Translations under genes and position numbers: made by a program
Assembly (NCBI RefSeq): GCF_016026235.1
Contig: NZ_CP065613.1
Source: Escherichia coli
GTDB taxonomy: Bacteria; Pseudomonadota; Gammaproteobacteria; Enterobacterales; Enterobacteriaceae
Length of the DNA: 64,000 nucleotides
Reading direction: 5' to 3' (one strand)
In this document: positions 1 to 64,000 of the stretch, in pieces
Position numbering within the stretch: the stretch's first letter is position 1
Layout of the letters: each line of letters opens with the position of its first letter
The notes under the pieces: model-generated
What the model was told of the DNA's origin: nothing
The model's input: the letters and a program-made list of their open reading frames with translations, nothing else
Database searches by the model: none

Positions 1-1580
1 TGATCGCGGTAATCGCCGTAGGCGAGGGTGGCATCGCGTACCGGGTTGAGTAACGGCAGTTGCAGATTGCCGAATTCATCCTTTCCCTGCGGTGGTGGTA
101 CGTCCATAAAGGCTTTAGCCTGTGCCAGTACGTTAACGCCGGACTGCCAGTTCTGGTTGTAATAATGGTGCCAGCTTCCGACCAGCAATGCCGCCAGTGC
201 CGCGCCACAGGCGGAAAAGGCGGTCAGCCTGCGCCGGGAGCTGTTCAGCCAGACGCTGTTTTCACCTGCAAGGTTTGGCTCGGCCAGCAGGACTTCCGGG
301 AAGAGGCGGCGGGTGAAATACGGCGTTGTTTCCACCAGGGGCCAGGTCGCCAGCGAGCTGTTGCCCAGCCCGTACTGGCGGGCGGCGGACTGCGTGAAAA
401 TATCATCCACCTGGCCGCGCTGTAGCGAGGATGTGAGCCAGACGCCGCGCAGCATCACATCCATATTCTCGCCGTCCAGCAATGCGGCGAGCAGTGAAGT
501 GACGATTTCTCCCGTTCCCTGCATCTGACGGGAGAAACTGAACACGGCGCTGCGTAGCGCAGCACCGGTCTGCACGAGCATCAGGTCTGACAGCGCCAGG
601 TTCATCTGTTGCCCCCACGTCTGCCAGAACGCACTCAGCTCACTGCGCCAGTCATCGTTTTCATGGGCGCGGCGGGTAAATGTGACGCCGAGGATCGCAT
701 CGCGGCCTTTTTTATCCAGCGAATGGAAAAGTGCGGCAAAGCCAGTCAGCAGATCCAGCCGGGTCAGCACCACATAAACGGGCAACCGGCAGTGCAGGCA
801 CTGGCGGATCTCCTGGAGTTGCTGACGCAGATTTTGTACCAGTGCTTCGCGGCGGGGTTTATCCGCCGTCAGCAGATCGGGAAGATCGAGCGTCAGGATC
901 AGACCGTTGAGCGGCTGGCGTGCGCGTGTTTGCATTAGCCAGCCCAGCCAGTGTTCGCGCAGGCGGCGGTGGAGCAGATCATCCCCGCCGGGGGAGGTCA
1001 GTACACCGTCAACATCGAAAATCACCGCCTGGTTGCCCACTCGTGGTGTGATCAGCGGATGGTATTCCACACCCCGGATGCTTTCCGGCGTGTAAATAAT
1101 GTCAGATGGAAAGCTCTCACGCAACAGCGTGCTTTTACCGCTACCGGCAGGTCCAATGACCATATACCACGGCAGTTGCCACAGATAGCGGTGGTTATCC
1201 AGATGGCGGCGCAGGCGCAGCAGCCAGTGATCCAGATATTGCTGCTGGCGGTGGAGTTGCACGGTCAGCGGATCTTTTTCTTCCTCCCGCTGCTGTTTCT
1301 GCTGTTTTTCCAGCTTTTGCAGACGCTTCATTACCCGCCAGGTGAGCCAGATCAGAGCGGTAAGTCCCCAGACGGCAGTCGCAAGCCAGCGGTTTGCCAG
1401 GGGAGCCAGCCAGTGCTGCTCATAGAGCGTCCATTTCGGACCCTGCCACCAGATCCATACCAGCAGAAAAAACCATGCCAGCATCAGTAGCCAGGTGGCG
1501 GAAACTTTAAACCGCGGCATCGCTGGCCTGAGCGCAGATTTCAACGTGCTGAACAGTCGGGATGTGGGAAATTTGAACAC
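1..1580 (-). CDS. tssM: TssM (IcmF-like) T6SS inner-membrane protein, N-terminal part; gene continues past window start
   Basis: Minus-strand frame open from window edge to GTG at 1580 (AGGAG 5 nt upstream; alternative ATG at 1520). Own translation gives a hydrophobic N-terminus and Walker A GPAGSGKS. Not in ORF track because it is truncated by the window edge. Confidence 0.7.
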   Translation of the reverse strand, partial: MFKFPTSRLFSTLKSALRPAMPRFKVSATWLLMLAWFFLLVWIWWQGPKWTLYEQHWLAPLANRWLATAVWGLTALIWLTWRVMKRLQKLEKQQKQQREEEKDPLTVQLHRQQQYLDHWLLRLRRHLDNHRYLWQLPWYMVIGPAGSGKSTLLRESFPSDIIYTPESIRGVEYHPLITPRVGNQAVIFDVDGVLTSPGGDDLLHRRLREHWLGWLMQTRARQPLNGLILTLDLPDLLTADKPRREALVQNLRQQLQEIRQCLHCRLPVYVVLTRLDLLTGFAALFHSLDKKGRDAILGVTFTRRAHENDDWRSELSAFWQTWGQQMNLALSDLMLVQTGAALRSAVFSFSRQMQGTGEIVTSLLAALLDGENMDVMLRGVWLTSSLQRGQVDDIFTQSAARQYGLGNSSLATWPLVETTPYFTRRLFPEVLLAEPNLAGENSVWLNSSRRRLTAFSACGAALAALLVGSWHHYYNQNWQSGVNVLAQAKAFMDVPPPQGKDEFGNLQLPLLNPVRDATLAYGDYRD

Positions 1581-1599
1581 AGTAACTCCTTGTTATCTT

Positions 1600-3042
1600 T
1601 TACTGTTCTGCCGTGAGTTTTTGTTCCAGTGCTTTCAGCAGGGAAGGCTCCCATTCGGGTAGCATCATGTGTAAGCCTGTTTTGAAGAGCATCCGGTACT
1701 GCTGTTGTGCAAGCTGAACCATACCGGCTTCTTCCAGTAACTGCGCGCCGAAAAATTGGCGATGAAACTGGTTACGGGGATCACCTTCGGGCAGGTTTTC
1801 CAGATACCGCAGCGCGGTTTCCAGCCCGTTCTCATCGAAGCACGCCCTGGCCGCCTGTAATTCTTCATCGGTCTGTACAGCTGCTGCGGTTTGGTTGCCT
1901 GAGCCCGATGGTGCCAGCCACTGTTTCGTCTGTTCGGACACAAACGGAGTGCGGTCGTTAAACAACAGGTTGATCAGTGCGGGCAGGCGGGCCAGAAACC
2001 CGGTAACTTCATCACGAATAGCATCCGCCACCTGTTTATAACCGAGGCGCAACGCGGTCTGTGCTGAGAGGTAATGGCCGTCCAGCCAGTACGGGGCCAG
2101 CAGCAGGCTTTTTTCCACCTGCTGCCATAGCGCCATGTCGGCATTGTTCAGCCGCGCCAGGTAATCATCCATCATATCGACAGGGAAGGCTGCCAGTGGG
2201 GTCCGTCCATCGCTTTCTGCCTGCGGAGTACTGGTGATGGTCTGCCACAGCGCATGGCGGCGCAGTCGGTAACCCTGCGGTGACTCCGGCTGGCGCTCAC
2301 AGAGAATGGCTGCCACCTTCAGCAGGGTGTCGCGCCATGCTTTATCGTCGTGGCTGTCAACAGTGACTTGCGGGATTGGAGTGGCTGCAGCAGGAGGCTG
2401 AGCGGCAACCGTGTGCGGTGACATATCCGGTACAGATCCGGTCGTGGCCTGCGGCGCACTGGCGGCGGTTCGTGCCGATGATGGCATTTCAGGCGCGACA
2501 TCACGAAACGCGCGCTGAAACAGGGCAAATAAATCGTCTGTCGCCTTAGCCAGCTCAGGCGCGTTGTGCGCCTGCCAGCACTGTGCCAGTTTTGCCAGCT
2601 CTCCCAGCAAAGCATCGCGCTGTGTTGTCGCAGCATTCCCGGCAAAGTCCTGAACGGCAGACTCAAAGCGTTTTATCACCTGGGCGGCAAAGCGTTTTTT
2701 GTGGGCCATGTTCTGCGGTGCGGCGCATGTCCAGTAGTGCTCTGTATATTGTGCCAGCATCCTGGAGGCCAGCAGAATATCACCGGCATGTTGCAGGGTA
2801 CGCAGCAGGTGGGCCAGCAGGCGAAAATCTTTGGTTTCTGAGGCCAGAAGCATCAGGCCCCGGCGCTGAAGTTCGGGGATATCAAGCTGGCTGTGCGCCA
2901 GTGAGCCTAGCTTGACGATTTCGCTGTCGATAAACTCCCAGTCTGCATTACCATCATCAAGCGCGGCGGACAGCTTATCTTCCGGCAGGTTTTCCAGCAG
3001 GTGTGCAAGCCATACATCAGGATTACGTAAGTCCATTGCCAT
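1600..3042 (-). CDS. tssA: TssA (ImpA-family) T6SS protein
   Basis: Track ORF 1600..3108; start trimmed to ATG 3042 (GGGAG upstream, immediately after stop of upstream gene). N-terminal region resembles ImpA_N; position between tssM and clpV. Confidence 0.75.
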   Translation of the reverse strand: MAMDLRNPDVWLAHLLENLPEDKLSAALDDGNADWEFIDSEIVKLGSLAHSQLDIPELQRRGLMLLASETKDFRLLAHLLRTLQHAGDILLASRMLAQYTEHYWTCAAPQNMAHKKRFAAQVIKRFESAVQDFAGNAATTQRDALLGELAKLAQCWQAHNAPELAKATDDLFALFQRAFRDVAPEMPSSARTAASAPQATTGSVPDMSPHTVAAQPPAAATPIPQVTVDSHDDKAWRDTLLKVAAILCERQPESPQGYRLRRHALWQTITSTPQAESDGRTPLAAFPVDMMDDYLARLNNADMALWQQVEKSLLLAPYWLDGHYLSAQTALRLGYKQVADAIRDEVTGFLARLPALINLLFNDRTPFVSEQTKQWLAPSGSGNQTAAAVQTDEELQAARACFDENGLETALRYLENLPEGDPRNQFHRQFFGAQLLEEAGMVQLAQQQYRMLFKTGLHMMLPEWEPSLLKALEQKLTAEQ

Positions 3043-3046
3043 ATTC

Positions 3047-3790
3047 TTATTCTCCCGCCCAGTGGCAGGCGTCGCGTAGCGGCGCAATAACCCGTGCCAG
3101 CCCGTCAATGTTAAAGGTCAGCTTTCCGGCGGCGTTGTCTGCGCCGGTATCCACCGTCAGCGTTTTTGCGCCGAACAGTTGCTTAATTTCATCAATCCCG
3201 GATAACCCCCTGCTGGACTCCAGCAGGGTGCCGTTCTCGCGCACAAACCAGTGGCTGCGCAGTGCCCGTGTGTCGGCATTCAGGGTGACGGCGATATCGT
3301 GGACATCCAGAGGGTGCATCAGCGCCACCTGCATCCGGGTAATATTGTCCACGCAACTGAACATCAGCACCGGGCGTGGCGGAACATGGCCGATAGCCGG
3401 GGTGGTTATCACCACCGTCGGGCGTTCCCCCGGCACCTGCGTCACCAGCAGCTCCGTGGTGTTGCCCTGGCGGCGTTTTTCCTGCTCTGTGGCGCGGGTC
3501 CAGGCTTCGCCCACAAAGCTGGCTTTGACCAGTGCGGCGTTGCCGAAGCCGGGCTGTTCCGGCGCAAGAATGCGGTCATAACAGTCAAGCCGCTCCAGCG
3601 CCGCAGACTCCCGCCGACAGGACTGCATGGCCTGTAACGTAGCTGTCGCATCCGGCGGGGTCGTGGTGGCGACGGCGACCGCCACACCGGCCATTGACGA
3701 TGTTTCTGCGGGCGCGGCACTGGCCGGTAAGCCCGCCATCAGGCCCGCGATAAACCATCCTGTCTGCCGGAAAACGCGCAACCTGCTCAT
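3047..3790 (-). CDS. T6SS-associated secreted protein (VasI/DUF2094-like), signal peptide
   Basis: 247 aa ORF with N-terminal signal-like segment ending in AAPA; sits between clpV and tssA as in other T6SS clusters. Confidence 0.45.
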   Translation of the reverse strand: MSRLRVFRQTGWFIAGLMAGLPASAAPAETSSMAGVAVAVATTTPPDATATLQAMQSCRRESAALERLDCYDRILAPEQPGFGNAALVKASFVGEAWTRATEQEKRRQGNTTELLVTQVPGERPTVVITTPAIGHVPPRPVLMFSCVDNITRMQVALMHPLDVHDIAVTLNADTRALRSHWFVRENGTLLESSRGLSGIDEIKQLFGAKTLTVDTGADNAAGKLTFNIDGLARVIAPLRDACHWAGE

Positions 3791-6519
3791 AAAACCATTT
3801 CATCCTCTGTGACGGACTCGTCGTCCTGAGCATCTTCCACGTCTGCCGTGAATGCACCGTCTGCCGCCGACAGGCGGATGCGGGCAATCGCCGTGTTAGC
3901 CGCCATTTTCTGCAACAGCAGCAGCGAGAGCGGCGGCAGCATGTCGCCGTCGATGACCGATTCGAGCATCCTCGCGCCGTTTTCCGCGCGGGTGACGCGG
4001 CTCATGATTTCGTCCGTCACTTCCGGCTCAATAACCACCTCCGCGCCAAAGCGGCTGCGCAGCACGTTATCCAGGCGGGCCAGTTTCCCGGCGATGATGG
4101 TGGCGAGCGTCTCTTTCGACAGCGGCAGGTAAGGCACCACCTCCATTCGCGCAAGCAGGGCAGGTTTAAAGAAGTCAGCCAGCACCGGATAGAGGGCTTC
4201 CTGCATGGTCTCCGGGTCATCCGCGTGTTCGACAATCATCTGGTAACCGAGGTTGGAGGTGAGGAAGAAGACGATATTCTTACAGTCAATCAGGCGGCCT
4301 TCGCCGTCTGCCATCTCGCCCTTGTCGAACGCCTGGTAGAACAGGTTGAGCACATCCGGGTGCGCTTTTTCCACTTCATCGAGCAGTACCACCGAGTAGG
4401 GTTTCTGGCGGATGGCTTCAGTCAGTACGCCGCCTTCGCCATAGCCGACATAGCCCGGAGGGGAGCCAATCAGCCGCGAGACGGTGTGCTTCTCCTGGAA
4501 CTCGGACATATTGATGGTGGTGAGGTACTGGCGACCGCCGTAGAGCAGCTCTGCCAGTTGCAGGACGGTTTCGGTTTTACCCACGCCGCTGGGGCCAGCC
4601 AGCAGGAACGCGCCGAGCGGGCGTCCCGGACGGCGCAGGTCGGCGCGTGCGGTCAGCAGGTGTTTATGCAGGCTGGCAATTGCCAGGTCCTGGCCTTTGA
4701 TGGTGTCACCAAGCCACTTCGGCAGGTCGGTGATGACCGACATTTCATTCTGCGACAGGCGGTTAAGCGGTACGCCGGTCCATTCGGCAATCACCGCCGC
4801 AATCTGTTTTTTATCGACGTGCGGGGAAACCAGCAACCGGTCGTTATGCAGGGCGTCCAGTTCGGCAGTGAGTTGTACTAGCTGCTGCACCGGGGAAACT
4901 GTTTCAGCGGTCTCTTCCGGCTGTGTACTGCCCGCATCATCAGCCGGTGCGGTACCGGTATTATCCTGTTCTGACTCTGGCGGCGTATCCACTACGGCAT
5001 CTGTGTCCTCTGTCACACCCAGCAATAGCTGGCGCAGCGCGATAATTTCCCGTACCAGCGTCTGCTGCTGGTGCCAGGCCGCTTCCAGTTCATCCAGCGC
5101 CGTCAGCGTTTCATCGTACTGCACCAGCACCTCAGTCATCCGTGAAGTGTCGGTACGCAGCCCGATGCGAAGCTCGCGCTCAAGCTGGCGAATTTCCGCC
5201 TCCTGCTGGTGGCTCAGGGTGGTCAGCGCCGAGATTTGCTTCGGTGGCGATGACAGGTTGATTGCCACACGTGCGCAGGCCGTATCCAGCACATCAATGG
5301 CTTTGTCTGGCAACTGACGCCCGGAGAGATAACGCTCACTTAATGTCGCAGCGGCCTGCAAGGCGTCATCATCAATCAGCACACCGTGAGACTGTTCATA
5401 GACCGAAGAGAGGCCGCGCAGAATAATGGTGGCTTCGGCAGCACTGGGTTCACTGACCTTCACCAACTGGAAGCGACGCGACAGGGCGGCGTCTTTCTCG
5501 AAGTATTTTTTGTACTCGCTCCAGGTGGTGGCGGCGATGGTTTTCAGCTCGCCACGCGCCAGTGCCGGTTTGAGCAGGTTGGAGATATCCAGCCCGCCCT
5601 GCTGGTTGCCCGCGCCAATCAGGGTATGCGCTTCGTCGATAAACAGAATGACCGGCACCGGAGAGGAAATGACCTCCGCCATCAGCCCCTTGAAACGTTT
5701 TTCAAACTCACCTTTCACCGATGCTCCGGCCTGCAATGCGCCCAGGTCAAGAGTCATGATATCGGTGTTTTTCAGCTTATCCGGCACCTGCCCTGCCACG
5801 ATGCGCAGCGCCAGCCCTTCAATCAGCGCGCTTTTGCCCACGCCGGCTTCGCCCACCACCACCGGATTGTTTTTACGGCGGCGGCAGAGAATGTCGATCA
5901 TCAGGTCGATTTCGTGGTCGCGGCACAGTACCGGGTCAAGTTTTCCGTTACGGGCGTCTGCGGTCATGTTTTTGGCGTAGCGGGCCAGCAGGGTGTCGCT
6001 GGTTTCCGTTGCGCGGGGCGTTTGCCCGCCAGCCAGATCCACGGATTCGGCGGATTCTTTTGTCCATGCGGCGAAATCCTGCTGTAACTGGTCGCGGTTT
6101 ATGGCCGTCAGCAGACGGGCAGCAGCGGGTGGAATATAGCGCAGCGGTGAATGCAACAGAGTAAGCAGCAGGACGCCGCTGCGCAGTTCGCTGTGCTGCA
6201 TCTGGGCCGAGGCCAGCAGCCATGACTCCTTGAGCCATTCGACCAGCATCGGGGAGAAGCTGGGATAGCCATCGGCGGAACGTCCGCCGGGATAACTCTC
6301 CACGGTCAGCGCCTGGCGTAAATCCTCCGCACTGATGCCTGTGCGTTCGGCAATCACCCTTACGTCGTTGCGCGGGATTGCCAGCATCTGTAACAGCACA
6401 TGGGCAACGGTGATCTCACTGGCCTGCTGGCTCATACACTCCGAGGCAGCCATTTCCAGCGCCTGTTTTGCAAAGGGGTTAAGCCGCTTTACCAGCGTGG
6501 CTAAATCAATCTGGATCAT
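3787..6519 (-). CDS. clpV: ClpV (TssH) AAA+ ATPase
   Basis: 910 aa; two AAA+ modules with Walker A GEAGVGKS and GPSGVGKT; Clp N-domain-like start. Confidence 0.9.
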   Translation of the reverse strand: MIQIDLATLVKRLNPFAKQALEMAASECMSQQASEITVAHVLLQMLAIPRNDVRVIAERTGISAEDLRQALTVESYPGGRSADGYPSFSPMLVEWLKESWLLASAQMQHSELRSGVLLLTLLHSPLRYIPPAAARLLTAINRDQLQQDFAAWTKESAESVDLAGGQTPRATETSDTLLARYAKNMTADARNGKLDPVLCRDHEIDLMIDILCRRRKNNPVVVGEAGVGKSALIEGLALRIVAGQVPDKLKNTDIMTLDLGALQAGASVKGEFEKRFKGLMAEVISSPVPVILFIDEAHTLIGAGNQQGGLDISNLLKPALARGELKTIAATTWSEYKKYFEKDAALSRRFQLVKVSEPSAAEATIILRGLSSVYEQSHGVLIDDDALQAAATLSERYLSGRQLPDKAIDVLDTACARVAINLSSPPKQISALTTLSHQQEAEIRQLERELRIGLRTDTSRMTEVLVQYDETLTALDELEAAWHQQQTLVREIIALRQLLLGVTEDTDAVVDTPPESEQDNTGTAPADDAGSTQPEETAETVSPVQQLVQLTAELDALHNDRLLVSPHVDKKQIAAVIAEWTGVPLNRLSQNEMSVITDLPKWLGDTIKGQDLAIASLHKHLLTARADLRRPGRPLGAFLLAGPSGVGKTETVLQLAELLYGGRQYLTTINMSEFQEKHTVSRLIGSPPGYVGYGEGGVLTEAIRQKPYSVVLLDEVEKAHPDVLNLFYQAFDKGEMADGEGRLIDCKNIVFFLTSNLGYQMIVEHADDPETMQEALYPVLADFFKPALLARMEVVPYLPLSKETLATIIAGKLARLDNVLRSRFGAEVVIEPEVTDEIMSRVTRAENGARMLESVIDGDMLPPLSLLLLQKMAANTAIARIRLSAADGAFTADVEDAQDDESVTEDEMVL

Positions 6520-6528
6520 AAGATGTCC

Positions 6529-7302
6529 TTATCGGAGTAATTTATTGAGCTGATGCAGAATATCCTGTGTCTGGCTGTCCAGACGCAGCAGATAAAACAG
6601 ATAAAATACGGCCAGCACAACAAGACCTCCGCACATTACATGCCTGATGGTCAGCCGCCGGATTAACTGATAACGCCCACCCTGTATGTTGTTCTTCTGG
6701 TGAAGCAGCGGAAATGGCGCATCGCCGCGCAGTTTGTGCAGGGCATGGTGCAGGCGCTGGTAGATCCGCTCAAATTCATCCTGTTGCTGAATGGCAACCT
6801 TGTAGCGCCCGCGAAAGCCGAGCGAAAAACAAAGGTATAAAAATTCCAGCAGATCCTGGTAACGTATCGGCTCCCGGATAAGGCGTTCGAGCAGGATAAA
6901 CACTTTCTCGCCGCCCCAGGCTTCGTTATGAAAATGAACCAGCAGCGACTGTTTGATCCATTCGTTTTTGTTGGACCAGCCGTTGCCCAGCGCCGCTTCG
7001 TCAATAAACGTGCAGAGAATGTAGCGGAACGAAACAATGACGCCCGGTTCGTATCCCTGTTCCTGGAGTAGTTGTTCTACGGCCTGGACATCGGTTACCA
7101 CCTGGGCAAACAGATGTTCTGGCATGGCCTGGCTGTTCATGGTGGACAGACGCATCACCATGCCGAGCAACGGCGTGGCGGCGTCAATCATTGGGTTCAG
7201 GCTGTTGCCGCGAAGGGCGAGACGGTACTGACGTCCTGATGTTCCGCTCTCCGGCTCCATGGGAAAAACCGACGGTTCACCCATATCGCTGATATCGCTC
7301 AT
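6529..7302 (-). CDS. tssL: TssL (DotU-like) T6SS membrane protein
   Basis: 257 aa with C-terminal TM helix (GGLVVLAVFYLFYLL); position between tssK and clpV. Confidence 0.7.
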   Translation of the reverse strand: MSDISDMGEPSVFPMEPESGTSGRQYRLALRGNSLNPMIDAATPLLGMVMRLSTMNSQAMPEHLFAQVVTDVQAVEQLLQEQGYEPGVIVSFRYILCTFIDEAALGNGWSNKNEWIKQSLLVHFHNEAWGGEKVFILLERLIREPIRYQDLLEFLYLCFSLGFRGRYKVAIQQQDEFERIYQRLHHALHKLRGDAPFPLLHQKNNIQGGRYQLIRRLTIRHVMCGGLVVLAVFYLFYLLRLDSQTQDILHQLNKLLR

Positions 7303-7306
7303 TCAC

Positions 7307-8653
7307 TTATCCCCTTATCGCCCAGAGCTGAAGGTTCAGATCGGGGAAGGTGCCGGAGATATGCAGCGCCAGCGCGCCCGCTTTTATCACGTCCTGCCAG
7401 GCTGGGGTGCCTTTTTCCAGTTCGAAGTAAACATAACCTTCATGCCAGGGCAACTGACGCGGCGCAGCGGTAAGCGTGTGCAGCGGAATACCCGGCACCT
7501 GCACGCTGACCACGCTGCGGATTTTGTCGGTAGCGGCCACTTTCGACTGCTGGATGAACTGGCGTTGTACCTGGTCGTAGGGCATCCTGGCGCGCACTGC
7601 CAGTACCAGCTTGCAGGACTGCAACAGTGTGGGATCGTTGATGGTGGCGATCCAGGTCCCCTCTGAAAAGAACAGCGGCAGATTCTGCGCACGCGGCACC
7701 AGTACGGTATTGAGCGCGCGCCGCAGTTCCGGGATCACGGTTCTGGTGAAGGTCGCGGTAAGATCCCTGTGATTATATGGCTCCACGGTGCAGGGCAGGC
7801 GATTACCTTCGGTAAAGGTCATCAGTTCTCCCAGCAGCCCCACCAGATTCCGGTAGAAGGCTTCCGGATGCAGCGTGTGCAGTTGGGAACGATGCGTGAA
7901 CTGCATTTGATGGCGGTTAAGCATCTGCAACATCATAAATTCGGCTACATCGGCGATCCCGCTCTGTTCAGGCGAACCAATGCGCCCGGCCAGGTCAGCG
8001 GCGCGGGTGGCAAGTAGTCCCTGCACCTCGCCGGAGAATGCCCCGAGCAACCCGCTGACACGGACGGCCTGAATGGTGGGAATAAAGGTGTTGTCCAGCA
8101 CCAGCGCGCCGGTGGCATTTTTATTGAGGATACGGCACAGGGGGAGAGTCACCATCGCGCTGAGATCATCTGCGCCGCTGACTATCCTGGGGATCAACTG
8201 TCCCAGACCGACTGGCTGTTCGTCGCCTTCGTCAGTGTGAAAATCACGGACGCGGGTATGGGTGAGGCGGTAACGCTCCGTACCCTGACCGGCGCTGTGC
8301 AACCCCTGGATTTCATTGATCACGTCGCTTATCACCGGCAGCGCCAGATAAATACTGTGGCTCTCTTTCGATGAAAGGGTTCCCGGCTGGAAAGGTTCCG
8401 GCAGCAGATCCTGGTCGGGAATACTGAATACGGTGCCGTCAGGCATGCAGCCCGCCGCACGGTCAATCATAATTTTGCCCTGAGCAAGCAGTTCGGTATT
8501 GATGGAGAGTTCCGTAAAGCCCCAGAAAAAATCACCCAGTGCATCCAGACGACGGGTCAGCAGGTACTCGCAGTGACGCTGCTGTTGCTGAAAATGCTGC
8601 GGCAGGGCAAACAGCCCTTCCTGCCAGATCACCTTGTTTTTCATTGTTGCCAT
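7307..8653 (-). CDS. tssK: TssK baseplate protein
   Basis: 448 aa; N-terminus MATMKNKVIWQEGLFALPQHFQQ typical of TssK; gene order. Confidence 0.8.
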   Translation of the reverse strand: MATMKNKVIWQEGLFALPQHFQQQQRHCEYLLTRRLDALGDFFWGFTELSINTELLAQGKIMIDRAAGCMPDGTVFSIPDQDLLPEPFQPGTLSSKESHSIYLALPVISDVINEIQGLHSAGQGTERYRLTHTRVRDFHTDEGDEQPVGLGQLIPRIVSGADDLSAMVTLPLCRILNKNATGALVLDNTFIPTIQAVRVSGLLGAFSGEVQGLLATRAADLAGRIGSPEQSGIADVAEFMMLQMLNRHQMQFTHRSQLHTLHPEAFYRNLVGLLGELMTFTEGNRLPCTVEPYNHRDLTATFTRTVIPELRRALNTVLVPRAQNLPLFFSEGTWIATINDPTLLQSCKLVLAVRARMPYDQVQRQFIQQSKVAATDKIRSVVSVQVPGIPLHTLTAAPRQLPWHEGYVYFELEKGTPAWQDVIKAGALALHISGTFPDLNLQLWAIRG

Positions 8654-8655
8654 CG

Positions 8656-9180
8656 TCAGTTTTCCTCTTTTTTCATCTCAATCGCACTGGCGCGGATGTG
8701 CACCAGCAGGCGATAGTGGTGGCCGATACTTTCTACCGGCTCAATTTGTTTCCATTCTGTGGCCTGGTCGTCTGAAAAATAGGCAATGACACCGATATAA
8801 CTGGTTTTCTCATCCAGCTTGATCGGCGGCCGTGTTTTTACGGTGTCCGGCAACAGGTTGAAGTCCTGATGATCGATATAGTTTTTCCCCAGCACGTCGG
8901 GCAGCGCGGTGGTGGCAACCTGGTCGTAGTCGGCGGCCTGGAATTTGGAGTCGTCGCTCAGGTAAACCAGTTGGACATCCACCGGCGCAGCTTCGCCGTC
9001 CGCCGTCAGGTTGCTGTCCGGCTCGGTCAGCAGCGTGACGGTTAGCTCGGTTGACTGATCCATCAGCTTTCCGACCTGAATATCCGGATTGCGGATCACC
9101 TGGCTGATTTTTTTCGCTGTTTCACAGCCAGTTAATACGACGCTCATCAGAACGCAGGCCAGAAACGCTTTGCCGTTCAT
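8656..9180 (-). CDS. tssJ: TssJ outer-membrane lipoprotein
   Basis: 174 aa, lipobox LTGC after signal peptide; upstream of tssK. Confidence 0.7.
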   Translation of the reverse strand: MNGKAFLACVLMSVVLTGCETAKKISQVIRNPDIQVGKLMDQSTELTVTLLTEPDSNLTADGEAAPVDVQLVYLSDDSKFQAADYDQVATTALPDVLGKNYIDHQDFNLLPDTVKTRPPIKLDEKTSYIGVIAYFSDDQATEWKQIEPVESIGHHYRLLVHIRASAIEMKKEEN

Positions 9181-10469
9181 GCTTCCGGCTCCCGCTGTTT
9201 TTCTCGCAGCACCCGGTCATAGACCTGGGCATAAACTTCATTGAACAGCATTTCAAATCCTTGCTGTCGGCTGGAGGCCAGCTCATCGTAATAGTTGCTG
9301 TACATCTGCCATGCCCAGGCGTCGTCCATTTTCTGGCGCAGTTCATGGCTGCGGCGGTATTGCGCAAAGCGGCGCATCAGGTTGCCCGGCGAGAAGGCCT
9401 CCAGCATGACACGCAACGCTTCCACAATCGCCGCCCGGTTAGCCTCTTCATGATGCCGGATGTTGCGCAGGCTTTCGCCGATGGCCGCGGGTGCTGCGAG
9501 ATGTACCGGACTTTTACCCTCAGCGAACATGACGTTCAGCGCAGTGGCGTAGTCCATATCAAGGCGAAGCGGGTTGTCTTCCAGTGGACGCAGGTGTTTA
9601 TCCGACAGGCTGTTCTGTTGTTGTTGCAGGCTCAGCAATCCCTTAATGGCAGCCTGCAACGCCCGTCCGGCCTCTTCGAGAAACTCATCCGCATCCTGAG
9701 AATCGTGCAGCGTCAGCGGGCACTCCATACCGCGCAGCAGCGGGGTCACGGCCAGGTGGTACTGCGCCATGGCAGAAAATTCATCGTCGTCCTCATAACG
9801 GGCATTGCCGGGCGGCAGATCCATAAACGGCGTATTGATCCCGTTTGCACCTGTCAGTTCGGAGGCGGGGGCGACGGGCCGGGAAACGCGTGGTGCGATC
9901 GGATCATCTGCCACCATCAGGCTTTCCGTCTGGAGTGCCTGGAGCGGATCGCTGGAAAAACCGTGCGCCACCGTGGGGGCAAGCTGATGCTGGAACGGCA
10001 TTCCCGGATAGGACGGTTGTCCCTCGGTGGTCAGCAGGGTGTCCGCCAGACTGTCGCGGTTCATCACAATCGTTTCCGGGGTTGCCATCCGCTCGTCGTA
10101 GGTGACAGCCGCGCCGTCATGCAGAAACGCTTTCAACGCCAGTGCACCGAGCTGGATCTCATCCCCTTGGCGCAGGCGGATGAGCGCATCGGAAGAAACC
10201 GGGGCCAGATTAATCATCAGTCCCGGCGTCAGGCACCGCAGGCAATAGGCTCCGTCGTGCCGGATAACGGTACAGGCACGCGCAGCAATGCTTCCCGCCC
10301 GATCCTGTACCTGCCAGTGACATTCCGGCGTATGACCAATATCACCGCCGTTTTCGCTGAACAGGCATTTTGCGGCGCGTCCGCTTTCCAGTTCGTTGCC
10401 ATTCATCACCTGTAAAGTCAGTGAGGCCTGGCGGGATTGCTGTTTTTCCTCAGCCATAAGTGGTTCCAT
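9177..10469 (-). CDS. tagH: FHA-domain protein TagH (Fha)
   Basis: Track ORF 9177..10619; start trimmed to ATG 10469 just after tssG stop. FHA-like N-terminal region (TLQVMNGNELESGRAAKCLFSENGGDIGHTPECHWQV). Confidence 0.65.
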   Translation of the reverse strand: MEPLMAEEKQQSRQASLTLQVMNGNELESGRAAKCLFSENGGDIGHTPECHWQVQDRAGSIAARACTVIRHDGAYCLRCLTPGLMINLAPVSSDALIRLRQGDEIQLGALALKAFLHDGAAVTYDERMATPETIVMNRDSLADTLLTTEGQPSYPGMPFQHQLAPTVAHGFSSDPLQALQTESLMVADDPIAPRVSRPVAPASELTGANGINTPFMDLPPGNARYEDDDEFSAMAQYHLAVTPLLRGMECPLTLHDSQDADEFLEEAGRALQAAIKGLLSLQQQQNSLSDKHLRPLEDNPLRLDMDYATALNVMFAEGKSPVHLAAPAAIGESLRNIRHHEEANRAAIVEALRVMLEAFSPGNLMRRFAQYRRSHELRQKMDDAWAWQMYSNYYDELASSRQQGFEMLFNEVYAQVYDRVLREKQREPEA

Positions 10470-10473
10470 AGAA

Positions 10474-11523
10474 TTATTCCCTGATTCGGATGGTGATGGC
10501 GGGCGGTACTTTCGGCTGACCAATAAAGCTGGTTCTACCGAGGCGGGAGCTGGCCGGATCGCCAAGGCGCATCCCTTTAGCCTGCTGTGGTGCCAGGCAC
10601 AGCCGTAAATCCCAAGCAAACTGGTCGCGCAGAATAAAGGAAAGGAACATGGTCAGAGGCAGGTGATTTTCGCCATCGGGTAAAAATGAGAGATAACGCT
10701 CCCGCGACAGGTTGCCAATCTGCAACAGAAATTTTCCGCTGCGATCCGGCACCCGTGCGCCGAGGGTAAAATTAACGCCAAGTATGGAGCGTCCCGGAAT
10801 ATGTCCAGCCGTTTTTCCTTTCGGATTACGTACACCAAGCCGGTTCTGGTGTGCCGGATCAATGGCGACTTTACGCAGTTGCCAGCGTTCAATGGTGACA
10901 TCCGGCAAATCAAAACAGTGCGACACCAGATTACAGATAACCTCCGGCGCGCGGCCTGGTGTTGCCAGAATTCCGGCGTAAGCCAGCATTTTGCTGTGGT
11001 TAATGGCAAGCCTGTCGCGCACGCTCTGATTACCCAGCCCGACCAGCGCGTACATGCGCTGTGAAAAGGTGTCAGTGCCGCCATTACGAAAGCAGATGTA
11101 GTAGCGGTATTTGCGCCAGGCATGATAGGCAAACTGTGTCCAGCGGTGGCTGAACAGATCGAGAAATTCTTTAAGGCCGTCTTCGTTCTGTGCGGACTCC
11201 TGCGCCATCTGATCCAGATAATAGCCCGGTAGCGGCGACTGGCTGCCGGAAAAACCAAGGAACCGGGTTTGCAGTACATACTGTCCGTTCTGGCTACGGG
11301 AAAGCGCACTCAGGTCCGTACCCGGAAAACCGATACTGGCGTCAGAGCTGAAACGCACGATCTCCCGGGCAGGCTCGGTACGCAGGGAAATATCCTGGCC
11401 CGGAGCGCCATACCGACGGTACAGCGCCTCCATCAGCACATAGAAATTGCAGTTGCGCACATCCGCCGATAACGGCGGTTTTACCGCTATATAAGGGCGT
11501 GCTGACCCATTTTCTCCTGCCAT
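10474..11523 (-). CDS. tssG: TssG baseplate protein
   Basis: 349 aa; follows tssF in conserved tssE-tssF-tssG order. Confidence 0.7.
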   Translation of the reverse strand: MAGENGSARPYIAVKPPLSADVRNCNFYVLMEALYRRYGAPGQDISLRTEPAREIVRFSSDASIGFPGTDLSALSRSQNGQYVLQTRFLGFSGSQSPLPGYYLDQMAQESAQNEDGLKEFLDLFSHRWTQFAYHAWRKYRYYICFRNGGTDTFSQRMYALVGLGNQSVRDRLAINHSKMLAYAGILATPGRAPEVICNLVSHCFDLPDVTIERWQLRKVAIDPAHQNRLGVRNPKGKTAGHIPGRSILGVNFTLGARVPDRSGKFLLQIGNLSRERYLSFLPDGENHLPLTMFLSFILRDQFAWDLRLCLAPQQAKGMRLGDPASSRLGRTSFIGQPKVPPAITIRIRE

Positions 11524-13347
11524 TCCCAGGCCTCCTGACTTTCCGTGTTGATAATTTTCAGACAGTGGTACGAATTGATGCTGGCGTAGAGAGCAAAAAA
11601 GTGCGAGAGCACTGTACCAAGAAGATAAATTTCACCTTCGCAGATAAATGGATCGGGACGTATCCACAGCGTGGTCGCCAGCCCGCGAACCGGCACGCCT
11701 TTAAACAACCTGTCAACAGGTTTGGTTTCGAGTTTTTCTATGGCATCCAGTTTCTGGCGCGACAGTCTGGCCCGCTGCGGATGGTGAGCGCCTGGCAGGT
11801 CGAAGGTCCGCAGGATCTGGATCAGTGTCTCCCTGTCCAGCAGGGAGAGGTAGTTCAGGTTCATCGCGGAAATCAGCGACCAGTGCATGTCAGCCGTCCG
11901 TGACTGGCCAGAGCGGCTGCGTTGGGCGTGTGACATTATGAAATGAGGCCACCGCCGGGTTTTTGTTGACGGCCACGCAGATATCGCCGATATGCAGCCG
12001 AGCAGGGATCATACGGTTGGTACAGATTAATGACGTGGTGATCACATCATCATTAAACCGTGAGCTGTCCGGAATGCTGCCGTCCGCATGGACAAAGGCG
12101 ATACTATGTTCAAGCCCGCGGTGAAACAGGGATGTTTTAGTCCGGTGATGCCAGTAGACGACTTCCCGCTGGCGGCTGTACTCCATCTGGTGCTGGAAAC
12201 TTTCAAATTCGGGCCAGACACGCGCCTGGCTGCCAGGGTTGGATTCAGTACCTGAAACTTTGACTTTGCTGGTGACTGTGCTTATCTGAAAAATGTCATA
12301 AGCGTCGGGATGCCGGTGGCTGGCGCGCAGCGGGTATTCCGCTATCCGTCCATCAGGCCTGACGGGTTCCGCATAATGCGTAAACAGGTTAATGGCTGGC
12401 GTACAGTGCAGACGCAGTGAGTCCTGGCGTAGCTTGATGTCGGCAGGTAACGGGCGGTTAAAGTGCAGGCGCAGCGTAAACGCGCTGACCGAGAAATCGT
12501 CCGGTAGTGGCGCAACATCGCGCAGATGGAAAAAAAAGAAGGCTTCGGGATAGCAGAAATACTCCTGGAGTACCCGATAGCCGCTGTGGACATTTTTCGG
12601 CCACGGTAGCAGGGCGTCCTGGTTTTCAAATCCGGCGGCCTCCAGCCACAGATCCGGCAGCGGCAGGCGGTACTCTCCGGCAATCAGTTCCGCATCCATC
12701 AGGCATTCGCAAAACCACAGATAAAGCTGGTGTCGGGTATAATCGTCTTCATTACCCAGCCAGAACGTTATTTTGTTCAGGTCAAGCATGGCGGGGGAGA
12801 CATTGTTATCTGCGGTAAAACTGATATCTATGATGCCTTCTTTCAGGCTGCTGGCGTTGCGGGTGTCGAGAATGCGCAGTGGTTGCAGCCAGATATCGCG
12901 CGCCAGCGTGAAATGACAGGCTACGGAAGAAACGATTTTATCATGATTGTCAGACAGCACCTTCTGAGCAGCCAGGGCGGACTTTTCTGAGCGGCTTCTG
13001 ATCAGTTCATTACGGCAGACTTGAACAGGGACTTTTAACTGATCGGTTTTGGGTTCATAGGCAATAACCGTCATGGCCGGAACTGGGCGTAAATAGTTTG
13101 CCCACAGCATACGGATTAGCCCATGGGTGAATTCGGGGAATTCGTCCTCAAGTTTCTGACGCAGGCTACCGGACATAAAGGCAAAGGCTTCCATCAGGCG
13201 CTCCACGTCCGGATCACCCTCTTTCTCGGCCAGAAAGTGGGCCAGATGTGGTTTTTCCTGCGCCAGCAGTTTGCCAAGCTGGCGAAGATAATCCAGCTCT
13301 TCGCGGTAGTAACGTTCTTCAAAAGCCACAGAGATCACTCCACACAA
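11487..13347 (-). CDS. tssF: TssF baseplate protein, apparently frameshifted (two overlapping ORFs 11890..13347 and 11487..11936)
   Basis: The 485 aa and 149 aa ORFs together give about 620 aa, the normal TssF size; the C-terminal piece carries the conserved TssF C-terminus (NLNYLSLLDRETL...). Frames differ by one nucleotide within 11890-11950. Confidence 0.6.
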
Positions 13348-13760
13348 TAGCGTTGATGATTGTCCAGCAAAATGTCAAATTCAAACACTCCCCAGGTTTC
13401 GCTGACATCGACCGTAGCCACAATATGAAAACGTAGTTCCACAGGGGCGTATTCATCCGGTGCCGCAGCCGTAACAACAACATCGGTAATACGAGGTTCG
13501 TAATGTAAAATGCACTGGCTAATGGACTTACGGATTTCTCGTCTGAAATCGCTGGAGGCCAGCGATTCATCATTTAAATCAGTAATCCCCAGCTCTGGTG
13601 AGCCATAACAACTGCCGGAGCGGGTATTCAGGACCTGTTGCAGGTTACGTCTGATGGAACGTATCAGTGCTTCTTTTGGATTCTGGTATGAAGGCGGGTT
13701 GGCCGCCTCACGGATACGTTCAAAAAGACTGCTGGTTGGCCCTGAATCCCGTCTTTGCAT
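13335..13760 (-). CDS. tssE: TssE (gp25-like) baseplate protein
   Basis: 141 aa; gp25/lysozyme-like family size and position after tssC. Confidence 0.75.
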   Translation of the reverse strand: MQRRDSGPTSSLFERIREAANPPSYQNPKEALIRSIRRNLQQVLNTRSGSCYGSPELGITDLNDESLASSDFRREIRKSISQCILHYEPRITDVVVTAAAPDEYAPVELRFHIVATVDVSETWGVFEFDILLDNHQRYCVE

Positions 13761-13764
13761 CTGA

Positions 13765-15249
13765 TTATTCCTTATCCAGTCGTCCGACCAGACTCAGGTC
13801 GAAACTGGCACCCATGTATTTAAAATGCGGTCTGACAGAAATCGCGACCTGGTACCAGCCTGGCTCACCATCCACATCAAGTACCTCGATCTTCGCCTGA
13901 CGTAATGGCCGGTGGCTGCGGACTTCGGCAGGCGGATTCTCCTGGTCGGCCACATACTGGCGAATCCAGGTGTTCAGCTCGCGCTCCAGGTCACTGCGTT
14001 CTTTCCATGAGCCAAGCTGTTCGCGCTGAATTACCTTGATGTAATGCGCTAACCTACTGATAACAAATAAGTATGGCAGCTGGGTGCCGAGTTTATAGTT
14101 GGTCTCCGCAGCCTTGCCTTCGGGGGTTTTGGGGAATGTTTTGGGTTTCTGCACCGAGTTGGCCGAGAAAAAGCACGCATTATCAGACCCTTTACGCATG
14201 GTCAGTGTGATAAAGCCTTCTTCCGCCAGCTCATACTCTCTCCGGTCAGTGATCAACACTTCAGTCGGAATTTTTGCCTGCATTTGCCCCATGGATTCAT
14301 ACAGATGCACCGGGAGGTCTTTGACTGCGCCGCCGCTGGAAGGGCCAATGATATTGGGACACCAGCGATATTTAGCAAAACTTTCAGCCAGGTTCGCAGC
14401 TAGTAAAAACGAGGTGTTCCCCCACAAATAAGACTCGTGACTCTGGCTGACGTCTTCATGGTAACGGAAGGTCCTGGCTGGGTTCTCATCCGGCGAGTAA
14501 GGGTGACGCAGCAGGAACCGGGGGGCGGTCAGCCCCAGGTAGCGTGAATCTTCTGATTCACGCAAGGCACGCCAGCGGGAATAGGCCGGGCCTTCAAAGA
14601 TGGCTCCTGGTTCTTTAATCCCCGGTAACTCTGTCCATGAGTCCAGACCGAAAAATTCGGATGATACTGATGAGAGGAACGGGCTGTGCGCCATCGCACT
14701 GACCTGGCTGATATATTTCAGCAACTTCATATCCGGCGTGGTGTTCTTAAAGGCAAAGTTGCCGATTACCGCCGCCACTGGCTCACCGCCAAATTGTCCG
14801 TAACCGCTTGAATATACATGTTTGTAATATGCAGACTGCGTGATTTCAGGTGCAAATTCGAAATCATCCAGCAGTTCTTCCTGAGTGACATTCAGGAAAT
14901 GGACCTTGATGTTTTCCCGTGTATCCGCGCGTTCAACCAGCAGCTTCAGCGAGCGCAGCAGGGATTCCAGTTCCTGAAACTCCGGGGCGTGAATAATGGC
15001 ATCCATCTGCCTGCTGGTTCGGGCATCAATATCAGCAATCATGGCGTCAACGGCCAGGATATTGATAGGTTCAGCGCTACTGTCACCCTGTAACATGGCG
15101 GCAATAAAGGCGCTCACGCCCTGGCGGGTGATATCGTAGCTTTCTGATTTAGGCTGGACGCGTGTTTGCGCCATGATTTCATCAAGCAGAGATGGGGGCG
15201 CGGCGGTTTGCGACGCGCTGACGGGAGCAATATCTTCCTTTACTGACAT
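13765..15249 (-). CDS. tssC: TssC (VipB) sheath large subunit
   Basis: 494 aa, highly conserved sheath protein sequence. Confidence 0.9.
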   Translation of the reverse strand: MSVKEDIAPVSASQTAAPPSLLDEIMAQTRVQPKSESYDITRQGVSAFIAAMLQGDSSAEPINILAVDAMIADIDARTSRQMDAIIHAPEFQELESLLRSLKLLVERADTRENIKVHFLNVTQEELLDDFEFAPEITQSAYYKHVYSSGYGQFGGEPVAAVIGNFAFKNTTPDMKLLKYISQVSAMAHSPFLSSVSSEFFGLDSWTELPGIKEPGAIFEGPAYSRWRALRESEDSRYLGLTAPRFLLRHPYSPDENPARTFRYHEDVSQSHESYLWGNTSFLLAANLAESFAKYRWCPNIIGPSSGGAVKDLPVHLYESMGQMQAKIPTEVLITDRREYELAEEGFITLTMRKGSDNACFFSANSVQKPKTFPKTPEGKAAETNYKLGTQLPYLFVISRLAHYIKVIQREQLGSWKERSDLERELNTWIRQYVADQENPPAEVRSHRPLRQAKIEVLDVDGEPGWYQVAISVRPHFKYMGASFDLSLVGRLDKE

Positions 15250-15271
15250 ACTGAAAATCCTTCTGTGAAAA

Positions 15272-15775
15272 TTATTTCTGAACGGCGATACCCAGTTCTT
15301 GGATCAGCTGCTCGCGGCTGTCTTCGTTTTCCAGTAGCGCCTGAAGTTGTGCGCGGAAGGCCGGAATATTGCCTAGTGGAGACTTAAGTGCGACCAGAGC
15401 TTCACGCAATTCGAGAAGACGTTTTATTTCTGGTACCTGGCTGGCAATATGGTCCGGAGAAAGGTCATCCATAGATTTGACTTTCAGGTTGACGTACATT
15501 TGCTCATTGGGAGCGTCACTGAGTTCAGCCGGAACAACAAACTCCCGTTCAATGTCAGCTTCTGAAATGACTGCGTTGAGGTTATAGCGGTTGATAGCAA
15601 TGGCAGTTCGCTCGTCCAACGGCGTGTTATCTGGTTTCCCTTTCAGATTGCCGGTGATCAATAAATTCAGCGGCAATTCGATATCAGCAGCCACCCCATC
15701 AACTTTTGGTGTATACCGAACGCTGATTCTTTCTTTCGGCGCGACACTGCCGCCATTGTTGTTCATTTTGCTCAT
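15272..15775 (-). CDS. tssB: TssB (VipA) sheath small subunit
   Basis: 167 aa; conserved TssB sequence, immediately upstream of tssC. Confidence 0.85.
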   Translation of the reverse strand: MSKMNNNGGSVAPKERISVRYTPKVDGVAADIELPLNLLITGNLKGKPDNTPLDERTAIAINRYNLNAVISEADIEREFVVPAELSDAPNEQMYVNLKVKSMDDLSPDHIASQVPEIKRLLELREALVALKSPLGNIPAFRAQLQALLENEDSREQLIQELGIAVQK

Positions 15776-16476
15776 AAAAATGTTCCCGTTCAGGCCATGA
15801 GCACAGCATTTTCGTACTGCATAAAAATACCGAAGATACCGTTTCAGTGGCAGTTAGATAATGTAACCTTCCTTCTGTTGTGATCAGTATTCTACTCATG
15901 AAATAAAATATTAAAAGAACTATTTATATTTTAGAAAGAGATGTATTCTTCCTTGCTAATATATTATAGTGAAATAAATTTTGGTATTTATAGACTTGGT
16001 GAATATGATTTTACGGTCAATAAAATACCATAATATATTGATTTATATGCATTTATTAAATTGATTAATAAGTTTTATGTATGGTTTTATCAATTAATTA
16101 ATTGCTAGCAATACATCATAAGGAATTCCTTTAAGGAATGTCTTAATTGCGTGCTGGAACGATGGCGGAGTAAGTGTCGTAATAATTTGTTTTTGACGCG
16201 GCTGTGGATTTTTATGGGGGGGAGATACGTTATGGATAATTGTGCTGTTGAAGTTGATATATTTTTAGCTTATGTGACCGTGTTCTGAAATTGACTAAAA
16301 ATATATTTAAACACCATAAAAGAGTTTTTCAGTAGGTGCTAATTACGTGTGCCTGTAACTCGAATAAAGAAAAGGGTGTGGTTCCTGATGTGAGCCGCAT
16401 CACACTCTAACCCGTCGGGGATTAACGACGGGTTGTTCGTAAAACAGCAGTTGATAATTTCACAAGGAGTTCATAA
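15776..16476. promoter_or_regulatory. AT-rich divergent intergenic region between tssB and hcp (candidate promoters / nucleoid-protein silencing region)
   Basis: About 700 bp, extremely AT-rich with phased A/T tracts, no ORF of 60 aa or more; flanked by divergent tssB operon and hcp. Confidence 0.4.
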
Positions 16477-16995
16477 ATGCCAACCCCATGTTACATTTCA
16501 ATTACAGGTCAGACCCAGGGGAACATCACTGCCGGTGCTTTCACCGCAGATTCTGTCGGCAATATCTACGTGCAGGGACACGAAGATGAAATGCTGGTGC
16601 AGGAGTTTCTGCATAACGTTACTGTTCCAACCGATCCACAGTCTGGTCAACCTTCCGGGCAGCGCGCGCACAAACCGTTCATTTTCACCGTGGCGCTGAA
16701 CAAAGCCGTTCCGCTGCTGTACAACGCGCTGGCCTCCGGTGAAATGCTGCCGAAAGTGGAGCTGCACTGGTGGCGTACTTCAGTTGAAGGCAAGCAGGAG
16801 CACTACTTCACCACACGTCTTACTGACGCGACGATTGTGGACATGAACCTGCACATGCCGCACTGCCAGGACCCTGCACAGCGTGAGTTTACGCAATTGC
16901 TCGCAGTATCACTGGCATACCGTAAGGTTGAGTGGGAGCACATCAAATCCGGTACTTCTGGTGCCGATGACTGGCGTGCACCGCTGGAAGCATAA
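16477..16995 (+). CDS. hcp: Hcp (TssD) T6SS tube protein
   Basis: 172 aa; MPTPCYISITGQTQGNITAGAFTADSVGNIYVQGHEDEMLVQEF typical Hcp. Confidence 0.9.
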   Translation: MPTPCYISITGQTQGNITAGAFTADSVGNIYVQGHEDEMLVQEFLHNVTVPTDPQSGQPSGQRAHKPFIFTVALNKAVPLLYNALASGEMLPKVELHWWRTSVEGKQEHYFTTRLTDATIVDMNLHMPHCQDPAQREFTQLLAVSLAYRKVEWEHIKSGTSGADDWRAPLEA

Positions 16996-17003
16996 ATCTG
17001 AGT

Positions 17004-17041
17004 CAACAACATCCTGCCTTCGTGCAGGATGTTGTTTTTGT
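17004..17041 (+). terminator. Rho-independent terminator after hcp
   Basis: Inverted repeat CAACAACATCCTGC / GCAGGATGTTGTT followed by TTTTTG, 9 nt after hcp stop. Confidence 0.6.
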
Positions 17042-17215
17042 ACGTGTAAAAAATGAGTGTCAGTAAGGAGTTACGCTTTCATGAGGGAGATGGCGGATGC
17101 CGGAAACCCGGGCGGTAGCGTACCTGAAAATGTAAAGATGAGTGTAACGCTGCACTGGCACCCTTTGCTGCATGGTGAGAATCATTTGGTCCGTGAATAA
17201 ATCAGGGAGGTCATT

Positions 17216-19615
17216 ATGTCCTTAAAAGGTCTGCGCTTTACGCTGGAGGCTGACGGCCAGGAGCCGGACACCTTTGCAGTGGTGAATTTCAGGTTAATCC
17301 AGAACCAGTCTTATCCGTTTGTGATGAGTGTGGATGTTGCCAGCGACTCTTTTATGCAGACGGCGGAGATGCTGCTGGAGAAGAAGGCGACGCTGACCAT
17401 CTGGCAGGGCGTCATCCCGCTGCGTTATGTTACCGGCGTGGTGGCGGGCTTTGGCATGCAGGAGAACAATGGCTGGCAGATGCGTTACCACCTGCGTATT
17501 GAGCCGCCGTTATGGCGGTGCGGGCTGCGGCAGAATTTCCGTATCTTCCAGCAGCAGGATATCCGGACGATATCGGCCACGTTACTGAACGAGAACGGCG
17601 TCACGGAGTGGACGCCGCTGTTTTATGAGGACCATCCGGCGCGGGAGTTCTGTGTGCAGTACGGGGAGTCGGACCTGGCGTTTCTGTCCCGGCTGTGGGC
17701 GGAGGAGGGAATTTTCTTCTTTGAGCGGTTTGCGGCGGACAGTCCGGAGCAGAAGCTGACGCTGTGCGACGATGTGGCGGGGCTGTCACAGGCGGGAGAG
17801 CTTCCGTTTAACCCGGACACATCGGCAGGAGCGGAGACAGAGTGTGTCAGTATGTTCCGTTATGAGGCGTATGTCCGCCCGTCGTCGGTGCAGAGCCAGG
17901 ATTACACGTTTAAGGTGCCGGACTGGCCGGGGATGTATGAGCAGCAGGGTGAGAACCTGAACGGACAGCTGGCGCAGTACGAGATATTTGATTATCCGGG
18001 AAGGTTCAAGGATGAGCAGCACGGCAAGGATTTCACGCTGTACCAGATGGAGAGCCTGCGCAGTGATGCGGAAAAGGCCACAGGGCAGAGTAATTCGCCG
18101 AGGCTGTGGCCGGGAACGCGGTTTACGCTGACGGGGCATCCGCAGAAGATGCTGAACCGTGAATGGCAGGTGGTACAGAGCATTCTGTCAGGAAACCAGC
18201 CGCAGGCGCTGCACGGCAGCCAGGGAAAGGGAACCACACTGGGAAATCAGTTAGAGGTGATACCGGCGGACCGGACGTGGCGTCCACGGCTGCAAAGCAA
18301 ACCGAAGGTGGACGGGCCACAGAGCGCCATTGTCACCGGGCCTGCGGGAGAGGAAATCTTCTGCGATGAACATGGCCGGGTACGGGTGAAGTTCCACTGG
18401 GACCGTTATCACGGGATGACGGAGGCGAGTTCATGCTGGGTGCGGGTATCGCAGGCGTGGGCGGGGCCGGGGTTTGGTAACCTGGCGATACCGCGGGTGG
18501 GCCAGGAGGTGATTGTTGATTTTCTGAACGGAGACCCGGACCAGCCGCTGGTCATGGGCCGGACGCACCATGAGGACAACCGTTCGCCGGGCGACCTGCC
18601 GGGAACGAAGACGCAGATGACCATCCGGTCGAAGACCTATAAAGGAAGCGGATTTAACGAACTGCGCTTCGAGGACGCCACCAGTAATGAGCAGGTGTAT
18701 ATCCATGCGCAGAAGAACATGGATACGGAGGTGCTCAACGACCGGACAACGGATGTGAAACATGACCATACGGAAACCATCGGTAACGACCAGAAGATAA
18801 CGGTGGTGAAGGGTCAGACGGTTCAGGTCGGTACAAAAAAAGAGGGGGGCCACGACCAGAGTATCACGGTGGCGAACGACCGGCGTATCACGGTACGTAA
18901 TGACCAGACTCTGAAGGTGACGAATGACCGGACGGTGAGCGTGAGTCACGATGACGGTCTGTACGTCAGAAACGACCGTAAAGTGACGGTGGAAGGGAAG
19001 CAGGAGCATAAGACGACGGGGAACCATATCAGTCTGGTGGAGGGGAAACACAGCCTGGTGGTGAAGGGGGACCTGGCGGAGAAGGTGAGTGGCGCGCTGG
19101 GGATAAAAGTGGACGGGGATATCGTGCTGGAGAGCAGCAGCCGGATAAGCCTGAAGGTGGGTGGCTCGTTTATCGTCATTCAGCCGGGCGGAGTGGATAT
19201 TGCCGGGCCGAAGATAAACCTGAACGGTGGGGGCAGTGCGGGGACACCGGTGGGGACGATGCAGCCGGCGGTGCTGGAGGCTCCGGAGGATGAGAGCAGT
19301 GATGATGGCAGTGATGACTCCGGAGAGGATAGTGGCAATCCCGCAGGGAGTGACGGAGGAGGTGATGGCGGTGACGATGAAGATGATCCTGAAAAATATA
19401 CCCTCCAGTTCCATTTTACGGACGATGACGGGATACCGTATTCAGAGACGCAGTATATTGCCTTTTTTGAGGATGGCACACAGACGCGTGGTGAAACAGA
19501 CAGAGAGGGATATACAGAAATATTTTATACAGATACAGCACAGGAAATTAAAGTCCAATTGTTATTTTCGGATGCTTTTTATATTGAGCCGGAGGGGCAT
19601 TATGGCAGGGAATAA
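17216..19615 (+). CDS. vgrG: VgrG (TssI) spike protein with acidic C-terminal extension
   Basis: 799 aa; gp27/gp5-like body, repeated RNDxT/V-type beta-helix motifs, C-terminal acidic linker (DDGSDDSGED...GGDDEDD) plus about 70 aa tail. Confidence 0.9.
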   Translation: MSLKGLRFTLEADGQEPDTFAVVNFRLIQNQSYPFVMSVDVASDSFMQTAEMLLEKKATLTIWQGVIPLRYVTGVVAGFGMQENNGWQMRYHLRIEPPLWRCGLRQNFRIFQQQDIRTISATLLNENGVTEWTPLFYEDHPAREFCVQYGESDLAFLSRLWAEEGIFFFERFAADSPEQKLTLCDDVAGLSQAGELPFNPDTSAGAETECVSMFRYEAYVRPSSVQSQDYTFKVPDWPGMYEQQGENLNGQLAQYEIFDYPGRFKDEQHGKDFTLYQMESLRSDAEKATGQSNSPRLWPGTRFTLTGHPQKMLNREWQVVQSILSGNQPQALHGSQGKGTTLGNQLEVIPADRTWRPRLQSKPKVDGPQSAIVTGPAGEEIFCDEHGRVRVKFHWDRYHGMTEASSCWVRVSQAWAGPGFGNLAIPRVGQEVIVDFLNGDPDQPLVMGRTHHEDNRSPGDLPGTKTQMTIRSKTYKGSGFNELRFEDATSNEQVYIHAQKNMDTEVLNDRTTDVKHDHTETIGNDQKITVVKGQTVQVGTKKEGGHDQSITVANDRRITVRNDQTLKVTNDRTVSVSHDDGLYVRNDRKVTVEGKQEHKTTGNHISLVEGKHSLVVKGDLAEKVSGALGIKVDGDIVLESSSRISLKVGGSFIVIQPGGVDIAGPKINLNGGGSAGTPVGTMQPAVLEAPEDESSDDGSDDSGEDSGNPAGSDGGGDGGDDEDDPEKYTLQFHFTDDDGIPYSETQYIAFFEDGTQTRGETDREGYTEIFYTDTAQEIKVQLLFSDAFYIEPEGHYGRE

Positions 19616-20405
19616 TAATACTAGTGGGACTTCACAACCCGAGTCGCAAGTATGTGTAGTACCGCAAAAAATTACAAATAAATTTAAAATAATGATGAGT
19701 AAGGCTTGTAAAGCACAGAAAATGGTTTTATTGAAAAGAGCAGATGATATTATGTCATGGGAGGGGGAACAACAACGAGATTTTATTAAAGTTTTTGGCC
19801 TTAAAGGCGAGGACATTATAAAAATCAGAAAGGTTGGGGAAGATACTGGGAAACGAATGCAAGCGAGACTATTCATAATGGATGGCATCAGACGAATAAT
19901 GACGATTGCAAATGGTTTGACGATCGAAAGCTATAAAGATTATACGAACTGCAATGAATTTGCTGCTTTTATTAGTCCACATCTTGATCCTCCTTACATT
20001 GTAAATATCGGAGCGCATTTTGAATACAGACATGGTATAAAACAGTCGGTTACAGGTAGAGACTCTCATGTAAGTACACTTTGCCATGAAATGTCCCATA
20101 TATTTTGGTATTGGGGTGACAATCAAAAAGGTGGTATGTGGACTCAGGATTATACGGGTATTAATAAGTTCGCAACAAGTAATAAGGATGAAGTTAGCTA
20201 TGAGAAACATGTTTCAGTGGCTAATGATCTGGTTACATTGCGTAAAGATCAGTTATTTGAGAATGCATATAATGTTGAAAGATATTTTTATATAAAATTA
20301 AATGATGAAGATATTGAAGCTCAAGATGAGAATATGTTAGCAAAAAAAGTAGAGGATAAAATAAAAGAGATAGAAAAATGTTTTGATGAGTTGATGGGGA
20401 AATAA
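19602..20405 (+). CDS. Putative VgrG-associated effector, zincin-like metallopeptidase candidate (HExxH)
   Basis: ATG at 19602 overlaps vgrG stop by 14 nt (track ORF 19227..20405 begins inside vgrG). AT-rich; motif STLCHEMSHIFWYWGD...WTQDYTG (HExxH plus a downstream Asp). Confidence 0.45.
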   Translation: MAGNNNTSGTSQPESQVCVVPQKITNKFKIMMSKACKAQKMVLLKRADDIMSWEGEQQRDFIKVFGLKGEDIIKIRKVGEDTGKRMQARLFIMDGIRRIMTIANGLTIESYKDYTNCNEFAAFISPHLDPPYIVNIGAHFEYRHGIKQSVTGRDSHVSTLCHEMSHIFWYWGDNQKGGMWTQDYTGINKFATSNKDEVSYEKHVSVANDLVTLRKDQLFENAYNVERYFYIKLNDEDIEAQDENMLAKKVEDKIKEIEKCFDELMGK

Positions 20406-20468
20406 GATGAAGAGGTTGGCTTTCTATAATCTAAATTATGTTGTACTGATGGTTTTTTTCTTTGTTTT

Positions 20469-21155
20469 TTGCCATTATCTATTGCAATTGCAATAGATAA
20501 TGAGAATCTTTTTGTAAAAAAATACAGATTCGGTTTTGAACGAAGAAGTGACAATGGGAAACCAATTATTTATCTTAGCCATAATTTAGCGCCAGAGGAA
20601 AATATAAGTAATGAATTAACAAATGATGTTGTTGTTAAATTGGTGGTTAAGCCACATGCTGAAAATATTTTAGCTACTATAACTTTTTATAACAGTAGTA
20701 CTAAATCGTATTTTCTCCCCAGAATATATTATCCAAAGAACTTCCAAAAAGGAAATGGAGATGTATTTGATGCTTTGTGTGATGACGAATTCTTGATTAC
20801 ATCAGGAAATATTAGCTTAGACTATCTAGGAGGCTTTTGTCCCTTTGAGCTTGATTTGAATTTGAGCCGATGGGTGGAAATTACGGCAGGTAAAAAAATA
20901 TCTTTTGATGTAAAATTGAATGATATGCATTCATTTCTCCCCAGTTTAAATAATTATCATATAAAAACATTAAACTACAAACTTGTTAGGAGAAAATGGT
21001 TTGTATTAAAATCAATTAATGAAACATTCCTCTCTATTTTGATGAAAAGATACTCATGTAATGAATATGATTTTAGAGCTATATCATTTAGTGGAGAGGG
21101 ATGTGATAATTATGAATTTGATAAAAATACGTTTTTTTTGTTAATCAAATATTAG
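20469..21155 (+). CDS. Hypothetical protein, immunity candidate for the upstream effector
   Basis: AT-rich 228 aa ORF directly downstream; begins with TTG in the track; a 29-codon ATG-initiated hydrophobic peptide (20407..20496) lies in another frame just upstream across a T-run. Confidence 0.3.
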   Translation: MPLSIAIAIDNENLFVKKYRFGFERRSDNGKPIIYLSHNLAPEENISNELTNDVVVKLVVKPHAENILATITFYNSSTKSYFLPRIYYPKNFQKGNGDVFDALCDDEFLITSGNISLDYLGGFCPFELDLNLSRWVEITAGKKISFDVKLNDMHSFLPSLNNYHIKTLNYKLVRRKWFVLKSINETFLSILMKRYSCNEYDFRAISFSGEGCDNYEFDKNTFFLLIKY

Positions 21156-21394
21156 ATAAAGATGATGAGCAACATTCTGTTCATATTAGGTCTAATGAAT
21201 TTTCCATCAATATCGATGGAAGCTTGGTAAAGCAACCTTATTGATTAAAATGTATCGCAGGTTTTATTTTCTGTAATGCTGGTGCATGTGCGTAAATATT
21301 TCTTAAGAGCCGGAAACACCTCTTCCGCCTTTATCGACGATAAACCTACCGCCAGAACCGGTGATGCCATTGACTGCGGTGGCGTGGTTAAAGG

Positions 21395-21732
21395 TGGCGG
21401 GCGATGTGGTGCTGGAGAGCAGCAGCCGGATAAGCCTGAAGGTGGGCGGTTCGTTTGTGGTCATCCATTCAGGGGGCGTGGACATCGTCGGGCCGAAAAT
21501 CAATCTCAATAGCGGCGGTAGTCCGGGAACGCCGGTGCCGACGCTGCAACCGGCGGTTCTGAAAGCGCTGGCAGATGATAAAAGTTTAGCGGCTGAGCAA
21601 AATGATAGTAATGCATCGTCCGATCAGAATGATAACAACGATGAGGGTGAGGAAGCGCCAGAAAAATCGGTGTGTAAGGAGTGCCTGAAAAGGGCGCAAG
21701 AAGCCGCCGCCGTTTTTGCGCCTCGTGGATAA
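21395..21732 (+). pseudogene. vgrG 3-prime fragment (orphan VgrG C-terminal region)
   Basis: 21395-21560 is near-identical at DNA and protein level to vgrG 19103-19270 (GDVVLESSSRISLKVGGSFVVI...GPKINLN); upstream sequence is unrelated to vgrG; distinct C-terminal tail. Confidence 0.7.
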
Positions 21733-21738
21733 GGGAGA

Positions 21739-22509
21739 ATGACAATGATAACAGTATCGCCACACGCTACCGATCAAGACAAATATATTATCTGGCTGAA
21801 GCAAGCTGAATCATTCTGTTCTGCCGCTGGTTTGGATTACATAGATGTGCTTGTTGACCAGGCTGGAACCGACCAACCTTTGCAAAATGATATGCTTCAT
21901 CTGTGGCCAGCCATTCACTGGTATGCCCTGTTTGAAGGAACGCCTGAAGCTGAGACGATGGAGTATTCCCCTGTAGTGTTACGCCTGTACTTTGCGCTCA
22001 GTAGCCATCGCAAATTTCTGGCACAACTGATGGCGTCATTTGCTGATACGCCGCGTCTTACTTTGTTGATATCCCCTCTTACATTCGACCTGCTGGGGCG
22101 GCATCTTCAGGTATTGTCACAGGTTCAGTGGGAAGAACAGACCGGATTGCTGCGTTACTATGATAATCGGGTGTTCCCTTTACTGTTCACACATGTTTTG
22201 ACTAACGAGCAGCAGGCGACATTTACTGATATTGCGTTGTTCTGGAGCTGGTTAGACCGTGATGGTGAGATTAACTGGAAATCAGGAAGTTTTTCACCAG
22301 AACGCAGGCTTACTGACAACCCGGAGATGAATCGGGTGGATGATGTACAGGTGGGATTGATGGGCTGTATCTGCGACGCTGAAGTCCTGATGAAGGAGAA
22401 AGCAGTCAGTGAACTCAGTCAGGAAAGCTATTTTGCCCACTGTCTTGATATTGCTTTCAGAGCCAATGACGCGAAATATTTCGGAGCTTTGCGGGACTTC
22501 GAAGGATAA
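21739..22509 (+). CDS. DUF4123-like T6SS effector adaptor (Tap/Tec-type)
   Basis: 256 aa immediately after the vgrG fragment (RBS AAGGGAG); size and position typical of DUF4123 adaptors. Confidence 0.6.
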   Translation: MTMITVSPHATDQDKYIIWLKQAESFCSAAGLDYIDVLVDQAGTDQPLQNDMLHLWPAIHWYALFEGTPEAETMEYSPVVLRLYFALSSHRKFLAQLMASFADTPRLTLLISPLTFDLLGRHLQVLSQVQWEEQTGLLRYYDNRVFPLLFTHVLTNEQQATFTDIALFWSWLDRDGEINWKSGSFSPERRLTDNPEMNRVDDVQVGLMGCICDAEVLMKEKAVSELSQESYFAHCLDIAFRANDAKYFGALRDFEG

Positions 22510-22822
22510 TATTGTGGTGATGTACGGGGAGATTTATCTGTTTAAAAGTCCGTAGCTGTTAATATCAAGAGATAATCGTGAAATAAACGGAAAATCAAGC
22601 TCGACATGTAATGGTAGTATCCATCATGTTGCATTTGTGTTCGATCGTAATGTCAGTTCACTTGGCTGCAATATATTTTGCGTAATATCATCAATGCTCT
22701 GTCGATATTCCAATGTGTGACAATCGAAAGATATGCATTTTATTTGCTTCTTTGTCAAAACTTTATTGTCGTAGAAACAATACCCATCAATTAAAATCTC
22801 TCAAAGTAAAAGAACCAGCAAC

Positions 22823-23377
22823 ATGTCCAGCAAAATAAGGAAAAGTATCAGTATGAGAGCGATTTTCAAATGTTATTCTCTAATGATTTTATTTGCAGTA
22901 TCAGGCTGTTCAATGGCAAAAAATAGCGGTGATTACACTGCTGTGGATATTAATGGGATAAATCATACGGATAAGGATATAAATTATATACACATCAATG
23001 GTTACGGCGGACCAAATATTGGCCCATTCGGAGACGGTGGAAGATATTGTTGCGTTATGCTGCCAGATAAGTGGCATTCTGGATTAAAAGCCCGAGTTGA
23101 GTGGGAGGTTGATCCAAATACAGCTCCTCTGCCTCCAGGCTATAAGGACAGGGAGAAATTTGAAGCATGGAAGAAAGTTGCGCTAAACAGTTTTAGAAAA
23201 TATTCAACAATTGTTGATATCCCGGAATATGATGCTGAGCTTTGTGGCCTGACCGTTCATTTTCTAACGTGTAATCAGATAAAAGTGACAACCGTCTGCC
23301 AGAAATATGGTACACCAAATTATCCTATCAAAGAACCCCGCGAGATGAAGGAACCAGCAACATGTCCAGCAAAATAA
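22823..23377 (+). CDS. DUF3304-like lipoprotein, Tli1-type immunity candidate (copy a)
   Basis: 184 aa, signal peptide with lipobox VSGC; paralogous to the next gene; Cys-rich (RYCCVMLPDKWHSGLKARVEWEVDPN). Confidence 0.5.
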   Translation: MSSKIRKSISMRAIFKCYSLMILFAVSGCSMAKNSGDYTAVDINGINHTDKDINYIHINGYGGPNIGPFGDGGRYCCVMLPDKWHSGLKARVEWEVDPNTAPLPPGYKDREKFEAWKKVALNSFRKYSTIVDIPEYDAELCGLTVHFLTCNQIKVTTVCQKYGTPNYPIKEPREMKEPATCPAK

Positions 23378-23904
23378 GAAATGGAATGAATATAACAAAA
23401 GTAGTTAAAGGCTGTCTGGTATTAATTTTGATGGTGATTTCGGGTTGCTCAGCAGCTAATTACGACGATTATACTGCAGGTGATCTCCGGGCAATAAATC
23501 ATATTAAAGGTATCAGTATTAATTGGTTCACCGTAAATGGTTATCGGGTCCATGGTTTGGGCGGTGGATATTGCTGCATAATGTTACCAGAGAAGTGGCA
23601 TTCTGGATTAAAAGCCCGGATCGAGTGGGAAGTAGACCCGAACCCCCTTGAACCTATTGCAATGAAAAAAGAAGGTTTTGGCTATGAAGAAGATGCTTAT
23701 GCTAAACATGCTGCAAATTATCAAAAATATAAAGTAATTGTTGATATCCCGGAATACGGCGCTGAACGTTGTGGCCTGACCGTTCATTTTCTGCCGTGTA
23801 ATCAGATTAAAGTGACAACCGTCTGCGAGGGCTATGGCACACCGAATTATCCTATCAAAGAACCCCGCGAGATGAAGGAACCTGCAACATGTCCAGCAAA
23901 ATAA
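23362..23904 (+). CDS. DUF3304-like lipoprotein, Tli1-type immunity candidate (copy b)
   Basis: 180 aa paralog of 22823..23377; the 3-prime approx 130 bp are about 90 percent identical between the copies. Confidence 0.5.
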   Translation: MSSKIRNGMNITKVVKGCLVLILMVISGCSAANYDDYTAGDLRAINHIKGISINWFTVNGYRVHGLGGGYCCIMLPEKWHSGLKARIEWEVDPNPLEPIAMKKEGFGYEEDAYAKHAANYQKYKVIVDIPEYGAERCGLTVHFLPCNQIKVTTVCEGYGTPNYPIKEPREMKEPATCPAK

Positions 23905-25982
23905 GTGGTCTGGCTTTTCCGTGTTATGCCCCCCCGGTGTTCCCTGAAGATGGGCGATTAATATTATCTGAAGTGCAGGTAAACGCGAACTACCTAAAAC
24001 AAATCAATAAAACAGAGGAGCACAAAACCAACTGTAGTAAACAGGCTGGATTTAGAATTGGCTTTACGTGTAATCAAAGTCTGCATATTAGTCTGTTTTT
24101 TGATGGTACAAATAATAATGAATATAATGACACAAAAGTCTCTCATCCAACCAATATTGCGAAATTATTCCACACAAGTATCGAAGACCGTAATGCTGGG
24201 TATTTTTCCTATTACATACCTGGTGTAGGCACACCATTTCCCAAGATAGGTGAAATGGATTACAGCAACAGCGGACTGGAATTTGCCACCGGTGGTGAAG
24301 ACAGGATTAATTGGGCATTATTACGCCTCGTGGATGCTCTTAGCTATGCTATTGACCCTACCCAAAATGGGCTGAATGAGAAGGTGGCAAAAGAGCACAT
24401 TCCTGTCATGCGAGCTCACTGGCCGATGACTGGTGAAGTGAATCGTCGCAATGTGATTAACCCCTACCTGGAAAAATTACAGGGGCAGTTAGAACAAGCC
24501 AGTCCGCGCCTGCTAAACGTAAAGCTATTTATCTACGGATTTTCCCGTGGCGCAGCGGAAGCGCGAACCTTTGTTAACTGGTTGACTCAGTTAGCTTGCC
24601 CGCAGAGGCAACAGGTGATGCTGGCCGGTTTAGCTGTCAGTATTGAGTTTTTGGGGCTGCTGGATACCGTAGCTTCTGTGGGGGCGGCGCATGTTTTGCC
24701 GGGCGCTGCCGGTCATATGGGATGGGCCGATAGTACTCAGCAACTCCCTGATGAGCGGCACTTTCCCGGCCTGATTAAATGCTGTCGTCACTTCGTTGCC
24801 GCGCATGAGCAGCGGCTGTGCTTCCCGCTGGATTCAATCCGTCGTCCTGAAGGCAATTATCCTTTATATGCAGAGGAAGTGATCTATCCGGGGATGCACT
24901 CTGATGTCGGTGGTGGCTATCCCGTTTGCGATCAGGGGAAGTCCTGTGGAGGTCCAGATGAAATTCTCTCTCAAATTGCTCTGCATGATATGTATCTTGC
25001 GGCGTTTGATGAGGGCTCTCCATTATCAGTGCATCCTTTATTCATAACCAAAATGATAAAAGATATTTCACCATCAAGAGCTATGTCTGATTCATCAATT
25101 GCTGAATTTGTCATCGCTCCAATGTTGATTAAACGCTTCAACATCTGGCGTCAAGCGCTGCTGAACACCACCTTGCAGGGTACAGAAGAAATGATTGATA
25201 CGAGGGAAGGTTATCACTCCTATCAACTTGCCCAGGTTCTTGAAAGCGCAATTAGCGATCAGATCGGCTGGATCACCGCCTGGCGTATCGGTCGCTATGC
25301 GAATAACAGCCTTCTTGTGCAACCTTTTTATATTAAGGCGCCACAGCTGGATAAAGATGGACTTGATAAAGAGGCTAAAGCGCGTAAAGAACAAATGGAA
25401 AATATTGAAAAAGAACAGGCGAACAAGCAGAAAGGGAATGGCACACTTGATGAAAGTAATCAGGGCATTCCTATCCTTGACCCAACCAATGCTCAGTATC
25501 AGTTGCGAGAGGCAGCCCGAGAATTTCAGAGCGATTATAAAGGATGGACGCGCGATATTAACGGCAGCGTCATGGAGAAAGCCATTCAGATTCTTGTGGA
25601 TGTCATTCCTAAATATCCGGTGTATCTGATTAATGGCGATGATGAAGCAAAAGAATATCAGCAAATTAAGGCTATGGGAGACGGACTCTATCCACAATTT
25701 TTTATTGATTCACTGGGAACGGGAACGCGTACTCAGCCATGCGCTGAATTACTGGCTCTCTATGATGACCAGGTTCACGACTCCCGCGCCTGGTTTATGC
25801 AAAGTTCGCTGGGTGGACGCGAACCCTGGGGCGGTTATTTTCGCTACCGCATGATTTACTTCGGTGATGAGGCTAATAAAGAGCTGAAGCTAATCTCTGC
25901 AGATGGCAAAGTTGTTGGCGATCAGCCCACATCCAACCGGGTCATTTATTGGATGGAATCGAAAACGGTGAGCCGAGGTTAA
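23889..25982 (+). CDS. Tle1-like phospholipase effector (DUF2235 alpha/beta hydrolase)
   Basis: 697 aa; DUF2235 hallmark HISLFFDGTNNN and nucleophile elbow GFSRG; follows adaptor and lipoprotein genes. Confidence 0.7.
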   Translation: MSSKISGLAFPCYAPPVFPEDGRLILSEVQVNANYLKQINKTEEHKTNCSKQAGFRIGFTCNQSLHISLFFDGTNNNEYNDTKVSHPTNIAKLFHTSIEDRNAGYFSYYIPGVGTPFPKIGEMDYSNSGLEFATGGEDRINWALLRLVDALSYAIDPTQNGLNEKVAKEHIPVMRAHWPMTGEVNRRNVINPYLEKLQGQLEQASPRLLNVKLFIYGFSRGAAEARTFVNWLTQLACPQRQQVMLAGLAVSIEFLGLLDTVASVGAAHVLPGAAGHMGWADSTQQLPDERHFPGLIKCCRHFVAAHEQRLCFPLDSIRRPEGNYPLYAEEVIYPGMHSDVGGGYPVCDQGKSCGGPDEILSQIALHDMYLAAFDEGSPLSVHPLFITKMIKDISPSRAMSDSSIAEFVIAPMLIKRFNIWRQALLNTTLQGTEEMIDTREGYHSYQLAQVLESAISDQIGWITAWRIGRYANNSLLVQPFYIKAPQLDKDGLDKEAKARKEQMENIEKEQANKQKGNGTLDESNQGIPILDPTNAQYQLREAAREFQSDYKGWTRDINGSVMEKAIQILVDVIPKYPVYLINGDDEAKEYQQIKAMGDGLYPQFFIDSLGTGTRTQPCAELLALYDDQVHDSRAWFMQSSLGGREPWGGYFRYRMIYFGDEANKELKLISADGKVVGDQPTSNRVIYWMESKTVSRG

Positions 25983-26039
25983 GTTCATAAGATTGAGGGG
26001 TTGGTGACCGGGAAAATGTAGACATGTAGTGCCTAATCA

Positions 26040-26100
26040 CCCCAGTTCAAACCCATCCGCATCCCGCCATGCCGGAAACTTCACACTGTACTCCCAGGGA
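26040..26100 (-). pseudogene. Diverged duplicate of the yafV 3-prime end
   Basis: 26053-26092 matches 29895-29928 (catccgcatccYgccatgccggaaactt); reverse translation reads ...KFPAWRDADGFELG*, like the yafV C-terminus ...[14 protein letters not shown]. Confidence 0.45.
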
Positions 26101-26238
26101 AAAATCACGTAATGCTGCTTTTTTTGTACTAAATAATTCGCATTTTATGTTCAATAATTGAGGTGTTCCTTATTACCTAAAGCTGTTTTTCATTGCTTAT
26201 ACATGATCAAATACTCATTGCATAATTAAGGGGGCAAA

Positions 26239-27055
26239 ATGGAACTTAAAAAATTGATGGAACATATTTCTATTATCCCCGATTACAGGCAAGCCTGGAA
26301 AGTGGAACATAAATTGCAGATATTCTATCTGTTAACTATTTGCGCCGTTATTTCTGGTGCATAATGCTGGGAAGATATAGAGGATTTGGGGAAACACAAC
26401 CCGATTTTTTGAAGTGATATGGTGATTTTGAAAATGGTATTCCTGTTCACGATATCATTGCCAGAGTTGTATCCTGTATCAGTCCTGAAAAATTTCATGA
26501 GTGCTTTATTAACTGGATGCGTGACTGTCATTCTTCAGATGATAAAGACGTCATTACAATTGATGGAAAAACGCTCCGGCACTCTTATGATAAAAGTCGT
26601 CACAAGGGAGCAATTTATGTCATTAAAATCCGTCTTCATATTGTTTGCATGTCTCTGATGAATTTATTGATTTTACGTTTGAATGGAAAGGGCTGAAGAA
26701 ATTATGCATGGCAGTCTCATTTCGCTCAATAATAGCAGAACAAAAGAAAAATCCCGAAATGACGGTCAGATATTATAGCATTTCTGCTGATTTAACCGCA
26801 GAGAAGTTCGCCACAGCGAACCGAAATCACTGGCAAGTGGAGAATAAATTGCACTGGCATCTGGACGTGGTAATGAATAAAGACGACTTTATAATAAGAA
26901 GATGAAATGCAACAGAATTATTTTCAGGGATACGGAACATCGCTATTAATATTTCAAAGAAAGATAAGATACTCAAGGCCGGGGCAAGATGTAAGATGTG
27001 AAAGCAGCTGCGGACAGAGACTACCTCGCGTCAGTCCTTTCGGGGGCGGGCTTTC
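26239..27055 (+). pseudogene. H-repeat associated protein (ISAs1-family transposase) pseudogene with internal deletion and frameshifts
   Basis: Starts [26 protein letters not shown]..., then stop/frame changes; contains [28 protein letters not shown] and C-terminal [23 protein letters not shown]...[20 protein letters not shown]; about 320 bp of the middle are missing relative to the full-length family. Confidence 0.7.
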
Positions 27056-27228
27056 GTAATCTTGCTCTGCAAGGGATGATAAAAAGTGCAACTTTATTCC
27101 ACGCAGCTATTTAGACAGCGTACAGTAAACAAACGAAAGTTGTTATTTCAATGGTCAGGGCAAGAGCATGAAGTGTTTACTACACACTATGCTCTTGTAC
27201 TGGAGTCAGGTCTTGTTTGGAGGGATAA

Positions 27229-27732
27229 ATGGTAGATATTGTCGAGGCCGATAAAACGGATATTTATTTCATTCAGGAGAGTGTTTATGGCAAAATCGGG
27301 TTGCCAGCTTTTGGTAATACAATAGGACCATCCGCACAGCAAGTTGTTAAAAAGGTATTCGCTGTCGTTAAAGAACGAGATAAGACACATGCAAAACAGA
27401 GATTATTGTTGGAATATAATGGTAACAAACTCTGGATGAATGCTATTGATGGCAGTGAAGCTATCCTACCAACAGAATTTTCTAAGCGATACGAACTTTC
27501 ATTATTCAATACTACTAATTTTGGAGAAGATCCTTTTCCTGATGTTAATTTATATAATAATATGAAATCAAGTTTTTTTGTAAGGTTTGGTGGAACATCC
27601 CATCCCGAGGCTTGGGCTATTTATAATGCAAGTACGAAAGAGGTTAAATATATAGAAACTGCAAGAGAAATTGATAAAATATTCAGTGATTTTAACTTGA
27701 GTGGTACATTGCCAATTCACATTGGTCAATGA
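27229..27732 (+). CDS. Hypothetical protein (AT-rich orphan ORF)
   Basis: 167 aa ORF in a very AT-rich segment between H-repeat fragments; no recognisable motif. Confidence 0.3.
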   Translation: MVDIVEADKTDIYFIQESVYGKIGLPAFGNTIGPSAQQVVKKVFAVVKERDKTHAKQRLLLEYNGNKLWMNAIDGSEAILPTEFSKRYELSLFNTTNFGEDPFPDVNLYNNMKSSFFVRFGGTSHPEAWAIYNASTKEVKYIETAREIDKIFSDFNLSGTLPIHIGQ

Positions 27733-28005
27733 TTTTTCAAATTGTGTGATTAAATAATTGAACATTAATGATGATTTATAGCATCATTATTCTATAACAT
27801 GAATAAACGGATTGAATGTGTTATGTTAAAAATGAGTTTATACGTAATAATATTGTTATTTCCCTTTCAGATTAGTGCAGCCATTACTAGCAAGGAAAGT
27901 GAGGTTGTTTCACCATTATTAATGGATGTTAATTCTTCACTAACAATGGAAAATATTTCTGAATTATCCACATCATCGGAACCATCGCAACAGGGGGTAT
28001 TTCCC

Positions 28006-29297
28006 TGAGGGATCCCCAGAAAATTTAGTAAACCATTATCATATTGGTATACCGTTGCTGTAGAACTTTCAGCCCTGCGTCAAGTGACAGTGTGTTTAGT
28101 ATGAGTGGAGAATGTCGAATCACATTCTCCGCCAGTTTTAATAACGAGATGACTCGCCTGTGCTTCACTGTATTTGCCTGATATTTATGATGTATCCCTT
28201 TGTTTTCCAGGCTGAAACCGCTTAACCACATAATGATACTGGCTAATGTTGCGATCAGACTCAATACCGTGACCCGCCCGGATGAATGACTGGCACCAAA
28301 CCGTAGTCCAAATCCCCAGCGAGGATTTTTTTCATCCCTGAAATTTTGCTCAATTTGCATTCTACGGCTGTATAATTTCATTACCTGTTTTGGCGAGAAC
28401 TCAGTACTGTTTGTGAAAATAAACCATGGTGATTTCCCGGCAGTACGAGCTTTAGCCGTCACCGATGGTCTGGTTGCTCTTTCCTTCGAGCGTTTAAATC
28501 TACGACCTTTAGGCTTACTTTTATAAAGATAAAAATGCCCTTCATGTTGTGCATTTTTATCTCGACCCAGCAGGCCTTCACCTAAATAAATTGCTGTCGT
28601 TGATGCTTTTGTGCCTGAGTCCGACACCTTTTCCCAGCCATTACCAACATTGTAATAATGATTGCCCAGTACCCGGCAAATATAGGTCCAGCCACGGGAG
28701 CGGAGCTGTTGGAACCATCGCCCCTGAAAACCGGCATCTGTAATAACAATGACATCAGTCCCGGGGGAAAAGCACTCAGCAAGCGATTCCAGAAAACGCT
28801 CATGTACATCTGCATTCGCTGTCTGTGATGATGGAACGACACAACTCATCAACGGTAAAGAACGCCCGTCACATGCCAGGCTTGCCCGCAAAAGCTGAAA
28901 ACGAGAGGCATGATAAGCACTCCAGTCAATGAGTATCACAACACGAGACATTCCCCGCGTAATCTTTTGGGTAATTCGCTGAAAAATGGTGGAAACCTCA
29001 TTTTGCAAATGTCGATTCCCCAACAGTCGATCCACCCGCTTTATTTTGTTTTTAACTGATGCCGTACCGGTTAAATGACGCCCGATACTGGTAAGTGTGA
29101 GGGAAGCGCCATTTATTACAGCATTAGTTGCGTCAATCAGTGATTTTTGACGGTAAAGATGCAAAGGGGCCAGTATATTGTTAAGGAAATTTTGGCATAA
29201 TGAACGTGCAGGCATAGTGGTGATCTCCTTGAAATTGTTAGCACAATCAATTAGATCACATCTCACTATGCCTGTCTTGTTTTCTGGGGATTCCTCA
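28006..29297 (-). mobile_element. IS4-family-like insertion sequence, copy 1 (intact), approx 1292 bp
   Basis: Terminal inverted repeats TGAGGGATCCCCAGAAAA / TGAGGAATCCCCAGAAAA; 11-bp direct repeat GGGGTATTTCC at 27994-28004 and 29298-29308; single transposase ORF. Confidence 0.8.
28025..29215 (-). CDS. IS transposase (intact)
   Basis: Track ORF 28025..29266; start placed at ATG 29215 (MPARSLCQNFLNN...) with RBS AAGGAG, matching the start in copy 2. Confidence 0.8.
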   Translation of the reverse strand: MPARSLCQNFLNNILAPLHLYRQKSLIDATNAVINGASLTLTSIGRHLTGTASVKNKIKRVDRLLGNRHLQNEVSTIFQRITQKITRGMSRVVILIDWSAYHASRFQLLRASLACDGRSLPLMSCVVPSSQTANADVHERFLESLAECFSPGTDVIVITDAGFQGRWFQQLRSRGWTYICRVLGNHYYNVGNGWEKVSDSGTKASTTAIYLGEGLLGRDKNAQHEGHFYLYKSKPKGRRFKRSKERATRPSVTAKARTAGKSPWFIFTNSTEFSPKQVMKLYSRRMQIEQNFRDEKNPRWGFGLRFGASHSSGRVTVLSLIATLASIIMWLSGFSLENKGIHHKYQANTVKHRRVISLLKLAENVIRHSPLILNTLSLDAGLKVLQQRYTNMIMVY

Positions 29298-29635
29298 GGG
29301 GTATTTCCTGTAATATGTACTCGACTTCATCCTGGCTCTGTAATGAAACGCCAGTTATTAACCGGCTGGGGGCCTGTTTTTATAATTGGGGATGATCCTT
29401 TTTCTCTGCGCTGGATGAGTGAACATCTGGAGATCCTTAAATCGCTAAATGCCCTTGGTTTGGTTGTTAATGTTGAATCAGTAGAACGAATGGAGGTATT
29501 ACAGCAGCGGGCTGATGGGTTATTGTTATTGCCAGTTATCTGCGATAATTTCGTGCAAACTCTGCAATTAAATGCTTATCCGGTATTAATCACAGAGATG
29601 GAAATATCACAATGATTAATAACATAATTACTGCA

Positions 29636-29835
29636 AATAATATCGTAATTTTGAAAATGGTAATCCTGTTCACGACACCATAATTAGAGTTATGTCTTGT
29701 ATCCGTTCAGTATAATTTCACGAATGCTTTATTAACTGGATGCGTGACTGCCATTCATCAAATGATAAAGACGTCATCGCAATTGATGGAAAAGCGCTTC
29801 CACACTCCTATGATAAAAGTGGTCGCAGGAGAGCG
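29636..29835 (+). pseudogene. H-repeat associated protein fragment (second, diverged copy of the 5-prime region)
   Basis: Encodes ...[35 protein letters not shown]...; about 85 percent DNA identity to 26420-26590, same orientation. Confidence 0.55.
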
Positions 29836-29886
29836 GGCTTTCGTAGTAATACCCCGACTCTCCCCGTCCTTAAACACAACCCCCAC

Positions 29887-30666
29887 TCACCACAACCTAA
29901 ACTCATCCGCATCCTGCCATGCCGGAAACTTTTCTCTATATTCCCGCAATGCCATCATCGACAGCTCCGCATCAATGCGCGTTGCCTGATGCGCGTCGGC
30001 AGTAGCGATAATCTCGCCTTGTGGATTAATCACCCGGCTGTCACCGCGATAATGGCAGCCGTTGCCATCGCTGCCGACGCGATTGCATCCCGCCACATAC
30101 GCCTGATTCTCAATCGCGCGGGCCGTCAGCAATGCCTGCCAGTGCAGAGAGCGCGGAGCAGGCCAGTTGGCAACGTAGATGGCGAGGTCATAATCGTTGA
30201 GATTGCGCGACCACACCGGAAAACGTAAGTCGTAGCACACCAACGGCAAAATACGCCAGCCGCGCCATTCCACAATCACTCGCGCATTGCCCGCTTTATA
30301 ATGTAGATGCTCATCTGCCATGCGGAACAGATGACGCTTATCATAAAAATGTACCGTGCCGCCCGGCTCAACCAGCAAAAAGCGGTTAACCGAACCAGAC
30401 TCCGTTTGTAATGCAACACTGCCTGCAATCAGCGCATTGCACTGCTGCGCCTTAGCTGTCATCCAGTTCACTACGTCATCTTGTGCTAGCGACGAAGCTG
30501 CCGCTTCCATGGCAAAGCCGCTGGTAAACATCTCCGGTAGAACGATCACATCGCGCCCGGTAATACCTTCCAGTTGACGATCAAAATGACGCAGGTTGGC
30601 AGGGCCATCCATCCACACCAGTGGTTGCTGCAAAAGCGTAATCTTCAAACCAGGCACGGTGTACAA
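29887..30666 (-). CDS. yafV: YafV-like carbon-nitrogen hydrolase (omega-amidase)
   Basis: 259 aa nitrilase-superfamily protein; true start may be a GTG three codons downstream ([11 protein letters not shown]...). Confidence 0.85.
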
Positions 30667-30810
30667 CTCCTTTATGCGAAGGGTTTTATAACTTTAACAC
30701 CTTATCAGGCAGTTGCCTTAGCGCAGAATAAATTGATAACAAATGCTGATATTGGAAATATCTGATTTGCAAATTATCGTGTTATCGCCAGGCTTTAGAA
30801 GGTTAATAAC

Positions 30811-31284
30811 ATGGGCAGGATAAGCTCGGGAGGAATGATGTTTAAGGCAATAACGACAGTCGCCGCTCTGGTCATCGCCACCAGTGCAATGGCGCAGGAT
30901 GATTTAACCATTAGCAGCCTTGCAAAGGGCGAAACCACCAAAGCTGCATTTAATCAGATGGTACAAGGGCATAAGCTGCCTGCCTGGGTGATGAAAGGCG
31001 GTACTTATACTCCCGCACAAACCGTAACGTTGGGAGATGAGACGTATCAGGTGATGAGCGCGTGCAAACCGCATGACTGTGGCTCGCAACGTATCGCTGT
31101 GATGTGGTCCGAGAAATCTAATCAGATGACGGGGCTGTTCTCGACTATTGATGAGAAAACGTCGCAAGAGAAACTCACCTGGCTGAATGTGAACGATGCG
31201 CTTTCGATTGATGGTAAAACGGTGCTGTTCGCGGCGTTGACCGGCAGCCTGGAAAACCATCCGGATGGCTTTAATTTTAAATAA
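30811..31284 (+). CDS. ivy: Ivy, inhibitor of vertebrate lysozyme
   Basis: 157 aa periplasmic protein with signal peptide and CKPHDCG motif. Confidence 0.85.
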   Translation: MGRISSGGMMFKAITTVAALVIATSAMAQDDLTISSLAKGETTKAAFNQMVQGHKLPAWVMKGGTYTPAQTVTLGDETYQVMSACKPHDCGSQRIAVMWSEKSNQMTGLFSTIDEKTSQEKLTWLNVNDALSIDGKTVLFAALTGSLENHPDGFNFK

Positions 31285-31294
31285 TTGGCGGATA

Positions 31295-31325
31295 AAGAAA
31301 CGGAGCCTTTCGGCTCCGTTATTCA
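31295..31325. terminator. Bidirectional stem-loop terminator between ivy and fadE
   Basis: CGGAGCC-TTTC-GGCTCCG hairpin flanked by A-run upstream and T-run downstream, between convergent genes. Confidence 0.5.
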
Positions 31326-31326
31326 A

Positions 31327-33771
31327 TTACGCGGCTTCAACTTTCCGCACTTTCTCCGGCAACTTTACCGGCTTCGTCGCCAGCTCTTCCGGATCAAAGT
31401 CATCAACGTTAATACTGCGCAGACGGCTTTCTTCAGCTTTCACCAGAATAGCGGCTTCATCTTTATCAATCAGCCCCTTCGCCAGCGCGTTGTGCGCCAG
31501 TTCATCCAGACGGGTAAACGGCAGGTTTTTACCCAGCTCTTTACAGATCCGCTGATGAATTGGGTCGGCGGCAATCACATCCACCAGCGCCTCTTCCAGC
31601 AAGCCAACCGGATTATGCTCGCTCGGCGTCAGGTACTGACCGCGACCAATGCGGGAACGGGTGGCGTTCGGCACTTGTAAAATCTTCGCCACTTTATGAT
31701 TCAGCTTGTCAGAAGGTGCCAGATAATGACGTCCGGTCGGGAAGATCACCACATTCAGCAGCCCGGCAACCACGCGGTTCGGGAAGTTTTGCAGTAAATC
31801 ATCCATCGCCTGTTCAGCCTGATACAGCGCATCTTGTACGCCCCAGTGCACCAGCGGCAGGTCGGCTTCATTACGGCCTTCGTCGTCATAACGCTTCAGC
31901 ACGGCAGAGGCGAGGTAGAGCTGGCTTAAAATATCCCCCAGACGGGCCGAGATGCGCTCGCGACGTTTCAGGCTGCCGCCCAGCACCGCCATAGACACAT
32001 CAGAAAGCAGGGCGAGGTTGGCGCTCAGGCGGTTCAGGTGCTGATAGTAGCGTTTAGTGGCATCGCCGGTTGGCGTGCTGCTGGTTAAACCGCGCGTCAG
32101 GCCCAGCCAGAAGCTGCGAACTTTGTTGCTACCGACGTGACCGATATGTTTGAACAACAGTTTATCGAACGCGTTGACGTCATTGTTCTTCGCCGCTTCC
32201 ATCTCTTCCAGCACGTACGGATGGCAACGAATCGCTCCTTGTCCGAAGATCATCATGCTGCGGGTCAGAATGTTAGCCCCTTCAACGGTGATGGCAATCG
32301 GTGCGCCCTGGTAAGCACGCGCCAGGAAGTTGCTTTGCCCGAGCATAATGCCTTTGCCACCAGTGATATCCATCGCATCAATAATCGACTGCTGCCCGCG
32401 GTGGGTACAGTGATACTTAACGATAGCCGACAGCACGGCAGGTTTTTCGCCGAGCATAATGCCGTAGGTAATCAGCGATGCCGCAGCATCCATCACGTAG
32501 GCATTACCGGCAATACGCGCCAGCGGCTCTTCAATCCCTTCCATCTTACCGATAGAGATTTTGAACTGACGGCGAATGTGAGCATACGCGCCCGTTGCCA
32601 GCGCTACCGATTTCACGCCGCCGGTTGAGTTGGAAGGCAGGGTGATGCCGCGGCCTACCGAGAGGCACTCCACCAGCATCCGCCAGCCTTGCCCGGCCAT
32701 TTTCGGCCCACCGATGATGTAATCGATCGGTACGAAGACATCTTTACCGCGCGTCGGTCCGTTCTGGAACGGTACGTTCAGCGGGAAGTGGCGACGACCA
32801 ATTTCCACGCCCGGCGTGGTGGTCGGGATCAGCGCACAGGTAATACCTAAATCTTCTGCGCCACCCAGCAGCTTTTCCGGGTCGGAGAGTTTAAACGCCA
32901 GCCCAAGCACAGTCGCAATCGGTGCCAGCGTAATATAGCGTTTGTTCCAGGTCAGACGCATCCCCAGCACCTGCTGGCCCTGCCATTCGCCCATGCAGAC
33001 AATCCCGGTGTCCGGAATCGCGCCCGCATCGGAACCCGCTTCCGGGCTTGTCAGTGCAAAGCAAGGGATCTCCTGACCACGCGCCAGACGCGGCAGATAG
33101 TGATCTTTCTGCTCGTCAGTGCCGTAATGTTGCAGCAGCTCGCCCGGGCCTAATGAGTTCGGCACGCCGACGGTAATCGCCAGGATCCCGCTCACGCCGG
33201 AGAGTTTTTGCAGCACGCGAGACTGGGCATAAGCTGAGAACTCCAGTCCGCCGTACTCTTTTTTGATAATCATCGCGAAGAAGCGATGCTCTTTAAGGTA
33301 CGCCCACAACTCCGGCGGCAGATCCGCCAGCTCATGAGTAATCTGGAAATCATTCGCCATCCGGCAGGCTTCTTCTACCGGGCCGTCGAGAAACGCTTGC
33401 TCTTCGGCGGTCAGGCGCGGCTGCGGATAGTTATGCAGCTTTTTCCAGTCCGGCTTGCCCTGGAACAAGTCGCCCTCCCACCAGGTGGTGCCCGCATCAA
33501 TCGCTTCTTTCTCAGTGCGCGACATCGGCGGCATCACCTTACGGAAACCGCGAAATACCGGCGCGGAAATCATCGACTTACGCATAGGCGCAAAGTTAAA
33601 TGGCACGAGGATAATGGCCAGAGGCACCAGTACCCACGCCGACCACAGACCAGCAACGCCGAGGGCGGCTGTCCAGGCGAGCAAAATCAGACTGCTGATA
33701 AATAAGCTCACGCGGTGATAGAACAACGCGCCGAGCAGGACAACCGTAGCGAGAATACTCAAAATCATCAT
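31327..33771 (-). CDS. fadE: FadE acyl-CoA dehydrogenase
   Basis: Track ORF 31327..33849; start trimmed to the [13 protein letters not shown]... methionine (814 aa). Confidence 0.9.
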
Positions 33772-34010
33772 AACGAAAAGCCCCTTACTTGTAGGAGGTC
33801 TGACCACTTGTGATGATATGGTTGTAGTGGATGTAAAAACATTTAGCAATGTGTTTACAATATAATTACAACAAAGCTCACATTGTTGCTGTTTTTATCC
33901 GCACTTCAGGTCAAAAAGTCCTGGTCATAGCACCTGCCCGTACTTCTCGCTTTTGGCGGTATCCGGTACACTGCATTTTGTCTATTACATTTATGCTGAA
34001 GGATATCCTC

Positions 34011-34589
34011 ATGTACCAGGATCTTATTCGTAACGAACTGAACGAAGCGGCGGAAACGCTGGCTAACTTTTTAAAAGATGACGCCAATATTCACGCCATT
34101 CAGCGCGCGGCGGTCCTGTTAGCAGACAGCTTTAAAGCCGGTGGCAAAGTGCTTTCCTGCGGCAACGGCGGTTCCCATTGCGACGCTATGCACTTTGCCG
34201 AAGAGTTGACCGGTCGCTACCGTGAAAACCGTCCGGGCTACCCGGCGATTGCTATTTCTGACGTTAGTCATATTTCCTGCGTCGGTAATGATTTCGGTTT
34301 CAATGATATTTTCTCCCGCTACGTTGAAGCGGTAGGTCGCGAAGGCGATGTACTGCTGGGGATCTCCACCTCCGGTAACTCTGCAAACGTGATCAAAGCG
34401 ATCGCAGCGGCGCGTGAGAAGGGGATGAAAGTGATCACCCTGACCGGTAAAGACGGCGGTAAAATGGCTGGCACGGCGGATATCGAAATTCGCGTTCCGC
34501 ACTTTGGTTATGCCGACCGCATTCAGGAGATTCACATTAAAGTGATCCATATCCTGATCCAGTTAATTGAAAAAGAGATGGTTAAGTAA
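34011..34589 (+). CDS. gmhA: GmhA (LpcA) sedoheptulose-7-phosphate isomerase
   Basis: Track ORF 33849..34589; start trimmed to [15 protein letters not shown]... (192 aa), SIS domain. Confidence 0.9.
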
Positions 34590-34594
34590 GTCTG

Positions 34595-34740
<146 letters not shown>

Positions 34741-34794
34741 CTTAAATCAATCTTCGCCGGGGGCCATGCGCTCCCGCTGTTGTGGAGGTTACCC

Positions 34795-35562
34795 ATGTGC
34801 GAATTGCTCGGGATGAGCGCCAACGTCCCTACCGATATCTGCTTTAGTTTCACCGGTCTGGTGCAGCGTGGTGGTGGAACCGGGCCACATAAAGATGGCT
34901 GGGGCATTACCTTTTACGAAGGTAAAGGCTGTCGCACATTTAAAGATCCACAACCCAGCTTTAATTCCCCCATCGCCAAACTTGTCCAGGACTACCCGAT
35001 AAAATCCTGTTCGGTGGTGGCTCATATTCGCCAGGCCAATCGGGGCGAGGTGGCGCTGGAAAATACTCACCCGTTTACCCGTGAGTTATGGGGGCGTAAC
35101 TGGACTTATGCCCATAACGGACAACTGACGGGCTACAAATCACTGGAAACCGGCAACTTCCGCCCGGTCGGTGAAACCGATAGCGAAAAAGCCTTCTGCT
35201 GGCTCCTGCATAAATTAACGCAGCGTTACCCGCGCACACCGGGCAACATGGCGGCAGTGTTTAAATATATCGCCTCACTGGCGGATGAACTGCGGCAGAA
35301 GGGCGTTTTCAACATGCTGCTTTCTGACGGGCGCTATGTGATGGCGTATTGCTCGACTAATTTACACTGGATCACCCGCCGCGCGCCGTTTGGCGTGGCA
35401 ACGCTGCTGGATCAGGATGTGGAAATCGACTTCAGCTCGCAGACCACACCGAATGATGTGGTCACGGTGATTGCAACACAGCCGCTGACGGGCAATGAAA
35501 CCTGGCAAAAGATTATGCCAGGCGAATGGCGCTTATTTTGCCTCGGGGAGCGTGTAGTTTGA
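34795..35562 (+). CDS. yafJ: YafJ class-II glutamine amidotransferase
   Basis: Starts [10 protein letters not shown] (N-terminal Cys nucleophile after Met); 255 aa. Confidence 0.85.
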
Positions 35563-36273
35563 TGCCAGTTGTGGCTGCACAACTTCGTGGCTTAACGGCT
35601 TGCTGACCACGTAACGACCATTGACCACAGAAACGGTCGGTGGCTTACGGGTTTGCTCAAAGTAGTCGTAACCCAGCTTCAGTTGCTCCCAGAAGTCCTT
35701 AAAGTTGGAATATTTATGGCGCTTCATATTGGCGTCGGTCATGCGGAACGGGTAAATACTCACTTGCACGCTCGGCTGACCAAACACCAGCGCACCAGTA
35801 ACGAACTGGAAGATCTCATCAATACCCTGATTGGTCATTGCGTAGCAGCCGATGGAAACACAATCGCCGTGGATCATCAGGTATTTCCCTTCATAACCAT
35901 GCGCACGGTCATAGGCATTGGGGAAACCAATATTAATCGCTTTGTAGTAACGGCTGTCTGGTTTTAACTGATTACGCTGGACGCTATAAAACCCTTCCGG
36001 GCTTTTGAAATCGCCCTGACGCTGTTTTGGCCCTAAGCCGCCGGAATATTTACAGATTTTATAACTGTCGAGCAGCTGATATTGCTCGCCCATTTTGACG
36101 TAGAGATCGAGCGTACGTTCTTCCTTGAAGATCTGGATGTAGACAGGGGATCCCATCAACTGCTGCTTATACTCTTTGCTCACTGGCGTGGTCGAGCTAC
36201 TGCTGCCCAGCAAACCGGCAAACGAAACGCACGGGATCAACAACATCGCAAGAATTAATGCGATTTTACGCAT
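35533..36273 (-). CDS. yafK: YafK L,D-transpeptidase-fold protein
   Basis: 246 aa with signal peptide and YkuD-like catalytic region ([14 protein letters not shown]). Confidence 0.85.
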
Positions 36274-36428
36274 ACTGCTTATTCCTTGATAAAACGGTTA
36301 CACACGCCAGGACGGCAAAATAGATCCCAAATCGGAATAGTCTGGATTTGGAAGGCTCACATTATCACCAAAAGAGTTTTACGCAAGCCTGTCGGCGCAG
36401 GGTTTACAAATTTCATCGGCAGCGTGCT

Positions 36429-36707
36429 TTACCCAAAGAGCGCCGCGTGAGTTCCAGTTCTCTCAAATCGTAAAAGTTTATCGGTAAGTTTGTAAATCAG
36501 GATCCAGTCCGGTTCGACATGAGCATCGCGATAACCTTTCCATGAACCTTGCAGCGGGTGGTCTTTATAAACAGCTGGAAGCGGTAAAGCATTATTGATA
36601 AGAAGCGTCATAAGATATTTCAATTTATTCATATACTTATGACGCTTTTGTGCAAGTTTTACATCCTTTGAAAATTGTCCCGAGTATTCAATATCCCTTT
36701 GAATCAT
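36429..36707 (-). CDS. yafQ: YafQ toxin (RelE-family mRNA interferase)
   Basis: 92 aa, directly downstream of dinJ with 2-nt gap. Confidence 0.85.
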   Translation of the reverse strand: MIQRDIEYSGQFSKDVKLAQKRHKYMNKLKYLMTLLINNALPLPAVYKDHPLQGSWKGYRDAHVEPDWILIYKLTDKLLRFERTGTHAALFG

Positions 36708-36709
36708 AT

Positions 36710-36970
36710 TTAAATTCCTAATTTATCAAATAAATCATCGGCGTCTTTGGCCTTATGAACATCAACGCCAGCTTCGCTGTTTTTGATTGATTGAATGGTT
36801 AATTGATTAGGCTCGCGTAAATCAAACGGCAATGCCTTTTCACGCGCGACCTTTGTGAGGGTTATGCGAACCAGGTCAGAGATGGTCAGCCCCATCCCGG
36901 CCAGTACGTCCGCCGCCTGATTCTTCAGATCTTCATCGATTCGGGCACGAACAAACGCGTTAGCAGCCAT
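36710..36970 (-). CDS. dinJ: DinJ antitoxin
   Basis: 86 aa RHH antitoxin upstream of yafQ. Confidence 0.85.
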   Translation of the reverse strand: MAANAFVRARIDEDLKNQAADVLAGMGLTISDLVRITLTKVAREKALPFDLREPNQLTIQSIKNSEAGVDVHKAKDADDLFDKLGI

Positions 36971-36985
36971 TGGGGTATCTCCTGT

Positions 36986-37005
36986 GCTGTATATTTATTC
37001 AGCTT
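36986..37005 (-). promoter_or_regulatory. LexA box (SOS operator) upstream of dinJ
   Basis: Minus-strand sequence AGCTGAATAAATATACAGCA: CTG-N10-CAG palindromic half-sites 16-35 nt upstream of dinJ start. Confidence 0.55.
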
Positions 37006-37179
37006 GAATTGTAGCTCAAATGAGCAACAGCGGCAATTCATGAGCAATTCAATAAACTGATGTATTTACATAATTCACTGAAATATATATGTTAATTTTA
37101 TAATAATGGTTTATTAAGTTTGTTCAGAAACGATCTGGGATACACTGCAACATTAAAGCATGACCAGCCATTATTGAGT

Positions 37180-37929
37180 ATGTCCTTGCCGTCGATTCCA
37201 TCCTTTGTATTGTCGGGATTACTGTTGATTTGTTTGCCGTTTTCTTCATTTGCCAGCGCCACCACATCACATATCTCTTTCAGCTACGCCGCCCGCCAGC
37301 GGATGCAAAACCGTGCGCGTTTATTAAAACAGTACCAAACCCATCTGAAAAAGCAGGCCAGCTATATTGTGGAAGGCAATGCCGAAAGCAGAAGGGCGCT
37401 GCGCCAGCACAACCGCGAACAGATAAAACAGCATCCAGAATGGTTTCCTGCGCCGCTCAAGGCGAGTGACAGACGCTGGCAGGCGCTGGCGGAAAACAAC
37501 CACTTTTTAAGCAGCGATCACCTGCATAACATCACCGAAGTGGCGATTCACCGCCTGGAGCAGCAGCTTGGCAAGCCTTACGTCTGGGGCGGCACGCGGC
37601 CTGATAAAGGCTTCGACTGTAGCGGGTTGGTTTTTTATGCCTACAACAAGATCCTCGAGGCGAAGCTCCCGCGCACGGCCAATGAGATGTATCACTACCG
37701 CCGGGCAACGATTGTGGCGAATAACGACCTGCGCCGGGGAGATTTGCTGTTTTTCCATATTCACAGTCGTGAGATTGCCGACCATATGGGGGTGTATCTG
37801 GGCGACGGTCAGTTTATTGAGTCACCGCGCACCGGGGAAACCATTCGGGTAAGTCGGTTAGCTGAACCTTTCTGGCAGGATCACTTTTTAGGCGCGCGGC
37901 GGATTTTGACGGAGGAGACGATTTTGTAG
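37180..37929 (+). CDS. yafL: YafL NlpC/P60-family peptidase lipoprotein
   Basis: Track ORF 37120..37929; start trimmed to MSLPSIPSF...; NlpC/P60 motifs DCSGLVFYAY and HMGVYLGDGQFIES. Confidence 0.8.
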   Translation: MSLPSIPSFVLSGLLLICLPFSSFASATTSHISFSYAARQRMQNRARLLKQYQTHLKKQASYIVEGNAESRRALRQHNREQIKQHPEWFPAPLKASDRRWQALAENNHFLSSDHLHNITEVAIHRLEQQLGKPYVWGGTRPDKGFDCSGLVFYAYNKILEAKLPRTANEMYHYRRATIVANNDLRRGDLLFFHIHSREIADHMGVYLGDGQFIESPRTGETIRVSRLAEPFWQDHFLGARRILTEETIL

Positions 37930-38010
37930 GACGGATAAGGCGTTTACGCCGCATCCGGCAGTTGTGCACGGATGCCTGATGCGACGCTGACGCGTCTTAT
38001 CATGCCTACA
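37930..38010. repeat. REP elements
   Basis: GTAGGACGGATAAGGCGTTTACGCCGCATCCGGCA... palindromes after yafL. Confidence 0.65.
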
Positions 38011-38104
38011 AATTTGTGCGTTTTTGCGAGCCGCTTTCCCGTTATTCCATCACCTCATTGCCGACCTTTCCTTTTCTTCTTACCGTTGAGAAAAAGGAGT
38101 CGCC

Positions 38105-38602
38105 ATGTCTGAATATCGTCGGTATTACATCAAAGGGGGAACCTGGTTTTTCACGGTTAACCTACGAAATCGTCGAAGCCACCTTCTGACCGCTCAGTTC
38201 CAGATGCTCCGTAACGCCATTATTAACGTTAAGCGAGACAGACCTTTTGAAATTAACGCCTGGGTCGTTTTGCCGGAGCATATGCATTGCATATGGACAT
38301 TACCCGAAAGCGATGATGATTTTTCCTCGCGCTGGCGGGAGATTAAAAAGCAGTTCACCCATGCTTGCGGATTGAATAATATCTGGCAACCGCGTTTTTG
38401 GGAGCATGCCATTCGCAATACCACAGATTACCGACATCATGTTGATTATATTTATATAAATCCAGTGAAACATGGCTGGGTAAAGCAGGTGAGAGATTGG
38501 CCATTCTCAACGTTCCATCGCGATGTGGCGCGAGGGTTATATCCCATTGATTGGGCGGGAGACATAACGGATTTAAATGCTGGCGAGCGTATTATTTTAT
38601 AA
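38105..38602 (+). CDS. rayT: RayT (TnpA-REP) REP-associated tyrosine transposase
   Basis: 165 aa with HxH-type motif (LPEHMHCIW) and Y1 transposase-like C-terminus; flanked on both sides by REP clusters. Confidence 0.8.
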   Translation: MSEYRRYYIKGGTWFFTVNLRNRRSHLLTAQFQMLRNAIINVKRDRPFEINAWVVLPEHMHCIWTLPESDDDFSSRWREIKKQFTHACGLNNIWQPRFWEHAIRNTTDYRHHVDYIYINPVKHGWVKQVRDWPFSTFHRDVARGLYPIDWAGDITDLNAGERIIL

Positions 38603-38604
38603 TT

Positions 38605-38785
<181 letters not shown>

Positions 38786-38787
38786 AC

Positions 38788-40864
<2,077 letters not shown>

Positions 40865-40881
<17 letters not shown>

Positions 40882-42004
40882 CCAGTTTAAGCACCTCTTT
40901 GGGAATGGAAATATGTCTGTTCAGGGCCGGGCGCGGCTGTGCGCCCTCGCGCCAGTGTTTCATTTGCAGGACGTAGGTCAGAACGTGGGCGATGGCCCGG
41001 TAAAGCTGAAACGGAATTTGCTGGTTCACCTGGGTGGTGTAGTAAACCGAGCGCGCCAGCCGCGGGAACTCGACCACTTCCACCTGATTCTCAGCGGCGA
41101 CCTGGCGAATATAGAGGGCGATTTCATCGGTGCCCTTCGCCACCACAAACGGCGCGGCGGCGCGCGACTGGTCATACTGCAACGCCACGGCGTAGTGGGT
41201 CGGGTTGGTGATCACCACGTTGGCTTTCGGCACCACTTTGCGAATTTGCCCCATCGCCAGTTGCCGTTGCAGCCGCCGCACGCGCGCCTTCACTTCCGGC
41301 TTGCCTTCCTGATTTTTGTACTCTTCTTTCAGCTCCTGTTTGGTCATCTTCAGCCCTTTGGTGAACAGGGCTTTCGCCAGCGGCACGTCGAGAAGCGCAA
41401 AGAAGATAAACAGGATGACAAAGTTGCGCATCACGCTGGCGTAGAGCGACAAACCCTCATTCATCGCCAGTTTGAAGGGGAGCGCCTGCAGGCCGAGAAA
41501 GGAGGCAAAGTTATTGCGCAGGCTTACCCACAGCATCACCAGCACCACCACCGACTTCACCGTCATCTTTCCCGTTTCCGCCAGATGCTCACTGGAAAAC
41601 AGCCGCCCAATGCCTTTTAACGGACTGATTTTGCTGAAGTCCGGGAGGATTTTTTTCGGTAAAAACAGCCAGCCGCCGGGCACCAGCGAAGAGAGCAGCG
41701 CGGCGGCGGGCATCGGCAGCAAGGTGAGAATAAACTTGCCGAGAATTAACAGGTGATGGCGCAGAAACTGGCCGATCACTTGCGGGTTATTAATCTCCTG
41801 CGCGTACTGATGCACGCTGATAAAACTCTCGCGTACAAAATCGGCATACCACGGGAAGCTGCTGGAGATCACCACAAACGCCGCAAACAGGCTCGCCGCC
41901 AGCCCCATATCCTTCGAGCGCGGCAGTTGCCCCTCTTCACGCGCTTTACGCAGCTTTTGCGCCGAGGGTTTCTCTGTTTTTTCTTCGCTGCTGCTATCCG
42001 CCAT
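40865..42004 (-). CDS. lfhB: Lateral flagellar export protein FlhB homolog
   Basis: 379 aa; N-terminus MADSSSEEKTEKPSAQKLRKAREEGQLPRSKD and NPTH autocleavage motif (VVITNPTHYAVAL). Confidence 0.85.
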
Positions 42005-42776
42005 AGTGACCTTTCAGCGCGTCGAGCTGCTGCAACACAAAATTCGCCAGATGCAGGTAGTGATCCGGCAGGTTGTAGAGCAAGGTGGCGAAGCAAACCA
42101 GCCCCGCCAGCATGTTGATGGGAAAGCCCAGTGAAAAGAGATTCAGCGGCGGCGCAATGCGGTTGAGCAGGCCAAAGCAGCCCTGCACAATCAGCATGAT
42201 AAAGGTGGTCGGCAGCGCCAGCAGCGATGCGGACGCCAGCACCCAGCTAAAGGCCAGCGCGATGGTGCGCAGGGTTTGTGGATGCAGCGCGTTGCCAATC
42301 GGCCAGTAGGTGAAACCTTTGTACAACACGCTTACCAGCAGCAGATGTCCGTCCATGGCAAAAAACAGCAGGATCGCGTAAACGTTAATAAGCTCCGCCA
42401 GCACGGTGGTCGATGCGCCGCTGCTTGGGTCGTTCATCACCGCCATGCTCATCCCCATATTGAACGAGAGAATTTGCCCGGCGAGTTGTAGCGCCAGAAA
42501 CAGAAACTGGAACATCAGCCCGAATAACATGCCCCATAAAATTTGCTCCACCGTCAGGATCAGACTGTTGAGCGATAACAGATCGTGGGGAATGGGATGG
42601 GGGATCAACGGCGTGATGATGATTGCCAGCGCCAGCGACAGAATAATCCGCACGCGCACGGTCAGGGCGCTGTTATCCAGCACCGGCACATAGCGCAGAA
42701 ACGCCATAATGCGCACGAAGGGAAACCACAGCCCCAGCGCCAGATCCGTCAGTTGCGTAACGTCGCTTGTGCGCAT
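41994..42776 (-). CDS. lfiR: Lateral flagellar export protein FliR homolog
   Basis: Track ORF 41994..42827; start trimmed to ATG 42776 adjacent to lfiQ stop; polytopic membrane protein. Confidence 0.75.
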   Translation of the reverse strand: MRTSDVTQLTDLALGLWFPFVRIMAFLRYVPVLDNSALTVRVRIILSLALAIIITPLIPHPIPHDLLSLNSLILTVEQILWGMLFGLMFQFLFLALQLAGQILSFNMGMSMAVMNDPSSGASTTVLAELINVYAILLFFAMDGHLLLVSVLYKGFTYWPIGNALHPQTLRTIALAFSWVLASASLLALPTTFIMLIVQGCFGLLNRIAPPLNLFSLGFPINMLAGLVCFATLLYNLPDHYLHLANFVLQQLDALKGHYGG

Positions 42777-42777
42777 C

Positions 42778-43050
42778 TTAATGAACCAGCAGAGCGGCTT
42801 GGGTAAACAGATGAATGCACAGATCATGCAACTGGATAATCATCCATTTGCCGCACACGCCCAGCACCACCAGCGTGACAATCAGCCTCGGCAAAAAGCT
42901 CAGGGTCTGTTCGTTAATCTGCGTCACCGCCTGGAACACGCTCACCAGCAGGCCAACCAGCAGGCTTGGCACCACCAGTACCGAAACCAGCAAAATCACT
43001 ACTTTTATGCCGCTGGCGACAATGTCGGCGGCAACGTCTACGGTCAACAT
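42778..43050 (-). CDS. lfiQ: Lateral flagellar export protein FliQ homolog
   Basis: 90 aa, two TM helices, FliQ-like. Confidence 0.8.
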   Translation of the reverse strand: MLTVDVAADIVASGIKVVILLVSVLVVPSLLVGLLVSVFQAVTQINEQTLSFLPRLIVTLVVLGVCGKWMIIQLHDLCIHLFTQAALLVH

Positions 43051-43052
43051 AA

Positions 43053-43805
43053 TCAGCCCAGCCCCAGCCCGCGAATGCTGGTGGTGAGCGTGCCGATGGT
43101 CAGCGACCAGCCGTCGATCAGCACAAACAGCATCAGCTTAAAGGGCAGCGAAACAATCAGCGGCGACAGCATCATCATCCCCATCGCCATCAATACGCTT
43201 GCGACAATCAGGTCGATAACCAGAAACGGGATGTAAATCATAAAGCCAATCTGGAAGGCCGTTTTCAGCTCGCTCAACACATAGGCAGGCACCACAATCG
43301 TGAGATCCTGGTCGGCGGCATTGCCCTTCGCGCCTCCGATGGTCATGATTTGCGCCATCGCTTTTTTGTCTGTCTGCGCCAGCATAAAGCGTTTGAGTGG
43401 CGTCGCGGCGGTGCTTAACGCATCGGTCAGGGTAATCTGATCGTTTTCGAACGGTACCACCGCGTGGTCGTAAATATTGAGCCAGATAGGGCGCATCACC
43501 AGCATGGTGAGGGAGAGCGCAATGCCAATCAGAATGCGATTCGGCGGCGTTTGTTGCAGCCCCAGCGCCTGGCGCAGCAGCGACAGCACGATAATAAAGC
43601 GCGTAAAGCAGGTCATCATCAGCACCATCGTCGGCAGCAAACCGACGAGGGTCATCAGAATCAGTACCTGAATTTTGACGCTGTACTCCTGGGTGTTGCC
43701 GTGGGTGACCACGTTAAGTAGCGCAATATCGCCGCCCTGGGCCAACGCCAGCGGGGCGAGCGCCAGCAGCCCAAGGCCCAGCGTCAGTTGAGTGCGGCGT
43801 TTCAT
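43053..43805 (-). CDS. lfiP: Lateral flagellar export protein FliP homolog
   Basis: 250 aa with signal peptide and FliP-conserved membrane blocks. Confidence 0.85.
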   Translation of the reverse strand: MKRRTQLTLGLGLLALAPLALAQGGDIALLNVVTHGNTQEYSVKIQVLILMTLVGLLPTMVLMMTCFTRFIIVLSLLRQALGLQQTPPNRILIGIALSLTMLVMRPIWLNIYDHAVVPFENDQITLTDALSTAATPLKRFMLAQTDKKAMAQIMTIGGAKGNAADQDLTIVVPAYVLSELKTAFQIGFMIYIPFLVIDLIVASVLMAMGMMMLSPLIVSLPFKLMLFVLIDGWSLTIGTLTTSIRGLGLG

Positions 43806-44173
43806 GGCGCCAGGTCGTTGATATCGCGGGTGTTAAACTCCAGCACGCGCAGGCCGTACTTCTCGTTGACCACCACCACTTCCGCTTTGCCCAGCAGGAT
43901 ATTGTTCACTTTAATATCCAGCGGCTCCCCGGCGAGTTTATCCAGCTCAATCACCGTGTCGTCGTCGATATTAAGGAGGTCGGCTAACATGATTTCCACC
44001 GACGACACTTCCAGCGTTAAGGTCACCGGAATGCGTTTCAGCAGCGTCATCGAGTCGGAAAAACGGTCTTCCAGGCGGGTGACCAGCGTTTCAGCGTCGG
44101 CGGATTTTGCGACAGGCGCAACTTCATCGGTGAGGCCAAAATCCCCGGCTAAAATATCTTCTTGCTTACTCAT
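43802..44173 (-). CDS. lfiN: Lateral flagellar switch protein FliN homolog
   Basis: Track ORF 43802..44233; start trimmed to ATG 44173; C-terminal SpoA-like region (LLGKAEVVVVNEKYGLRVLE). Confidence 0.7.
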   Translation of the reverse strand: MSKQEDILAGDFGLTDEVAPVAKSADAETLVTRLEDRFSDSMTLLKRIPVTLTLEVSSVEIMLADLLNIDDDTVIELDKLAGEPLDIKVNNILLGKAEVVVVNEKYGLRVLEFNTRDINDLAP

Positions 44174-45017
44174 GGCTATTCTCATTTTTGCCCGCCAGCT
44201 CCGACAAAAACAGTTTGTCTTTGTCTTCCACAATCAGAGCGCTAAATAATTCAGATTGCCCAATCGCCACCGGGAACGTTTCTCCCAGTGATATGGGTAA
44301 AATATCCCCGGCTTTTATCTGCGTGAGATCCGCGACATTCATCGATAGCTCGGCGATTTTGACGTTCAGGGTCAGCGGCAGGGAGCGGATGATCTCTTTA
44401 ATCAGGGCCGGTTTATTAACGGATTTCGCCACCTGCTGCGGTTTACTGTGCTCGCTGTGGCGGATCAGATTTAAAATAAAATCGGTGTGGGCGTCGTCGA
44501 GCAAAATACGAAAACTGCTCTCTTCATCGCCCGCAAGGGTAAAGGTTAATTGATACGCCCAGTGGGTAATTACCGTGCTGCTGTCCAGCTTTAATTTCAG
44601 CGCAATACCGGATGTTTGCAGATTAAATATCAGCGTGCAGATATCCAGCGCCAGACGGTTTTTTAATCGTGTTTCAGTTTTGGTCGGCAGGACGTTATGC
44701 GCTTTAGCCTCTTCCAGAGACGACTCCAGACCATAAAAATTGCCCAGCAGCATTAACAGCAAGGAGCGATCGATATTAAACGCCAGATGCCCGACCTGGG
44801 AAACCATCAGTTCAGCGTTTTTATTAATAATATCCATTTCGCAGCCAATCTTTTTTAAGGTGATATTGCTGCGATGCTTTTTGAGAAAGTAGCTGCCCAG
44901 ATGCGAATCAATCACGTCAAAATTCCCTGTAAACAGGGTCGGCAGGCGATGGTAGGGGCGTCCGAGCCGATTACCTTCTAATTTAAAGATGCCTGGCGTT
45001 TTACTGTACTTCAGCAT
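44166..45017 (-). CDS. lfiM: Lateral flagellar switch protein FliM-like
   Basis: 283 aa upstream of lfiN in conserved order; assignment mainly positional. Confidence 0.55.
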   Translation of the reverse strand: MLKYSKTPGIFKLEGNRLGRPYHRLPTLFTGNFDVIDSHLGSYFLKKHRSNITLKKIGCEMDIINKNAELMVSQVGHLAFNIDRSLLLMLLGNFYGLESSLEEAKAHNVLPTKTETRLKNRLALDICTLIFNLQTSGIALKLKLDSSTVITHWAYQLTFTLAGDEESSFRILLDDAHTDFILNLIRHSEHSKPQQVAKSVNKPALIKEIIRSLPLTLNVKIAELSMNVADLTQIKAGDILPISLGETFPVAIGQSELFSALIVEDKDKLFLSELAGKNENSHE

Positions 45018-45189
45018 GGCTTACTTTCTCTGCTGTAATGGTATGGGCGATTTTGTGCACGCAAATCCGGCAGTGACACAAGGTGAGGTATTAAATAGAG
45101 AGGGCGTGAAAGGGGCAAATTATTAATAGGGTGAAAAAATAATTAAATTATTAAAGGGTGAGATATCGGGCATCGTCATAACACATTGC

Positions 45190-45285
<96 letters not shown>

Positions 45286-45404
45286 TAACTCATTGTTTAC
45301 CATCAAATAATATTTTTATTATCGTTTAATTCGAACTTGTTAATCCCGCCGGTGATACGCTTCACAATATCCTGTTTTCTGTCGCTACTTATATCGTTCA
45401 CCCT

Positions 45405-46382
45405 ATGTCTGAACTTATTGCAACTGCCGCTTCCAGCATTAACGCTTTTACTCTGGCAAAGCGTGTCGCCGCCTTTAACGTGCCGGTGCTCATTCAGGGC
45501 GAAACCGGCGCGGGCAAAGAGTGCGTGGCAAAATATATTCACACCGTAGCCTTTGGTGAAAATGAAAACGTCCCCTATATCGGCGTGAACTGCGCGGCGA
45601 TCCCGGAAAACATGCTGGAAGCCACGTTATTTGGCTACGACAAAGGCGCATTTACCGGCGCAATTGCCAGCGTGCCAGGAAAAATGGAACTGGCGAATAA
45701 CGGTACCTTATTACTCGATGAAATTGGCGATATGCCGCTGGCATTACAGGCTAAAATATTACGCGTATTGCAGGAACAGCAGGTTGAGCGATTAGGCAGC
45801 AACCGACAAATTAAACTCAATTTTCGCCTGATTGCCTGCACCAATAAAAACCTTGAACAGGAAGTGGCTGCCGGGCGTTTTCGTGAAGATCTCTATTATC
45901 GTCTGGCGGTTATTCCTATTACCATGCCGCCGCTGCGCGAACGTCTGAACGATATTATTCCGCTGGCAGAGTCATTTATTAAAAAATACTCCACGGTGCT
46001 GGTGAAAAATATCACCCTTTCAGAATCTACCCGCCGTGCGCTGCTCAATTACCGCTGGCCCGGCAACGTGCGCCAGTTGGAGAACGCCATTCAGCGGGGA
46101 ATGATTTTAAACCGCGATGGCGTGATTTACCCGGACGCGTTAGGCCTGCCGGAAAATGACGTTGCCGACCGCAGCGAACTGCAATGGCCTGCCGTCAACA
46201 TTGCTGAAACCAGCGATTTAGGCCAGCACGGACGAAGCGCGCAATATCAATATATCGCCGACCTGATGCGTAAATATCAGGGCAACCGCAGCAAAATCGC
46301 CGACCTGTTAGGCATTACCCCGCGCGCACTGCGTTATCGACTGGCCTCCATGCGCAAGCAAGGTATCGAAGTTTTCTCCTGA
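45405..46382 (+). CDS. lafK: Sigma-54-dependent transcriptional activator (LafK-like), no receiver domain
   Basis: 325 aa; Walker A GETGAGKE, GAFTGA motif, C-terminal HTH; protein begins directly with the AAA+ domain. Confidence 0.75.
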   Translation: MSELIATAASSINAFTLAKRVAAFNVPVLIQGETGAGKECVAKYIHTVAFGENENVPYIGVNCAAIPENMLEATLFGYDKGAFTGAIASVPGKMELANNGTLLLDEIGDMPLALQAKILRVLQEQQVERLGSNRQIKLNFRLIACTNKNLEQEVAAGRFREDLYYRLAVIPITMPPLRERLNDIIPLAESFIKKYSTVLVKNITLSESTRRALLNYRWPGNVRQLENAIQRGMILNRDGVIYPDALGLPENDVADRSELQWPAVNIAETSDLGQHGRSAQYQYIADLMRKYQGNRSKIADLLGITPRALRYRLASMRKQGIEVFS

Positions 46383-46396
46383 CCCGGAAGTTAAAA

Positions 46397-46738
46397 ATGA
46401 GCATTACCACAATCAACAGCACCATGCAGGCGCAAATCATGCAGGACGTGCAGCGGATGCAGGCCAACGCCCAGGCGCCGGTGCTGCCCGCCATGACCTT
46501 CAGTTCCACTGACCTGGACGTTTCGTTTAACCGCATTATGCAGGGCGCGCTCGGTCACGTTGACCAGTTCCAGCAGGTGGCGGAGCAGCAGCAAACGGCA
46601 ATCGACCTGGGAAAAAGCGATGACCTGGCCGGCGCGATGATCGCCAGCCAGCAGGCGTCGCTCTCTTTCTCGGCGCTGGTTCAGGTGCGCAATAAAATTG
46701 CCACCGGGTTTAACGACCTGATGAGTATGTCGATCTAA
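46397..46738 (+). CDS. lfiE: Lateral flagellar FliE homolog
   Basis: 113 aa, position before fliF homolog. Confidence 0.6.
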   Translation: MSITTINSTMQAQIMQDVQRMQANAQAPVLPAMTFSSTDLDVSFNRIMQGALGHVDQFQQVAEQQQTAIDLGKSDDLAGAMIASQQASLSFSALVQVRNKIATGFNDLMSMSI

Positions 46739-46742
46739 CCCT

Positions 46743-48398
46743 ATGAATGCACAAATAAAGAAGTTAACCCAGGCGTTTCCGGCGTTTCGACTGCGTCTTG
46801 CAGATAACAAACGCTGGGCGTTGATGGCGGGTGTGGGGATTGCCGTGGCGGCGACGGCGATTATCGTCAGCGTGCTGTGGACCGCTAATCGCGGCTACGT
46901 CTCGCTCTACGGACGCCAGGAAAATCTGCCCGTGTCGCAGATTGTTACCGTGCTGGACGGTGAAAAACTCAGCTACCGCATCGACCCGCAAAGCGGGCAG
47001 ATACTGGTGCCGGAAGATGAACTGTCGAAAACGCGCATGACCCTTGCCGCGAAAGGCGTGCAGGCGATCTTGCCCAGCGGCTACGAGCTGATGGACAAAG
47101 ACGAAGTGCTCGGCAGCAGCCAGTTCGTACAGAATGTGCGCTACAAACGCAGCCTCGAAGGGGAGCTGGCGCAGAGCATCATGTCGCTGGACGCGGTGGA
47201 GAGCGCGCGGGTGCATCTGGCGCTCAACGAAGAAAGCTCGTTTGTGGTCAGCGATGTGCCGCAAAACAGCGCCTCGGTAGTGGTGCGCCTGCACTACGGC
47301 GCGAAGCTGAACATGGACCAGGTGAACGCCATCGTGCATCTGGTTTCCGGCAGTATTCCGGGGCTGCACGCCAGCAAAGTCAGCGTCGTCGATCAGGCGG
47401 GTAACTTGCTGACCGACGGCATTGGCGCGGGCGAGGCGGTTTCTGCCGCTACCCGTAAACGCGATCAGATCCTCAAAGATATTCAGGATAAAACCCGCGC
47501 CAGCGTGGCAAACGTGCTGGATTCGCTGGTCGGCAGCGGGAATTACCGCGTCAGCGTGATGCCGGATCTCGACCTCAGCACCATCGACGAAACCCAGGAA
47601 CACTACGGCGACGCGCCGAAAATCAACCGCGAAGAGAGCGTGCTGGATAGCGACACCAATCAGGTGGCGATGGGCGTGCCCGGTTCGCTCAGCAACCGTC
47701 CGCCCGTTGCGCCTAATCAGGTAACCAACGGCGCGACGCCTGCCGATGAAAATCGCTCGCCGGAAGCGCTTTCGAAACATAGCGAAAGCAAGCGCGATTA
47801 CTCTTACGACCGTAGCGTCCAGCATATTCAGCATCCCGGCTTTGCGGTGAAACGCCTCAACGTGGCGGTGGTGCTCAATCAAAACGCCCCGGCGCTGAAA
47901 AACTGGAAGCCGGAGCAGACCACGCAGCTTACCGCGTTGCTGAACAATGCCGCCGGTATCGACGTCCAGCGCGGTGACAATCTCACTTTATCGCTGCTCA
48001 ACTTTGTCCCGCAGGTGGTCCCGGTCGAGCCTGTCATTCCGCTGTGGAAAGATGACAGCGTGCTGGCCTGGGTGCGGCTGATTGGCTGCGGCCTGCTGGC
48101 GCTGTTGCTGCTGTTCTTCGTGGTGCGACCGCTGATGAAACGGCTGACGGCGGTGCGAGTGCCGGTTATCACACCAGAACCGGAAGCCGTCAGCGAACCG
48201 TGGATCGCCACGCCGGAAGAAGAACGTAAAAACGTCGATCTGCCGTCGCTGCCTGGCGATGACAGCCTGCCTTCGCAGAGTTCCGGCCTCGAAGTAAAAC
48301 TCGAGTTCTTGCAAAAACTGGCCATGAGCGACACCGATCGCGTAGCCGAAGTTCTCAGACAATGGATCACCAGCAATGAGCGAATTGACAACAAATAA
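46743..48398 (+). CDS. lfiF: Lateral flagellar MS-ring protein FliF homolog
   Basis: 551 aa with N-terminal and late TM segments. Confidence 0.85.
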   Translation: MNAQIKKLTQAFPAFRLRLADNKRWALMAGVGIAVAATAIIVSVLWTANRGYVSLYGRQENLPVSQIVTVLDGEKLSYRIDPQSGQILVPEDELSKTRMTLAAKGVQAILPSGYELMDKDEVLGSSQFVQNVRYKRSLEGELAQSIMSLDAVESARVHLALNEESSFVVSDVPQNSASVVVRLHYGAKLNMDQVNAIVHLVSGSIPGLHASKVSVVDQAGNLLTDGIGAGEAVSAATRKRDQILKDIQDKTRASVANVLDSLVGSGNYRVSVMPDLDLSTIDETQEHYGDAPKINREESVLDSDTNQVAMGVPGSLSNRPPVAPNQVTNGATPADENRSPEALSKHSESKRDYSYDRSVQHIQHPGFAVKRLNVAVVLNQNAPALKNWKPEQTTQLTALLNNAAGIDVQRGDNLTLSLLNFVPQVVPVEPVIPLWKDDSVLAWVRLIGCGLLALLLLFFVVRPLMKRLTAVRVPVITPEPEAVSEPWIATPEEERKNVDLPSLPGDDSLPSQSSGLEVKLEFLQKLAMSDTDRVAEVLRQWITSNERIDNK

Positions 48399-49386
48399 GA
48401 GCAACAGCTACCTGGAACAGGCGGCGATCCTGCTGCTGTGTCTGGGCGAAGAAGCGGCGGCGACGGTGATGCAAAAACTCAGCCGCGAAGAAGTGGTGCG
48501 CCTGAGCGAAAACATGGCGCGGCTTTCCGGCGTGAAAACCAGCATGGCGCGCAAAGTGATCAACAACTTCTTTGATGAGTTCCGCGAACAGAGCGGGATC
48601 AACGGTGCATCGCGATCCATGTTGCAGGGCATTCTCAACAAAGCCCTCGGCACCGAGATCGCCAGCAGCGTGATCAACGGCATCTACGGCGATGAGATCC
48701 GCTCGCGGATGGCACGCCTGCAATGGATGGAACCGCGCCAGCTGGCGATGCTGATCTCCGAAGAACATCTGCAATTACAGGCGGTGTTCCTCGCGTTTCT
48801 GACGCCAGAAATCTCGGCGGCGGTGCTCTCGTATCTCAATGAATCGGTGCAAAACGAAATTCTCTACCGGGTGGCGAAACTCAACGACGTTAACCGCGAT
48901 GTGGTGGATGAACTGGACAGGTTGATCGAACGCGGCCTGTCGGTGCTTTCGGAACATGGCTCGAAGGTGAAAGGCATTAAACAGGCGGCGGATATCGTCA
49001 ACCGCTTCCAGGGCAACCAGCAGGTGATCCTCGACCAGATGCGCGAGCGCGACGAGGACGTGCTGGAGCAGCTCCAGGATGAGATGTACGACTTCTTTAT
49101 CCTCAGCCGTCAGAACGAAGAGGTGCGCCGACGCCTGCTTGACGAAGTGCAGATGGAAGACTGGGCGGTGGCGCTGAAAGGCACCGAAGCCCTGCTGCGC
49201 CGTTCGATTTACGCGGTAATGCCAAAACGGCAGGCGCAGCAACTGGAAGCCATCACCGCGCGTCTGGGGCCGGTGCCGGTCAGCCGTATCGAACAGATCC
49301 GCCGCGAAATCATGGGCATCGCCCGTGAACTGGAAGAGGCGGGCGAAATTCAGCTACAGCTCTTTGCGGAACAGACGGCGGAGTAA
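48376..49386 (+). CDS. lfiG: Lateral flagellar motor switch protein FliG homolog
   Basis: 336 aa; FliG-like armadillo repeats. Confidence 0.85.
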   Translation: MSELTTNKSNSYLEQAAILLLCLGEEAAATVMQKLSREEVVRLSENMARLSGVKTSMARKVINNFFDEFREQSGINGASRSMLQGILNKALGTEIASSVINGIYGDEIRSRMARLQWMEPRQLAMLISEEHLQLQAVFLAFLTPEISAAVLSYLNESVQNEILYRVAKLNDVNRDVVDELDRLIERGLSVLSEHGSKVKGIKQAADIVNRFQGNQQVILDQMRERDEDVLEQLQDEMYDFFILSRQNEEVRRRLLDEVQMEDWAVALKGTEALLRRSIYAVMPKRQAQQLEAITARLGPVPVSRIEQIRREIMGIARELEEAGEIQLQLFAEQTAE

Positions 49387-49388
49387 CC

Positions 49389-50099
49389 ATGACCATTGAA
49401 ACACTGCGCGGGCGCTATCGCCTGCACCGTTTCCCGCCCCGCCAGCGTGCGGTGACCGGAGAACCGCTCACCGCCAGCATCAGCGCCGCCGATTACCAGC
49501 GCCAGTTGATGGACGGTTTTCAGGAAGGGCTGCAAAAAGGGTTTGCTCAGGGAATGACCGAAGGTCAGGAGCAGGGCTTTAGCGAAGGTCATCAGCAAGG
49601 TTTTGCCGAAGGGCGACGTCAGGGCTACACCGAAGGCAGCCTCGCCGGGCAGCAGGAAGGGCGCAAACAGTTTGTTGAGGCGGCGCAGCCGCTGGAAGCT
49701 ATCACCGGTAAAGTGAACGATTTCCTCGCCCATATCGAACGTAAACAGCGGGAAGATTTGCTGCAACTGGTGGAAAAAGTCACCCGTCAGGTGATCCGCT
49801 GCGAACTGGCGCTGCAACCGACGCAGTTGCTGGCGCTGGTGGAAGAGGCGCTGGCGGCCTTCCCGGCAATGCCGGAAACATTACAGGTGATGCTGAGTAC
49901 AGAAGAGTTTAACCGCCTGCGCGACGCGGTGCCGGAAAAAGTCAGCGAATGGGGGTTGACGCCTTCGCCGGATCTGCCGCTGGGGGAATGTCGGGTGATC
50001 ACTGACAAATCCGAACTGGATATCGGCTGCGAGCATCGCCTTGAACAATGCATGACCGCGCTGAAAGAAACACTCACGCCGGAGTCGCAGGGTGAGTGA
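49389..50099 (+). CDS. lfiH: Lateral flagellar FliH homolog
   Basis: 236 aa between fliG and fliI homologs; repeated GxxxG-type segment (QEGLQKGFAQGMTEGQEQGFSEG). Confidence 0.6.
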   Translation: MTIETLRGRYRLHRFPPRQRAVTGEPLTASISAADYQRQLMDGFQEGLQKGFAQGMTEGQEQGFSEGHQQGFAEGRRQGYTEGSLAGQQEGRKQFVEAAQPLEAITGKVNDFLAHIERKQREDLLQLVEKVTRQVIRCELALQPTQLLALVEEALAAFPAMPETLQVMLSTEEFNRLRDAVPEKVSEWGLTPSPDLPLGECRVITDKSELDIGCEHRLEQCMTALKETLTPESQGE

Positions 50100-51429
50100 T
50101 TTTTCTGCGTTCGATAACGCCCTGCGCTCGCTGGAGTCGATCCCGCTGGCCCGCGTCGCCGGGCGGCTGGTGCGCCTTAACGGCATCCTGCTGGAGAGTG
50201 TCGGCTGCCCGCTAATGACCGGGCAGCTGTGCCGCATCGAAAGTGCCAATCACACGCTGATCGACGCGCAGGCCGTGGGCTTTAATCGCGACATCACCTA
50301 TTTAATGCCGTTTAAACAGCCGGTCGGCCTGATGGCAGGCGCACGCGTCTTCCCAGAAGAAAAAGCCCACGACATCCTGATAGGCGAAAGCTGGTTAGGC
50401 CGCGTGGTGAATGGCCTCGGCGAACCGCTGGATGGCAAAGGCCGCCTGAACGGCAACGACCTTCTGCCGCCGTTGCCGCCCTCGGTTAATCCCTTAACTC
50501 GTCGTTCGGTAGACGAACCGCTGGACGTGGGCGTGAAAGCGATCAACGGCCTGCTGACCATCGGCAAAGGCCAGCGCGTCGGACTAATGGCGGGCAGCGG
50601 CGTCGGGAAAAGCGTGCTGCTGGGGATGATCACCCGCCAGACCAAAGCCGATATCGTGGTGGTTGGGCTGATTGGGGAACGCGGGCGCGAAGTGAAAGAG
50701 TTTATCGACCACTCGCTGGGCGCGGACGGGCTGGCAAAGTCTATCGTCGTCGTCGCGCCTGCCGATGAATCGCCGCTGATGCGTCTGAAAGCCACCGAAC
50801 TGTGCCACTCCATCGCCGCCTGGTTTCGCGACCGCGGGCATCACGTCTTACTGCTGGTGGATTCCCTGACCCGCTACGCGATGGCGCAGCGGGAAATCGC
50901 CCTTTCGCTCGGCGAACCGCCCGCCACCAAAGGCTATCCGCCGTCGGCATTCGGCATGATCCCCAAACTGGTCGAGAGCGCAGGCAACAGCGAAAGCGCG
51001 GGATCGATGACCGCCATTTACACCGTGCTGGCGGAAGGCGACGACCAGCAAGATCCGATTGTCGACTGCGCCCGCGCGGTGCTGGACGGGCATATCGTGT
51101 TAACCCGCAAACTGGCGGAAGCGGGGCACTATCCGGCCATTGATATCGGCCAGTCGATCAGCCGCTGCATGAATCAGGTCACCAGCCTGGAACATCAGCA
51201 ATCTGCCCGCGCGTTAAAGCAAAACTATGCCGCCTACATGGAGATCAAACCGCTGATCCCGCTCGGCGGCTACGTGGCAGGCGCCGACGCCAGCGTCGAC
51301 AAAGCGGTGAAAATGTTCCCAGCTATCGAGCGGTTTTTGCGCCAGGAGATGCGCGAACCCGCCTCCCTCGAACTGGTGCAAAGCCGCCTGCAAATCCTCT
51401 TTCCTGGTGTCAAAAAGGCAGAACAGTAA
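50092..51429 (+). CDS. lfiI: Lateral flagellar export ATPase FliI homolog
   Basis: 445 aa; Walker A GSGVGKS, F1-ATPase beta-like. Confidence 0.9.
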   Translation: MSDFSAFDNALRSLESIPLARVAGRLVRLNGILLESVGCPLMTGQLCRIESANHTLIDAQAVGFNRDITYLMPFKQPVGLMAGARVFPEEKAHDILIGESWLGRVVNGLGEPLDGKGRLNGNDLLPPLPPSVNPLTRRSVDEPLDVGVKAINGLLTIGKGQRVGLMAGSGVGKSVLLGMITRQTKADIVVVGLIGERGREVKEFIDHSLGADGLAKSIVVVAPADESPLMRLKATELCHSIAAWFRDRGHHVLLLVDSLTRYAMAQREIALSLGEPPATKGYPPSAFGMIPKLVESAGNSESAGSMTAIYTVLAEGDDQQDPIVDCARAVLDGHIVLTRKLAEAGHYPAIDIGQSISRCMNQVTSLEHQQSARALKQNYAAYMEIKPLIPLGGYVAGADASVDKAVKMFPAIERFLRQEMREPASLELVQSRLQILFPGVKKAEQ

Positions 51430-51431
51430 CT

Positions 51432-51866
51432 ATGCGACAAATCATCGACACCCTGGCGCAGTTGCAGCGCCTGCGGGATAAATCGGTCAAAGACAAAACC
51501 GTCGAGCTGGCAAAGCAAAAACAGATTTGCGCGGGCTATGACAACAATATCAAAGCATTAGGCTATCTGGTGGAGAAAACGTCTGCGGGCGCGGCGGCGT
51601 CGGTGGAATCGCTGAAAAACGTCAGCGGCTACAAAGGCACTTTGCGCAAGGTGATCGCCTGGCAGGAGCAGGAAAAAACGCTAGCTAACATCAAAGCCAC
51701 GCGAATGCAGAAAAACCTGACGGCGGCGGCGTGCGAAGAGAAAGTGGTGGCCCTGACGCTGGACGACAAACGCCGCGAGCAACAAGAAAGCGCCACGGCG
51801 AAAGCGCAAAAAGCGGTGGACGACATCGCCGTTCAGTGCTGGCTGCGGCATAAATTAGCGGAGTAG
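51432..51866 (+). CDS. lfiJ: Lateral flagellar FliJ homolog
   Basis: 144 aa coiled-coil protein after fliI homolog. Confidence 0.55.
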   Translation: MRQIIDTLAQLQRLRDKSVKDKTVELAKQKQICAGYDNNIKALGYLVEKTSAGAAASVESLKNVSGYKGTLRKVIAWQEQEKTLANIKATRMQKNLTAAACEEKVVALTLDDKRREQQESATAKAQKAVDDIAVQCWLRHKLAE

Positions 51867-51868
51867 CC

Positions 51869-52264
51869 ATGAAAACGGTCATCACCTTCGGCACCTTCGA
51901 TGTGTTTCATGTCGGTCATCTGCGCCTTTTACAACGCGCCCGCAAGCTGGGCGAACGGCTGCTGGTCGGCGTATTGTCCGACGCCCTGAACATCGCCAAA
52001 AAGGGCAGGGCACCGGTTTACCATCAGGATGACCGCATGGCGATCATCGCCGGGCTGGCGTGCGTGGATGGCGTATTTCTGGAGGAATCGCTGGCGCAGA
52101 AAGCGGAGTATTTGCGGGGGTACAGTGCGGATATTTTAGTGATGGGGGATGACTGGGCAGGGAAGTTTGACGATTTCTCGTGTGTCTGTGAGGTGGTCTA
52201 TTTTCCCCGTACGCCGTCGGTATCGACGACGGGGATCATTGAGGTGATTAGGGGGAATGCATGA
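51869..52264 (+). CDS. Glycerol-3-phosphate cytidylyltransferase (TagD/TarD-like)
   Basis: 131 aa; VITFGTFDVFHVGHLRLL (HxGH motif), VMGDDWAGKFD and EVVYFPRTPSVSTTGI closely parallel Bacillus TagD as I recall it. Confidence 0.8.
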   Translation: MKTVITFGTFDVFHVGHLRLLQRARKLGERLLVGVLSDALNIAKKGRAPVYHQDDRMAIIAGLACVDGVFLEESLAQKAEYLRGYSADILVMGDDWAGKFDDFSCVCEVVYFPRTPSVSTTGIIEVIRGNA

Positions 52265-52275
52265 CAAAATAAAAT

Positions 52276-52839
52276 TTATTTTTGAGCCTCAAAGTAATTG
52301 AAGAAATATGTGTTATATTTATTTGTGTCTTTTTGTTTTATTCCATTTTTGCTAAAATAACTGTTTTTGTTTGTTGATATCTCTATTTCGATAGATTTTT
52401 CTTTTTTCATATATTCAATTTTGCATTTGTAATATCTAATAACGATATTTTCCCCATCCTTTATAACTTCAAAAATATTTGCATCATGCAGTTTGTCTAA
52501 TTTTCTATTCAAAAAGAAAGCGTCTGTTACCAGCGTTTCAACCTTGTTATTATAAGAAAAAAAGAAGCTCGCTGCACCCATATCGTTGCTTTCAAAAACT
52601 TGCTGTATATTCCCTTTAAAAAGGATGGTTTGCACTATAGTTGTTGGGGAAGAGTTTTTCTTACTATGGTTACTATAAGTTTTCATATTAATAACCATAT
52701 CCTTAAGTATGTCATTTTCCCCATATACTTCAAAGGCAGGTAGGTTTTTATTATAATCTGGATACACTATTATCATGAATAATAGAATCAAGCTTCTCAA
52801 TATAATACTAATCATTTGATTTATTCTTCCGGTGATCAT
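52276..52839 (-). CDS. Hypothetical membrane/secreted protein (AT-rich insert, gene 2)
   Basis: 187 aa, N-terminal hydrophobic segment (MISIILRSLILLFMIIVY), Asn/Lys-rich; 32-nt overlap with upstream gene. Confidence 0.4.
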   Translation of the reverse strand: MITGRINQMISIILRSLILLFMIIVYPDYNKNLPAFEVYGENDILKDMVINMKTYSNHSKKNSSPTTIVQTILFKGNIQQVFESNDMGAASFFFSYNNKVETLVTDAFFLNRKLDKLHDANIFEVIKDGENIVIRYYKCKIEYMKKEKSIEIEISTNKNSYFSKNGIKQKDTNKYNTYFFNYFEAQK

Positions 52840-53629
52840 TAAAACTGCTTTGATTGCAGGTTAAAATCAATTTCCCATTATTATAACACTGCATAGGGAG
52901 AGACTTTAGTGGATTTTTATCATCCGGAAATAAGGCATCCCATCCTTGACCTTCAGAACAGGCAACCATGTATGTTGGTGAAAAAGACCAACCTATATTT
53001 ATTGACCTCATAATCGAAGTTGTCCTAATATCTGGGAAATAAGATGGATAAGTACTTTCTGTTTGTCCCCAGACATTAACGTCCTTAAAATTATCTAATA
53101 GGGATAATTTACTGGCAAAACCTTGTCCTGAATCATCACTTGCATAACTAGTGCGACAACCATACATAACAAACATAGCGTTATTTGACCAGTTAAAATC
53201 AATTGAATCCCATCCTCCGATTATGTTCATTTGTTGTGGGTATTTAGGCACGGAAGGTGTATTTACAGAGTCTGAGGTTGTAGGACCATGAATTGGCCCC
53301 CCATGTGAGAATAAACTGACTTCTTTAACTTTTGCTTTGGTTATACCTCCATTCTTGTTTATAAAGGTTTCTAATATTTCTTTGATTTGATTAAATGTGT
53401 TAATTGATAAATGGTAAACTATCTGTGTTTCTTTTTTATACTCGGGGGAGTAAAGGATGTTGAAATAACGCGTCAGACATGCTTCTTCAAAAATAGAACG
53501 TCGGCTATCACCGGACTCATCAACCCAAAATAATAGAAACAATTCCTTTGGGCGAGATATTTTTTGAGTGACAATGTTGTTTTGTTTCTGGCTTGTTGTA
53601 CCGGAAGTTACTTTTTTATCATAAGTCAT
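52808..53629 (-). CDS. Hypothetical protein (AT-rich insert, gene 1)
   Basis: 273 aa; candidate catalytic residues in SLFSHGGPIHG (approx 105-115) and MYGCRTSY (approx 155-162); no family recognised. Confidence 0.4.
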   Translation of the reverse strand: MTYDKKVTSGTTSQKQNNIVTQKISRPKELFLLFWVDESGDSRRSIFEEACLTRYFNILYSPEYKKETQIVYHLSINTFNQIKEILETFINKNGGITKAKVKEVSLFSHGGPIHGPTTSDSVNTPSVPKYPQQMNIIGGWDSIDFNWSNNAMFVMYGCRTSYASDDSGQGFASKLSLLDNFKDVNVWGQTESTYPSYFPDIRTTSIMRSINIGWSFSPTYMVACSEGQGWDALFPDDKNPLKSLPMQCYNNGKLILTCNQSSFNDHRKNKSND

Positions 53630-53844
53630 GTTATCGTTTATGCTCTATCAATTTTAACAAAATGTTAAATTACGCAATAATTGTTATAGTGTGTAACCTA
53701 TATTTATGATAAGCAATATGTTTAGCAAGATTCAGGTTTTTTCAGAATTCATAAAGATCGCTCCCCCACAATCTACGACTTTTACCGATTCACCAGTCAT
53801 AAAGCGATGAGTTTGAAATCAGAGGGTAGTTAAGTGCGTTGTTC

Positions 53845-53945
53845 GTGCCAGATGCGGCGTAAACGCCTTAACCGGCCTACAAATCCTTACAAATTCAATA
53901 CATTGCAAGGTCGCGTAGGCCTGATAAGCGAAGCGCATCAGGCAC
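53845..53945. repeat. REP elements
   Basis: GCCAGATGCGGCGTAAACGCCTTAACCGGCCTAC and GTAGGCCTGATAAGCGAAGCGCATCAGGC palindromes. Confidence 0.6.
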
Positions 53946-53954
53946 TTGCGCGGT

Positions 53955-54767
53955 TTACCCAAACGCCTCTACAATCACCATCGCCGCCCGTTCTCCCGCT
54001 TTGCCATCCATAAACGCATCGCAATAATGATGGCGAATTTCCGCCAGCTTCGTCTGCACCGCCCCCCAGTCAAACGCCTCTGACAGCAAATAACGCAGTT
54101 CCGCGACATTATGAGCCACCGGCAATATTTCGCGAATCCGCTGGTCGGCGCTCTCTGCCGTGGAGTAACTTTTCTCACCGTCGAGCAAATCATTCATGCC
54201 CGGAAAGTCGAGCAGGATCACCCGCTTATCAACGTGGATAGCATCGAAAATAAAACCGCTGTTATCGGTCAGCACGTAATCGGCCTTTGCCAGTAGCGCC
54301 AGCGTGTGGCGGGCGGAGTCGGTGCGCTGTTTTAAGTGCCTGCGCGCCAGGGCCAGCGATGCGGCTTCTTCCGGGCGTGAGCAGGTGCCGTGGTGCAGTT
54401 TGCAAATCAGGTTCACATCACCGCTTAAGCGGCCCAATTTTTCTGCCCAGTGGGGCAGGGAGCTTAGTGCGCCAAACGTTGGGGCGTAGAGCACCGTAGG
54501 TTTACGGTCATCCAGTTCGATATTTCTCGGCAACGCGCGATCAAACGTGCCGTTATGCCAGGCGTCGAAGCGCGGGTTGCCGACCACTTTTGCGCTGCCG
54601 AAATGTTCCAGCGCCTGCTGGCTGTAGTGGCTGTAACACAAAATGCGCTGATAAAAACGGTTCCAGTCGGCGTGGTTCCACGTCTCTTTAGCTAAGCCGT
54701 ACATAGCGCGGACGTTCACCGCTGCCAGGCCATTGAGTATGGCGTGTGGTAGGGGCTGACCAGGCAT
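53955..54767 (-). CDS. CDP-glycerol glycerophosphotransferase (TagF/TagB-like) C-terminal region
   Basis: 270 aa with TagF-family blocks GNPRFD, VLYAPTF, KLHH, YVLTDNSGFIFDAIHVDKRVILLD. Confidence 0.65.
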   Translation of the reverse strand: MPGQPLPHAILNGLAAVNVRAMYGLAKETWNHADWNRFYQRILCYSHYSQQALEHFGSAKVVGNPRFDAWHNGTFDRALPRNIELDDRKPTVLYAPTFGALSSLPHWAEKLGRLSGDVNLICKLHHGTCSRPEEAASLALARRHLKQRTDSARHTLALLAKADYVLTDNSGFIFDAIHVDKRVILLDFPGMNDLLDGEKSYSTAESADQRIREILPVAHNVAELRYLLSEAFDWGAVQTKLAEIRHHYCDAFMDGKAGERAAMVIVEAFG

Positions 54768-56392
54768 TTCACTCGCAGGCCGTGTGCCTGCATTGCCGAT
54801 AAGTGCATTCCTTTAAGCTGCGGGTCGTCGATGCTTTTTAGCGTTGCCAGCATCTCATCAAGAAACGGTTTAAACACGCGGTCGTTGATCACCAGCGTGC
54901 AGCTCTGCCCCTGCGCCTGTAGCGCGGTGATGATTGGGCGGTAGAGCGCGTAGTGGAAGGAGGTTTCCATAAAAAAGCCGATGGTGTCGGCGATGGGTAA
55001 TGCGGATGGCTTTGTGGCTACGGGTAACTTATTGAAATAGTGACCAATGTTGTCAGTCGCTTTTTTCTCTATATCGCTAAAGCCCGGTCGCTGATAACTA
55101 AGGCTCGGATAACAGGCCAGCCATTTGTCGGCGCGTAGCAGCGGCTGCCAGCAGGCTTCCAGCGAGTGCTCATCGTTGCTCATCTGCTGCGCCAGTTGCG
55201 GGTAGTAGCGGCTGTTCACCAGATAAGCGCATACCTTGCGGCAGTCCCGCGCGTGCACCAGCCCCGGCAAACTTTTTAGCATCGTTCCCTGCGAAATTTC
55301 GCCGCCAAGGATCATCACCTGCCAGGGAATTTTCGCCAGGCTCGCCAGCAGCGTGTTCAGCACCTGAATATGTTTCTCCTGCTTGAGAATAACCGCGTCA
55401 TCTTCCAGCAGCAGGTAGTTTTGCCAGCTGTGCTGTTGCGCCAGGCGCAGCGCCTGCAAGTGTGAATGGCGGCGGCCCCGTTGACCGTTTTCATCTTCAT
55501 TGGCGGCAAGGCGGGTGATCTTCTCGGGTGGAATATGCAGCAGTGCCAGTTCTTCACGGATCTGCTGTAAGCGATCCGGGCGTTTATCCAGATTCACGAT
55601 GACCACCTGATCAATCGCCTGATGGTTGATTGCCTGGTGATGAGTGGCGTTATGCAGACTCAGATAAGCGTTGCGTAGCAGCGGATCGCTGACGATGTCG
55701 CTCAGTTCGGCGTTTACAGGCGTGCTGGCCCCGAGAATAAAGTCTTTATCAAAGGTGTTGTGGCTGTGCGAGATACACAGAATCGTGCGCTCGCCGGGCA
55801 ACTGCAGCGGGTTAACGCTGAAATTGTTGGTGAAACTTTTCTCTTCGCTCAGATTGCAATCGTCATCGTAACGGTGCTTTTTCAGGTAGTTACAGTGATA
55901 GCAAAAGGTGCCGTTGAGGATGTTATGCGGGCCAAAGCTGCGGCTTTGAAAGATACGGTTGATATGGCTGTACCAGATGGGGATCTGGTCAGAACCGGAG
56001 ATGAGCGCCCGGTGTTTTTGCATTATGGCGATGGTGTAAGAGATTTTATCTGCCGGGTAGTAGTCGTCGTCATCCATGCAGAGGATATATTCGCCGCGCG
56101 CCAGTTCGTTGAGCATATTGCGTTTTTTGCCCAGCGGCAGTTTTTCCGGGTGATGGATGTAGCGGATGTTGAAGGACTCCGGCGTGCCATTGGTCAGGCG
56201 GTCGATGATGTGTTGATGGCTTTGCGGGGAGTCGTCGAGGATGACCAGTTCGCGGTGATCTGCCGGGTAGTCCTGATAGCGGTACATGTAGAGCAGGTAC
56301 GGCAGGAATGTGGCACGGTTCCAAGTTGGCGTGACGACGCTCACGAAGGGTTTTTCGCGGTGAGTAGCGAGTGTTTTGATGATGGTTTGCAT
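54716..56392 (-). CDS. Multidomain glycosyltransferase (GT2-like N-terminus, GT25-like middle, TagF-like tail)
   Basis: 558 aa; GT2-type start (VSVVTPTWNRATFLP...ILDDSP, DDD), central VVIVNLDKRPDRL block; overlaps the downstream TagF-like ORF by 52 nt in another frame. Confidence 0.6.
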   Translation of the reverse strand: MQTIIKTLATHREKPFVSVVTPTWNRATFLPYLLYMYRYQDYPADHRELVILDDSPQSHQHIIDRLTNGTPESFNIRYIHHPEKLPLGKKRNMLNELARGEYILCMDDDDYYPADKISYTIAIMQKHRALISGSDQIPIWYSHINRIFQSRSFGPHNILNGTFCYHCNYLKKHRYDDDCNLSEEKSFTNNFSVNPLQLPGERTILCISHSHNTFDKDFILGASTPVNAELSDIVSDPLLRNAYLSLHNATHHQAINHQAIDQVVIVNLDKRPDRLQQIREELALLHIPPEKITRLAANEDENGQRGRRHSHLQALRLAQQHSWQNYLLLEDDAVILKQEKHIQVLNTLLASLAKIPWQVMILGGEISQGTMLKSLPGLVHARDCRKVCAYLVNSRYYPQLAQQMSNDEHSLEACWQPLLRADKWLACYPSLSYQRPGFSDIEKKATDNIGHYFNKLPVATKPSALPIADTIGFFMETSFHYALYRPIITALQAQGQSCTLVINDRVFKPFLDEMLATLKSIDDPQLKGMHLSAMQAHGLRVKCLVSPYHTPYSMAWQR

Positions 56393-57092
56393 GATATGTT
56401 TACGAAGTAGATAAGGCCGGGAAAAACCGGCCTGAAAGCGTTAGCAAGGTAGCAGCGAAAACGCATAAAGCAGCGGCTCTGCGCAACATTCAGCCTGAAT
56501 TTGTTGGCGAATCAGCAGCGCATTTTCACTCTCTCGCCAGCGTTCAAACATGGCAAAGAGGGCGAAAATATCCTCCTGCCGCAGCGGAGAACCATCCAGC
56601 GTCCATAAACTGATTAACGTGCGGAGGAGATAAAAATCGCACACCAGCGGGAAATAATCCGCCCCGTCAGTCTGCCCAATCATATCGTGGTAAACGCGGT
56701 AAATCAGCCAGTTACGCATCATCCAGGGCGCGGTGGCAAAATGCTGTTGCCAGGTGGTTTGCCACTGCGTCTGAAGCTGCTGTTGTAACAGGGCTTCGCT
56801 GTTGGCGTCATGCAGCGTCAGTAAAGTAACCTGCAACGGCAGCGAGGCTTTGCGCGGGCTTTCCGGCAAAATCGACCAGTCAAACGCACAACCGCCGAGC
56901 AGCGTCATCAACTGGCGCGCCAGCTGTGGCACGGGTGGGAGCTGGGCGTACTGTGCCTGTAGCGTACCTTTTTTCGCATGATCGGCCAGCGCCTGTGGCA
57001 GCGTCGTCAAACGGGCCAGGATGTCTCCGTCTCTGCCCGGCATTTTGCTGGCGCGGGAGAGCAAAATCCCGACAGCATACAGGGAAAGCTCC

Positions 57093-58383
57093 TGAGGAAT
57101 CCCCAGAAAACAAGACAGGCATAGTGAGATGTGATCTAATTGATTGTGCTAACAATTTCAAGGAGATCACCACTATGCCTGCACGTTCATTATGCCAAAA
57201 TTTCCTTAACAATATACTGGCCCCTTTGCATCTTTACCGTCAAAAATCACTGATTGACGCAACTAATGCTGTAATAAATGGCGCTTCCCTCACACTTACC
57301 AGTATCGGGCGTCATTTAACCGGTACGGCATCAGTTAAAAACAAAATAAAGCGGGTGGATCGACTGTTGGGGAATCGACATTTGCAAAATGAGGTTTCCA
57401 CCATTTTTTAGCGAATTACCCAAAAGATTACGCGGGGAATGTCTCGTGTTGTGATACTCATTGACTGGAGTGCTTATCATGCCTCTCGTTTTCAGCTTTT
57501 GCGGGCAAGCCTGGCATGTGACGGGCGTTCTTTACCGTTGATGAGTTGTGTCGTTCCATCATCACAGACAGCGAATGCAGATGTACATGAGCGTTTTCTG
57601 GAATCGCTTGCTGAGTGCTTTTCCCCCGGGACTGATGTCATTGTTATTACAGATGCCGGTTTTCAGGGGCGATGGTTCCAACAGCTCCGCTCCCGTGGCT
57701 GGACCTATATTTGCCGGGTACTGGGCAATCATTATTACAATGTTGGTAATGGCTGGGAAAAGGTGTCGGACTCAGGCACAAAAGCATCAACGACAGCAAT
57801 TTATTTAGGTGAAGGCCTGCTGGGTCGAGATAAAAATGCACAACATGAAGGGCATTTTTATCTTTATAAAAGTAAGCCTAAAGGTCGTAGATTTAAACGC
57901 TCGAAGGAAAGAGCAACCAGACCATCGGTGACGGCTAAAGCTCGTACTGCCGGGAAATCACCATGGTTTATTTTCACAAACAGTACTGAGTTCTCGCCAA
58001 AACAGGTAATGAAATTATACAGCCGTAGAATGCAAATTGAGCAAAATTTCAGGGATGAAAAAATCCTCGCTGGGGATTTGGACTACGGTTTGGTGCCAGT
58101 CATTCATCCGGGCGGGTCACGGTATTGAGTCTGATCGCAACATTAGCCAGTATCATTATGTGGTTAAGCGGTTTCAGCCTGGAAAACAAAGGGATACATC
58201 ATAAATATCAGGCAAATACAGTGAAGCACAGGCGAGTCATCTCGTTATTAAAACTGGCGGAGAATGTGATTCGACATTCTCCACTCATACTAAACACACT
58301 GTCACTTGACGCAGGGCTGAAAGTTCTACAGCAACGGTATACCAATATGATAATGGTTTACTAAATTTTCTGGGGATCCCTCA
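57093..58383 (+). mobile_element. IS4-family-like insertion sequence, copy 2 (mutated), inverted relative to copy 1
   Basis: Same inverted repeats as copy 1; 11-bp direct repeat GGGAAAGCTCC at 57082-57092 and 58385-58395. Confidence 0.8.
57175..58364 (+). pseudogene. IS transposase pseudogene (nonsense codon plus 1-bp deletion)
   Basis: Relative to copy 1: CAG to TAG at approx 57410 and an A6 run where copy 1 has A7 (approx 58066-58071); track shows three ORF pieces. Confidence 0.75.
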
Positions 58384-58802
58384 GGGGAAAGCTCCGGGGT
58401 TAAATCACGGAGCGTGAGGGTACTCAAAATCACCTGGTTTACTATCGCATCGCGCGCGGAAAGCTCTGCGGAATTATCTTCCACAGGGCGGTAGGTGAGC
58501 TGTAAATCAAAGGCCCTGACATCGTTGAGCACCGCTTCGCAGCTGGCAATATCGGTCAATGACAGGCTCAGGCGAATCTCGTTTTTCCACACCTTGCGGA
58601 CGTATAAAGGCGAACCGGGGTGACGCGCTAAAAATTTGCGCACGTATTCCGGTTCGTAACATTCAATAAAACTCATAGGTGGCTTCCAGTCTTTAATGCT
58701 GTGCAGGATATGCAATAAGCGTGCCGGGGATTTTTGTAATTAAAAACAAGGGATTGGAAATCAGGCGGAAAATCCATTTCCGCTATGGGGAAGGTATTCG
58801 CG

Positions 58803-59231
58803 TTATTCCTGATAGAGAAAATCTGCTTCGCTGCCTAAAAACGACTGAATAAATTCATACTGGCGAATCAACAGCTCGCCGTTTTTATCGTTGTAGGCTT
58901 TGCAGCGTTCCGCTTTTTGCTCAAGGCGTTGCCACAACTGCTGTGCTGCCGCTTTTTGTACCGCAGGAAGCCAGGCAAATACCTGCGCCAGACCGTCACG
59001 ATTTACGCTAACACCGAGCATTTTCAGCAGGCTGTGCCGTTGATGGCTATGTCCATGCAACTGCTCATAGTGATGCATTATCTCCTCGTTTACTGCCAGC
59101 AGCTCCTCGCTGGCGCGGCGAATCATGCAGATCCGCTGGCGCTGGAGACGTTCGCGCAGGGAATCATACAGCGCGTCGTCGTCACGAATTCCCTGCAGCA
59201 ACGCCTTCACCTGTTGTAACCGGATACTCAC
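58803..59231 (-). CDS. lfgN: Lateral flagellar chaperone FlgN-like
   Basis: 142 aa helical protein downstream of flgM homolog; mainly positional. Confidence 0.5.
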   Translation of the reverse strand: MSIRLQQVKALLQGIRDDDALYDSLRERLQRQRICMIRRASEELLAVNEEIMHHYEQLHGHSHQRHSLLKMLGVSVNRDGLAQVFAWLPAVQKAAAQQLWQRLEQKAERCKAYNDKNGELLIRQYEFIQSFLGSEADFLYQE

Positions 59232-59243
59232 TTCATCGGCCTC

Positions 59244-59522
59244 TTAGTTCTGGAAAAAACTCAGCATGTCGCTGGCTAACTGTTCGGTGTTCACTTGCGG
59301 GCTGCCGGAGGCCAGCATCGCCTGCATTTGCGCCACTTTGTCGCTGTCGATATCGCTCTCTTGCTGGTCGTTCAGCGTTTGCTGGGCAGACTGCAATCCC
59401 GCCTGAGTAATGTCGTCGGCGCTCAGCGCCGTGGTGGTGGTCGCCGTGCTTTTGGGCGGCTGGCTGGCGCCTGCCGTCGTGGCTGTCGGGCGATTGCCTG
59501 GCATAGTCGGGGTGATTTTCAT
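59244..59522 (-). CDS. lfgM: Anti-sigma-28 factor FlgM-like
   Basis: 92 aa, Ser/Thr/Gln-rich with FlgM-like C-terminal helix; between flgA and flgN homologs. Confidence 0.55.
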   Translation of the reverse strand: MKITPTMPGNRPTATTAGASQPPKSTATTTTALSADDITQAGLQSAQQTLNDQQESDIDSDKVAQMQAMLASGSPQVNTEQLASDMLSFFQN

Positions 59523-59602
59523 CGCAACCTCGTCTCGGTATTTGGGTGGGTTACACTGGTAAAGCGGTTAACAGGCGGCAAAACTTTAATCGCCTGCGCA
59601 AA

Positions 59603-60361
59603 TTACTCCGCACTTACCGTCGTCACCACGCCGCTTTCTGCCACCATCGCGCTGATGATCCGCTGGCTGCTGGCGTTACGTATTTTCACCATCTCGCCTT
59701 TGCGACCATTTTTCAGCGCCACGCCGGGCATCGAGGCGGTGATCCCTGCGCTCTGGTAAACAATCATCACCGGCTGATCGCGCTCGACCAGCACAGGCGA
59801 AACCAGTTCTTCTTTGGTGATTGGCCTGCCCGGTTGCAGCGCGTGCTTACTGCTTAAACCAATTGCGTCATTGAGATCCATCAACACATCGCGGCGCTGG
59901 GCGCTGACGTTGTAGGGCTTCAACTCCACATCATTCGCCGTGAGCGGCGTATCGCGGGCAACCAGTGACTTTGTCATCACCACCGGCACCAGCACATCCG
60001 GGCGCACCGCCACGTTCATCTGCCAGCTTTGCGGGCAACTGACGGTGAAGTTCATCCGGTTGAGGGCGATTTCCGCAGGCGAAGTGAGCGTAACGCCGGG
60101 TGTTGTCGCACAGGGCGCGGCGGTCGCAATCTGCGAGGGAATGTAGACCTTAAAGGTGTAGCGATAGTCATGCCACTGCCGCTGCTGCGCCAGCGATTCA
60201 ATTTCCTGGCTCGCGGCATTCAGCACCTGGGCGTTGACTTGTTCCCGTGCGCTGTGTTGCACGGGGTGGACGGCGGCGTAGCCCGGTAAGGCCAGCGCCA
60301 GGAGGAAATACAACTTCCGCCTGCAAAATTGAAAACTCATAAACCCTTTCTCATCAGTCAC
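59603..60361 (-). CDS. lfgA: FlgA-like P-ring assembly chaperone
   Basis: 252 aa with signal peptide and C-terminal GEMVKIRNASSQRIISAMV motif; divergent from lfgB. Confidence 0.7.
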   Translation of the reverse strand: MTDEKGFMSFQFCRRKLYFLLALALPGYAAVHPVQHSAREQVNAQVLNAASQEIESLAQQRQWHDYRYTFKVYIPSQIATAAPCATTPGVTLTSPAEIALNRMNFTVSCPQSWQMNVAVRPDVLVPVVMTKSLVARDTPLTANDVELKPYNVSAQRRDVLMDLNDAIGLSSKHALQPGRPITKEELVSPVLVERDQPVMIVYQSAGITASMPGVALKNGRKGEMVKIRNASSQRIISAMVAESGVVTTVSAE

Positions 60362-60374
60362 TTAAAAAATGACA

Positions 60375-60391
60375 CGGCGATTGCTTAGCGT
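60375..60391 (+). promoter_or_regulatory. Candidate sigma-54 promoter upstream of lfgB
   Basis: TGACACGGCGATTGCT matches TGGCAC-N5-TTGC except the first G of the -24 GG; about 30 nt upstream of the lfgB start; sigma-54 activator lafK is in the locus. Confidence 0.25.
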
Positions 60392-60421
60392 ATGCGGATT
60401 GAAGCAGGAGTGACGCAGGAA

Positions 60422-60757
60422 ATGGGGATCAGTTTTCAGCAGGCATTGGGAGTACATCCGCAGGCAGTGAAGTTACGTCTTGAGAGGACCGAGCTACTGA
60501 CTGCGAATCTGGCGAACGTTGATACGCCAAATTTCAAGGCTAAAGATATTGATTTTGCCAGGGAGATGCAACGGGCAAATAACGCGGCGGTGGATGTCCA
60601 GTACCGCGTGCCGATGCAGCCTTCCGAAGATGGCAACACCGTGGAACTGAACAGCGAACAGGCGCGGTTTTCACAAAATAGTATGGATTATCAAAGCAGT
60701 CTGACCTTTCTGAATCTGCAAATCAGCGGCATCAGAGAGGCCATTGAAGGGAAATAA
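60422..60757 (+). CDS. lfgB: Lateral flagellar rod protein FlgB homolog
   Basis: Track ORF 60392..60757; start trimmed to MGISFQQALGVHPQAVKLRLERTELLTANLANVDTPNFKAKDIDF. Confidence 0.8.
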   Translation: MGISFQQALGVHPQAVKLRLERTELLTANLANVDTPNFKAKDIDFAREMQRANNAAVDVQYRVPMQPSEDGNTVELNSEQARFSQNSMDYQSSLTFLNLQISGIREAIEGK

Positions 60758-60759
60758 GC

Positions 60760-61191
60760 ATGTCATTTACTGATATCTATCAGATTTCCGGCTCGGCGAT
60801 GACGGCGCAAACGCTACGTTTGAATACCGTTGCCAGTAACCTGGCGAATGCCAATGCGCCCGCCAGCAGCGAGGCGCAGGCGTATAAAGCGCGCAGCCCA
60901 GTGTTTGCGGCGGTGTATCACCACAGCTTGCTGGCGGGAACGCATCGCCATGCGATCGACGGTGCCAGCGTGCAGGTGCAGGACGTGCTGCAAACCGGCG
61001 GGGCGGTGAAACGCTATGAACCGCATTCGCCGCTCGCCGATGCTAACGGCGACGTCTGGTATCCCGACGTCAACGTGGTGGAACAGATGGCGGACATGAT
61101 GTCGGCCTCGCGCGATTTCGAAACCAATGTCGATGTGCTCAACAACGTGAAAAGTATGCAGCAAAGTTTGCTGAAACTGGGAGAAGCCTGA
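60760..61191 (+). CDS. lfgC: Lateral flagellar rod protein FlgC homolog
   Basis: 143 aa; FlgC-conserved N- and C-terminal blocks. Confidence 0.85.
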   Translation: MSFTDIYQISGSAMTAQTLRLNTVASNLANANAPASSEAQAYKARSPVFAAVYHHSLLAGTHRHAIDGASVQVQDVLQTGGAVKRYEPHSPLADANGDVWYPDVNVVEQMADMMSASRDFETNVDVLNNVKSMQQSLLKLGEA

Positions 61192-61904
61192 TGAATACCC
61201 TGGCGCTGAATGCGCAATCGCCGCAACCCACCGCCACGGCGGAAAGCAATAATGTGGCGGCCAGCGACACGACAAGCAGCAGCGATAGCTCGCCCGTCGA
61301 TACTTTCCTGACGCTGTTTGTCGCCGAGATCCAAAACCAGGACCCGACTGACCCGACCGACGCCACCGAATATATCGACCAGCTTTCGTCGATGGCGCAG
61401 GTGGCGATGATGGAAGAGATGAGTGTGCAGGCCAACACCAACGCGGTGCTGATGAGCAACATCCAGGTGATGGCGCTCGGTAACCTGGTGGGCGACGACA
61501 TTATGGTGCAGACCACCGCCTTGCAGGTGAGCGACCAGACCATAAATGGTCGCGCTACGCTGGACGACGCCTGTACCACCGCCGATCTCCACTTTACCGA
61601 TGCCGCAGGCGATGACTACACCGTCTCGCTGATCCCGGAAGGCAGTTCGTCCGTCGGGCCAGGGCAGGTGGATTTCTCGGTGAACCCTGCCGATTACGGT
61701 ATCCCGCCGGGCGATTACGACGTTTCGGTGGTCACCAATACCGGGGAAGAAGAGGTGCCGATTGAAGTGTCCGGCGAAGTGGAAGATGTGCGCATCCCGC
61801 TCGACGGCAGCTCTCCGGTGCTCAACGTTGCAGGCGTGGGCGAAGTGCCGTTCACCATGATTAGCCAGTTTGGCGTACCCGATGCCGACAGTAATGTAGC
61901 GTGA
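61191..61904 (+). CDS. lfgD: Lateral flagellar hook-cap protein FlgD homolog
   Basis: 237 aa; FLTLFVAEIQNQDPTDP motif typical of FlgD. Confidence 0.75.
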   Translation: MNTLALNAQSPQPTATAESNNVAASDTTSSSDSSPVDTFLTLFVAEIQNQDPTDPTDATEYIDQLSSMAQVAMMEEMSVQANTNAVLMSNIQVMALGNLVGDDIMVQTTALQVSDQTINGRATLDDACTTADLHFTDAAGDDYTVSLIPEGSSSVGPGQVDFSVNPADYGIPPGDYDVSVVTNTGEEEVPIEVSGEVEDVRIPLDGSSPVLNVAGVGEVPFTMISQFGVPDADSNVA

Positions 61905-61919
61905 TGTCCGGTGCCAAAT

Positions 61920-62008
61920 AGCCTGATGCGCTTCGCTTATCAGGCCAACACCAAAGTTATCGCCACCAGCACGCAGCTCGATGACGCGCTGTTCCAGGCA
62001 ATGTAATG
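61920..62008 (+). other. REP-like palindrome plus approx 20-codon coding remnant where lfgE is expected
   Basis: GCCTGATGCGCTTCGCTTATCAGGCC followed by an in-frame ...NTKVIATSTQLDDALFQAM-stop that overlaps the lfgF ATG as TAATG. Confidence 0.45.
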
Positions 62009-62743
62009 GACCGTTTGATTTATACCGCCCTGAGCGGTGCTTCTCAGACCCTGTACGAGCAGCAGATTAGCGCCAACAACCTGGCGAACGTCAACACCAA
62101 CGGTTTTCGCGCCGATATGGCGATGGCGACCAACGACAAGGTGAAAGGCAGCGGCTTCGACACGCGCTATATGGCGCAGGAAGGGGCCAGCGGCGTGAAC
62201 GACAGCACGGGTGTAGCGGAGAAAACCGAACGCCCGCTGGACGTGGCGATTCAGGGCGCGGGTTACATTGCGGTGCAGGATAAAAACGGCAACGAAGTCT
62301 ATACCCGCAACGGCAACATTCAGCAGGACGACCAGGGGCAACTGACTATCGACGGCAATCTGGTGCTGGGGGATAACGGGCCGATCATTCTGCCGCCGAA
62401 CGCCATTGCTTCGTTTGGCAGCGACGGCACGCTGTCGGTGACGCCCGATGACGGCGACGTAACCGCGACGATGGATATCGACCGCCTGAAGCTGGTGGAT
62501 ATCCCGGTCGCTAACCTGGCGAAAAATCCTGAAGGGATGCTGGTGACTAGCGACGGCATTCCGGCCCAGCGCGATGAAAACATCAAAGTCAGCGGCGGTT
62601 TTCTCGAAGGCAGCAACGTCTCGGCGGTGAGCGAGATGATGTCGTCCATCGCCATGAACCGCCAGTTTGAAGCGCAGATCAAAATGATGAAAACCGCCGA
62701 AGATATCAGCGACGCGGGCAACCGCTTATTGCGCGGCTCGTAA
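62006..62743 (+). CDS. lfgF: Lateral flagellar rod protein FlgF homolog
   Basis: 245 aa; MDRLIYTALSGASQTLYEQQISANNLANVNTNGFRAD. Confidence 0.8.
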   Translation: MDRLIYTALSGASQTLYEQQISANNLANVNTNGFRADMAMATNDKVKGSGFDTRYMAQEGASGVNDSTGVAEKTERPLDVAIQGAGYIAVQDKNGNEVYTRNGNIQQDDQGQLTIDGNLVLGDNGPIILPPNAIASFGSDGTLSVTPDDGDVTATMDIDRLKLVDIPVANLAKNPEGMLVTSDGIPAQRDENIKVSGGFLEGSNVSAVSEMMSSIAMNRQFEAQIKMMKTAEDISDAGNRLLRGS

Positions 62744-62749
62744 CCGCAC

Positions 62750-62800
<51 letters not shown>

Positions 62801-62821
62801 AATAACACGGAATTTACCACC

Positions 62822-63607
62822 ATGAACGCAGCATTATGGATCAGCAAAACTGGCCTCTCGGCGCAGGATGCTGAAATGAGCGCGATTGCCAACAACATCG
62901 CCAACGTTAACACCACTGGCTTCAAGCGCGATCGGGTGATGTTTCAGGATCTGTTTTACCAGACCCAGGAAGCGCCGGGGGCGATGCTCGACCAGAACAA
63001 CATCATGCCGACCGGGCTGCAATTCGGTAGCGGCGTGCGCATTGTTGGCACCCAGAAAACCTTCACCGAAGGCAACGTTGAAACCACCGACAACGCGATG
63101 AATGTCGCCATTATGGGGCAGGTTTTTTTGCAGGTGCAAAAGGCCAATGGCGATATTGCCTATACCCGCGATGGCAATTTGCAGGTGAACGCTGACGGCG
63201 TGCTGACCAACTCGCAGGGCTTGCCGTTGCAGCTGGAAATCGACGTTCCGGCAGGGGCGACTAATGTTGCTTTTGGCGAAGACGGCACGGTGACGGCGAT
63301 CTTACCCGGCGACAGCGACGTGACCGAGTTAGGGCAACTGACGCTGGTGAACTTCGCCAACCCGGCGGGGCTTTCCGCCGAGGGCGACAACCTCTATCTG
63401 GAAACCGCCGCCAGCGGTCAGCCGACCGAAGGCGTACCGGGCGAAGATGGGCTTGGCACCTTGCAGGACAACGCCCTGGAAGGCTCAAACGTGGATATTG
63501 TCAACGAAATGGTGGCGATGATTACGGTGCAACGTGCGTACGAGATGAACGCCAAAATGGTGTCGGCGGCGGACGATATGTTGCAGTACATCAGCCAGAC
63601 GCTGTAA
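62822..63607 (+). CDS. lfgG: Lateral flagellar distal rod protein FlgG homolog
   Basis: 261 aa, highly conserved FlgG sequence. Confidence 0.9.
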   Translation: MNAALWISKTGLSAQDAEMSAIANNIANVNTTGFKRDRVMFQDLFYQTQEAPGAMLDQNNIMPTGLQFGSGVRIVGTQKTFTEGNVETTDNAMNVAIMGQVFLQVQKANGDIAYTRDGNLQVNADGVLTNSQGLPLQLEIDVPAGATNVAFGEDGTVTAILPGDSDVTELGQLTLVNFANPAGLSAEGDNLYLETAASGQPTEGVPGEDGLGTLQDNALEGSNVDIVNEMVAMITVQRAYEMNAKMVSAADDMLQYISQTL

Positions 63608-63609
63608 GG

Positions 63610-63660
63610 CGAAATGTCGGATGCGACGCTGACGCGTCTTATCCGACCTACAAAAGCCCA
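63610..63660. repeat. REP element
   Basis: GTCGGATGCGACGCTGACGCGTCTTATCCGACCTAC after lfgG. Confidence 0.6.
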
Positions 63661-63689
63661 TAACTCACTGTATTTAAAACAGGCAGAAC

Positions 63690-64000
63690 GTGAAAAATTA
63701 TCTCTGGCTGGTGGCGCTGCTTCCCCTGCTTAGCGGGTGTGAATCGCAGGCCATTCTGGTCAAAAAAGACGACGCATACTTTGCGCCACCGAAAACCGAA
63801 GCGCCGCCTCCGGCAGACGGGCGTGCCGGGGGCGTATTTGAAACCGGCTACAACTGGTCGCTAACCGCCGATCGGCGGGCTTATCGTGTGGGCGATATCC
63901 TGACGGTGATCCTCGAAGAATCCACCCAGTCGAGCAAACAGGCGAAAACCAACTTCGGCAAAAGCAACACCGTCGATATCGGCGCGCCGACCATTTTTGG
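63690..64000 (+). CDS. lfgH: Lateral flagellar L-ring lipoprotein FlgH homolog, N-terminal part; continues past window end
   Basis: GTG start, signal peptide with lipobox LSGC, then FlgH-like sequence (GVFETGYNWSLTADRRAYRVGDILTVILEE); not in ORF track because truncated. Confidence 0.75.
   Translation, partial: MKNYLWLVALLPLLSGCESQAILVKKDDAYFAPPKTEAPPPADGRAGGVFETGYNWSLTADRRAYRVGDILTVILEESTQSSKQAKTNFGKSNTVDIGAPTIF

Follow-up and report, generated by a model that had tools for sequence, protein, structure and literature searches.

A doubly frameshifted allele of a putative T6SS immunity gene behind an M35-like effector in Escherichia coli

Why does a gene that directly follows a candidate T6SS toxin gene have its hydrophobic leader in one reading frame and the rest of its coding sequence in another? 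This question is raised by the locus at 20407-21244 of the window, by which we mean the whole stretch of E. coli DNA that was analysed (64,000 nucleotides from contig NZ_CP065613.1). The initial annotation had called the gene an immunity candidate and had offered three readings of the change of frame, namely an inactivating indel, a sequencing error at a homopolymer and a slippage-prone switch. From the evidence presented below, it is quite probable that the window holds a doubly frameshifted allele of a periplasmic T6SS immunity gene, cognate to the VgrG-linked M35-like effector directly upstream, and that this allele most likely gives no useful periplasmic immunity protein.

Table 1. Positions of the features discussed, in window coordinates
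Feature	Position	Strand	Description
tssF (T6SS baseplate)	11487-13347	-	split into two ORFs; 1-nt T insertion at about 11892
vgrG (799 aa)	17216-19615	+	T6SS spike carrying the downstream cargo module; ORF; RefSeq T6SS Vgr family protein
M35-like zinc metallopeptidase effector (267 aa)	19602-20405	+	HEMSH motif; apparently intact; RefSeq 'peptidase M35'
Leader ORF	20407-20496	+	ATG start; 29 aa, MKRLAFYNLNYVVLMVFFFVFCHYLLQLQ*; stop TAG at 20494-20496
Leader ORF, codons 1-18	20407-20460	+	MKRLAFYNLNYVVLMVFF; equals the native signal-peptide start by comparison with intact alleles
Poly-T tract 1	20453-20459	+	T7 in the window, T8 in intact alleles; parts the signal peptide from the mature protein
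T6 run	20465-20470	+	length 6 in 45/45 pattern-scored loci; not the switch point
Long ORF	20469-21155	+	TTG start as annotated; 228 aa
Perfect 30-bp palindrome (13-bp RNA hairpin)	20473-20502	+	-17.2 kcal/mol, z = -7.2
Poly-T tract 2	21132-21139	+	T8 in the window, T9 in full-length alleles; second frameshift
Stranded C-terminal tail coding sequence	21140-21244	+	VNQILDKDDEQHSVHIRSNEFSINIDGSLVKQPY*; native C-terminal 35 codons, out of frame

The ORF and T-run coordinates given in the initial annotation all agree with the sequence, as does the frame relation that it described: the frame of the long ORF is that of the leader after one T is added to the T7 run of tract 1. It had placed the switch at both tract 1 and the neighbouring T6 run, and only the former stands, with 7, 8 or 9 T among the 45 loci scored. 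The last 11 codons of the leader ORF are out-of-frame read-through up to its stop codon, and the long ORF contains residues 22-246 of a 279-aa protein, followed by four out-of-frame codons (LIKY) and a TAG. In comparison with the 279-aa allele and with homologs of 272-276 aa, the gene shows two one-base deletions that break a conserved ORF, and both breaks are located in its two longest homopolymers. The leader ATG lies 1 nt past the TAA of the M35 gene and is preceded, 6 nt upstream, by GGGGA. No Shine-Dalgarno-like sequence could be read before TTG 20469, and the first in-frame ATG of the long ORF comes only very late. The long-ORF product of the close relative FDAARGOS_943 is recorded in RefSeq as WP_052239153.1; the TTG at 20469 is almost certainly not the start of a real protein.

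The frameshift near the 3' end, at tract 2, is a separate observation that the initial annotation does not contain. At this site the conserved 35-residue C-terminal tail is lost, with LIKY in place of the last 33 residues. The intact gene is only marginally enriched in homopolymers, with four runs of at least 7 nt observed vs 1.4 expected (P = 0.04, codon shuffle) and two runs of at least 8 nt vs 0.55 expected (P = 0.10, codon shuffle).

To describe the intact state, we turn to other genomes. A 1.7-kb query has matches in 12 of 5,426 complete E. coli genomes (identity of at least 99.6%), two of which have T7 at tract 1, nine T8 and one T9; in the nine T8 genomes the RefSeq CDS begins at the leader ATG. 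Tract 2 is T9 in 6 of the 12, where the ORF is extended at its 3' end, and T8 and T9 occur together in five, giving 279 aa. Such intact alleles encode a single 279-aa protein that starts with MKRLAFYNLNYVVLMVFFLCFLPLSIAIA/IDNENLF, the slash marking the predicted cleavage site. The frame-corrected N-terminus opens with the positively charged MKR, which leads into a hydrophobic segment whose best 12-residue window, starting at residue 11, has a mean Kyte-Doolittle value of 2.96, and the predicted cleavage at SIAIA/ID places A-I-A at positions -3 to -1. No lipobox is present in the frame-corrected leader, where FFLC does not fit L-[AS]-[GA]-C. By hydrophobicity and the AxA rule, the leader is predicted to be a Sec/SPase-I-type signal peptide. 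The break in tract 1 parts this peptide from the mature protein, in agreement with the earlier reasoning that a product without the leader would have no export signal.

It is also evident that the leader and the tail occur in more distant relatives. A word-indexed search found three other close clusters with 47-53% identity (about 50%), of which the Salmonella Moero and P0018 proteins have an in-frame hydrophobic leader and the same C-terminal tail, and the third is an N-terminally cut gene call. In a profile search of 1.84 billion cluster representatives, 84 relatives were found, 72 of them with E-values below 1e-10 and most with lengths of 270-315 aa. A 12-residue window with a mean Kyte-Doolittle value of at least 2.0 lies in the first 45 residues of 38 of 47 family members, and five further members are borderline (1.87-1.98). 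P0016 and P0020 begin at the mature N-terminus and are truncated calls, so that at least two of the remaining leaderless members are truncated. The tail motif, with the consensus ...IRSNQV...IDG....S.Y, is among the best-conserved parts of the family. These comparisons of sequence argue that leader and tail are native to the family. The initial annotation had named orthologs in which the long ORF starts independently, with no conserved leader, as what would speak against it; in the homologs the leader is fused in frame. The gene is a member of an unnamed leader-bearing family (84 cluster representatives) for which neither Pfam nor NCBIfam has a model; searching both with the gene and 47 relatives gave nothing meaningful, and the same was true of PDB sequence searches with the gene family and with the effector.

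The role of this family is suggested by its neighbours. The order vgrG, M35-like gene, immunity gene is co-oriented; hcp and T6SS core genes lie upstream of the module, and a vgrG fragment, a DUF4123 gene, two DUF3304 genes and a Tle1 phospholipase gene lie downstream. The vgrG product, whose gene is identical in loci L015 and L020, carries the Pfam domains Phage_GPD, Phage_base_V and Gp5_trimer_C, and the effector has a weak match to Aspzincin_M35 (E = 0.001, below the cut-off). Effector and immunity gene form a module of 31-36% GC vs 55-61% in vgrG. The pairing is conserved elsewhere: at the Salmonella locus an M35-like gene lies directly upstream (effector 64% and partner 49% identical), and at locus L057 a partner of about 29% identity follows an effector of 27% identity (E = 5e-27), itself located after a VgrG C-terminal fragment. 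Orphan copies (L027 and L056) are found beside a truncated effector or within T6SS islands. M35-type T6SS toxins of E. coli were reported to be toxic only when sent to the periplasm (PMC7904677), and one such toxin is neutralised by the product of a downstream gene (PMC10673891).

A structural model points in the same direction. AlphaFold (AF2), run on 47 family sequences, gave a model with a mean pLDDT of 84.5 (a 7-row alignment gave 41), consisting of an N-terminal helix that corresponds to the leader, a beta-sandwich, three helices and a C-terminal hairpin, with a confident C-terminus (pLDDT 94-96 for residues 260-279). The best fold matches of the predicted core are the structure of the zymogen of AsaP1, an M35 protease (aspzincin) of Aeromonas salmonicida, and the protease inhibitor Ipi/BsuPI of Bacillus subtilis; these are matches of fold at a sequence identity of only 10-13%, with no match at the sequence level. 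The matched unit is as large as the all-beta Ipi, so that the part of AsaP1 that is matched is probably its pro-domain and not its catalytic domain. This assignment draws on what the depositors of the AsaP1 structures (2x3a-c) reportedly described and on the transitive Ipi match. The pro-domain of AsaP1 has an inhibitory role. An M35 pro-domain-like fold suggests a mechanism in which the immunity protein would occupy the protease in the manner of the protease's own pro-peptide. The label of immunity candidate is thus backed by the conserved pairing with M35-like effectors and by the fold match, and these, with the leader, support the view that the gene encodes a periplasmic inhibitor-type immunity protein that would need its signal peptide.

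We next consider how the two tracts vary. Tract lengths were scored by pattern at 45 fetched loci, which were sampled by isoform and include four duplicates of one assembly, so that the counts are not frequencies. With 7, 8 or 9 T in tract 1 and 8 or 9 in tract 2, six pairings are possible, and each is represented among them. Listed public contigs number 49 for the 228-aa isoform, 110 for the 249-aa isoform (T8/T8), 93, 9 and 3 for 279-aa forms, and 18 and 11 for 258-aa forms; the commonest isoform is therefore the C-terminally truncated (8,8) form, and the full 279-aa form is found in only about one-third of the listed contigs, with roughly two-thirds broken. Identical 4.1-kb SNP haplotypes can differ in tract state: one haplotype combines five (8,8) loci with one (9,8), another three (9,9) with one (8,8), and a third one (9,9) with two (7,9). 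Pairs of unlike tract state differ by 2-4 substitutions plus the tract over 8.8-12.8 kb. Since near-identical haplotypes differ in the tract, replication slippage must recur there. Alleles can also be switched off by another route, as in L052 and L053, where GG-T7 has become G-T8 through a G-to-T variant, and further truncated forms of 98-203 aa are present. The Salmonella ortholog has poly-T runs at both corresponding places (T8 and T7), and the tracts encode conserved Phe-Phe positions.

The T7/T8 state of the window is a real allele inherited in a lineage, not a read error. The contrary reading is that a true T8 and a true T9 were under-called in a long-read assembly. In its favour, long-read assemblies are well known for under-called homopolymers, each break is the loss of a single T from a run, and the window matches a 4.56-Mb contig (L020, GCA_900449985.1, UGFA01000002.1) that is probably a long-read assembly. 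However, T7/T8 recurs in no fewer than nine different assemblies, among which are several fragmented drafts (contigs of 37-74 kb), and the exact 228-aa product of the window is found on 49 public contigs (NCBI and Logan). Identity to the window is 100% across 20,687 bp in L020, 17,532 bp in L021 and 9.7 plus 3.2 kb (12.9 kb) in L023, including the tracts in the case of L021 and L023, and L015 shows one mismatch in 17.5 kb; moreover, the other frameshift of this lineage, in tssF, lies outside a homopolymer (GGC-GAC becomes GGCTGAC) and is shared as well. With 49 contigs carrying the exact product, and with independent assemblies that agree base for base over up to 20.7 kb, sequencing error is excluded for practical purposes, and we consider it extremely improbable. 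It is quite unlikely, too, that the two tracts are maintained as a switch that turns immunity ON and OFF (or the protein from full to truncated) reversibly, as in phase variation at a contingency locus. The occurrence of all six combinations, the at least three changes of tract state between otherwise identical haplotypes, the small share of listed contigs that encode the full protein and the poly-T runs of Salmonella at the same two places would all agree with such a switch. Yet runs of 7-9 nt are short for a bacterial phase-variation tract, these runs simply encode Phe-Phe, their enrichment is marginal, and the isoform-sampled counts cannot be read as population frequencies. T7/T8 is stable in six loci of identical haplotype, with no ON revertant among the six, and the OFF alleles from other routes (L052, L053) as well as the forms of 98-203 aa point to decay. 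The indel rate of E. coli rises exponentially with run length (PMC8510543), and the variation seen here matches such ordinary rates. Tract variation is what ordinary run-length-dependent slippage predicts, and nothing points to a designed or regulated switch; what stands of the slippage-prone switch proposed earlier is that the tract mutates recurrently in the population.

A broken allele could nevertheless leak. The T7 allele creates a U_UUU_UUC slippery heptamer (20454-20460) in the leader frame, at which a -1 slip on T_TTT_TTC would yield exactly the wild-type MVFFLCFLPLS, and the palindrome of Table 1 begins 12 nt downstream of this heptamer, inside the codons of the signal-peptide cleavage region. 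No other perfect palindrome in the window has arms of at least 10, and an arm longer than 12 occurred in 0 of 300 shuffles; an Rfam search of 20200-21400 gave no match. A loose scan had marked the palindrome as terminator-like, a reading that we rejected, as its stem is rich in A and U, the U run does not adjoin it and the element lies inside an ORF. With U insertion at T7/T8 and the U_UUU_UUC heptamer, some correct protein could be made, and the OFF allele might then confer partial immunity by transcriptional U insertion or by -1 slippage. We regard this as unlikely. In its favour, besides the exact restoration of the wild-type sequence and the stable hairpin, extra U is inserted by E. coli RNA polymerase at T7 and T8 runs at roughly 1-10%, as -1 reporters were rescued at about 5% (T7) and 10% (T8) and RNA-seq gave 0.75% insertion at a T7 run (PMC6260861), and a T6SS precedent is found in Citrobacter rodentium, whose tssM is reported to be rescued by transcriptional slippage (PMC4256274). 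Against this, both tracts need correction on one molecule, which lowers the expected full-length yield to about 0.1-0.5% or less. A spacer of 12 nt is longer than usual for stimulators of -1 frameshifting. The hairpin is also present in in-frame alleles and missing from the Salmonella ortholog, and it therefore did not evolve for recoding. Nor is the two-frame layout a conserved state: leader and mature part share one frame in the homologs and in 9 of the 12 complete genomes, all five 279-aa alleles among them, as they do in most alleles and all orthologs. An extended form of the same idea, in which both tracts act as a population-level rheostat (full, tail-less, leaderless or with both defects) and OFF alleles remain partly protective by U insertion or a -1 slip, appears very unlikely to us; if true, it would account for the tolerance of truncated alleles in strains whose T6SS and effector are intact, and would amount to slippage-tuned T6SS immunity.

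The state of the secretion system was also compared. The split tssF of the window is shared by its relatives, as L015 and L021 show no gaps against the window and L020 has two TssF products. With this baseplate gene split, the secretion system is therefore probably dead in the lineage, and decay of the immunity gene would fit the frameshifted tssF. FDAARGOS_943, a close relative at 99.93-99.97% identity, matches the 1.7-kb query at 100%; its tssC is broken by IS21, tssC of the window is intact, and the IS21, IS600 and IS1 copies of FDAARGOS_943 are absent from the window. Every assessable T7 allele is located in a damaged system, where tssC is interrupted by IS21, the cluster is lost, vgrG carries IS600 or the effector is truncated. 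A general rule that a broken immunity gene goes with a broken T6SS was considered and rejected: the (8,8) strain ECNB21-M121 has an intact annotated cluster and effector, and the (8,9) strain A30 has an internal stop in tssH. Because the (8,8) form is common and stands beside an intact T6SS and effector in ECNB21-M121, the C-terminal tail may be dispensable or rescued.

Taken together, a doubly frameshifted immunity allele remains our preferred reading, and its history may be proposed as follows. The ancestral gene (T8 and T9) would have encoded a 279-aa pre-protein composed of a signal peptide, a beta-sandwich core and the conserved C-terminal tail, with a start that was presumably translationally coupled to the stop codon of the effector gene. 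Replication slippage would then have shortened tract 1 from T8 to T7 and tract 2 from T9 to T8. After the first loss, translation from the coupled ATG would end after a 29-aa hydrophobic peptide, and the mature part would be left with neither a start codon that has a ribosome-binding site nor an export signal; through the second, the last 33 residues would be swapped for LIKY. The inactivating indel of the initial annotation is borne out as two one-base losses relative to intact alleles; immunity function, a periplasmic site of action and the loss of function itself are what we infer from these data. The allele is probably non-functional or at most leaky.

The event is of an ordinary kind, at a locus where such events recur. 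It has a bearing on annotation, as RefSeq enters the 228-, 249-, 258- and 279-aa variants as four separate 'hypothetical proteins' of which only the 279-aa form is complete, and a frameshift is flagged in none of the 12 RefSeq records examined. The locus illustrates fast decay of a T6SS immunity gene by homopolymer slippage, at times beside an intact effector and secretion system, and raises the question of whether strains with a broken allele are vulnerable to kin that carry the same toxin. The frameshift itself is of less interest than three other results: the unnamed immunity family and its predicted likeness in fold to a pro-domain, the prevalence of truncated alleles next to intact effectors, and the palindrome.

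Among known systems, the locus resembles the C-terminal metallopeptidase of Pseudomonas aeruginosa VgrG2b with PA0261, and the E. coli PAR M35 pair (PMC10673891), in having a VgrG-linked M35-type toxin followed by a small neutralising gene, and in that toxicity there is periplasmic. It differs in that the effector is a separate gene and not a VgrG domain, and in its sub-threshold match to Aspzincin_M35; the likeness is one of layout. Frameshift sites of a related kind are known from secretion systems, and Shigella mxiE is reportedly rescued by transcriptional slippage at a T9 tract. Like the present locus, mxiE and Citrobacter rodentium tssM (PMC4256274) have an A/T homopolymer at the frameshift site of an enterobacterial secretion-system gene. 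In tssM and mxiE the tracts are reportedly 9-11 nt long and the frameshifted state is conserved, whereas here they are 7-8 nt and the in-frame state is ancestral. A parallel in kind is offered by homopolymer-slippage pseudogenes among E. coli accessory genes with run-length-dependent indels: an AT-rich gene (about 31% GC) that was acquired horizontally has lost one base from both of its two longest mononucleotide runs, the allele is inherited in a lineage, and tract length is polymorphic among near-identical haplotypes. Unlike such pseudogenes, the present case has two tracts in one small gene, six combinations of tract state, and a truncated form as the commonest listed isoform.

The most frequent isoform of the immunity gene in public data is a C-terminally truncated protein of 249 aa, found on 110 contigs, in which both poly-T tracts are eight residues long (T8/T8; the second tract lies at 21132-21139 in the window). 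Among the related loci fetched for comparison, this isoform is represented by L002, L005, L006, L008 and L028-L037. According to the annotation, E. coli ECNB21-M121 carries the 249-aa (T8/T8) isoform alongside the effector gene and a fully intact T6SS-1 cluster. In L005 (NZ_AP045789.1) and L006 (NZ_AP045800.1), the annotation labels as "frameshifted" the vgrG that precedes the M35 module.

Features of the window surrounding and within the immunity gene
Feature	Position	Strand	Remarks
Split tssF (T6SS baseplate gene)	11487-13347	-	Single T inserted at about 11892
Perfect 30-bp palindrome	20473-20502		Arms CATTATCTATTGCAA/TTGCAATAGATAATG; within signal-peptide cleavage-region codons
vgrG C-terminal fragment	21361-21732		Separates the M35 module from that of DUF4123, DUF3304 and Tle1
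IS of roughly 1.3 kb, two copies	28004-29298 and 57078-58390		IS4-like ISEc60 in a close relative's annotation
Second flagellar gene cluster (lateral, Flag-2-type)	about 38000-64000		Flanking the T6SS island

The palindrome in the signal-peptide region is the sole perfect one with arms of at least 10 in the 64 kb, and an arm longer than 12 was obtained in none of 300 shuffles. At the RNA level, it would form a hairpin of -17.2 kcal/mol. All E. coli alleles bear the palindrome, and the Salmonella ortholog lacks it.

The T insertion in tssF, which is not within any homopolymer, leaves two ORFs of 479-485 aa and 133-149 aa. This insertion is common to L015, L020 (UGFA01000002.1) and L021; tssF is unbroken in FDAARGOS_943 (a close relative) and in E. 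coli A30 and ECNB21-M121. Downstream of the M35 module, the vgrG fragment looks like a recombination scar of cargo-module insertion or swapping, and its copy in relatives is labeled "incomplete, missing N-terminus" in RefSeq.

The first IS copy is missing in four loci otherwise nearly identical to the window (L015, L017, L023 and L024), and additional IS21, IS600 and IS1 copies are found in the same region of FDAARGOS_943. The Flag-2-type cluster in the window includes flhA, flhB, fliP, fliQ, fliR, fliF-J and flgA-F, among others; at this site, only a truncated flhA and lafU are left in A30 and ECNB21-M121.

Follow-up and report, generated by a model that had tools for sequence, protein, structure and literature searches.

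The vgrG locus described here, which lies within a window of 64,000 nucleotides of Escherichia coli DNA (contig NZ_CP065613.1 of assembly GCF_016026235.1), illustrates the turnover of toxin modules, an event of a known kind, in a form that is rare but otherwise unremarkable: a module for a putative M35 protease toxin now holds the working spike gene, and a Tle1 phospholipase module lies downstream behind a vgrG reduced to its 3′ end. We consider it likely that complete units were stacked here and that an illegitimate deletion then left the Tle1 module stranded. The locus forms the variable end of a T6SS-1 island, adjoining yafV, and all of its features are on the plus strand. Its first gene, on the hcp-vgrG operon side of the island, is hcp (TssD; 16477..16995; TIGR03344, 209 bits), followed by a full-length vgrG of 799 codons (17216..19615; TIGR03361, 595 bits) with Phage_GPD, Gp5 and OB domains and matches to VgrG structures in the PDB.

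The second vgrG lacks its head, as the ORF at 21361-21732 can be aligned with no more of VgrG than the final ~113 residues (~630-743). Its gp27/gp5 part is absent, neither TIGR03361 nor any other NCBIfam model matches it, and there are in-frame stop codons upstream. It thus does not have the gp27-like hub and gp5-like OB-fold/beta-helix of a VgrG/TssI spike, and related genomes carry the same stretch under the PGAP label of a VgrG pseudogene "missing N-terminus"; on its sequence, this ORF is a pseudogene remnant and no VgrG. The tail of the fragment is almost identical to that of the 743-residue VgrG of strain NC101, where it lies directly 5′ of tla1, and the fragment matches the 3′ end of the L1PEag1 vgrG, a full-length gene, at 96.6% identity. 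The initial annotation had recognized a vgrG 3′ fragment without its 5′ part, which we can now place at 21386..21732; it had also proposed that the module behind it was separated from its cognate VgrG tail, yet that tail is still directly upstream and it is the spike body that is missing.

The duplicated vgrG segment of ~170 bp reported earlier is real. As a direct repeat it extends over 215 nt at 75% identity (19086-19300 and 21371-21585), with a core of 193 bp at 78% (150/193; BLAST E ~1e-40) formed by 19101..19293, where the gp5-like helix encoded by the full-length vgrG ends, and 21386-21578, the first part of the fragment; an uninterrupted match reaches 38 bp at most (19124-19161 = 21409-21446). 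Beyond residue ~690 the M35-type and Tle1-type VgrG tails show no similarity. The arrangement is that of an orphan module, with a full-length carrier upstream and a 5′-truncated paralog that has a shared segment, a different tail and its own cognate genes. The ~190-bp repeat is the homologous, conserved gp5-like helix end of two vgrG paralogs and not an insertion scar.

What adjoins the fragment on its 5′ side is the 3′ remnant of a PAAR gene (21325..21400, ~27-32 codons), which shares 82-89% identity with the terminal 3′ part of the PAAR genes found directly 5′ of vgrG in TUM17543, CFIAFB20120266 and PapRG-04-4. PAAR homology reaches 21400 and vgrG homology begins at ~21389, with GGTGG common to both, so the 5′ edge of the fragment is an illegitimate junction at microhomology (~21391-21400), across which the PAAR remnant is joined out of frame to vgrG. 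The remnant is itself 5′-truncated, its own first two-thirds being absent, and therefore more than one illegitimate event is needed; a spacer of 78 bp separates it from the immunity gene of the M35 cassette.

The cassette between the two vgrG copies has a G+C content of 32% versus 59% in the vgrG core, and the full-length vgrG has, besides an acidic linker, a C-terminal extension that is specific to the cassette. Its candidate effector gene (19602..20405) encodes HEMSH at residue 162 and matches Aspzincin_M35 weakly (PF14521, E=0.002); searches of NCBIfam and the PDB gave no match, and in strain 32F4 PGAP names the gene an M35 family metalloendopeptidase. The candidate immunity gene that follows (20408..21246), delimited by alignment to 32F4, is disrupted in the window by the loss of 1 bp from each of two poly-T runs (20453-20459 and 21132-21139) and is an ORF of 279 residues in 32F4. 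Its product has a hydrophobic N-terminus resembling a signal peptide or membrane anchor, and no family match was obtained for it.

The cassette is present in 12 of 5426 complete E. coli genomes, always with this exact junction. All ten M35-bearing loci examined share the block 19101-22509 at an identity of 99.4% or more, whereas the vgrG core (91-100%) and tle1 (92-100%) vary across them; we count this as support for a single origin of the M35-bearing arrangement. NC101 and L1PEag1 are without the cassette and have the order hcp-vgrG-tla1-tli1a x3-tle1, in line with the earlier suggestion that effector cassettes are exchanged at this site, since modules turn over between strains. In CFIAFB20120266 a complete PAAR-vgrG-tla1-tli1a x3-tle1 unit is the last of several, and another headless vgrG is also present; in GPT24-02 and PapRG-04-4 a PAAR gene precedes the M35-type vgrG. 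The T6SS-1 locus of ST131 likewise has three vgrG units, a DUF4123/DUF2235 unit among them (PMC10711316).

These comparisons suggest the following sequence of events. E. coli T6SS-1 islands are built of stacked whole [PAAR]-vgrG-cargo units, the terminal one being the Tle1 unit, made up of a vgrG with the short Tle1-type tail, tla1, one to three tli1a genes and tle1. In this rare haplotype an M35 unit (a vgrG with its own C-terminal extension, the HExxH effector gene and an immunity gene) would have come to lie upstream, and an illegitimate deletion at microhomology would have taken from the Tle1 unit nearly all of its PAAR gene together with ~1.9 kb at the 5′ end of its vgrG, so that the final ~113 codons of this vgrG survive, joined out of frame to the PAAR 3′ remnant. 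The ancestor that this predicts, in which an intact PAAR-vgrG-Tle1 unit comes after the M35 unit, was not found among the genomes examined. It is feasible, if unlikely, that the same structure arose in one step of homology-facilitated illegitimate recombination, in which incoming DNA anchored in the vgrG core and joined illegitimately at its other end inside the Tle1-type vgrG would have replaced the first 1.9 kb of the resident gene with vgrG(M35), the M35 gene, its immunity gene and part of the next PAAR gene. The illegitimate junction with its short microhomology and the single, nearly invariant M35 haplotype within variable flanks agree with such an event, which is also the mechanism put forward in the literature for the displacement of effectors in V. 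cholerae (PMC5361080). However, a PAAR remnant without its 5′ two-thirds would demand either one more event or a donor truncated beforehand, and complete stacked units, including PAAR-vgrG-Tle1 in the last position, are seen in E. coli, so that simple stacking followed by deletion suffices. The initial annotation had taken the duplicated segment for the scar of a homologous crossover by which the M35 cassette entered, and we regard this as very improbable: the segment is the best-conserved stretch common to both vgrG types, with its 38-bp exact block, vgrG alleles are mosaic in the population (L1PEag1 switches type inside the repeat segment and 2017-02-2CC ~150 nt upstream of it), and recombination in vgrG that swaps the tail with the downstream genes is documented in Agrobacterium (PMC8546570), but a reciprocal or replacement crossover within the segment would leave one copy and not two, and directly 5′ of the second copy there is the microhomology-joined PAAR remnant, not M35-cassette DNA running into vgrG homology.

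The four genes behind the fragment are all intact in the window and are those first described as a DUF4123-like adaptor, two DUF3304-like lipoproteins and a DUF2235 effector, which we can now name Tla1, two copies of Tli1a and Tle1. The adaptor gene tla1 (21739..22509; NF053803, 218.3 bits vs. a cutoff of 200) lies between vgrG and the immunity genes, as an adaptor gene should, and starts 7 nt past the stop codon of the fragment with a GGGAG Shine-Dalgarno sequence upstream. Both products of tli1a copy 1 (22823..23377) and copy 2 (23362..23904) exceed the NF053804 cutoff of 110 (207.7 and 201.8 bits, respectively) and have the lipoboxes VSGC and ISGC, each with Ser at +2, as for outer-membrane lipoproteins. 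Copy 2 overlaps copy 1 and tle1 by 16 nt each and is 99.6% conserved across strains, and the copy number of tli1a in related genomes ranges from 0 to 3. A 31-nt repeat with the MSSKI start codon region occurs at three gene junctions (22809-22839, 23348-23378, and 23875-23905).

The effector gene tle1 (23889..25982) encodes 697 residues, with PF09994 in two stretches (E=1.9e-13 and 9e-08) and PF22137 (E=1.7e-57). Residues 11-677 align with Tle1 of P. aeruginosa (PDB 4O5P, E=1.9e-116), the motifs GFSRG at 217, DTVASVG at 259 (D259) and HSDVGGGY at 337 (H337) being aligned to identical motifs in 4O5P; the product thus has the GxSxG nucleophile motif in the context of a Ser-Asp-His triad. Its reading frame is kept by a C7 tract (23929-23935), and a dN/dS of 0.2-0.3 indicates long-term purifying selection. 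As the module is intact, tle1 is under purifying selection and the stretch from vgrG to tle1 has no predicted terminator, the module may still be expressed. The earlier suggestion that it may be silent or stranded fits the evidence.

Delivery of Tle1 has probably been lost, because the VgrG tail is no longer attached to a spike. Tla1-Tle1 would normally attach to its own VgrG through the final ~20 residues of that protein, as the last ~20 residues of P. aeruginosa VgrG4a bind Tla1 and Tle1 (PMC13133936). A DNA-level search found the Tle1-type tail to be single-copy in all 67 genomes that carry it, the 12 M35-bearing ones included, which would leave Tle1 with no spike to ride on. The toxin gene would then drift towards loss: near its 5′ end tle1 is frameshifted (C7 to C6) in at least 6 of the 12 M35-bearing genomes, counts that are phylogenetically non-independent and concern a homopolymer at which assemblies can be wrong, while almost no genome with an intact vgrG has the shift, 52 of ~57 showing 100% identity and an open frame across the 91 nt compared. 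In addition, tla1 is broken in PapRG-04-4, and in FDAARGOS_943 IS600 and IS1 lie inside the Tle1 module. The tli1a genes may still protect the cell against Tle1 fired by neighbors.

Could the stranded module still be of use as a weapon? One speculative reading, to which we give little credence, is that it is a reserve reactivated by RecA-mediated deletion between the two vgrG repeat copies. If so, deletion across the 193 bp with their 38-bp exact core would remove the M35 unit and join the working spike gene, in frame, to the Tle1-type tail, yielding a VgrG of 743 residues that resembles those of NC101 and L1PEag1 and has the size of the NC101 protein; a subpopulation would switch from protease to phospholipase attack, and the L1PEag1-type vgrG alleles would be products of such deletions. 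Switching of this kind in a subpopulation has been shown for the orphan Rhs toxins of Salmonella. Somewhat more doubtful still is that the module is an active weapon, Tla1-Tle1 being loaded onto the M35-type VgrG, onto another VgrG or PAAR protein or by another route. No ORF or catalytic motif of the module is damaged in the window, the genes from vgrG to tle1 are co-oriented with no predicted terminator, and full-length tle1 is kept in 4 of the 12 M35-bearing relatives. Nevertheless, the two tail types are dissimilar beyond residue ~690, the Tle1-type tail occurs once per genome, and frameshifts and IS insertions are enriched in the headless-vgrG context. In Agrobacterium most of the non-native vgrG/tap pairs tested failed, and one with linked vgrG and tap subtypes worked (PMC8546570). 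The tssF gene of the window is also frameshifted, a window-private 1-bp insertion at 11892 splitting it into 11890-13347 and 11487-11936; the core tss genes, which were compared between ~9467 and 16360, are hence not all intact, although a sequencing error is possible at this site.

The locus resembles several known systems. The order adaptor-immunity-immunity-effector, at first thought unusual, is the same in all E. coli loci examined and in PA3294-PA3290 of P. aeruginosa (vgrG4a-tla1-tli1b-tli1a-tle1; PMC13133936), the five-gene order being that found here. The E. coli Tle1 is a clear homolog of the P. aeruginosa protein, the adaptor and immunity proteins pass the NCBIfam models named after the Tla1 and Tli1a of that system, and in both species one duplicated immunity gene is often a pseudogene; unlike in P. 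aeruginosa, all that is left of the spike gene here is its final 113 codons, and upstream there is a further vgrG unit. As far as the E. coli T6SS-1 "vgrG islands" are outlined in the source (Ma et al., 2018, cited in PMC10711316), our locus is an island of the same type, in the same chromosomal setting, with stacked vgrG-cargo units and a DUF4123/DUF2235 unit, and differs from those islands generally in its headless second vgrG and rare M35 cassette.

In V. cholerae T6SS effector-immunity modules undergo sequential displacement (Kirchberger et al., 2017; PMC5361080): as here, the place of expression passes to an incoming module, the older genes come to lie further downstream, and immunity genes persist; one of the junctions is illegitimate, and homologous recombination in the flanks subsequently spreads the arrays. 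In Vibrio, however, displacement usually costs the effector and leaves nothing but immunity genes, whereas here the whole adaptor-immunity-effector set is kept and the spike body is lost. In agrobacteria, recombination inside vgrG moves the tail and all downstream genes, and the specificity of vgrG tail, adaptor and effector limits the combinations that work (Wu, Weisberg et al., 2021; PMC8546570); the mosaic vgrG alleles fit the same picture, but that work concerns replacement and here the headless copy is retained. The EAEC Sci-1 VgrG1-Tle1 pair (PDB 6SJL/6SK0) is likewise a DUF2235 phospholipase on an E. coli T6SS-1 VgrG, yet that Tle1 is only a distant relative of the window's (E=4e-07), binds the C-terminal domains of VgrG directly without a DUF4123 adaptor, and has a DUF2931 immunity protein in the order effector then immunity.

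Orphan C-terminal modules of Rhs/CDI systems, reportedly treated by Jackson et al. in 2009 and by Koskiniemi et al. in 2014 (both cited in PMC5361080), share with our locus a full-length gene followed by a 5′-truncated copy, a short homologous segment, an alternative C-terminal end and cognate immunity. In Rhs/CDI the C-terminal tip is the toxin, whereas here it is a docking tail only and the toxin is encoded separately.

The window is E. coli chromosome, of which the first 25 kb has 98.5% identity to strain 32F4 and carries a T6SS cluster (tssH, tssM, tssF, tssC and others) that ends beside yafV. On the + strand of this cluster, hcp (16477-16995) is followed by a full-length vgrG encoding 799 aa (17216-19615), a gene for an HExxH protein that PGAP names M35 metalloendopeptidase (19602-20405), and the candidate immunity gene of this M35 effector (20408-21246). 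Behind this M35 unit lie a 3' fragment of a vgrG (21386-21732) and the Tle1 module, comprising tla1 (21739-22509), two tli1a genes (22823-23377 and 23362-23904), and tle1 (23889-25982). The initial annotation had described the module's products as a DUF4123-like adaptor, two DUF3304-like lipoproteins and a DUF2235 phospholipase-like effector, and our searches upheld all of these assignments. Curated NCBIfam models identified Tla1 (218 bits, cutoff 200) and both Tli1a proteins (208 and 202 bits, cutoff 110), and a Pfam search found both Tle1 domains in Tle1, which matches P. aeruginosa Tle1 (4O5P, E=1.9e-116) with the motifs GFSRG, DTVASVG, and HSDVGGGY conserved. The M35 effector gave only a weak M35 match in Pfam, and neither it nor its candidate immunity protein had a match in the NCBIfam or PDB searches. 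The M35 cassette is foreign in composition, with a G+C content of 32% vs. 59% for the vgrG core, which fits the low-G+C vgrG islands with partial vgrG genes inside them that have been described in Pantoea and Erwinia (PMC3235180).

The order adaptor-immunity-immunity-effector, initially thought unusual, is not: it was found in every E. coli Tle1 unit examined and is shared with P. aeruginosa PA3294-PA3290 (vgrG4a-tla1-tli1b-tli1a-tle1; PMC13133936). The effector-then-immunity order with which the initial annotation compared it is that of a distant relative, the EAEC Tle1/Tli1 (DUF2931) pair.

That the vgrG 3' end lacks its 5' part was confirmed, as only the final ~113 residues of VgrG align with it, there are in-frame stop codons 5' of it, and PGAP annotates its counterpart in every related genome as a VgrG pseudogene without an N-terminus. 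The duplicated vgrG segment is likewise real: 19086-19300 and 21371-21585 have 75% identity, with a BLAST core (19101-19293 vs. 21386-21578) of 78% identity (E ~1e-40). From KVGGSFVVIHSGG to the C-terminal FAPRG, the fragment is nearly identical to the 743-aa VgrG of NC101, whose gene lies directly 5' of a DUF4123 gene, three DUF3304 genes, and tle1. We considered the fragment to be chimeric, with its 5' ~55 nt derived from the M35-type vgrG, which they match better than that of NC101, and dropped this reading when the full-length Tle1-type vgrG of L1PEag1 was found to have this sequence too.

A search of the junction region returned an unexpected match: PAAR genes have 80-89% identity at their 3' end to 21325-21400, the translation of the remnant being SSAFIDDKPTARTGDAIDCGGVVKGG vs. 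SSTVFIDGLPAARTGDAIDCGGVVIGG in PAAR. Such a PAAR gene lies 18-20 nt 5' of a vgrG in TUM17543, CFIAFB20120266, GPT24-02, and PapRG-04-4. Base-by-base comparison placed the end of the PAAR homology at 21400 and the start of the vgrG homology at ~21389, with a GGTGG microhomology in the overlap; the PAAR remnant is without its own first two-thirds, and its reading frame disagrees with that of the vgrG fragment at the junction. The fragment therefore arose when the end of a PAAR gene was illegitimately joined to the following vgrG at codon ~630.

Related genomes reveal the architecture of such islands. The arrangement in NC101 and L1PEag1 is hcp-vgrG-tla1-tli1a x3-tle1; CFIAFB20120266 has several stacked units, the last of which is PAAR-vgrG-tla1-tli1a x3-tle1; and in GPT24-02 and PapRG-04-4, PAAR and other cargo genes precede the M35-type vgrG. 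The T6SS-1 locus of ST131 has been reported to have three vgrG genes with their own effectors behind each, the DUF4123/DUF2235 pair included (PMC10711316); for "vgrG islands," the authors refer to Ma et al. (2018). In the simplest history, an M35 unit first stood in tandem with a Tle1 unit that was still complete, and a deletion then took most of the PAAR gene along with 1.9 kb of the vgrG that came second. A one-step, homology-facilitated illegitimate insertion, the model put forward for V. cholerae (PMC5361080), is a less probable alternative. The crossover initially proposed, in which the HExxH module entered by homologous recombination at the ~170-bp vgrG segment, does not fit, since such an event yields one copy of the segment and not the two that remain, the second of which adjoins PAAR-derived DNA. 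The more general idea of effector-module turnover was right, as the other arrangements of Tle1 units in related genomes attest. A second, independent headless vgrG (annotated as missing its N-terminus) precedes a different DUF4123-cargo unit in CFIAFB20120266 (locus L006, 3000-3854), which shows that vgrG units also lose their heads outside the M35/Tle1 haplotype.

A scan of 5426 complete E. coli genomes found the M35 cassette in 12, with the same junction every time; 23CRST027 and 33E were taken to be like JX21CE8 and 32F4 on the basis of identical match statistics. Ten M35-bearing loci were compared. They share at least 99.4% identity in the block that extends from the repeat to the end of tla1 (19101-22509), while the vgrG core (91-100%) and tle1 (92-100%) vary, a pattern that indicates a single origin of the M35 haplotype and later recombination in its flanks. 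Recombination within vgrG itself is also frequent across the E. coli population, as shown by full-length alleles that are mosaics of M35-type and NC101-type sequence and change type at differing points in their final third: the vgrG of L1PEag1 (locus L004, 5116-7347) is M35-type until the repeat and Tle1-type beyond it, and that of 2017-02-2CC (locus L015, 3930-6161) switches ~150 nt earlier. Published work on agrobacterial vgrG loci reports the same behavior (PMC8546570).

P. aeruginosa VgrG4a needs its C-terminal ~20 residues, which occupy a groove formed between Tla1 and Tle1, to recruit these two proteins (PMC13133936). In Agrobacterium, the non-native vgrG/adaptor pairs tested mostly failed, and a pair in which the vgrG and adaptor subtypes stayed linked worked (PMC8546570). 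The initial annotation had the Tle1 module separated from its cognate VgrG tail, wording that needs correction, as the Tle1-type tail stays on the fragment ahead of tla1. A search with the tail DNA (21572-21760) found exactly one copy in each of 67 genomes, and the sole copy in the M35-bearing genomes is therefore that of the headless fragment. The M35-type VgrG tail is unrelated to it, and we infer that Tla1-Tle1 would be left without a spike on which to dock.

Signs of erosion in the module are consistent with such a loss. The C7 tract at 23929-23935 (tle1 codons 14-16) is C6 in 32F4, 33F4, JX21CE8, ECNB21-M121, 23CRST031, and 2018-05-2CC; tle1 thereby loses its frame at codon ~15, so that at least six of the 12 M35-bearing genomes have a frameshifted copy. 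Among genomes with an intact vgrG, 52 of ~57 keep the frame, with 100% identity across the corresponding 91 nt; the match in one of the intact-vgrG genomes, STEC299, spans 92 nt, consistent with a 1-nt insertion, and the tract may be hypermutable or a recurrent assembly error. In addition, tla1 is broken in PapRG-04-4, and in FDAARGOS_943 an IS600 separates the fragment from tla1 and an IS1 lies in a tli1a gene. These counts are only suggestive because the genomes are phylogenetically non-independent and the site is a homopolymer.

In the window itself tla1, both tli1a genes, and tle1 are all intact and no terminator was predicted from vgrG to tle1, so that expression of the module is possible. 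We discarded the promoter and terminator scans as evidence of expression, as their counts were not above shuffled controls (28 vs. 22.4±4.8 and 5 vs. 9.0±2.8, respectively). A tle1 dN/dS of 0.2-0.3 was also set aside as a sign of present function, as it reflects old divergence and is blind to recent relaxation. The tli1a genes would stay useful against Tle1 from the ~1% of E. coli with an armed Tle1 unit. By analogy with orphan Rhs toxins, an occasional deletion between the repeat copies (38-bp exact core) might re-arm Tle1, although we consider this unlikely.

The state of the T6SS-1 apparatus also bears on delivery. A 1-bp insertion at 11892 (11886-11899, - strand), in a stretch with no homopolymer, splits the baseplate gene tssF into two ORFs (11890-13347 and 11487-11936) and was found in none of 549 E. 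coli genomes carrying that stretch; the cause is either a sequencing error or a mutation, private to this strain, that inactivates T6SS-1. The candidate M35 immunity gene has 1-bp deletions in two poly-T runs, one of which (20453-20459, T7 vs. T8) cuts off the start codon and the beginning of the hydrophobic N-terminus from the rest of the protein, and the other of which (21132-21139, T8 vs. T9) truncates its C-terminus. Both deletions are common to FDAARGOS_943, the closest relative of the window, in which an IS21 interrupts tssC; poly-T tract lengths vary among the 12 M35 carriers, whose cassettes range from 1710 to 1714 nt. Should the tssF and immunity-gene changes be real, T6SS-1 as a whole is in decay in this lineage, as has been reported from other lineages of E. 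coli (PMC10711316), and Tle1 delivery would be moot for this strain. A terminator scan also found a perfect 30-nt palindrome, CATTATCTATTGCAATTGCAATAGATAATG, at 20473-20502 in the signal-peptide/membrane-anchor part of the M35 immunity gene.

This locus represents a rare haplotype within a type of system that is well described. Its components all have curated family models, PGAP already marks the pseudogene as such in relatives, and the gene order and the principle of displacement have been described previously, as have the components; there is no new mechanism. Its value is as a clean natural example of weapon turnover in E. coli T6SS-1 islands, where, with [PAAR-vgrG-cargo] units stacked, loss of the spike body alone can strand a full adaptor-immunity-toxin set. 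The sequences suggest that the aftermath is as expected, with immunity genes retained and the toxin gene often frameshifted. This bears on genome-based prediction of strain-versus-strain compatibility, as gene content would score such a strain "Tle1-positive" when it is probably just Tle1-immune.

Several further features of the region were observed. A 31-nt repeat (22809-22839, 23348-23378, and 23875-23905), in which the stop of the preceding gene and the MSSKI start of the following gene both lie, occurs at all tli1a-tli1a-tle1 junctions and 5' of the first tli1a, and Tle1 and Tli1a have their first five codons in common. The number of tli1a copies among related genomes is 0, 1, 2, or 3, consistent with unequal crossing-over at these repeats. 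Degenerate ISAs1 remnants lie 3' of tle1 (26049-26611), as in all related genomes, and an IS4-family transposase gene (28025-29266, - strand; NF033591, 360 bits) that related genomes do not have at this position lies between the T6SS island and yafV (29887-30666). The tle1 allele of the window is common to FDAARGOS_943 only and is unusually divergent from every other allele, with 91-94% nucleotide identity to those of loci L001, L010, L013, and L014, indels, and a dS of ~0.2-0.25. As this divergence, which peaks at residues ~351-450, adjoins a second tli1a copy that is 99.6% conserved, it suggests a mosaic replacement within tle1.

Follow-up and report, generated by a model that had tools for sequence, protein, structure and literature searches.

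A repeated tli–tle1 junction in a predicted type VI secretion Tle1 immunity array of Escherichia coli

The predicted Tle1 immunity array described here is punctuated by a 31-nt junction that occurs three times and that would be the conserved tli/tle1 boundary, in which the last codons of a tli immunity gene hold the Shine–Dalgarno (SD) sequence and the ATG of the toxin gene tle1. The array would have grown by tandem duplication of units that took in the tle1 start, and the junction would be repeated ahead of each tli gene because the duplicated unit includes a leftover of the beginning of tle1. The region belongs to a 64,000-nucleotide stretch of Escherichia coli DNA (contig NZ_CP065613.1), which we analysed whole and call the window. 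[quoted passage not shown] The features of this region are:

21361–21732, plus strand: VgrG C-terminal fragment (pseudogene), recognized by homology to the VgrG of comparison locus L008
21739–22509, plus strand: tla1, DUF4123 adaptor/chaperone for Tle1 (PF13503, E=1.5e-14)
22510–22808, plus strand: AT-rich leader separating tla1 from the array; no tli homology detected
22809–22839, plus strand: junction J1, the 'orphan' copy at the array head; AAAGAA in the SD position, anti-SD duplex -0.9 kcal/mol
22823–23377, plus strand: tliA (longest ORF, 184 aa), Tli1a-family DUF3304 lipoprotein (PF11745, 1.3e-28)
23348–23378, plus strand: junction J2; the tliA C-terminus KEPATCPAK-stop overlaps the SD AAGGAA and an ATG
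23362–23904, plus strand: tliB (180 aa), second Tli1a-family DUF3304 lipoprotein (PF11745, 1.6e-24)
23875–23905, plus strand: junction J3; the tliB stop overlaps the tle1 SD and start codon by 16 nt
23889–25982, plus strand: tle1 (697 aa), T6SS phospholipase effector of the P. aeruginosa/Klebsiella type (PF09994 and PF22137)
23929–23935, plus strand: C7 tract in tle1 codons 14–16; seven C residues put the junction ATG in frame, six put it out of frame

The order VgrG fragment–tla1–tliA–tliB–tle1 was established from ORFs and domain searches. A tli gene lies directly 5′ of tle1 within a vgrG–tla1 module, and the same order is found in all eight genera compared (Escherichia, Kluyvera, Enterobacter, Yersinia, Gibbsiella, Salmonella, P. 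syringae, and Xenorhabdus). Tandem DUF3304 arrays 5′ of tle1 have been published and annotated before, and the arrangement as such is ordinary. No terminator was found between tla1 and tle1, and an Rfam scan of positions 20000–27000 returned no structured-RNA match at E<=1.

Domain and structure searches agree with the preliminary description of the region, made from the sequence alone, which had placed lipoprotein paralogs 5′ of a Tle1-like phospholipase. TliA and TliB score 208 and 202 bits against the NCBIfam Tli1a family model (NF053804; cutoff 110), and a PDB sequence search with a Tli protein gave no match. Lipoboxes were called by eye on the translations, without a dedicated signal-peptide predictor: VSGC in TliA (...LFAVSGC, with the Cys at codon 29) and ISGC in TliB (...LMVISGC). 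Both proteins have a serine at +2, which fits sorting to the outer membrane, the location reported for Tli1a. Tla1 matches NF053803 at 218 bits (cutoff 200). Tle1 matches both the catalytic Pfam domain PF09994 and the C-terminal domain PF22137, and aligns over residues 11 to 677 with PDB 4O5P, the P. aeruginosa Tle1 structure (E=1.9e-116), including the GxSxG nucleophile motif (YGFSRGA, GFSRG).

The thrice-repeated junction was recovered as an exact 28-mer, GAACCWGCAACATGTCCAGCAAAATAAG, which occurs only at 22812–22839, 23351–23378, and 23878–23905 on the plus strand; its one variable position is A in the first two copies and T in the third. It is absent from 100 dinucleotide-preserving shuffles, with zero occurrences expected by chance, and can be extended to a 31-nt unit starting at 22809, 23348, and 23875. 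The ORFs also bear out the proposal that it codes for the C-terminal end of one gene while supplying, in a different frame, the ATG of the next: the longest ORFs of tliA and tliB both end EPATCPAK-stop, the ATG arises from the codons ACA TGT, and the SD AAGGAA and the ATG both fall inside the ...KEPATCPAK codons of tli. At J2 the anti-SD duplex has an energy of -5.7 kcal/mol with a spacing of 8 nt, although SD energies of -5.7 kcal/mol lie inside the range of random 22-mers (5th percentile -7.0). The tli–tle1 stop/start overlap, with the ATG in the Cys codon, is present in 8/8 genera examined, and homologous Tli C-termini are conserved as KEPAxCP(x)K. Because the end of tli holds the SD and ATG of tle1, immunity and toxin are probably translationally coupled, as judged from this geometry.

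On the toxin side of the junction, MSSKI is followed by 9 residues and then by the PPxFP core of an APPxFP motif, as in other genera, where Tle1 N-termini are conserved as MSxx... with 11–16 residues ahead of PPxFP. A homolog search with the Tle1 N-terminus returned mostly fragments. Judging by these homologs, MSSKI is the genuine N-terminus of Tle1. In P. syringae and Xenorhabdus, Tle1-like ORFs of 46–76 codons follow each tli gene, and in E. coli the corresponding tle1 5′ vestige measures 5 codons. Each duplicated unit would thus keep a relic of the tle1 start, which in E. coli has shrunk to the ATG and four codons (MSSKI). The vestige would now stand in frame ahead of the signal peptides of the tli products; given the lipoboxes, these peptides would be cleaved off by signal peptidase II in either case.

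This reading bears on where the tli genes start and on what the head junction means. We consider it unlikely that the junction ATG is the functional start of all three genes and that the orphan copy marks the recent loss of an immunity gene from this strain. That view draws on the three longest ORFs (22823–23377, 23362–23904, and 23889–25982), all of which begin MSSKI, and on an Enterobacter locus in which the junction ATG starts a normal-length signal peptide in the five tli genes preceded by another tli, and also starts tle1; the first tli of that locus was assigned an ATG that lies 45 nt 5′ of the junction ATG. J2 has an SD, and PGAP starts tliB at the junction ATG in all fetched loci with an intact type-B copy (L003, L004, L005, L007, L008, and L009). 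Against it, J1 is devoid of an SD, whereas the internal ATG at 22853 (M11 of tliA) is preceded by the SD AAGGA with an anti-SD duplex of -6.2 kcal/mol. All extended Tli homologs examined retain an internal Met about 18–22 residues before the lipobox Cys, and 20/33 homolog N-termini carry no MSSKI-type extension and have 17–24 residues to the Cys, their starts being gene-caller choices. The tli–tli junction of Salmonella has lost its ATG. Because the leader copy J1 has no SD, tliA most likely starts at 22853, and PGAP uses the internal tliA start in L001 and L006. For tliB the candidates are the junction ATG at 23362 and the internal ATG at 23386 (M9); an MSSKI start is plausible in tliB, whereas in tliA it is unlikely. 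The earlier statement that all three genes begin MSSKI stands for the longest ORFs only, where it captures a conserved Tle1 N-terminus, but the tli copies would be a tle1 vestige and tliA likely begins at 22853. The mature lipoproteins are identical whichever start serves.

As for recent loss, three-copy relatives hold an additional upstream copy, frameshifted, that is missing from the window. However, the head junction occurs in every E. coli locus examined, three-copy loci included, and also in Enterobacter and Gibbsiella. Because of this distribution, it is evidently an old feature and not a sign of recent loss; the preliminary description had taken it to mean that an earlier gene copy was lost. 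J1 has no ORF upstream, and a search of the leader for a further tli 3′ end beyond the 31 nt found none: local alignment stayed within the shuffle null, with an ungapped identity of 37%. A degraded tli gene in the leader was accordingly rejected, since nothing tli-like extends beyond the junction. The leader (22510–22808) has no Rfam match, and its promoter-like sites are not above chance.

Within the array, pairwise alignment of tliA and tliB confirmed a conserved 3′ part against diverged 5′ parts, but the conserved block spans 182 nt at 90% identity (23197–23378 versus 23724–23905), not the 130 bp first proposed. Similarity rises again in mid-gene, over a second block (83 nt, 81%), and the remainder is about 46–61% identical (~61% across the first 130 codons). 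Over the 3′-terminal 59 codons dS is 0.25, while it is saturated elsewhere in the gene, in a region that includes a block conserved in protein with a dN of 0.05. The two paralogs are evidently old and co-occur in several genera; they probably protect against different Tle1 variants. Mosaic tli copies are found in other strains (L006_u2, L006_u3, and L001_u1). Copy number varies from 0 to 3 in E. coli and reaches 6 in one Enterobacter; most of the ~70 E. coli genomes with the locus hold a three-copy array. These observations support recombination as a force shaping the tli array, as proposed for the immunity genes at the outset. Unequal crossing-over or slippage, as well as gene conversion, would act on the identical junctions and the ~180-nt 3′ block; gene conversion would keep the 3′ block similar, and together these processes would yield copy-number variants and mosaic immunity genes.

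How far the junction itself takes part was judged from breakpoints, which in the E. coli copy-number variants (0 to 3) fall inside it. The conserved leader and junction are followed by tliA in the window, L001, L004, and L006, by tliB in L005, and directly by tle1 in L002. Variants with two, one, and zero copies match junction-by-junction deletions, and the compared loci would fit loss or gain. It is quite unlikely, in our judgement, that the junction is conserved only as a dual-coding element and tle1 translation initiation region, with copy number changing through the longer 3′ block or through unrelated deletions. The overlap is indeed kept in Yersinia, where tli genes are otherwise separated by spacers, and 182 nt make a better recombination substrate than 31 nt; yet homology at the array head is limited to the 31 nt shared with the downstream units, and in L005 and L002 the leader is joined precisely via the junction to tliB or tle1, so these events must have crossed inside it. 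No evidence was found for an assembly artefact of duplicated or collapsed reads, which has a negligible probability because the 5′ parts of the units have diverged strongly (to ~61% identity across the first 130 codons) and the same two genes and junctions recur in independent complete genomes. One of these genomes, FDAARGOS_943, is 100% identical to the window from mid copy 1 through tle1.

The C tract of tle1 also varies among strains, and the C6 and C7 alleles toggle the frame of the junction ATG, a pattern to which homopolymer sequencing error could contribute. C7 is found in the window, L003, L004, and L007–9. C6 is found in L001, L002, L005, and L006, where PGAP takes a downstream GTG or flags a frameshift. 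The C6 alleles are otherwise intact ORFs with a dN/dS of 0.24–0.32, and the downstream GTG could be the start. A more far-reaching proposal, which we regard as very improbable, is that the junction is a selected cassette boundary enabling frequent gain, loss, and shuffling of immunity genes, and that the C6/C7 tract is a slipped-strand on/off switch for the full-length toxin while the immunity genes are still expressed; if true, this would amount to a recombination-based Tle1 immunity repertoire.

Upstream, the VgrG fragment is 90% identical over 115 aa to residues 630–744 of the intact VgrG that lies upstream of tla1 in L008, and it shares 80% identity across 60 aa with the VgrG of the window itself; RefSeq annotates it in relatives as an incomplete VgrG. 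By this homology, it is what is left of the VgrG that once stood at the head of the Tle1 module. A newer effector module would have recombined in at the conserved vgrG 3′ end, and the older fragment, together with the effector and immunity genes that follow it, would have ended up downstream, so that in the window the Tle1 module would now sit displaced behind a newer VgrG–M35 module. Displaced 'orphan' toxin–immunity modules occur downstream of rhs and cdiA genes, and T6SS loci of V. cholerae carry orphan immunity arrays. The window resembles these systems in that an older carrier fragment with effector and immunity genes is left downstream of a newer module; unlike them, its carrier is a VgrG, and its effector is a cargo with an adaptor and has no fused toxin domain. 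Because the cognate VgrG in the window is only a fragment, T6SS delivery of the predicted phospholipase is uncertain. In relatives the module shows signs of apparent decay, with IS insertions and a tle1 frameshift. Lacking an intact VgrG of its own, the displaced module in the window may act chiefly as an immunity reservoir.

Among characterized systems, K. pneumoniae HS11286 encodes Tle1KP together with four tli1KP genes in tandem, and Tli1 protection against Tle1 has been shown experimentally there (PMC5649205). That locus shares with the window a DUF3304-type immunity array immediately 5′ of a DUF2235/Tle1 effector in a T6SS locus. The Klebsiella copies given there are 94% identical, whereas those of the window are old paralogs, ~61% identical in their 5′ parts and homogenised at the 3′ end; the portion of the text consulted describes neither the junction structure nor the start-codon vestige. 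P. aeruginosa PAO1 has the locus vgrG4a–tla1–tli1b–tli1a–tle1. Its DUF3304 protein Tli1a resides at the outer membrane and binds Tle1; when assayed heterologously in E. coli, it failed to neutralise Tle1 in the periplasm, and one of the two immunity genes of the locus has been proposed as a pseudogene (PMC13133936). The window has the same gene order and families (DUF4123 Tla1, DUF3304 outer-membrane Tli, and a homologous Tle1), but its cognate VgrG is cut to a C-terminal fragment, both tli ORFs are intact, and it is known from sequence. The Sci-1 Tle1/Tli1 pair of enteroaggregative E. coli (EAEC; 6SJL/6SKI) likewise combines a T6SS phospholipase effector of E. coli with an immunity lipoprotein. 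Membership of that type was rejected because the immunity family differs, DUF3304 in the window versus DUF2931 for EAEC Tli1 (bioRxiv 10.1101/2024.03.05.583533), and the 6SJL match of the window Tle1 is weak (E=4e-7 over ~135 residues), indicating a different subfamily.

The importance of these results beyond annotation is little. Recognizing MSSKI as the Tle1 N-terminus, and as a putative duplication vestige ahead of the tli genes, helps fix inconsistent RefSeq start calls. The junction would explain the expansion, contraction, and mosaic genes of Tle1 immunity arrays, which bears on predicting the resistance of strains to Tle1 toxins.

The three open reading frames that make up the immunity-effector cluster of the window are joined by a short repeat. 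The 28-mer GAACCWGCAACATGTCCAGCAAAATAAG occurs three times on the plus strand, at 22812, 23351 and 23878, and the repeat around it can be extended to 31 nt (junctions 1, 2 and 3, at 22809, 23348 and 23875). None of 100 dinucleotide-preserving shuffles contained the 28-mer, which bears out the thrice-repeated junction reported in the preliminary description. The longest frames ending in junctions 2 and 3, respectively, both terminate in EPATCPAK-stop; no coding sequence was found upstream of junction 1.

Genes and features of the window
17216-19615, intact VgrG, 799 aa
19602-20405, gene after the intact VgrG; its counterpart in RefSeq relatives is named M35 metallopeptidase, a label taken from the relatives' annotation
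20469-21155, hypothetical gene between the 19602-20405 gene and the VgrG fragment
21361-21732, VgrG C-terminal fragment, matching an intact VgrG at 90% identity over its 115 C-terminal residues
21739-22509, Tla1, DUF4123 adaptor (Pfam and NCBIfam), upstream of the lipoprotein genes
22823-23377, plus strand, tliA, longest frame, MSSKI N-terminus
23362-23904, plus strand, tliB, longest frame, MSSKI N-terminus
23889-25982, plus strand, tle1, longest frame, MSSKI N-terminus
23929-23935, run of seven C (C7), tle1 codons 14-16

Both lipoproteins match Pfam DUF3304 and score 208 and 202 bits against NCBIfam NF053804, 'Tli1a family immunity protein' (cutoff 110 bits). The tle1 product contains the Tle1 catalytic and C-terminal domains (Pfam) and aligns to Pseudomonas aeruginosa Tle1 (PDB 4O5P) with E=1.9e-116. 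These roles are supported by published work: in P. aeruginosa, the DUF3304 protein Tli1a binds Tle1 and is a lipoprotein of the outer membrane (PMC13133936), and in Klebsiella pneumoniae HS11286, which has four tli1 genes in tandem upstream of tle1, tli1 complementation protects against Tle1 (PMC5649205). DUF3304 is also the commonest domain downstream of vgrG in Klebsiella (PMC12469244). The EAEC Sci-1 Tle1/Tli1 pair, whose immunity protein is a DUF2931 protein, belongs to a separate subfamily from the pair described here.

At the DNA level, the tli-tle1 boundary follows one design in Escherichia, Kluyvera, Enterobacter, Yersinia, Gibbsiella, Salmonella, P. syringae and Xenorhabdus. The Tli C-terminus is conserved as …KEPAxC(P/S)(x)K-stop; the A preceding its Cys codon begins the tle1 ATG, giving an overlap of 13-16 nt, and the Lys-Glu codons of tli supply a Shine-Dalgarno (SD) sequence, AAGGA(A/G). 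Tle1 homologs begin MS(E/K/S)…, 11-16 residues (most 12-14) before the conserved PPxFP motif, and the window protein begins 14 residues before it, so that MSSKI is predicted to be the genuine, ancestral Tle1 N-terminus.

The recurrence of this boundary within the array can be read from two other loci. Behind each tli of the P. syringae (L014) and Xenorhabdus (L017) arrays come a junction and a 46-76-codon frame with an intact start (3726-3920 and 4504-4710 in L014; 3774-4004 and 4501-4641 in L017) that is plainly a Tle1 N-terminal fragment (MSEVKNNSKDKAWGPPVF… versus MSEMNNNSKGKAWGPPVF… in Tle1). Because such a fragment accompanies every tli, the repeating unit of these arrays includes the tle1 start. 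In the Escherichia coli, Kluyvera and Gibbsiella type, the vestige has been reduced to the ATG and four codons, after which the tli signal peptide continues without a change of frame. In the Enterobacter locus fetched, the junction ATG has become the first codon of a normal-length tli signal peptide, and an MSG start is found in tle1 and in the five tli genes that come after another tli. A Salmonella enterica locus (L015, 1476-2476) encodes, downstream of two DUF3304 genes, a 236-aa protein that joins a Tle1-like N-terminus (MPSEISGLALPCFAPPEFP…) to a Col-Pyo DNase domain and is followed by a colicin/pyocin-type immunity gene; the toxin domain appears to have been swapped behind the Tle1 N-terminal region. 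A P. mohnii locus (L012, 5001-8875) has three DUF3304 genes at intervals of about 1.7 kb, their upstream regions nearly identical, and no tle1 call within the 10.5 kb fetched.

The earlier proposal that the junction supplies the start codon of all three genes needs correction. It holds for the longest frames and for tle1, whose start at 23889 is supported by the homolog N-termini and by the SD, but not as a general tli start. The SD lies at 8-nt spacing from the tle1 ATG with a duplex energy of -5.7 kcal/mol, the leader junction before tliA reads AAAGAA in place of AAGGAA (-0.9), and the internal tliA ATG at 22853 is preceded by TAAGGAAAAG (-6.2), all energies within the range of random 22-mers (5th percentile -7.0) and weak evidence. 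PGAP picks the internal start for tliA where tliA heads the array. The tliB junction ATG (23362) has the same SD as tle1, no SD precedes its internal ATG (23386), and PGAP uses the junction ATG in every fetched locus with an intact type-B copy. Every extended Tli homolog examined retains an internal Met, about 18-22 residues ahead of the lipobox Cys, and 20 of 33 homolog N-termini have no MSSKI-type extension (17-24 residues to the lipobox Cys); for several of the 20 (Yersinia, P. syringae, Xenorhabdus, Salmonella) a start separate from the junction is confirmed in the DNA, the others being gene-caller choices. The Salmonella tli-tli junction reads ACT TGC and has no ATG, which is kept at the tli-tle1 junction. 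Cleavage at the lipobox would remove the signal peptide, so the mature lipoprotein should be identical with either start.

The orphan junction that heads the array had been taken to imply the loss of an earlier gene copy. Its 5' half encodes Tli C-terminal residues, and on this evidence a tli 3' end must be its source, in agreement with that view; the event is, however, old. Every E. coli locus examined has this junction at the head of its array (diverged in three-copy loci, ATGCCCGTCGAAATAA), and so does Enterobacter; in Gibbsiella (L016) the tla1 frame runs on into the head junction and ends there (…GDLMTEPATCPVK-stop), which gives Tla1 a Tli-like C-terminus (2950-2974, …TEPATCPVK), and the first tli overlaps tla1 by 16 nt. 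Only the SD-to-stop portion of the orphan junction is still recognisable; its survival is consistent with a translation initiation region under selection, or with ongoing conversion by the internal junctions. Recombination between junctions could never delete the last one, which tle1 would require.

Recombination-driven turnover of the immunity genes, as suggested earlier, is supported by three kinds of evidence. Aligned with tliB, tliA is 90% identical over 182 nt at the 3' end and 81% identical over 83 nt in mid-gene, with strong divergence elsewhere. By Nei-Gojobori analysis, dS is 0.25 and dN 0.08 over the last 59 codons, whereas dS is saturated over the first 130 codons and even in the protein-conserved block YCCxMLPxKWHSGLKAR (dN=0.05), which points to recent homogenisation by gene conversion, beyond protein constraint alone. 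Mosaic copies are also present: L006_u3 is A-type (tliA-like) at the 5' end, B-type (tliB-like) in the middle and A-type at the 3' end, L006_u2 is A/A/B, and the middle segment of L001_u1 is of a third kind. The A/B duplication itself must be old, since both types occur on single contigs in Kluyvera and Salmonella. Lastly, the conserved leader and junction are followed by tliA in the window and three other E. coli loci (L001, L004, L006), by tliB in L005 and by tle1 directly in L002. The array head shares nothing but the 31-nt junction with the downstream units, so these variants, whether by loss or by gain, must, on sequence comparison, have crossed within the junction. Copy number varies from 0 to 3 DUF3304 CDS in E. 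coli: read from feature lists, most of about 70 genomes have three (the first of them frequently with a frameshift), about ten carry a single copy and one lacks the gene altogether. In the Enterobacter locus fetched there are six.

The length of the poly-C tract in tle1 differs among E. coli loci. With C7 (window, L003, L004, L007-9), the junction ATG is in frame with tle1; with C6 (L001, L002, L005, L006), it is out of frame, and PGAP uses a downstream GTG start or flags a frameshift. The C6 alleles are intact apart from the tract, and three of them have dN/dS of 0.24-0.32 against the window allele. They may be recent frameshifts or functional alleles that begin at a different start codon, or may reflect phase variation between C6 and C7 or homopolymer sequencing error.

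The intact VgrG matched by the 21361-21732 fragment stands at the head of the tla1-tli-tle1 module in PSUO2 (L008), among other strains, and the fragment is 80% identical to the window's own VgrG over 60 residues. With this fragment present and an intact VgrG carrying another module upstream, the Tle1 module appears to have been pushed downstream by a newer effector module that entered by recombination at the 3' end of vgrG; the 19602-20405 gene of that region has no Pfam or NCBIfam match. Relatives of this island type show decay. The closest relative of the window, FDAARGOS_943 (L004), otherwise shares 100% identity with it between mid tliA and the end of tle1 but carries an IS600 between the VgrG fragment and tla1 (4105-5261 in L004) and an IS1 (IS1A) within tliA (6638-7335), both of which the window lacks. 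Elsewhere, tli copies are missing in some strains, and tle1 is frameshifted in one. Downstream of tle1 lie DDE transposase fragments (26325-27059; a frameshifted ISAs1 family element by the relatives' annotation), an intact 413-aa DDE transposase frame (28025-29266, minus strand) and, at the island edge, a carbon-nitrogen hydrolase gene (29740-30666). Two E. coli loci (L003 and L009) have a leader insertion of about 125 nt just past the tla1 stop (alignment A2 columns 37-160), containing …GAATCCCCAGGAGCGTGCATAAGTACGTGACTGGGGTGAGTGAACGCAG…, which we take to resemble an ERIC/IRU repeat.

Among 5,426 complete E. coli genomes, about 70 have the locus annotated in RefSeq, and the names tla1 and tli1a appear in newer records. 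Tandem DUF3304 immunity genes upstream of tle1 are an arrangement already published and annotated; the junction as a vestigial tle1 start and a crossover site adds new, incremental details.

Follow-up and report, generated by a model that had tools for sequence, protein, structure and literature searches.

The stretch of DNA analysed here (the window; 64,000 nt of Escherichia coli) raises the question of how its segment 26040–29930 came to carry two copies of the yafV 3' end and two H-repeat stretches, all as direct repeats. A reading made without database searches (the sequence-only reading) had proposed repeated insertion or recombination at one H-repeat/yafV junction, with 27060–29620 brought in as cargo. 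The segment is the decayed right-hand end of a known E. coli T6SS-1 island, which extends from aspV (tRNA-Asp) to yafV, and its contents are dead IS copies, one fresh IS, two small genes and a 58-base scrap of foreign yafV. Taken as a whole, it is probably best explained as a stack of separate events rather than as a single structure. The components are all of known, already annotated kinds, and they represent no new system, element type or mechanism. The features are:

18906–25982, plus strand: VgrG C-terminus (variable), Tla1, two Tli1a and Tle1, a cassette forming the segment that differs from S88-type genomes
26037–26094, minus strand: yafV' relic, comprising the stop and last 19 codons of a non-E. 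coli-type yafV, severed by the left end of H-repeat 1
26095–27069, plus strand: H-repeat 1, a dead ISAs1-family element (ISEc1-like H-repeat) with both terminal repeats, a broken frame and a 312-bp internal deletion
27229–27732, plus strand: 167-aa orphan ORF (WP_000227712-like)
27799–28004, plus strand: PFL_4695/DUF2859-like gene, 5' part, with a signal-peptide-like N-terminus, split by ISEc60
28005–29298, minus strand: ISEc60 (IS4 family), 1,294 bp, with its transposase at 28025–29266 on the minus strand
29299–29615, plus strand: PFL_4695/DUF2859-like gene, 3' part
29639–29856, plus strand: H-repeat 2, a doubly truncated ISAs1/H-repeat remnant whose first ~323 nt are gone
29887–30666, minus strand: intact yafV (2-oxoglutaramate amidase; NF007757, 546 bits against a cut-off of 249)

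Both repeat pairs were recovered by a blastn self-comparison of 5 kb. The H-repeat stretches align at 26417–26611 and 29640–29834 (83% identity, 195 nt, E = 1.6e-54), and the yafV 3' ends at 26032–26095 and 29882–29945 (78% identity, 64 nt), with a core at 26049–26095 and 29899–29945 (85% over 47 nt, E = 1.8e-9). The similarities noticed in the sequence-only reading are accordingly real, lying within a few bases of where it had placed them and far above chance; they include the diverged yafV 3' copy following the Tle1-like gene (78–85% identity, 47–64 nt, E = 2e-9). The two H-repeat stretches, which had been taken for 5' portions, do form a direct, diverged pair (83%, 195 nt), but they correspond to the 5'-middle of the element and not to its 5' end. 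As the members of both pairs are direct repeats that keep one order, at distances of ~3.2–3.85 kb, and as the region is a mobile-element sink in many strains, an origin in situ was considered, in which repeated insertion or unequal recombination at one H-repeat/yafV junction would have duplicated both ends and trapped 27060–29620, with the copies diverging in place.

The yafV' scrap speaks against such an origin. The full-length equivalog match for YafV holds for 29887–30666, and the 19-codon yafV' is a remnant, not a gene. It is in frame and reads EYSVKFPAWRDADGFELG, with the stop kept at 26037–26039. Its last 14 residues, KFPAWRDADGFELG before the stop, are identical to those of three orthologues (P0023, P0024 and P0029), and this exact C-terminus is found in YafV orthologues of an enterobacterium with fadE-ivy-yafV-aspV-dnaQ synteny. 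Over 58 nt, yafV' is identical to the resident yafV at 46/58 positions and to the genes of two metagenome enterobacteria at 50/58 (L031) and 47/58 (L032); at the DNA level, the foreign orthologues (47–50/58) are only slightly nearer than the resident gene (46/58), which counts against the preferred reading. Compared with L032, the last 14 codons show eight synonymous and no non-synonymous differences and, because all eight are synonymous, yafV' derives from a functional gene. In nearly every E. coli genome, yafV is a single-copy gene with 90–100% identity to the window's copy, and no second or divergent yafV was present in any E. coli genome searched. With 79% identity to the resident gene, yafV' falls outside the E. 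coli allele range, as alleles share at least 90% identity with the window's yafV, and nearly all of them 95% or more. A local duplication of yafV at a single junction is not supported by these values: E. coli alleles differ by 0–5% in nearly all genomes, and the C-terminal peptide matches another lineage exactly, with synonymous differences only. The resident yafV itself has a last four codons unlike those of the island-free allele, the alleles parting at ~29899; ST131 has aspV, 98 bp and then yafV, ending in EFTFR and the stop.

H-repeat 1 had been called an internally deleted pseudogene, and this was borne out: it aligns end to end with the K-12 yhhI element, save for the 312-bp gap, through 26094–26625 and 26626–27069 (89–91%; extract positions 134–666 and 979–1425). 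The same deletion is found in S88. The left end starts with CAGGG at 26095, and ISAs1/H-repeat terminal inverted repeats are CAGGG-type ends in ISfinder-type descriptions. The two ends, CAGGGAAAAATCACG and, as reverse complement, CAGAGCAAGATTACG, agree at 11/15 positions, and the boundary is backed by the start of the match in other H-repeat copies, which begins at 26087–26095. The ~378-aa DDE transposase ORF is not intact, with the frame in pieces of 41, 79, 59 and 86 aa, and RefSeq annotates an "ISAs1 family transposase" pseudogene here, with both H-repeat copies flagged as pseudogenes. Both are relics of ISAs1 members, not functional members. As with the H-rpt/ISEc1 copies of E. coli Rhs and T6SS loci, H-repeat 1 matches the 1,292-bp yhhI element over its length and has CAGGG-type ends; it lies directly downstream of a T6SS effector/immunity cassette, and other E. 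coli copies lie beside PAAR or RHS genes. Unlike the reference H-repeats, both window copies are dead and lack a target duplication. No target-site duplication was found for H-repeat 1, whose flanks, ending in CTGTACTCC on the left and starting with CAAGGGATGA on the right, have no repeat in common; at least one flank has therefore been rearranged, and the order of events is not directly readable.

H-repeat 2 keeps element nt ~324–520 fused to the last 18 nt of the ORF and a degenerate end, and has no left end. Only two short parts match the yhhI element, namely 29639–29835 (85%) and 29828–29845 (94%). The internal deletion of this copy had gone unmentioned in the sequence-only reading. Comparison with K-12 (aspV-yafT-ykfM-yafU-yafF-yafV) showed the same H-repeat 3' end/yafV junction, with yafV, ivy and fadE beyond, and the right junction of H-repeat 2, GAGCGGGCTTTCGTAGTAATACCCCGACTCTCCCC, is identical to that of K-12 yafF. 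K-12 yafF keeps element nt ~1002–1281, as against nt ~324–520 plus the last 18 nt in the window, and K-12 has lost the T6SS, H-repeat 1 and the two-gene module. A common origin of H-repeat 2 and yafF rests on the 30–40 nt junction that they share, for which gene conversion could also account. The preferred reading is weakened by yafF being 97% identical to yhhI, against 85% for H-repeat 2 over the non-overlapping part. The proposal that the two window H-repeats are copies from one event finds no support in their mutual identity of 83%, each being ~83–91% identical to further H-repeats. The earlier account of decayed mobile-element pieces accumulating beside yafV stands; in the tails of other strains, IS1A, IS100, a group II intron, IS1 or IS630 are present.

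Between the H-repeats lie two genes of low G+C content (34–40%). The 167-aa ORF gave no Pfam, NCBIfam or PADLOC match and has homologues only in E. coli, one of which, an allele in L040, occupies this same locus and is 68% identical; its AF2 model has a pLDDT of 42, too low for use. For the PFL_4695-like gene, taking out the IS together with one of the duplicated target copies yields a 170-codon ORF one residue off the FDAARGOS_943 protein, and this uninterrupted orthologue matches TIGR03765 (PFL_4695 family) with 120.8 bits against a cut-off of 59.75. The protein represents this family on its own rather than an ICE. An ICE module was rejected, since the neighbours are H-repeat relics, the orphan ORF and T6SS genes, with no conjugation, relaxase or integrase genes. 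The neighbours of the PFL_4695-like gene in L040 are Trx-like and TIGR02270-like genes.

The tail block, consisting of the two genes and both H-repeat remnants, is found in 746 of the 5,426 complete E. coli genomes (~14%; cover of 80% or more in 542), and nearly every carrier has a single copy. It follows Cpe1-Cpi1 in S88, 536 and APEC, Tle1 in the window and, in part, an unrelated island in UPEC 26-1, and L040 carries a divergent allele of the gene pair at the same locus without H-repeat 1. The block is the constant part of the locus, and the proposal that 27060–29620 is cargo from an event between the repeats is not supported. The in-situ origin is likewise largely refuted by this distribution: ~90% of the genomes with H-repeat 1, cargo and H-repeat 2 have no yafV', the cargo occurs without H-repeat 1 in L040, and the two H-repeats (83%) are no nearer each other than unlinked copies. 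We consider it very improbable. A composite transposon, in which the two H-repeats once carried the module here, would fit two same-orientation ISAs1-family copies that bracket two genes of low G+C. H-repeat 2 lacks a left end, however, both copies are without a transposase gene and a target duplication, and they are only 83% identical; as the module also sits at a single locus in nearly every carrier genome, and beside a single H-repeat in L040, this origin is extremely doubtful.

The left side of the tail is variable. Positions 1–18905 of the window are collinear with the S88 T6SS (95% identity), whereas 18906–26094 showed no homology to S88 in this comparison. Homology halts at 18905 in vgrG and restarts exactly at 26095, where the end of H-repeat 1 begins, which upholds the earlier view of an H-repeat end as a recombination boundary. 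The T6SS-1 aspV island of ExPEC/APEC (S88, 536) thus shares the T6SS core (95%) and the tail from H-repeat 1 through the 167-aa ORF, PFL_4695-like gene and H-repeat 2 to yafV, but carries DUF2169-Cpe1-Cpi1 between mid-vgrG and H-repeat 1, where the window has Tla1-Tli1a-Tli1a-Tle1 and yafV'. NCBIfam matches in the cassette comprise VgrG, Tla1 (NF053803) and two Tli1a (NF053804), and its G+C content is 43%, compared with 55.6% for the T6SS core. Of the genomes, 298 have the S88-type left flank (Cpe1-Cpi1) and 69 the flank of Tle1 plus yafV', in addition to LP5-1, which lacks Tle1 and is an IS1 deletion derivative. We infer that yafV' and the cassette were transferred together. Two results count against this: an intact GFELG-type yafV behind this Tle1 was not found in any genome, and among Tle1 relatives at 22 loci in other species (at most 71% identity) none had a yafV within 6 kb. 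Gene-remnant footprints at the borders of transferred islands are likewise short, in-frame, divergent ends of a flanking core gene at the inner border of imported DNA; unlike these, yafV' is internal, not at the island/backbone border, and an older island tail separates it from the resident gene. This yafV'/H-repeat junction recurs in a gut-metagenome contig (L041), whose coverage is 2x and which is possibly a chimera across the repeat. As the H-repeat beyond it is arranged differently there, the junction would predate those variants.

Two other mechanisms were weighed for this junction. One is a one-ended or adjacent-deletion event at the left end of H-repeat 1, in which transposase acting in trans removed a larger foreign insert down to codon -19 of a whole foreign yafV. 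The yafV similarity ends precisely at the first base of the H-repeat, H-repeat 1 has no target duplication, and E. coli genomes have a median of ~5 H-repeat places, in some of which the transposase gene is intact. H-repeat transposition has, however, not been observed according to a genome paper (PMC3032704), no intermediate with a longer yafV' was found, and the S88-type flank differs at the same end, which makes exchange through common H-repeat homology the simpler account. We regard a transposase-made junction as unlikely. The other mechanism would make yafV' and yafV attL/attR-type repeats of a site-specific element targeting the yafV 3' end and supplying a replacement gene end. Direct repeats of a gene 3' end do bracket a 3.8-kb AT-rich segment, three yafV alleles part at one point within the last codons, and one gene belongs to an integrating-conjugative-element protein family. 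Yet neither the segment nor its immediate surroundings showed an integrase, a relaxase or any further transfer gene among ORFs, annotations and profile matches. The repeat lacks an identical core (best core 31/33 nt), and the similarity stops at an IS terminus instead of a fixed core boundary. Moreover, hundreds of genomes have the block without yafV', and an excised circle or empty site restoring a GFELG-type yafV is absent from thousands of genomes. Such an element is extremely improbable.

The preferred reading, a stack of separate events, would run as follows. The oldest layer would be an H-repeat (an ISAs1/ISEc1-type IS) adjoining yafV and eroded differently by lineage, one piece persisting in the window, S88 and UPEC 26-1, and another (yafF) in K-12. 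The second layer, to its left, would be the two-gene module (the 167-aa orphan and a PFL_4695/DUF2859-like, putatively secreted protein) with H-repeat 1. The imported layer would extend from mid-vgrG (~18905) to the left end of H-repeat 1 (26094) and comprise the Tla1-Tli1-Tle1 cassette and yafV'. This VgrG-Tla1-Tli1-Tle1 cassette probably took the place of another (Cpe1-Cpi1 in S88-type strains), or vice versa, and would have carried along 58 bases from the end of the yafV beside which it had lain in another enterobacterial lineage. In this exchange, the right-hand shared homology most likely came from the dead H-repeat, or a transposase acting on its end may have created the junction. The newest event is the insertion of an active ISEc60 into the PFL_4695-like gene, in the lineage of the strain under study.

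A less probable extension, which we would put forward only tentatively, is that the tail is not mere junk, with the dead H-repeat kept as a fixed right-hand anchor for VgrG-effector-immunity swaps and the 167-aa/DUF2859-like pair forming a maintained T6SS-linked module. The swapped cassettes would then include imports from other genera, as recorded by the yafV' scrap, and the pair would be, for example, an orphan immunity or secreted pair; at this one locus it occurs as two alleles whose proteins share only 68% identity. The aspV–yafV hot spot offers a clean, dated stratigraphy of an old shared part, a swapped part and a strain-specific insertion, which helps in mapping effector-cassette turnover in E. 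coli. It also supplies a concrete case of T6SS effector cassette exchange between vgrG and a dead IS, with a foreign flanking-gene scrap as footprint. Annotation benefits as well, with regard to a yafV' fragment so far unannotated, the splitting of the PFL_4695-like gene and the way in which yafF relates to H-repeat 2.

The ISEc60 insertion was documented directly. The copy is 99.9% identical to annotated ISEc60 copies over 1,294 bp, its transposase matches NF033591 (360.3 bits against a cut-off of 152), its inverted ends agree at 18/19 positions, and it is flanked by a 10-bp target duplication, GGGTATTTCC, at 27995–28004 and 29299–29308. It thus resembles known ISEc60 (IS4 family) in transposase type, inverted ends and 10-bp target duplication, and differs in insertion site. 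ISEc60 is absent from this position in all 5,426 complete E. coli genomes; the site is empty in the nearest genome, FDAARGOS_943, and uninterrupted in L001. The element makes up half of the supposed cargo at 27060–29620.

The T6SS-1 cluster extends from position 1 to ~26,000 of the window and is followed by yafV, ivy and fadE. The same interval in K-12 has the order aspV-yafT-ykfM-yafU-yafF-yafV-ivy-fadE, and the segment studied is therefore the right-hand end of the aspV–yafV island. T6SS islands at aspV have been reported in several genome papers, and ST131 without the island has aspV, 98 bp and then yafV; no tRNA gene was found within the window. The nearest complete E. coli genome is FDAARGOS_943, with 99.9–100% identity in this region. 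The features are the following:

26037–26094, minus strand: yafV′, a scrap of yafV comprising its last 19 codons and stop
26094/5–27069: H-rpt#1, an H-repeat relic of the ISAs1 family with both ends present, 312 bp deleted internally and the frame disrupted
27229–27732: a 167-aa orphan ORF with no family match and homologues only in E. coli
28005–29298: ISEc60, IS4 family (NF033591, 360 bits), 99.9% identical to annotated copies
29639–29856: H-rpt#2, an H-repeat relic without the first ~323 nt, in which element nt about 324–520 run straight into the final 18 nt of the ORF
29887–30666, minus strand: the intact, resident yafV

All components are of known, already annotated kinds, and RefSeq already labels both H-repeat relics, an ICE-family protein and a hypothetical protein; only the 58-nt yafV′ footprint lacks annotation. 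H-repeats in Rhs/T6SS loci have long been known, and H-repeats at any location were detected in 5,330 of 5,426 genomes (median of 5 places), often beside PAAR or RHS genes.

Repeats were measured by self-comparison of 25800–30800, which bore out the direct repeats of the H-repeat and of the yafV 3′ end described in an earlier sequence-only reading. The H-repeat pair (26417–26611 and 29640–29834) is 83% identical over 195 nt (E=1.6e-54), and the yafV-end pair (26049–26095 and 29899–29945) is 85% identical over 47 nt (E=1.8e-9), extending to 64 nt at 78%. The scrap is in frame with its stop codon kept, before which it reads EYSVKFPAWRDADGFELG, compared with the corresponding 18 residues in intact yafV. 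The interpretation attached to these repeats, namely repeated insertion or recombination at an H-repeat/yafV junction with 27060–29620 as imported cargo, was upheld in part. For the cargo, the opposite was found: the two-gene module (the 167-aa ORF and a PFL_4695/DUF2859-like gene) occurs in 746 of 5,426 genomes (542 with at least 80% cover), as a single copy per genome in nearly all, whereas the Tle1 3′ end plus yafV′ was present in only 69. In S88, the tail (H-rpt#1, 167-aa ORF, PFL_4695-like gene, H-rpt#2) and yafV come after VgrG-DUF2169-Cpe1-Cpi1, and by annotation the same tail stands behind these genes in 536 and matching APEC strains; the Cpe1–Cpi1-type left junction was counted in 298 genomes. 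The module thus lies behind differing left flanks across the 746 genomes: the tail is what stays constant, and the flank to its left is what varies. LP5-1 is one further yafV′ carrier, in which an IS1 deletion took out the whole stretch from aspV up to a point immediately upstream of yafV′. In UPEC 26-1, an unrelated island and a fragment of IS630 precede what is left of the tail, namely an incomplete PFL_4695-like gene and H-rpt#2, followed by yafV.

The window is collinear with S88 at 95% identity over 1–18905, ending inside vgrG. Over 18906–26094 no homology was found; it picks up again at 26095, where the H-rpt#1 end has its first base. The swapped unit therefore comprises the VgrG C-terminus, Tla1, two Tli1a, Tle1, a 54-nt spacer and yafV′; the unit has a G+C content of 43%, compared with 55.6% for the T6SS core. 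Identity of the tail to S88 is mosaic, with 98–99% over 26151–26548, 91–95% over 26549–27046, 99–100% in the 167-aa gene and 88–96% in H-rpt#2. Within the 26151–29847 comparison, there are zero mismatches over 27247–27646 and the flanking H-repeat relics differ by 5–12%, a pattern that suggests repeated recombination or conversion in separate tracts within 4 kb.

The origin of yafV′ was sought among yafV alleles. Nearly every E. coli genome has one yafV copy, at 90–100% identity (95% or more in every record except 2), and a search across E. coli genomes for a divergent second copy returned none; yafV′ matches E. coli yafV at 46 of 58 positions. A hybrid query, E. coli YafV carrying the C-terminus of yafV′, was run against the protein collection. 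In short form it returned only 12 short fragments, and at full length it found three full-length orthologues, 83% identical to it, that end exactly in KFPAWRDADGFELG before the stop (GFELG orthologues). These lie on metagenome contigs with the synteny nqr...fadE-ivy-yafV-aspV-dnaQ, and over the last 14 codons they differ from yafV′ by eight synonymous and no non-synonymous changes. They were ruled out as the donor, with DNA only 81% identical; a contig from a metagenome enterobacterium matches at 50 of 58 positions. Taken together, E. coli alleles that exclude yafV′, the exact foreign C-terminus and the synonymous-only differences point to a functional foreign source: yafV′ is a scrap of such a gene from another enterobacterial lineage, truncated at codon −19 by the end of the H-repeat. 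The exclusive linkage of yafV′ to the Tle1 cassette (18906–25982) argues that the two arrived together, and the donor's cassette presumably adjoined yafV at the same chromosomal site. A search with the Tle1 protein, one genome per species, for Tle1 followed by intact yafV yielded 22 loci at 71% identity or less, and in none of them did yafV lie within 6 kb.

The data are read most economically as homologous recombination that exchanged the cassette, with vgrG as the left-hand and the H-repeats as the right-hand stretch of homology. Alternatively, a transposase acting on the H-rpt#1 end, exactly where yafV′ stops, might have deleted the rest of the foreign yafV in place, which we consider improbable; H-repeat transposition is reported not to have been observed (PMC3032704). 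A composite transposon of H-repeats was rejected, as there are no usable outer ends and no target duplication, as was an integrative element with yafV-end repeats, given no integrase and no identical core. The metagenome search for the Tle1-flank/yafV′ pattern returned one low-coverage human gut contig, with the same junction and no intact yafV. Its positions 300–1730 hold the Tle1 end and yafV′, then a stub of 21 nt from an H-repeat end, and behind that another H-repeat, which still has the 312 bp deleted from H-rpt#1, so that H-repeat ends are nested (2x coverage; possibly chimeric beyond the repeat). This contig, with that possible chimerism, shows that the yafV′/H-repeat junction predates these variants. 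A crossover ~30 nt inside H-rpt#1, where four S88 differences cluster, was dropped because the contig joins yafV′ to S88-type end sequence.

The relics were compared with the complete 1,292-bp element around K-12 yhhI. H-rpt#1 of S88 carries the same 312-bp deletion. K-12 yafF retains a different part from H-rpt#2 (about nt 1002–1281), and both share an identical junction sequence to yafV (GAGCGGGCTTTCGTAGTAATACCCCGACTCTCCCCGTCC...), so the H-repeat beside yafV is old and was eroded differently across lineages. Their identities to yhhI, 97% for yafF and 85% for H-rpt#2 over the non-overlapping part, qualify a common origin, as gene conversion may be involved. In E. coli OU349849.1, a full-length H-repeat lies 386 bp from yafV. 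Compared as a candidate for the undeleted form of H-rpt#2, it has a right end 386 bp further from the gene and a left junction that could not be aligned. At this locus (3931–9818), it follows a divergent two-gene allele (165-aa protein 68% identical; DUF2859 gene 87% in DNA), itself preceded by thioredoxin-like, TIGR02270-like and Mn-catalase genes. In other strains, the tail equivalent to 27060–29640 contains IS1A, IS100, a group II intron (ltrA), two IS1 copies or an IS630 fragment.

Within the module, ISEc60 splits the PFL_4695-like gene (TIGR03765, 120.8 bits), with ends matching at 18 of 19 positions and a 10-bp duplication (GGGTATTTCC); the ORF is whole again once the element and one of the two duplicates are taken out. 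The empty site is present in FDAARGOS_943, and the insertion was absent at this site from all 5,426 complete E. coli genomes, and among them it is unique to this strain. With at least 38 copies in FDAARGOS_943, the element is active in this lineage; further copies lie on large plasmids of CFSAN029787-type strains, all of which suggests ongoing IS expansion. The 167-aa ORF had no match in Pfam, NCBIfam or PADLOC, and its AlphaFold model (pLDDT 42) was unusable.

Within the swapped cassette, the ORFs between vgrG and tla1 (19227–21732; 392 aa overlapping the vgrG end, 228 aa and 123 aa) had no NCBIfam match. The tandem Tli1a immunity genes (22823–23377 and 23362–23904) overlap via a shared EPATCPAK-stop/MSSKI junction, 22713–22838 holds the truncated end of a third copy, and Tle1 itself begins MSSKI; the array (22713–23904) looks like the product of unequal recombination within it. 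Finally, the end of yafV comes in three versions, which part at a single point inside the last four codons (29887–29903; 4988–5005 of the ST131 locus), namely EFRLW in K-12 and the window, EFTFR in island-free ST131 and GFELG in the relic, each before the stop, which places the border between island and backbone inside the 3′ end of the gene.
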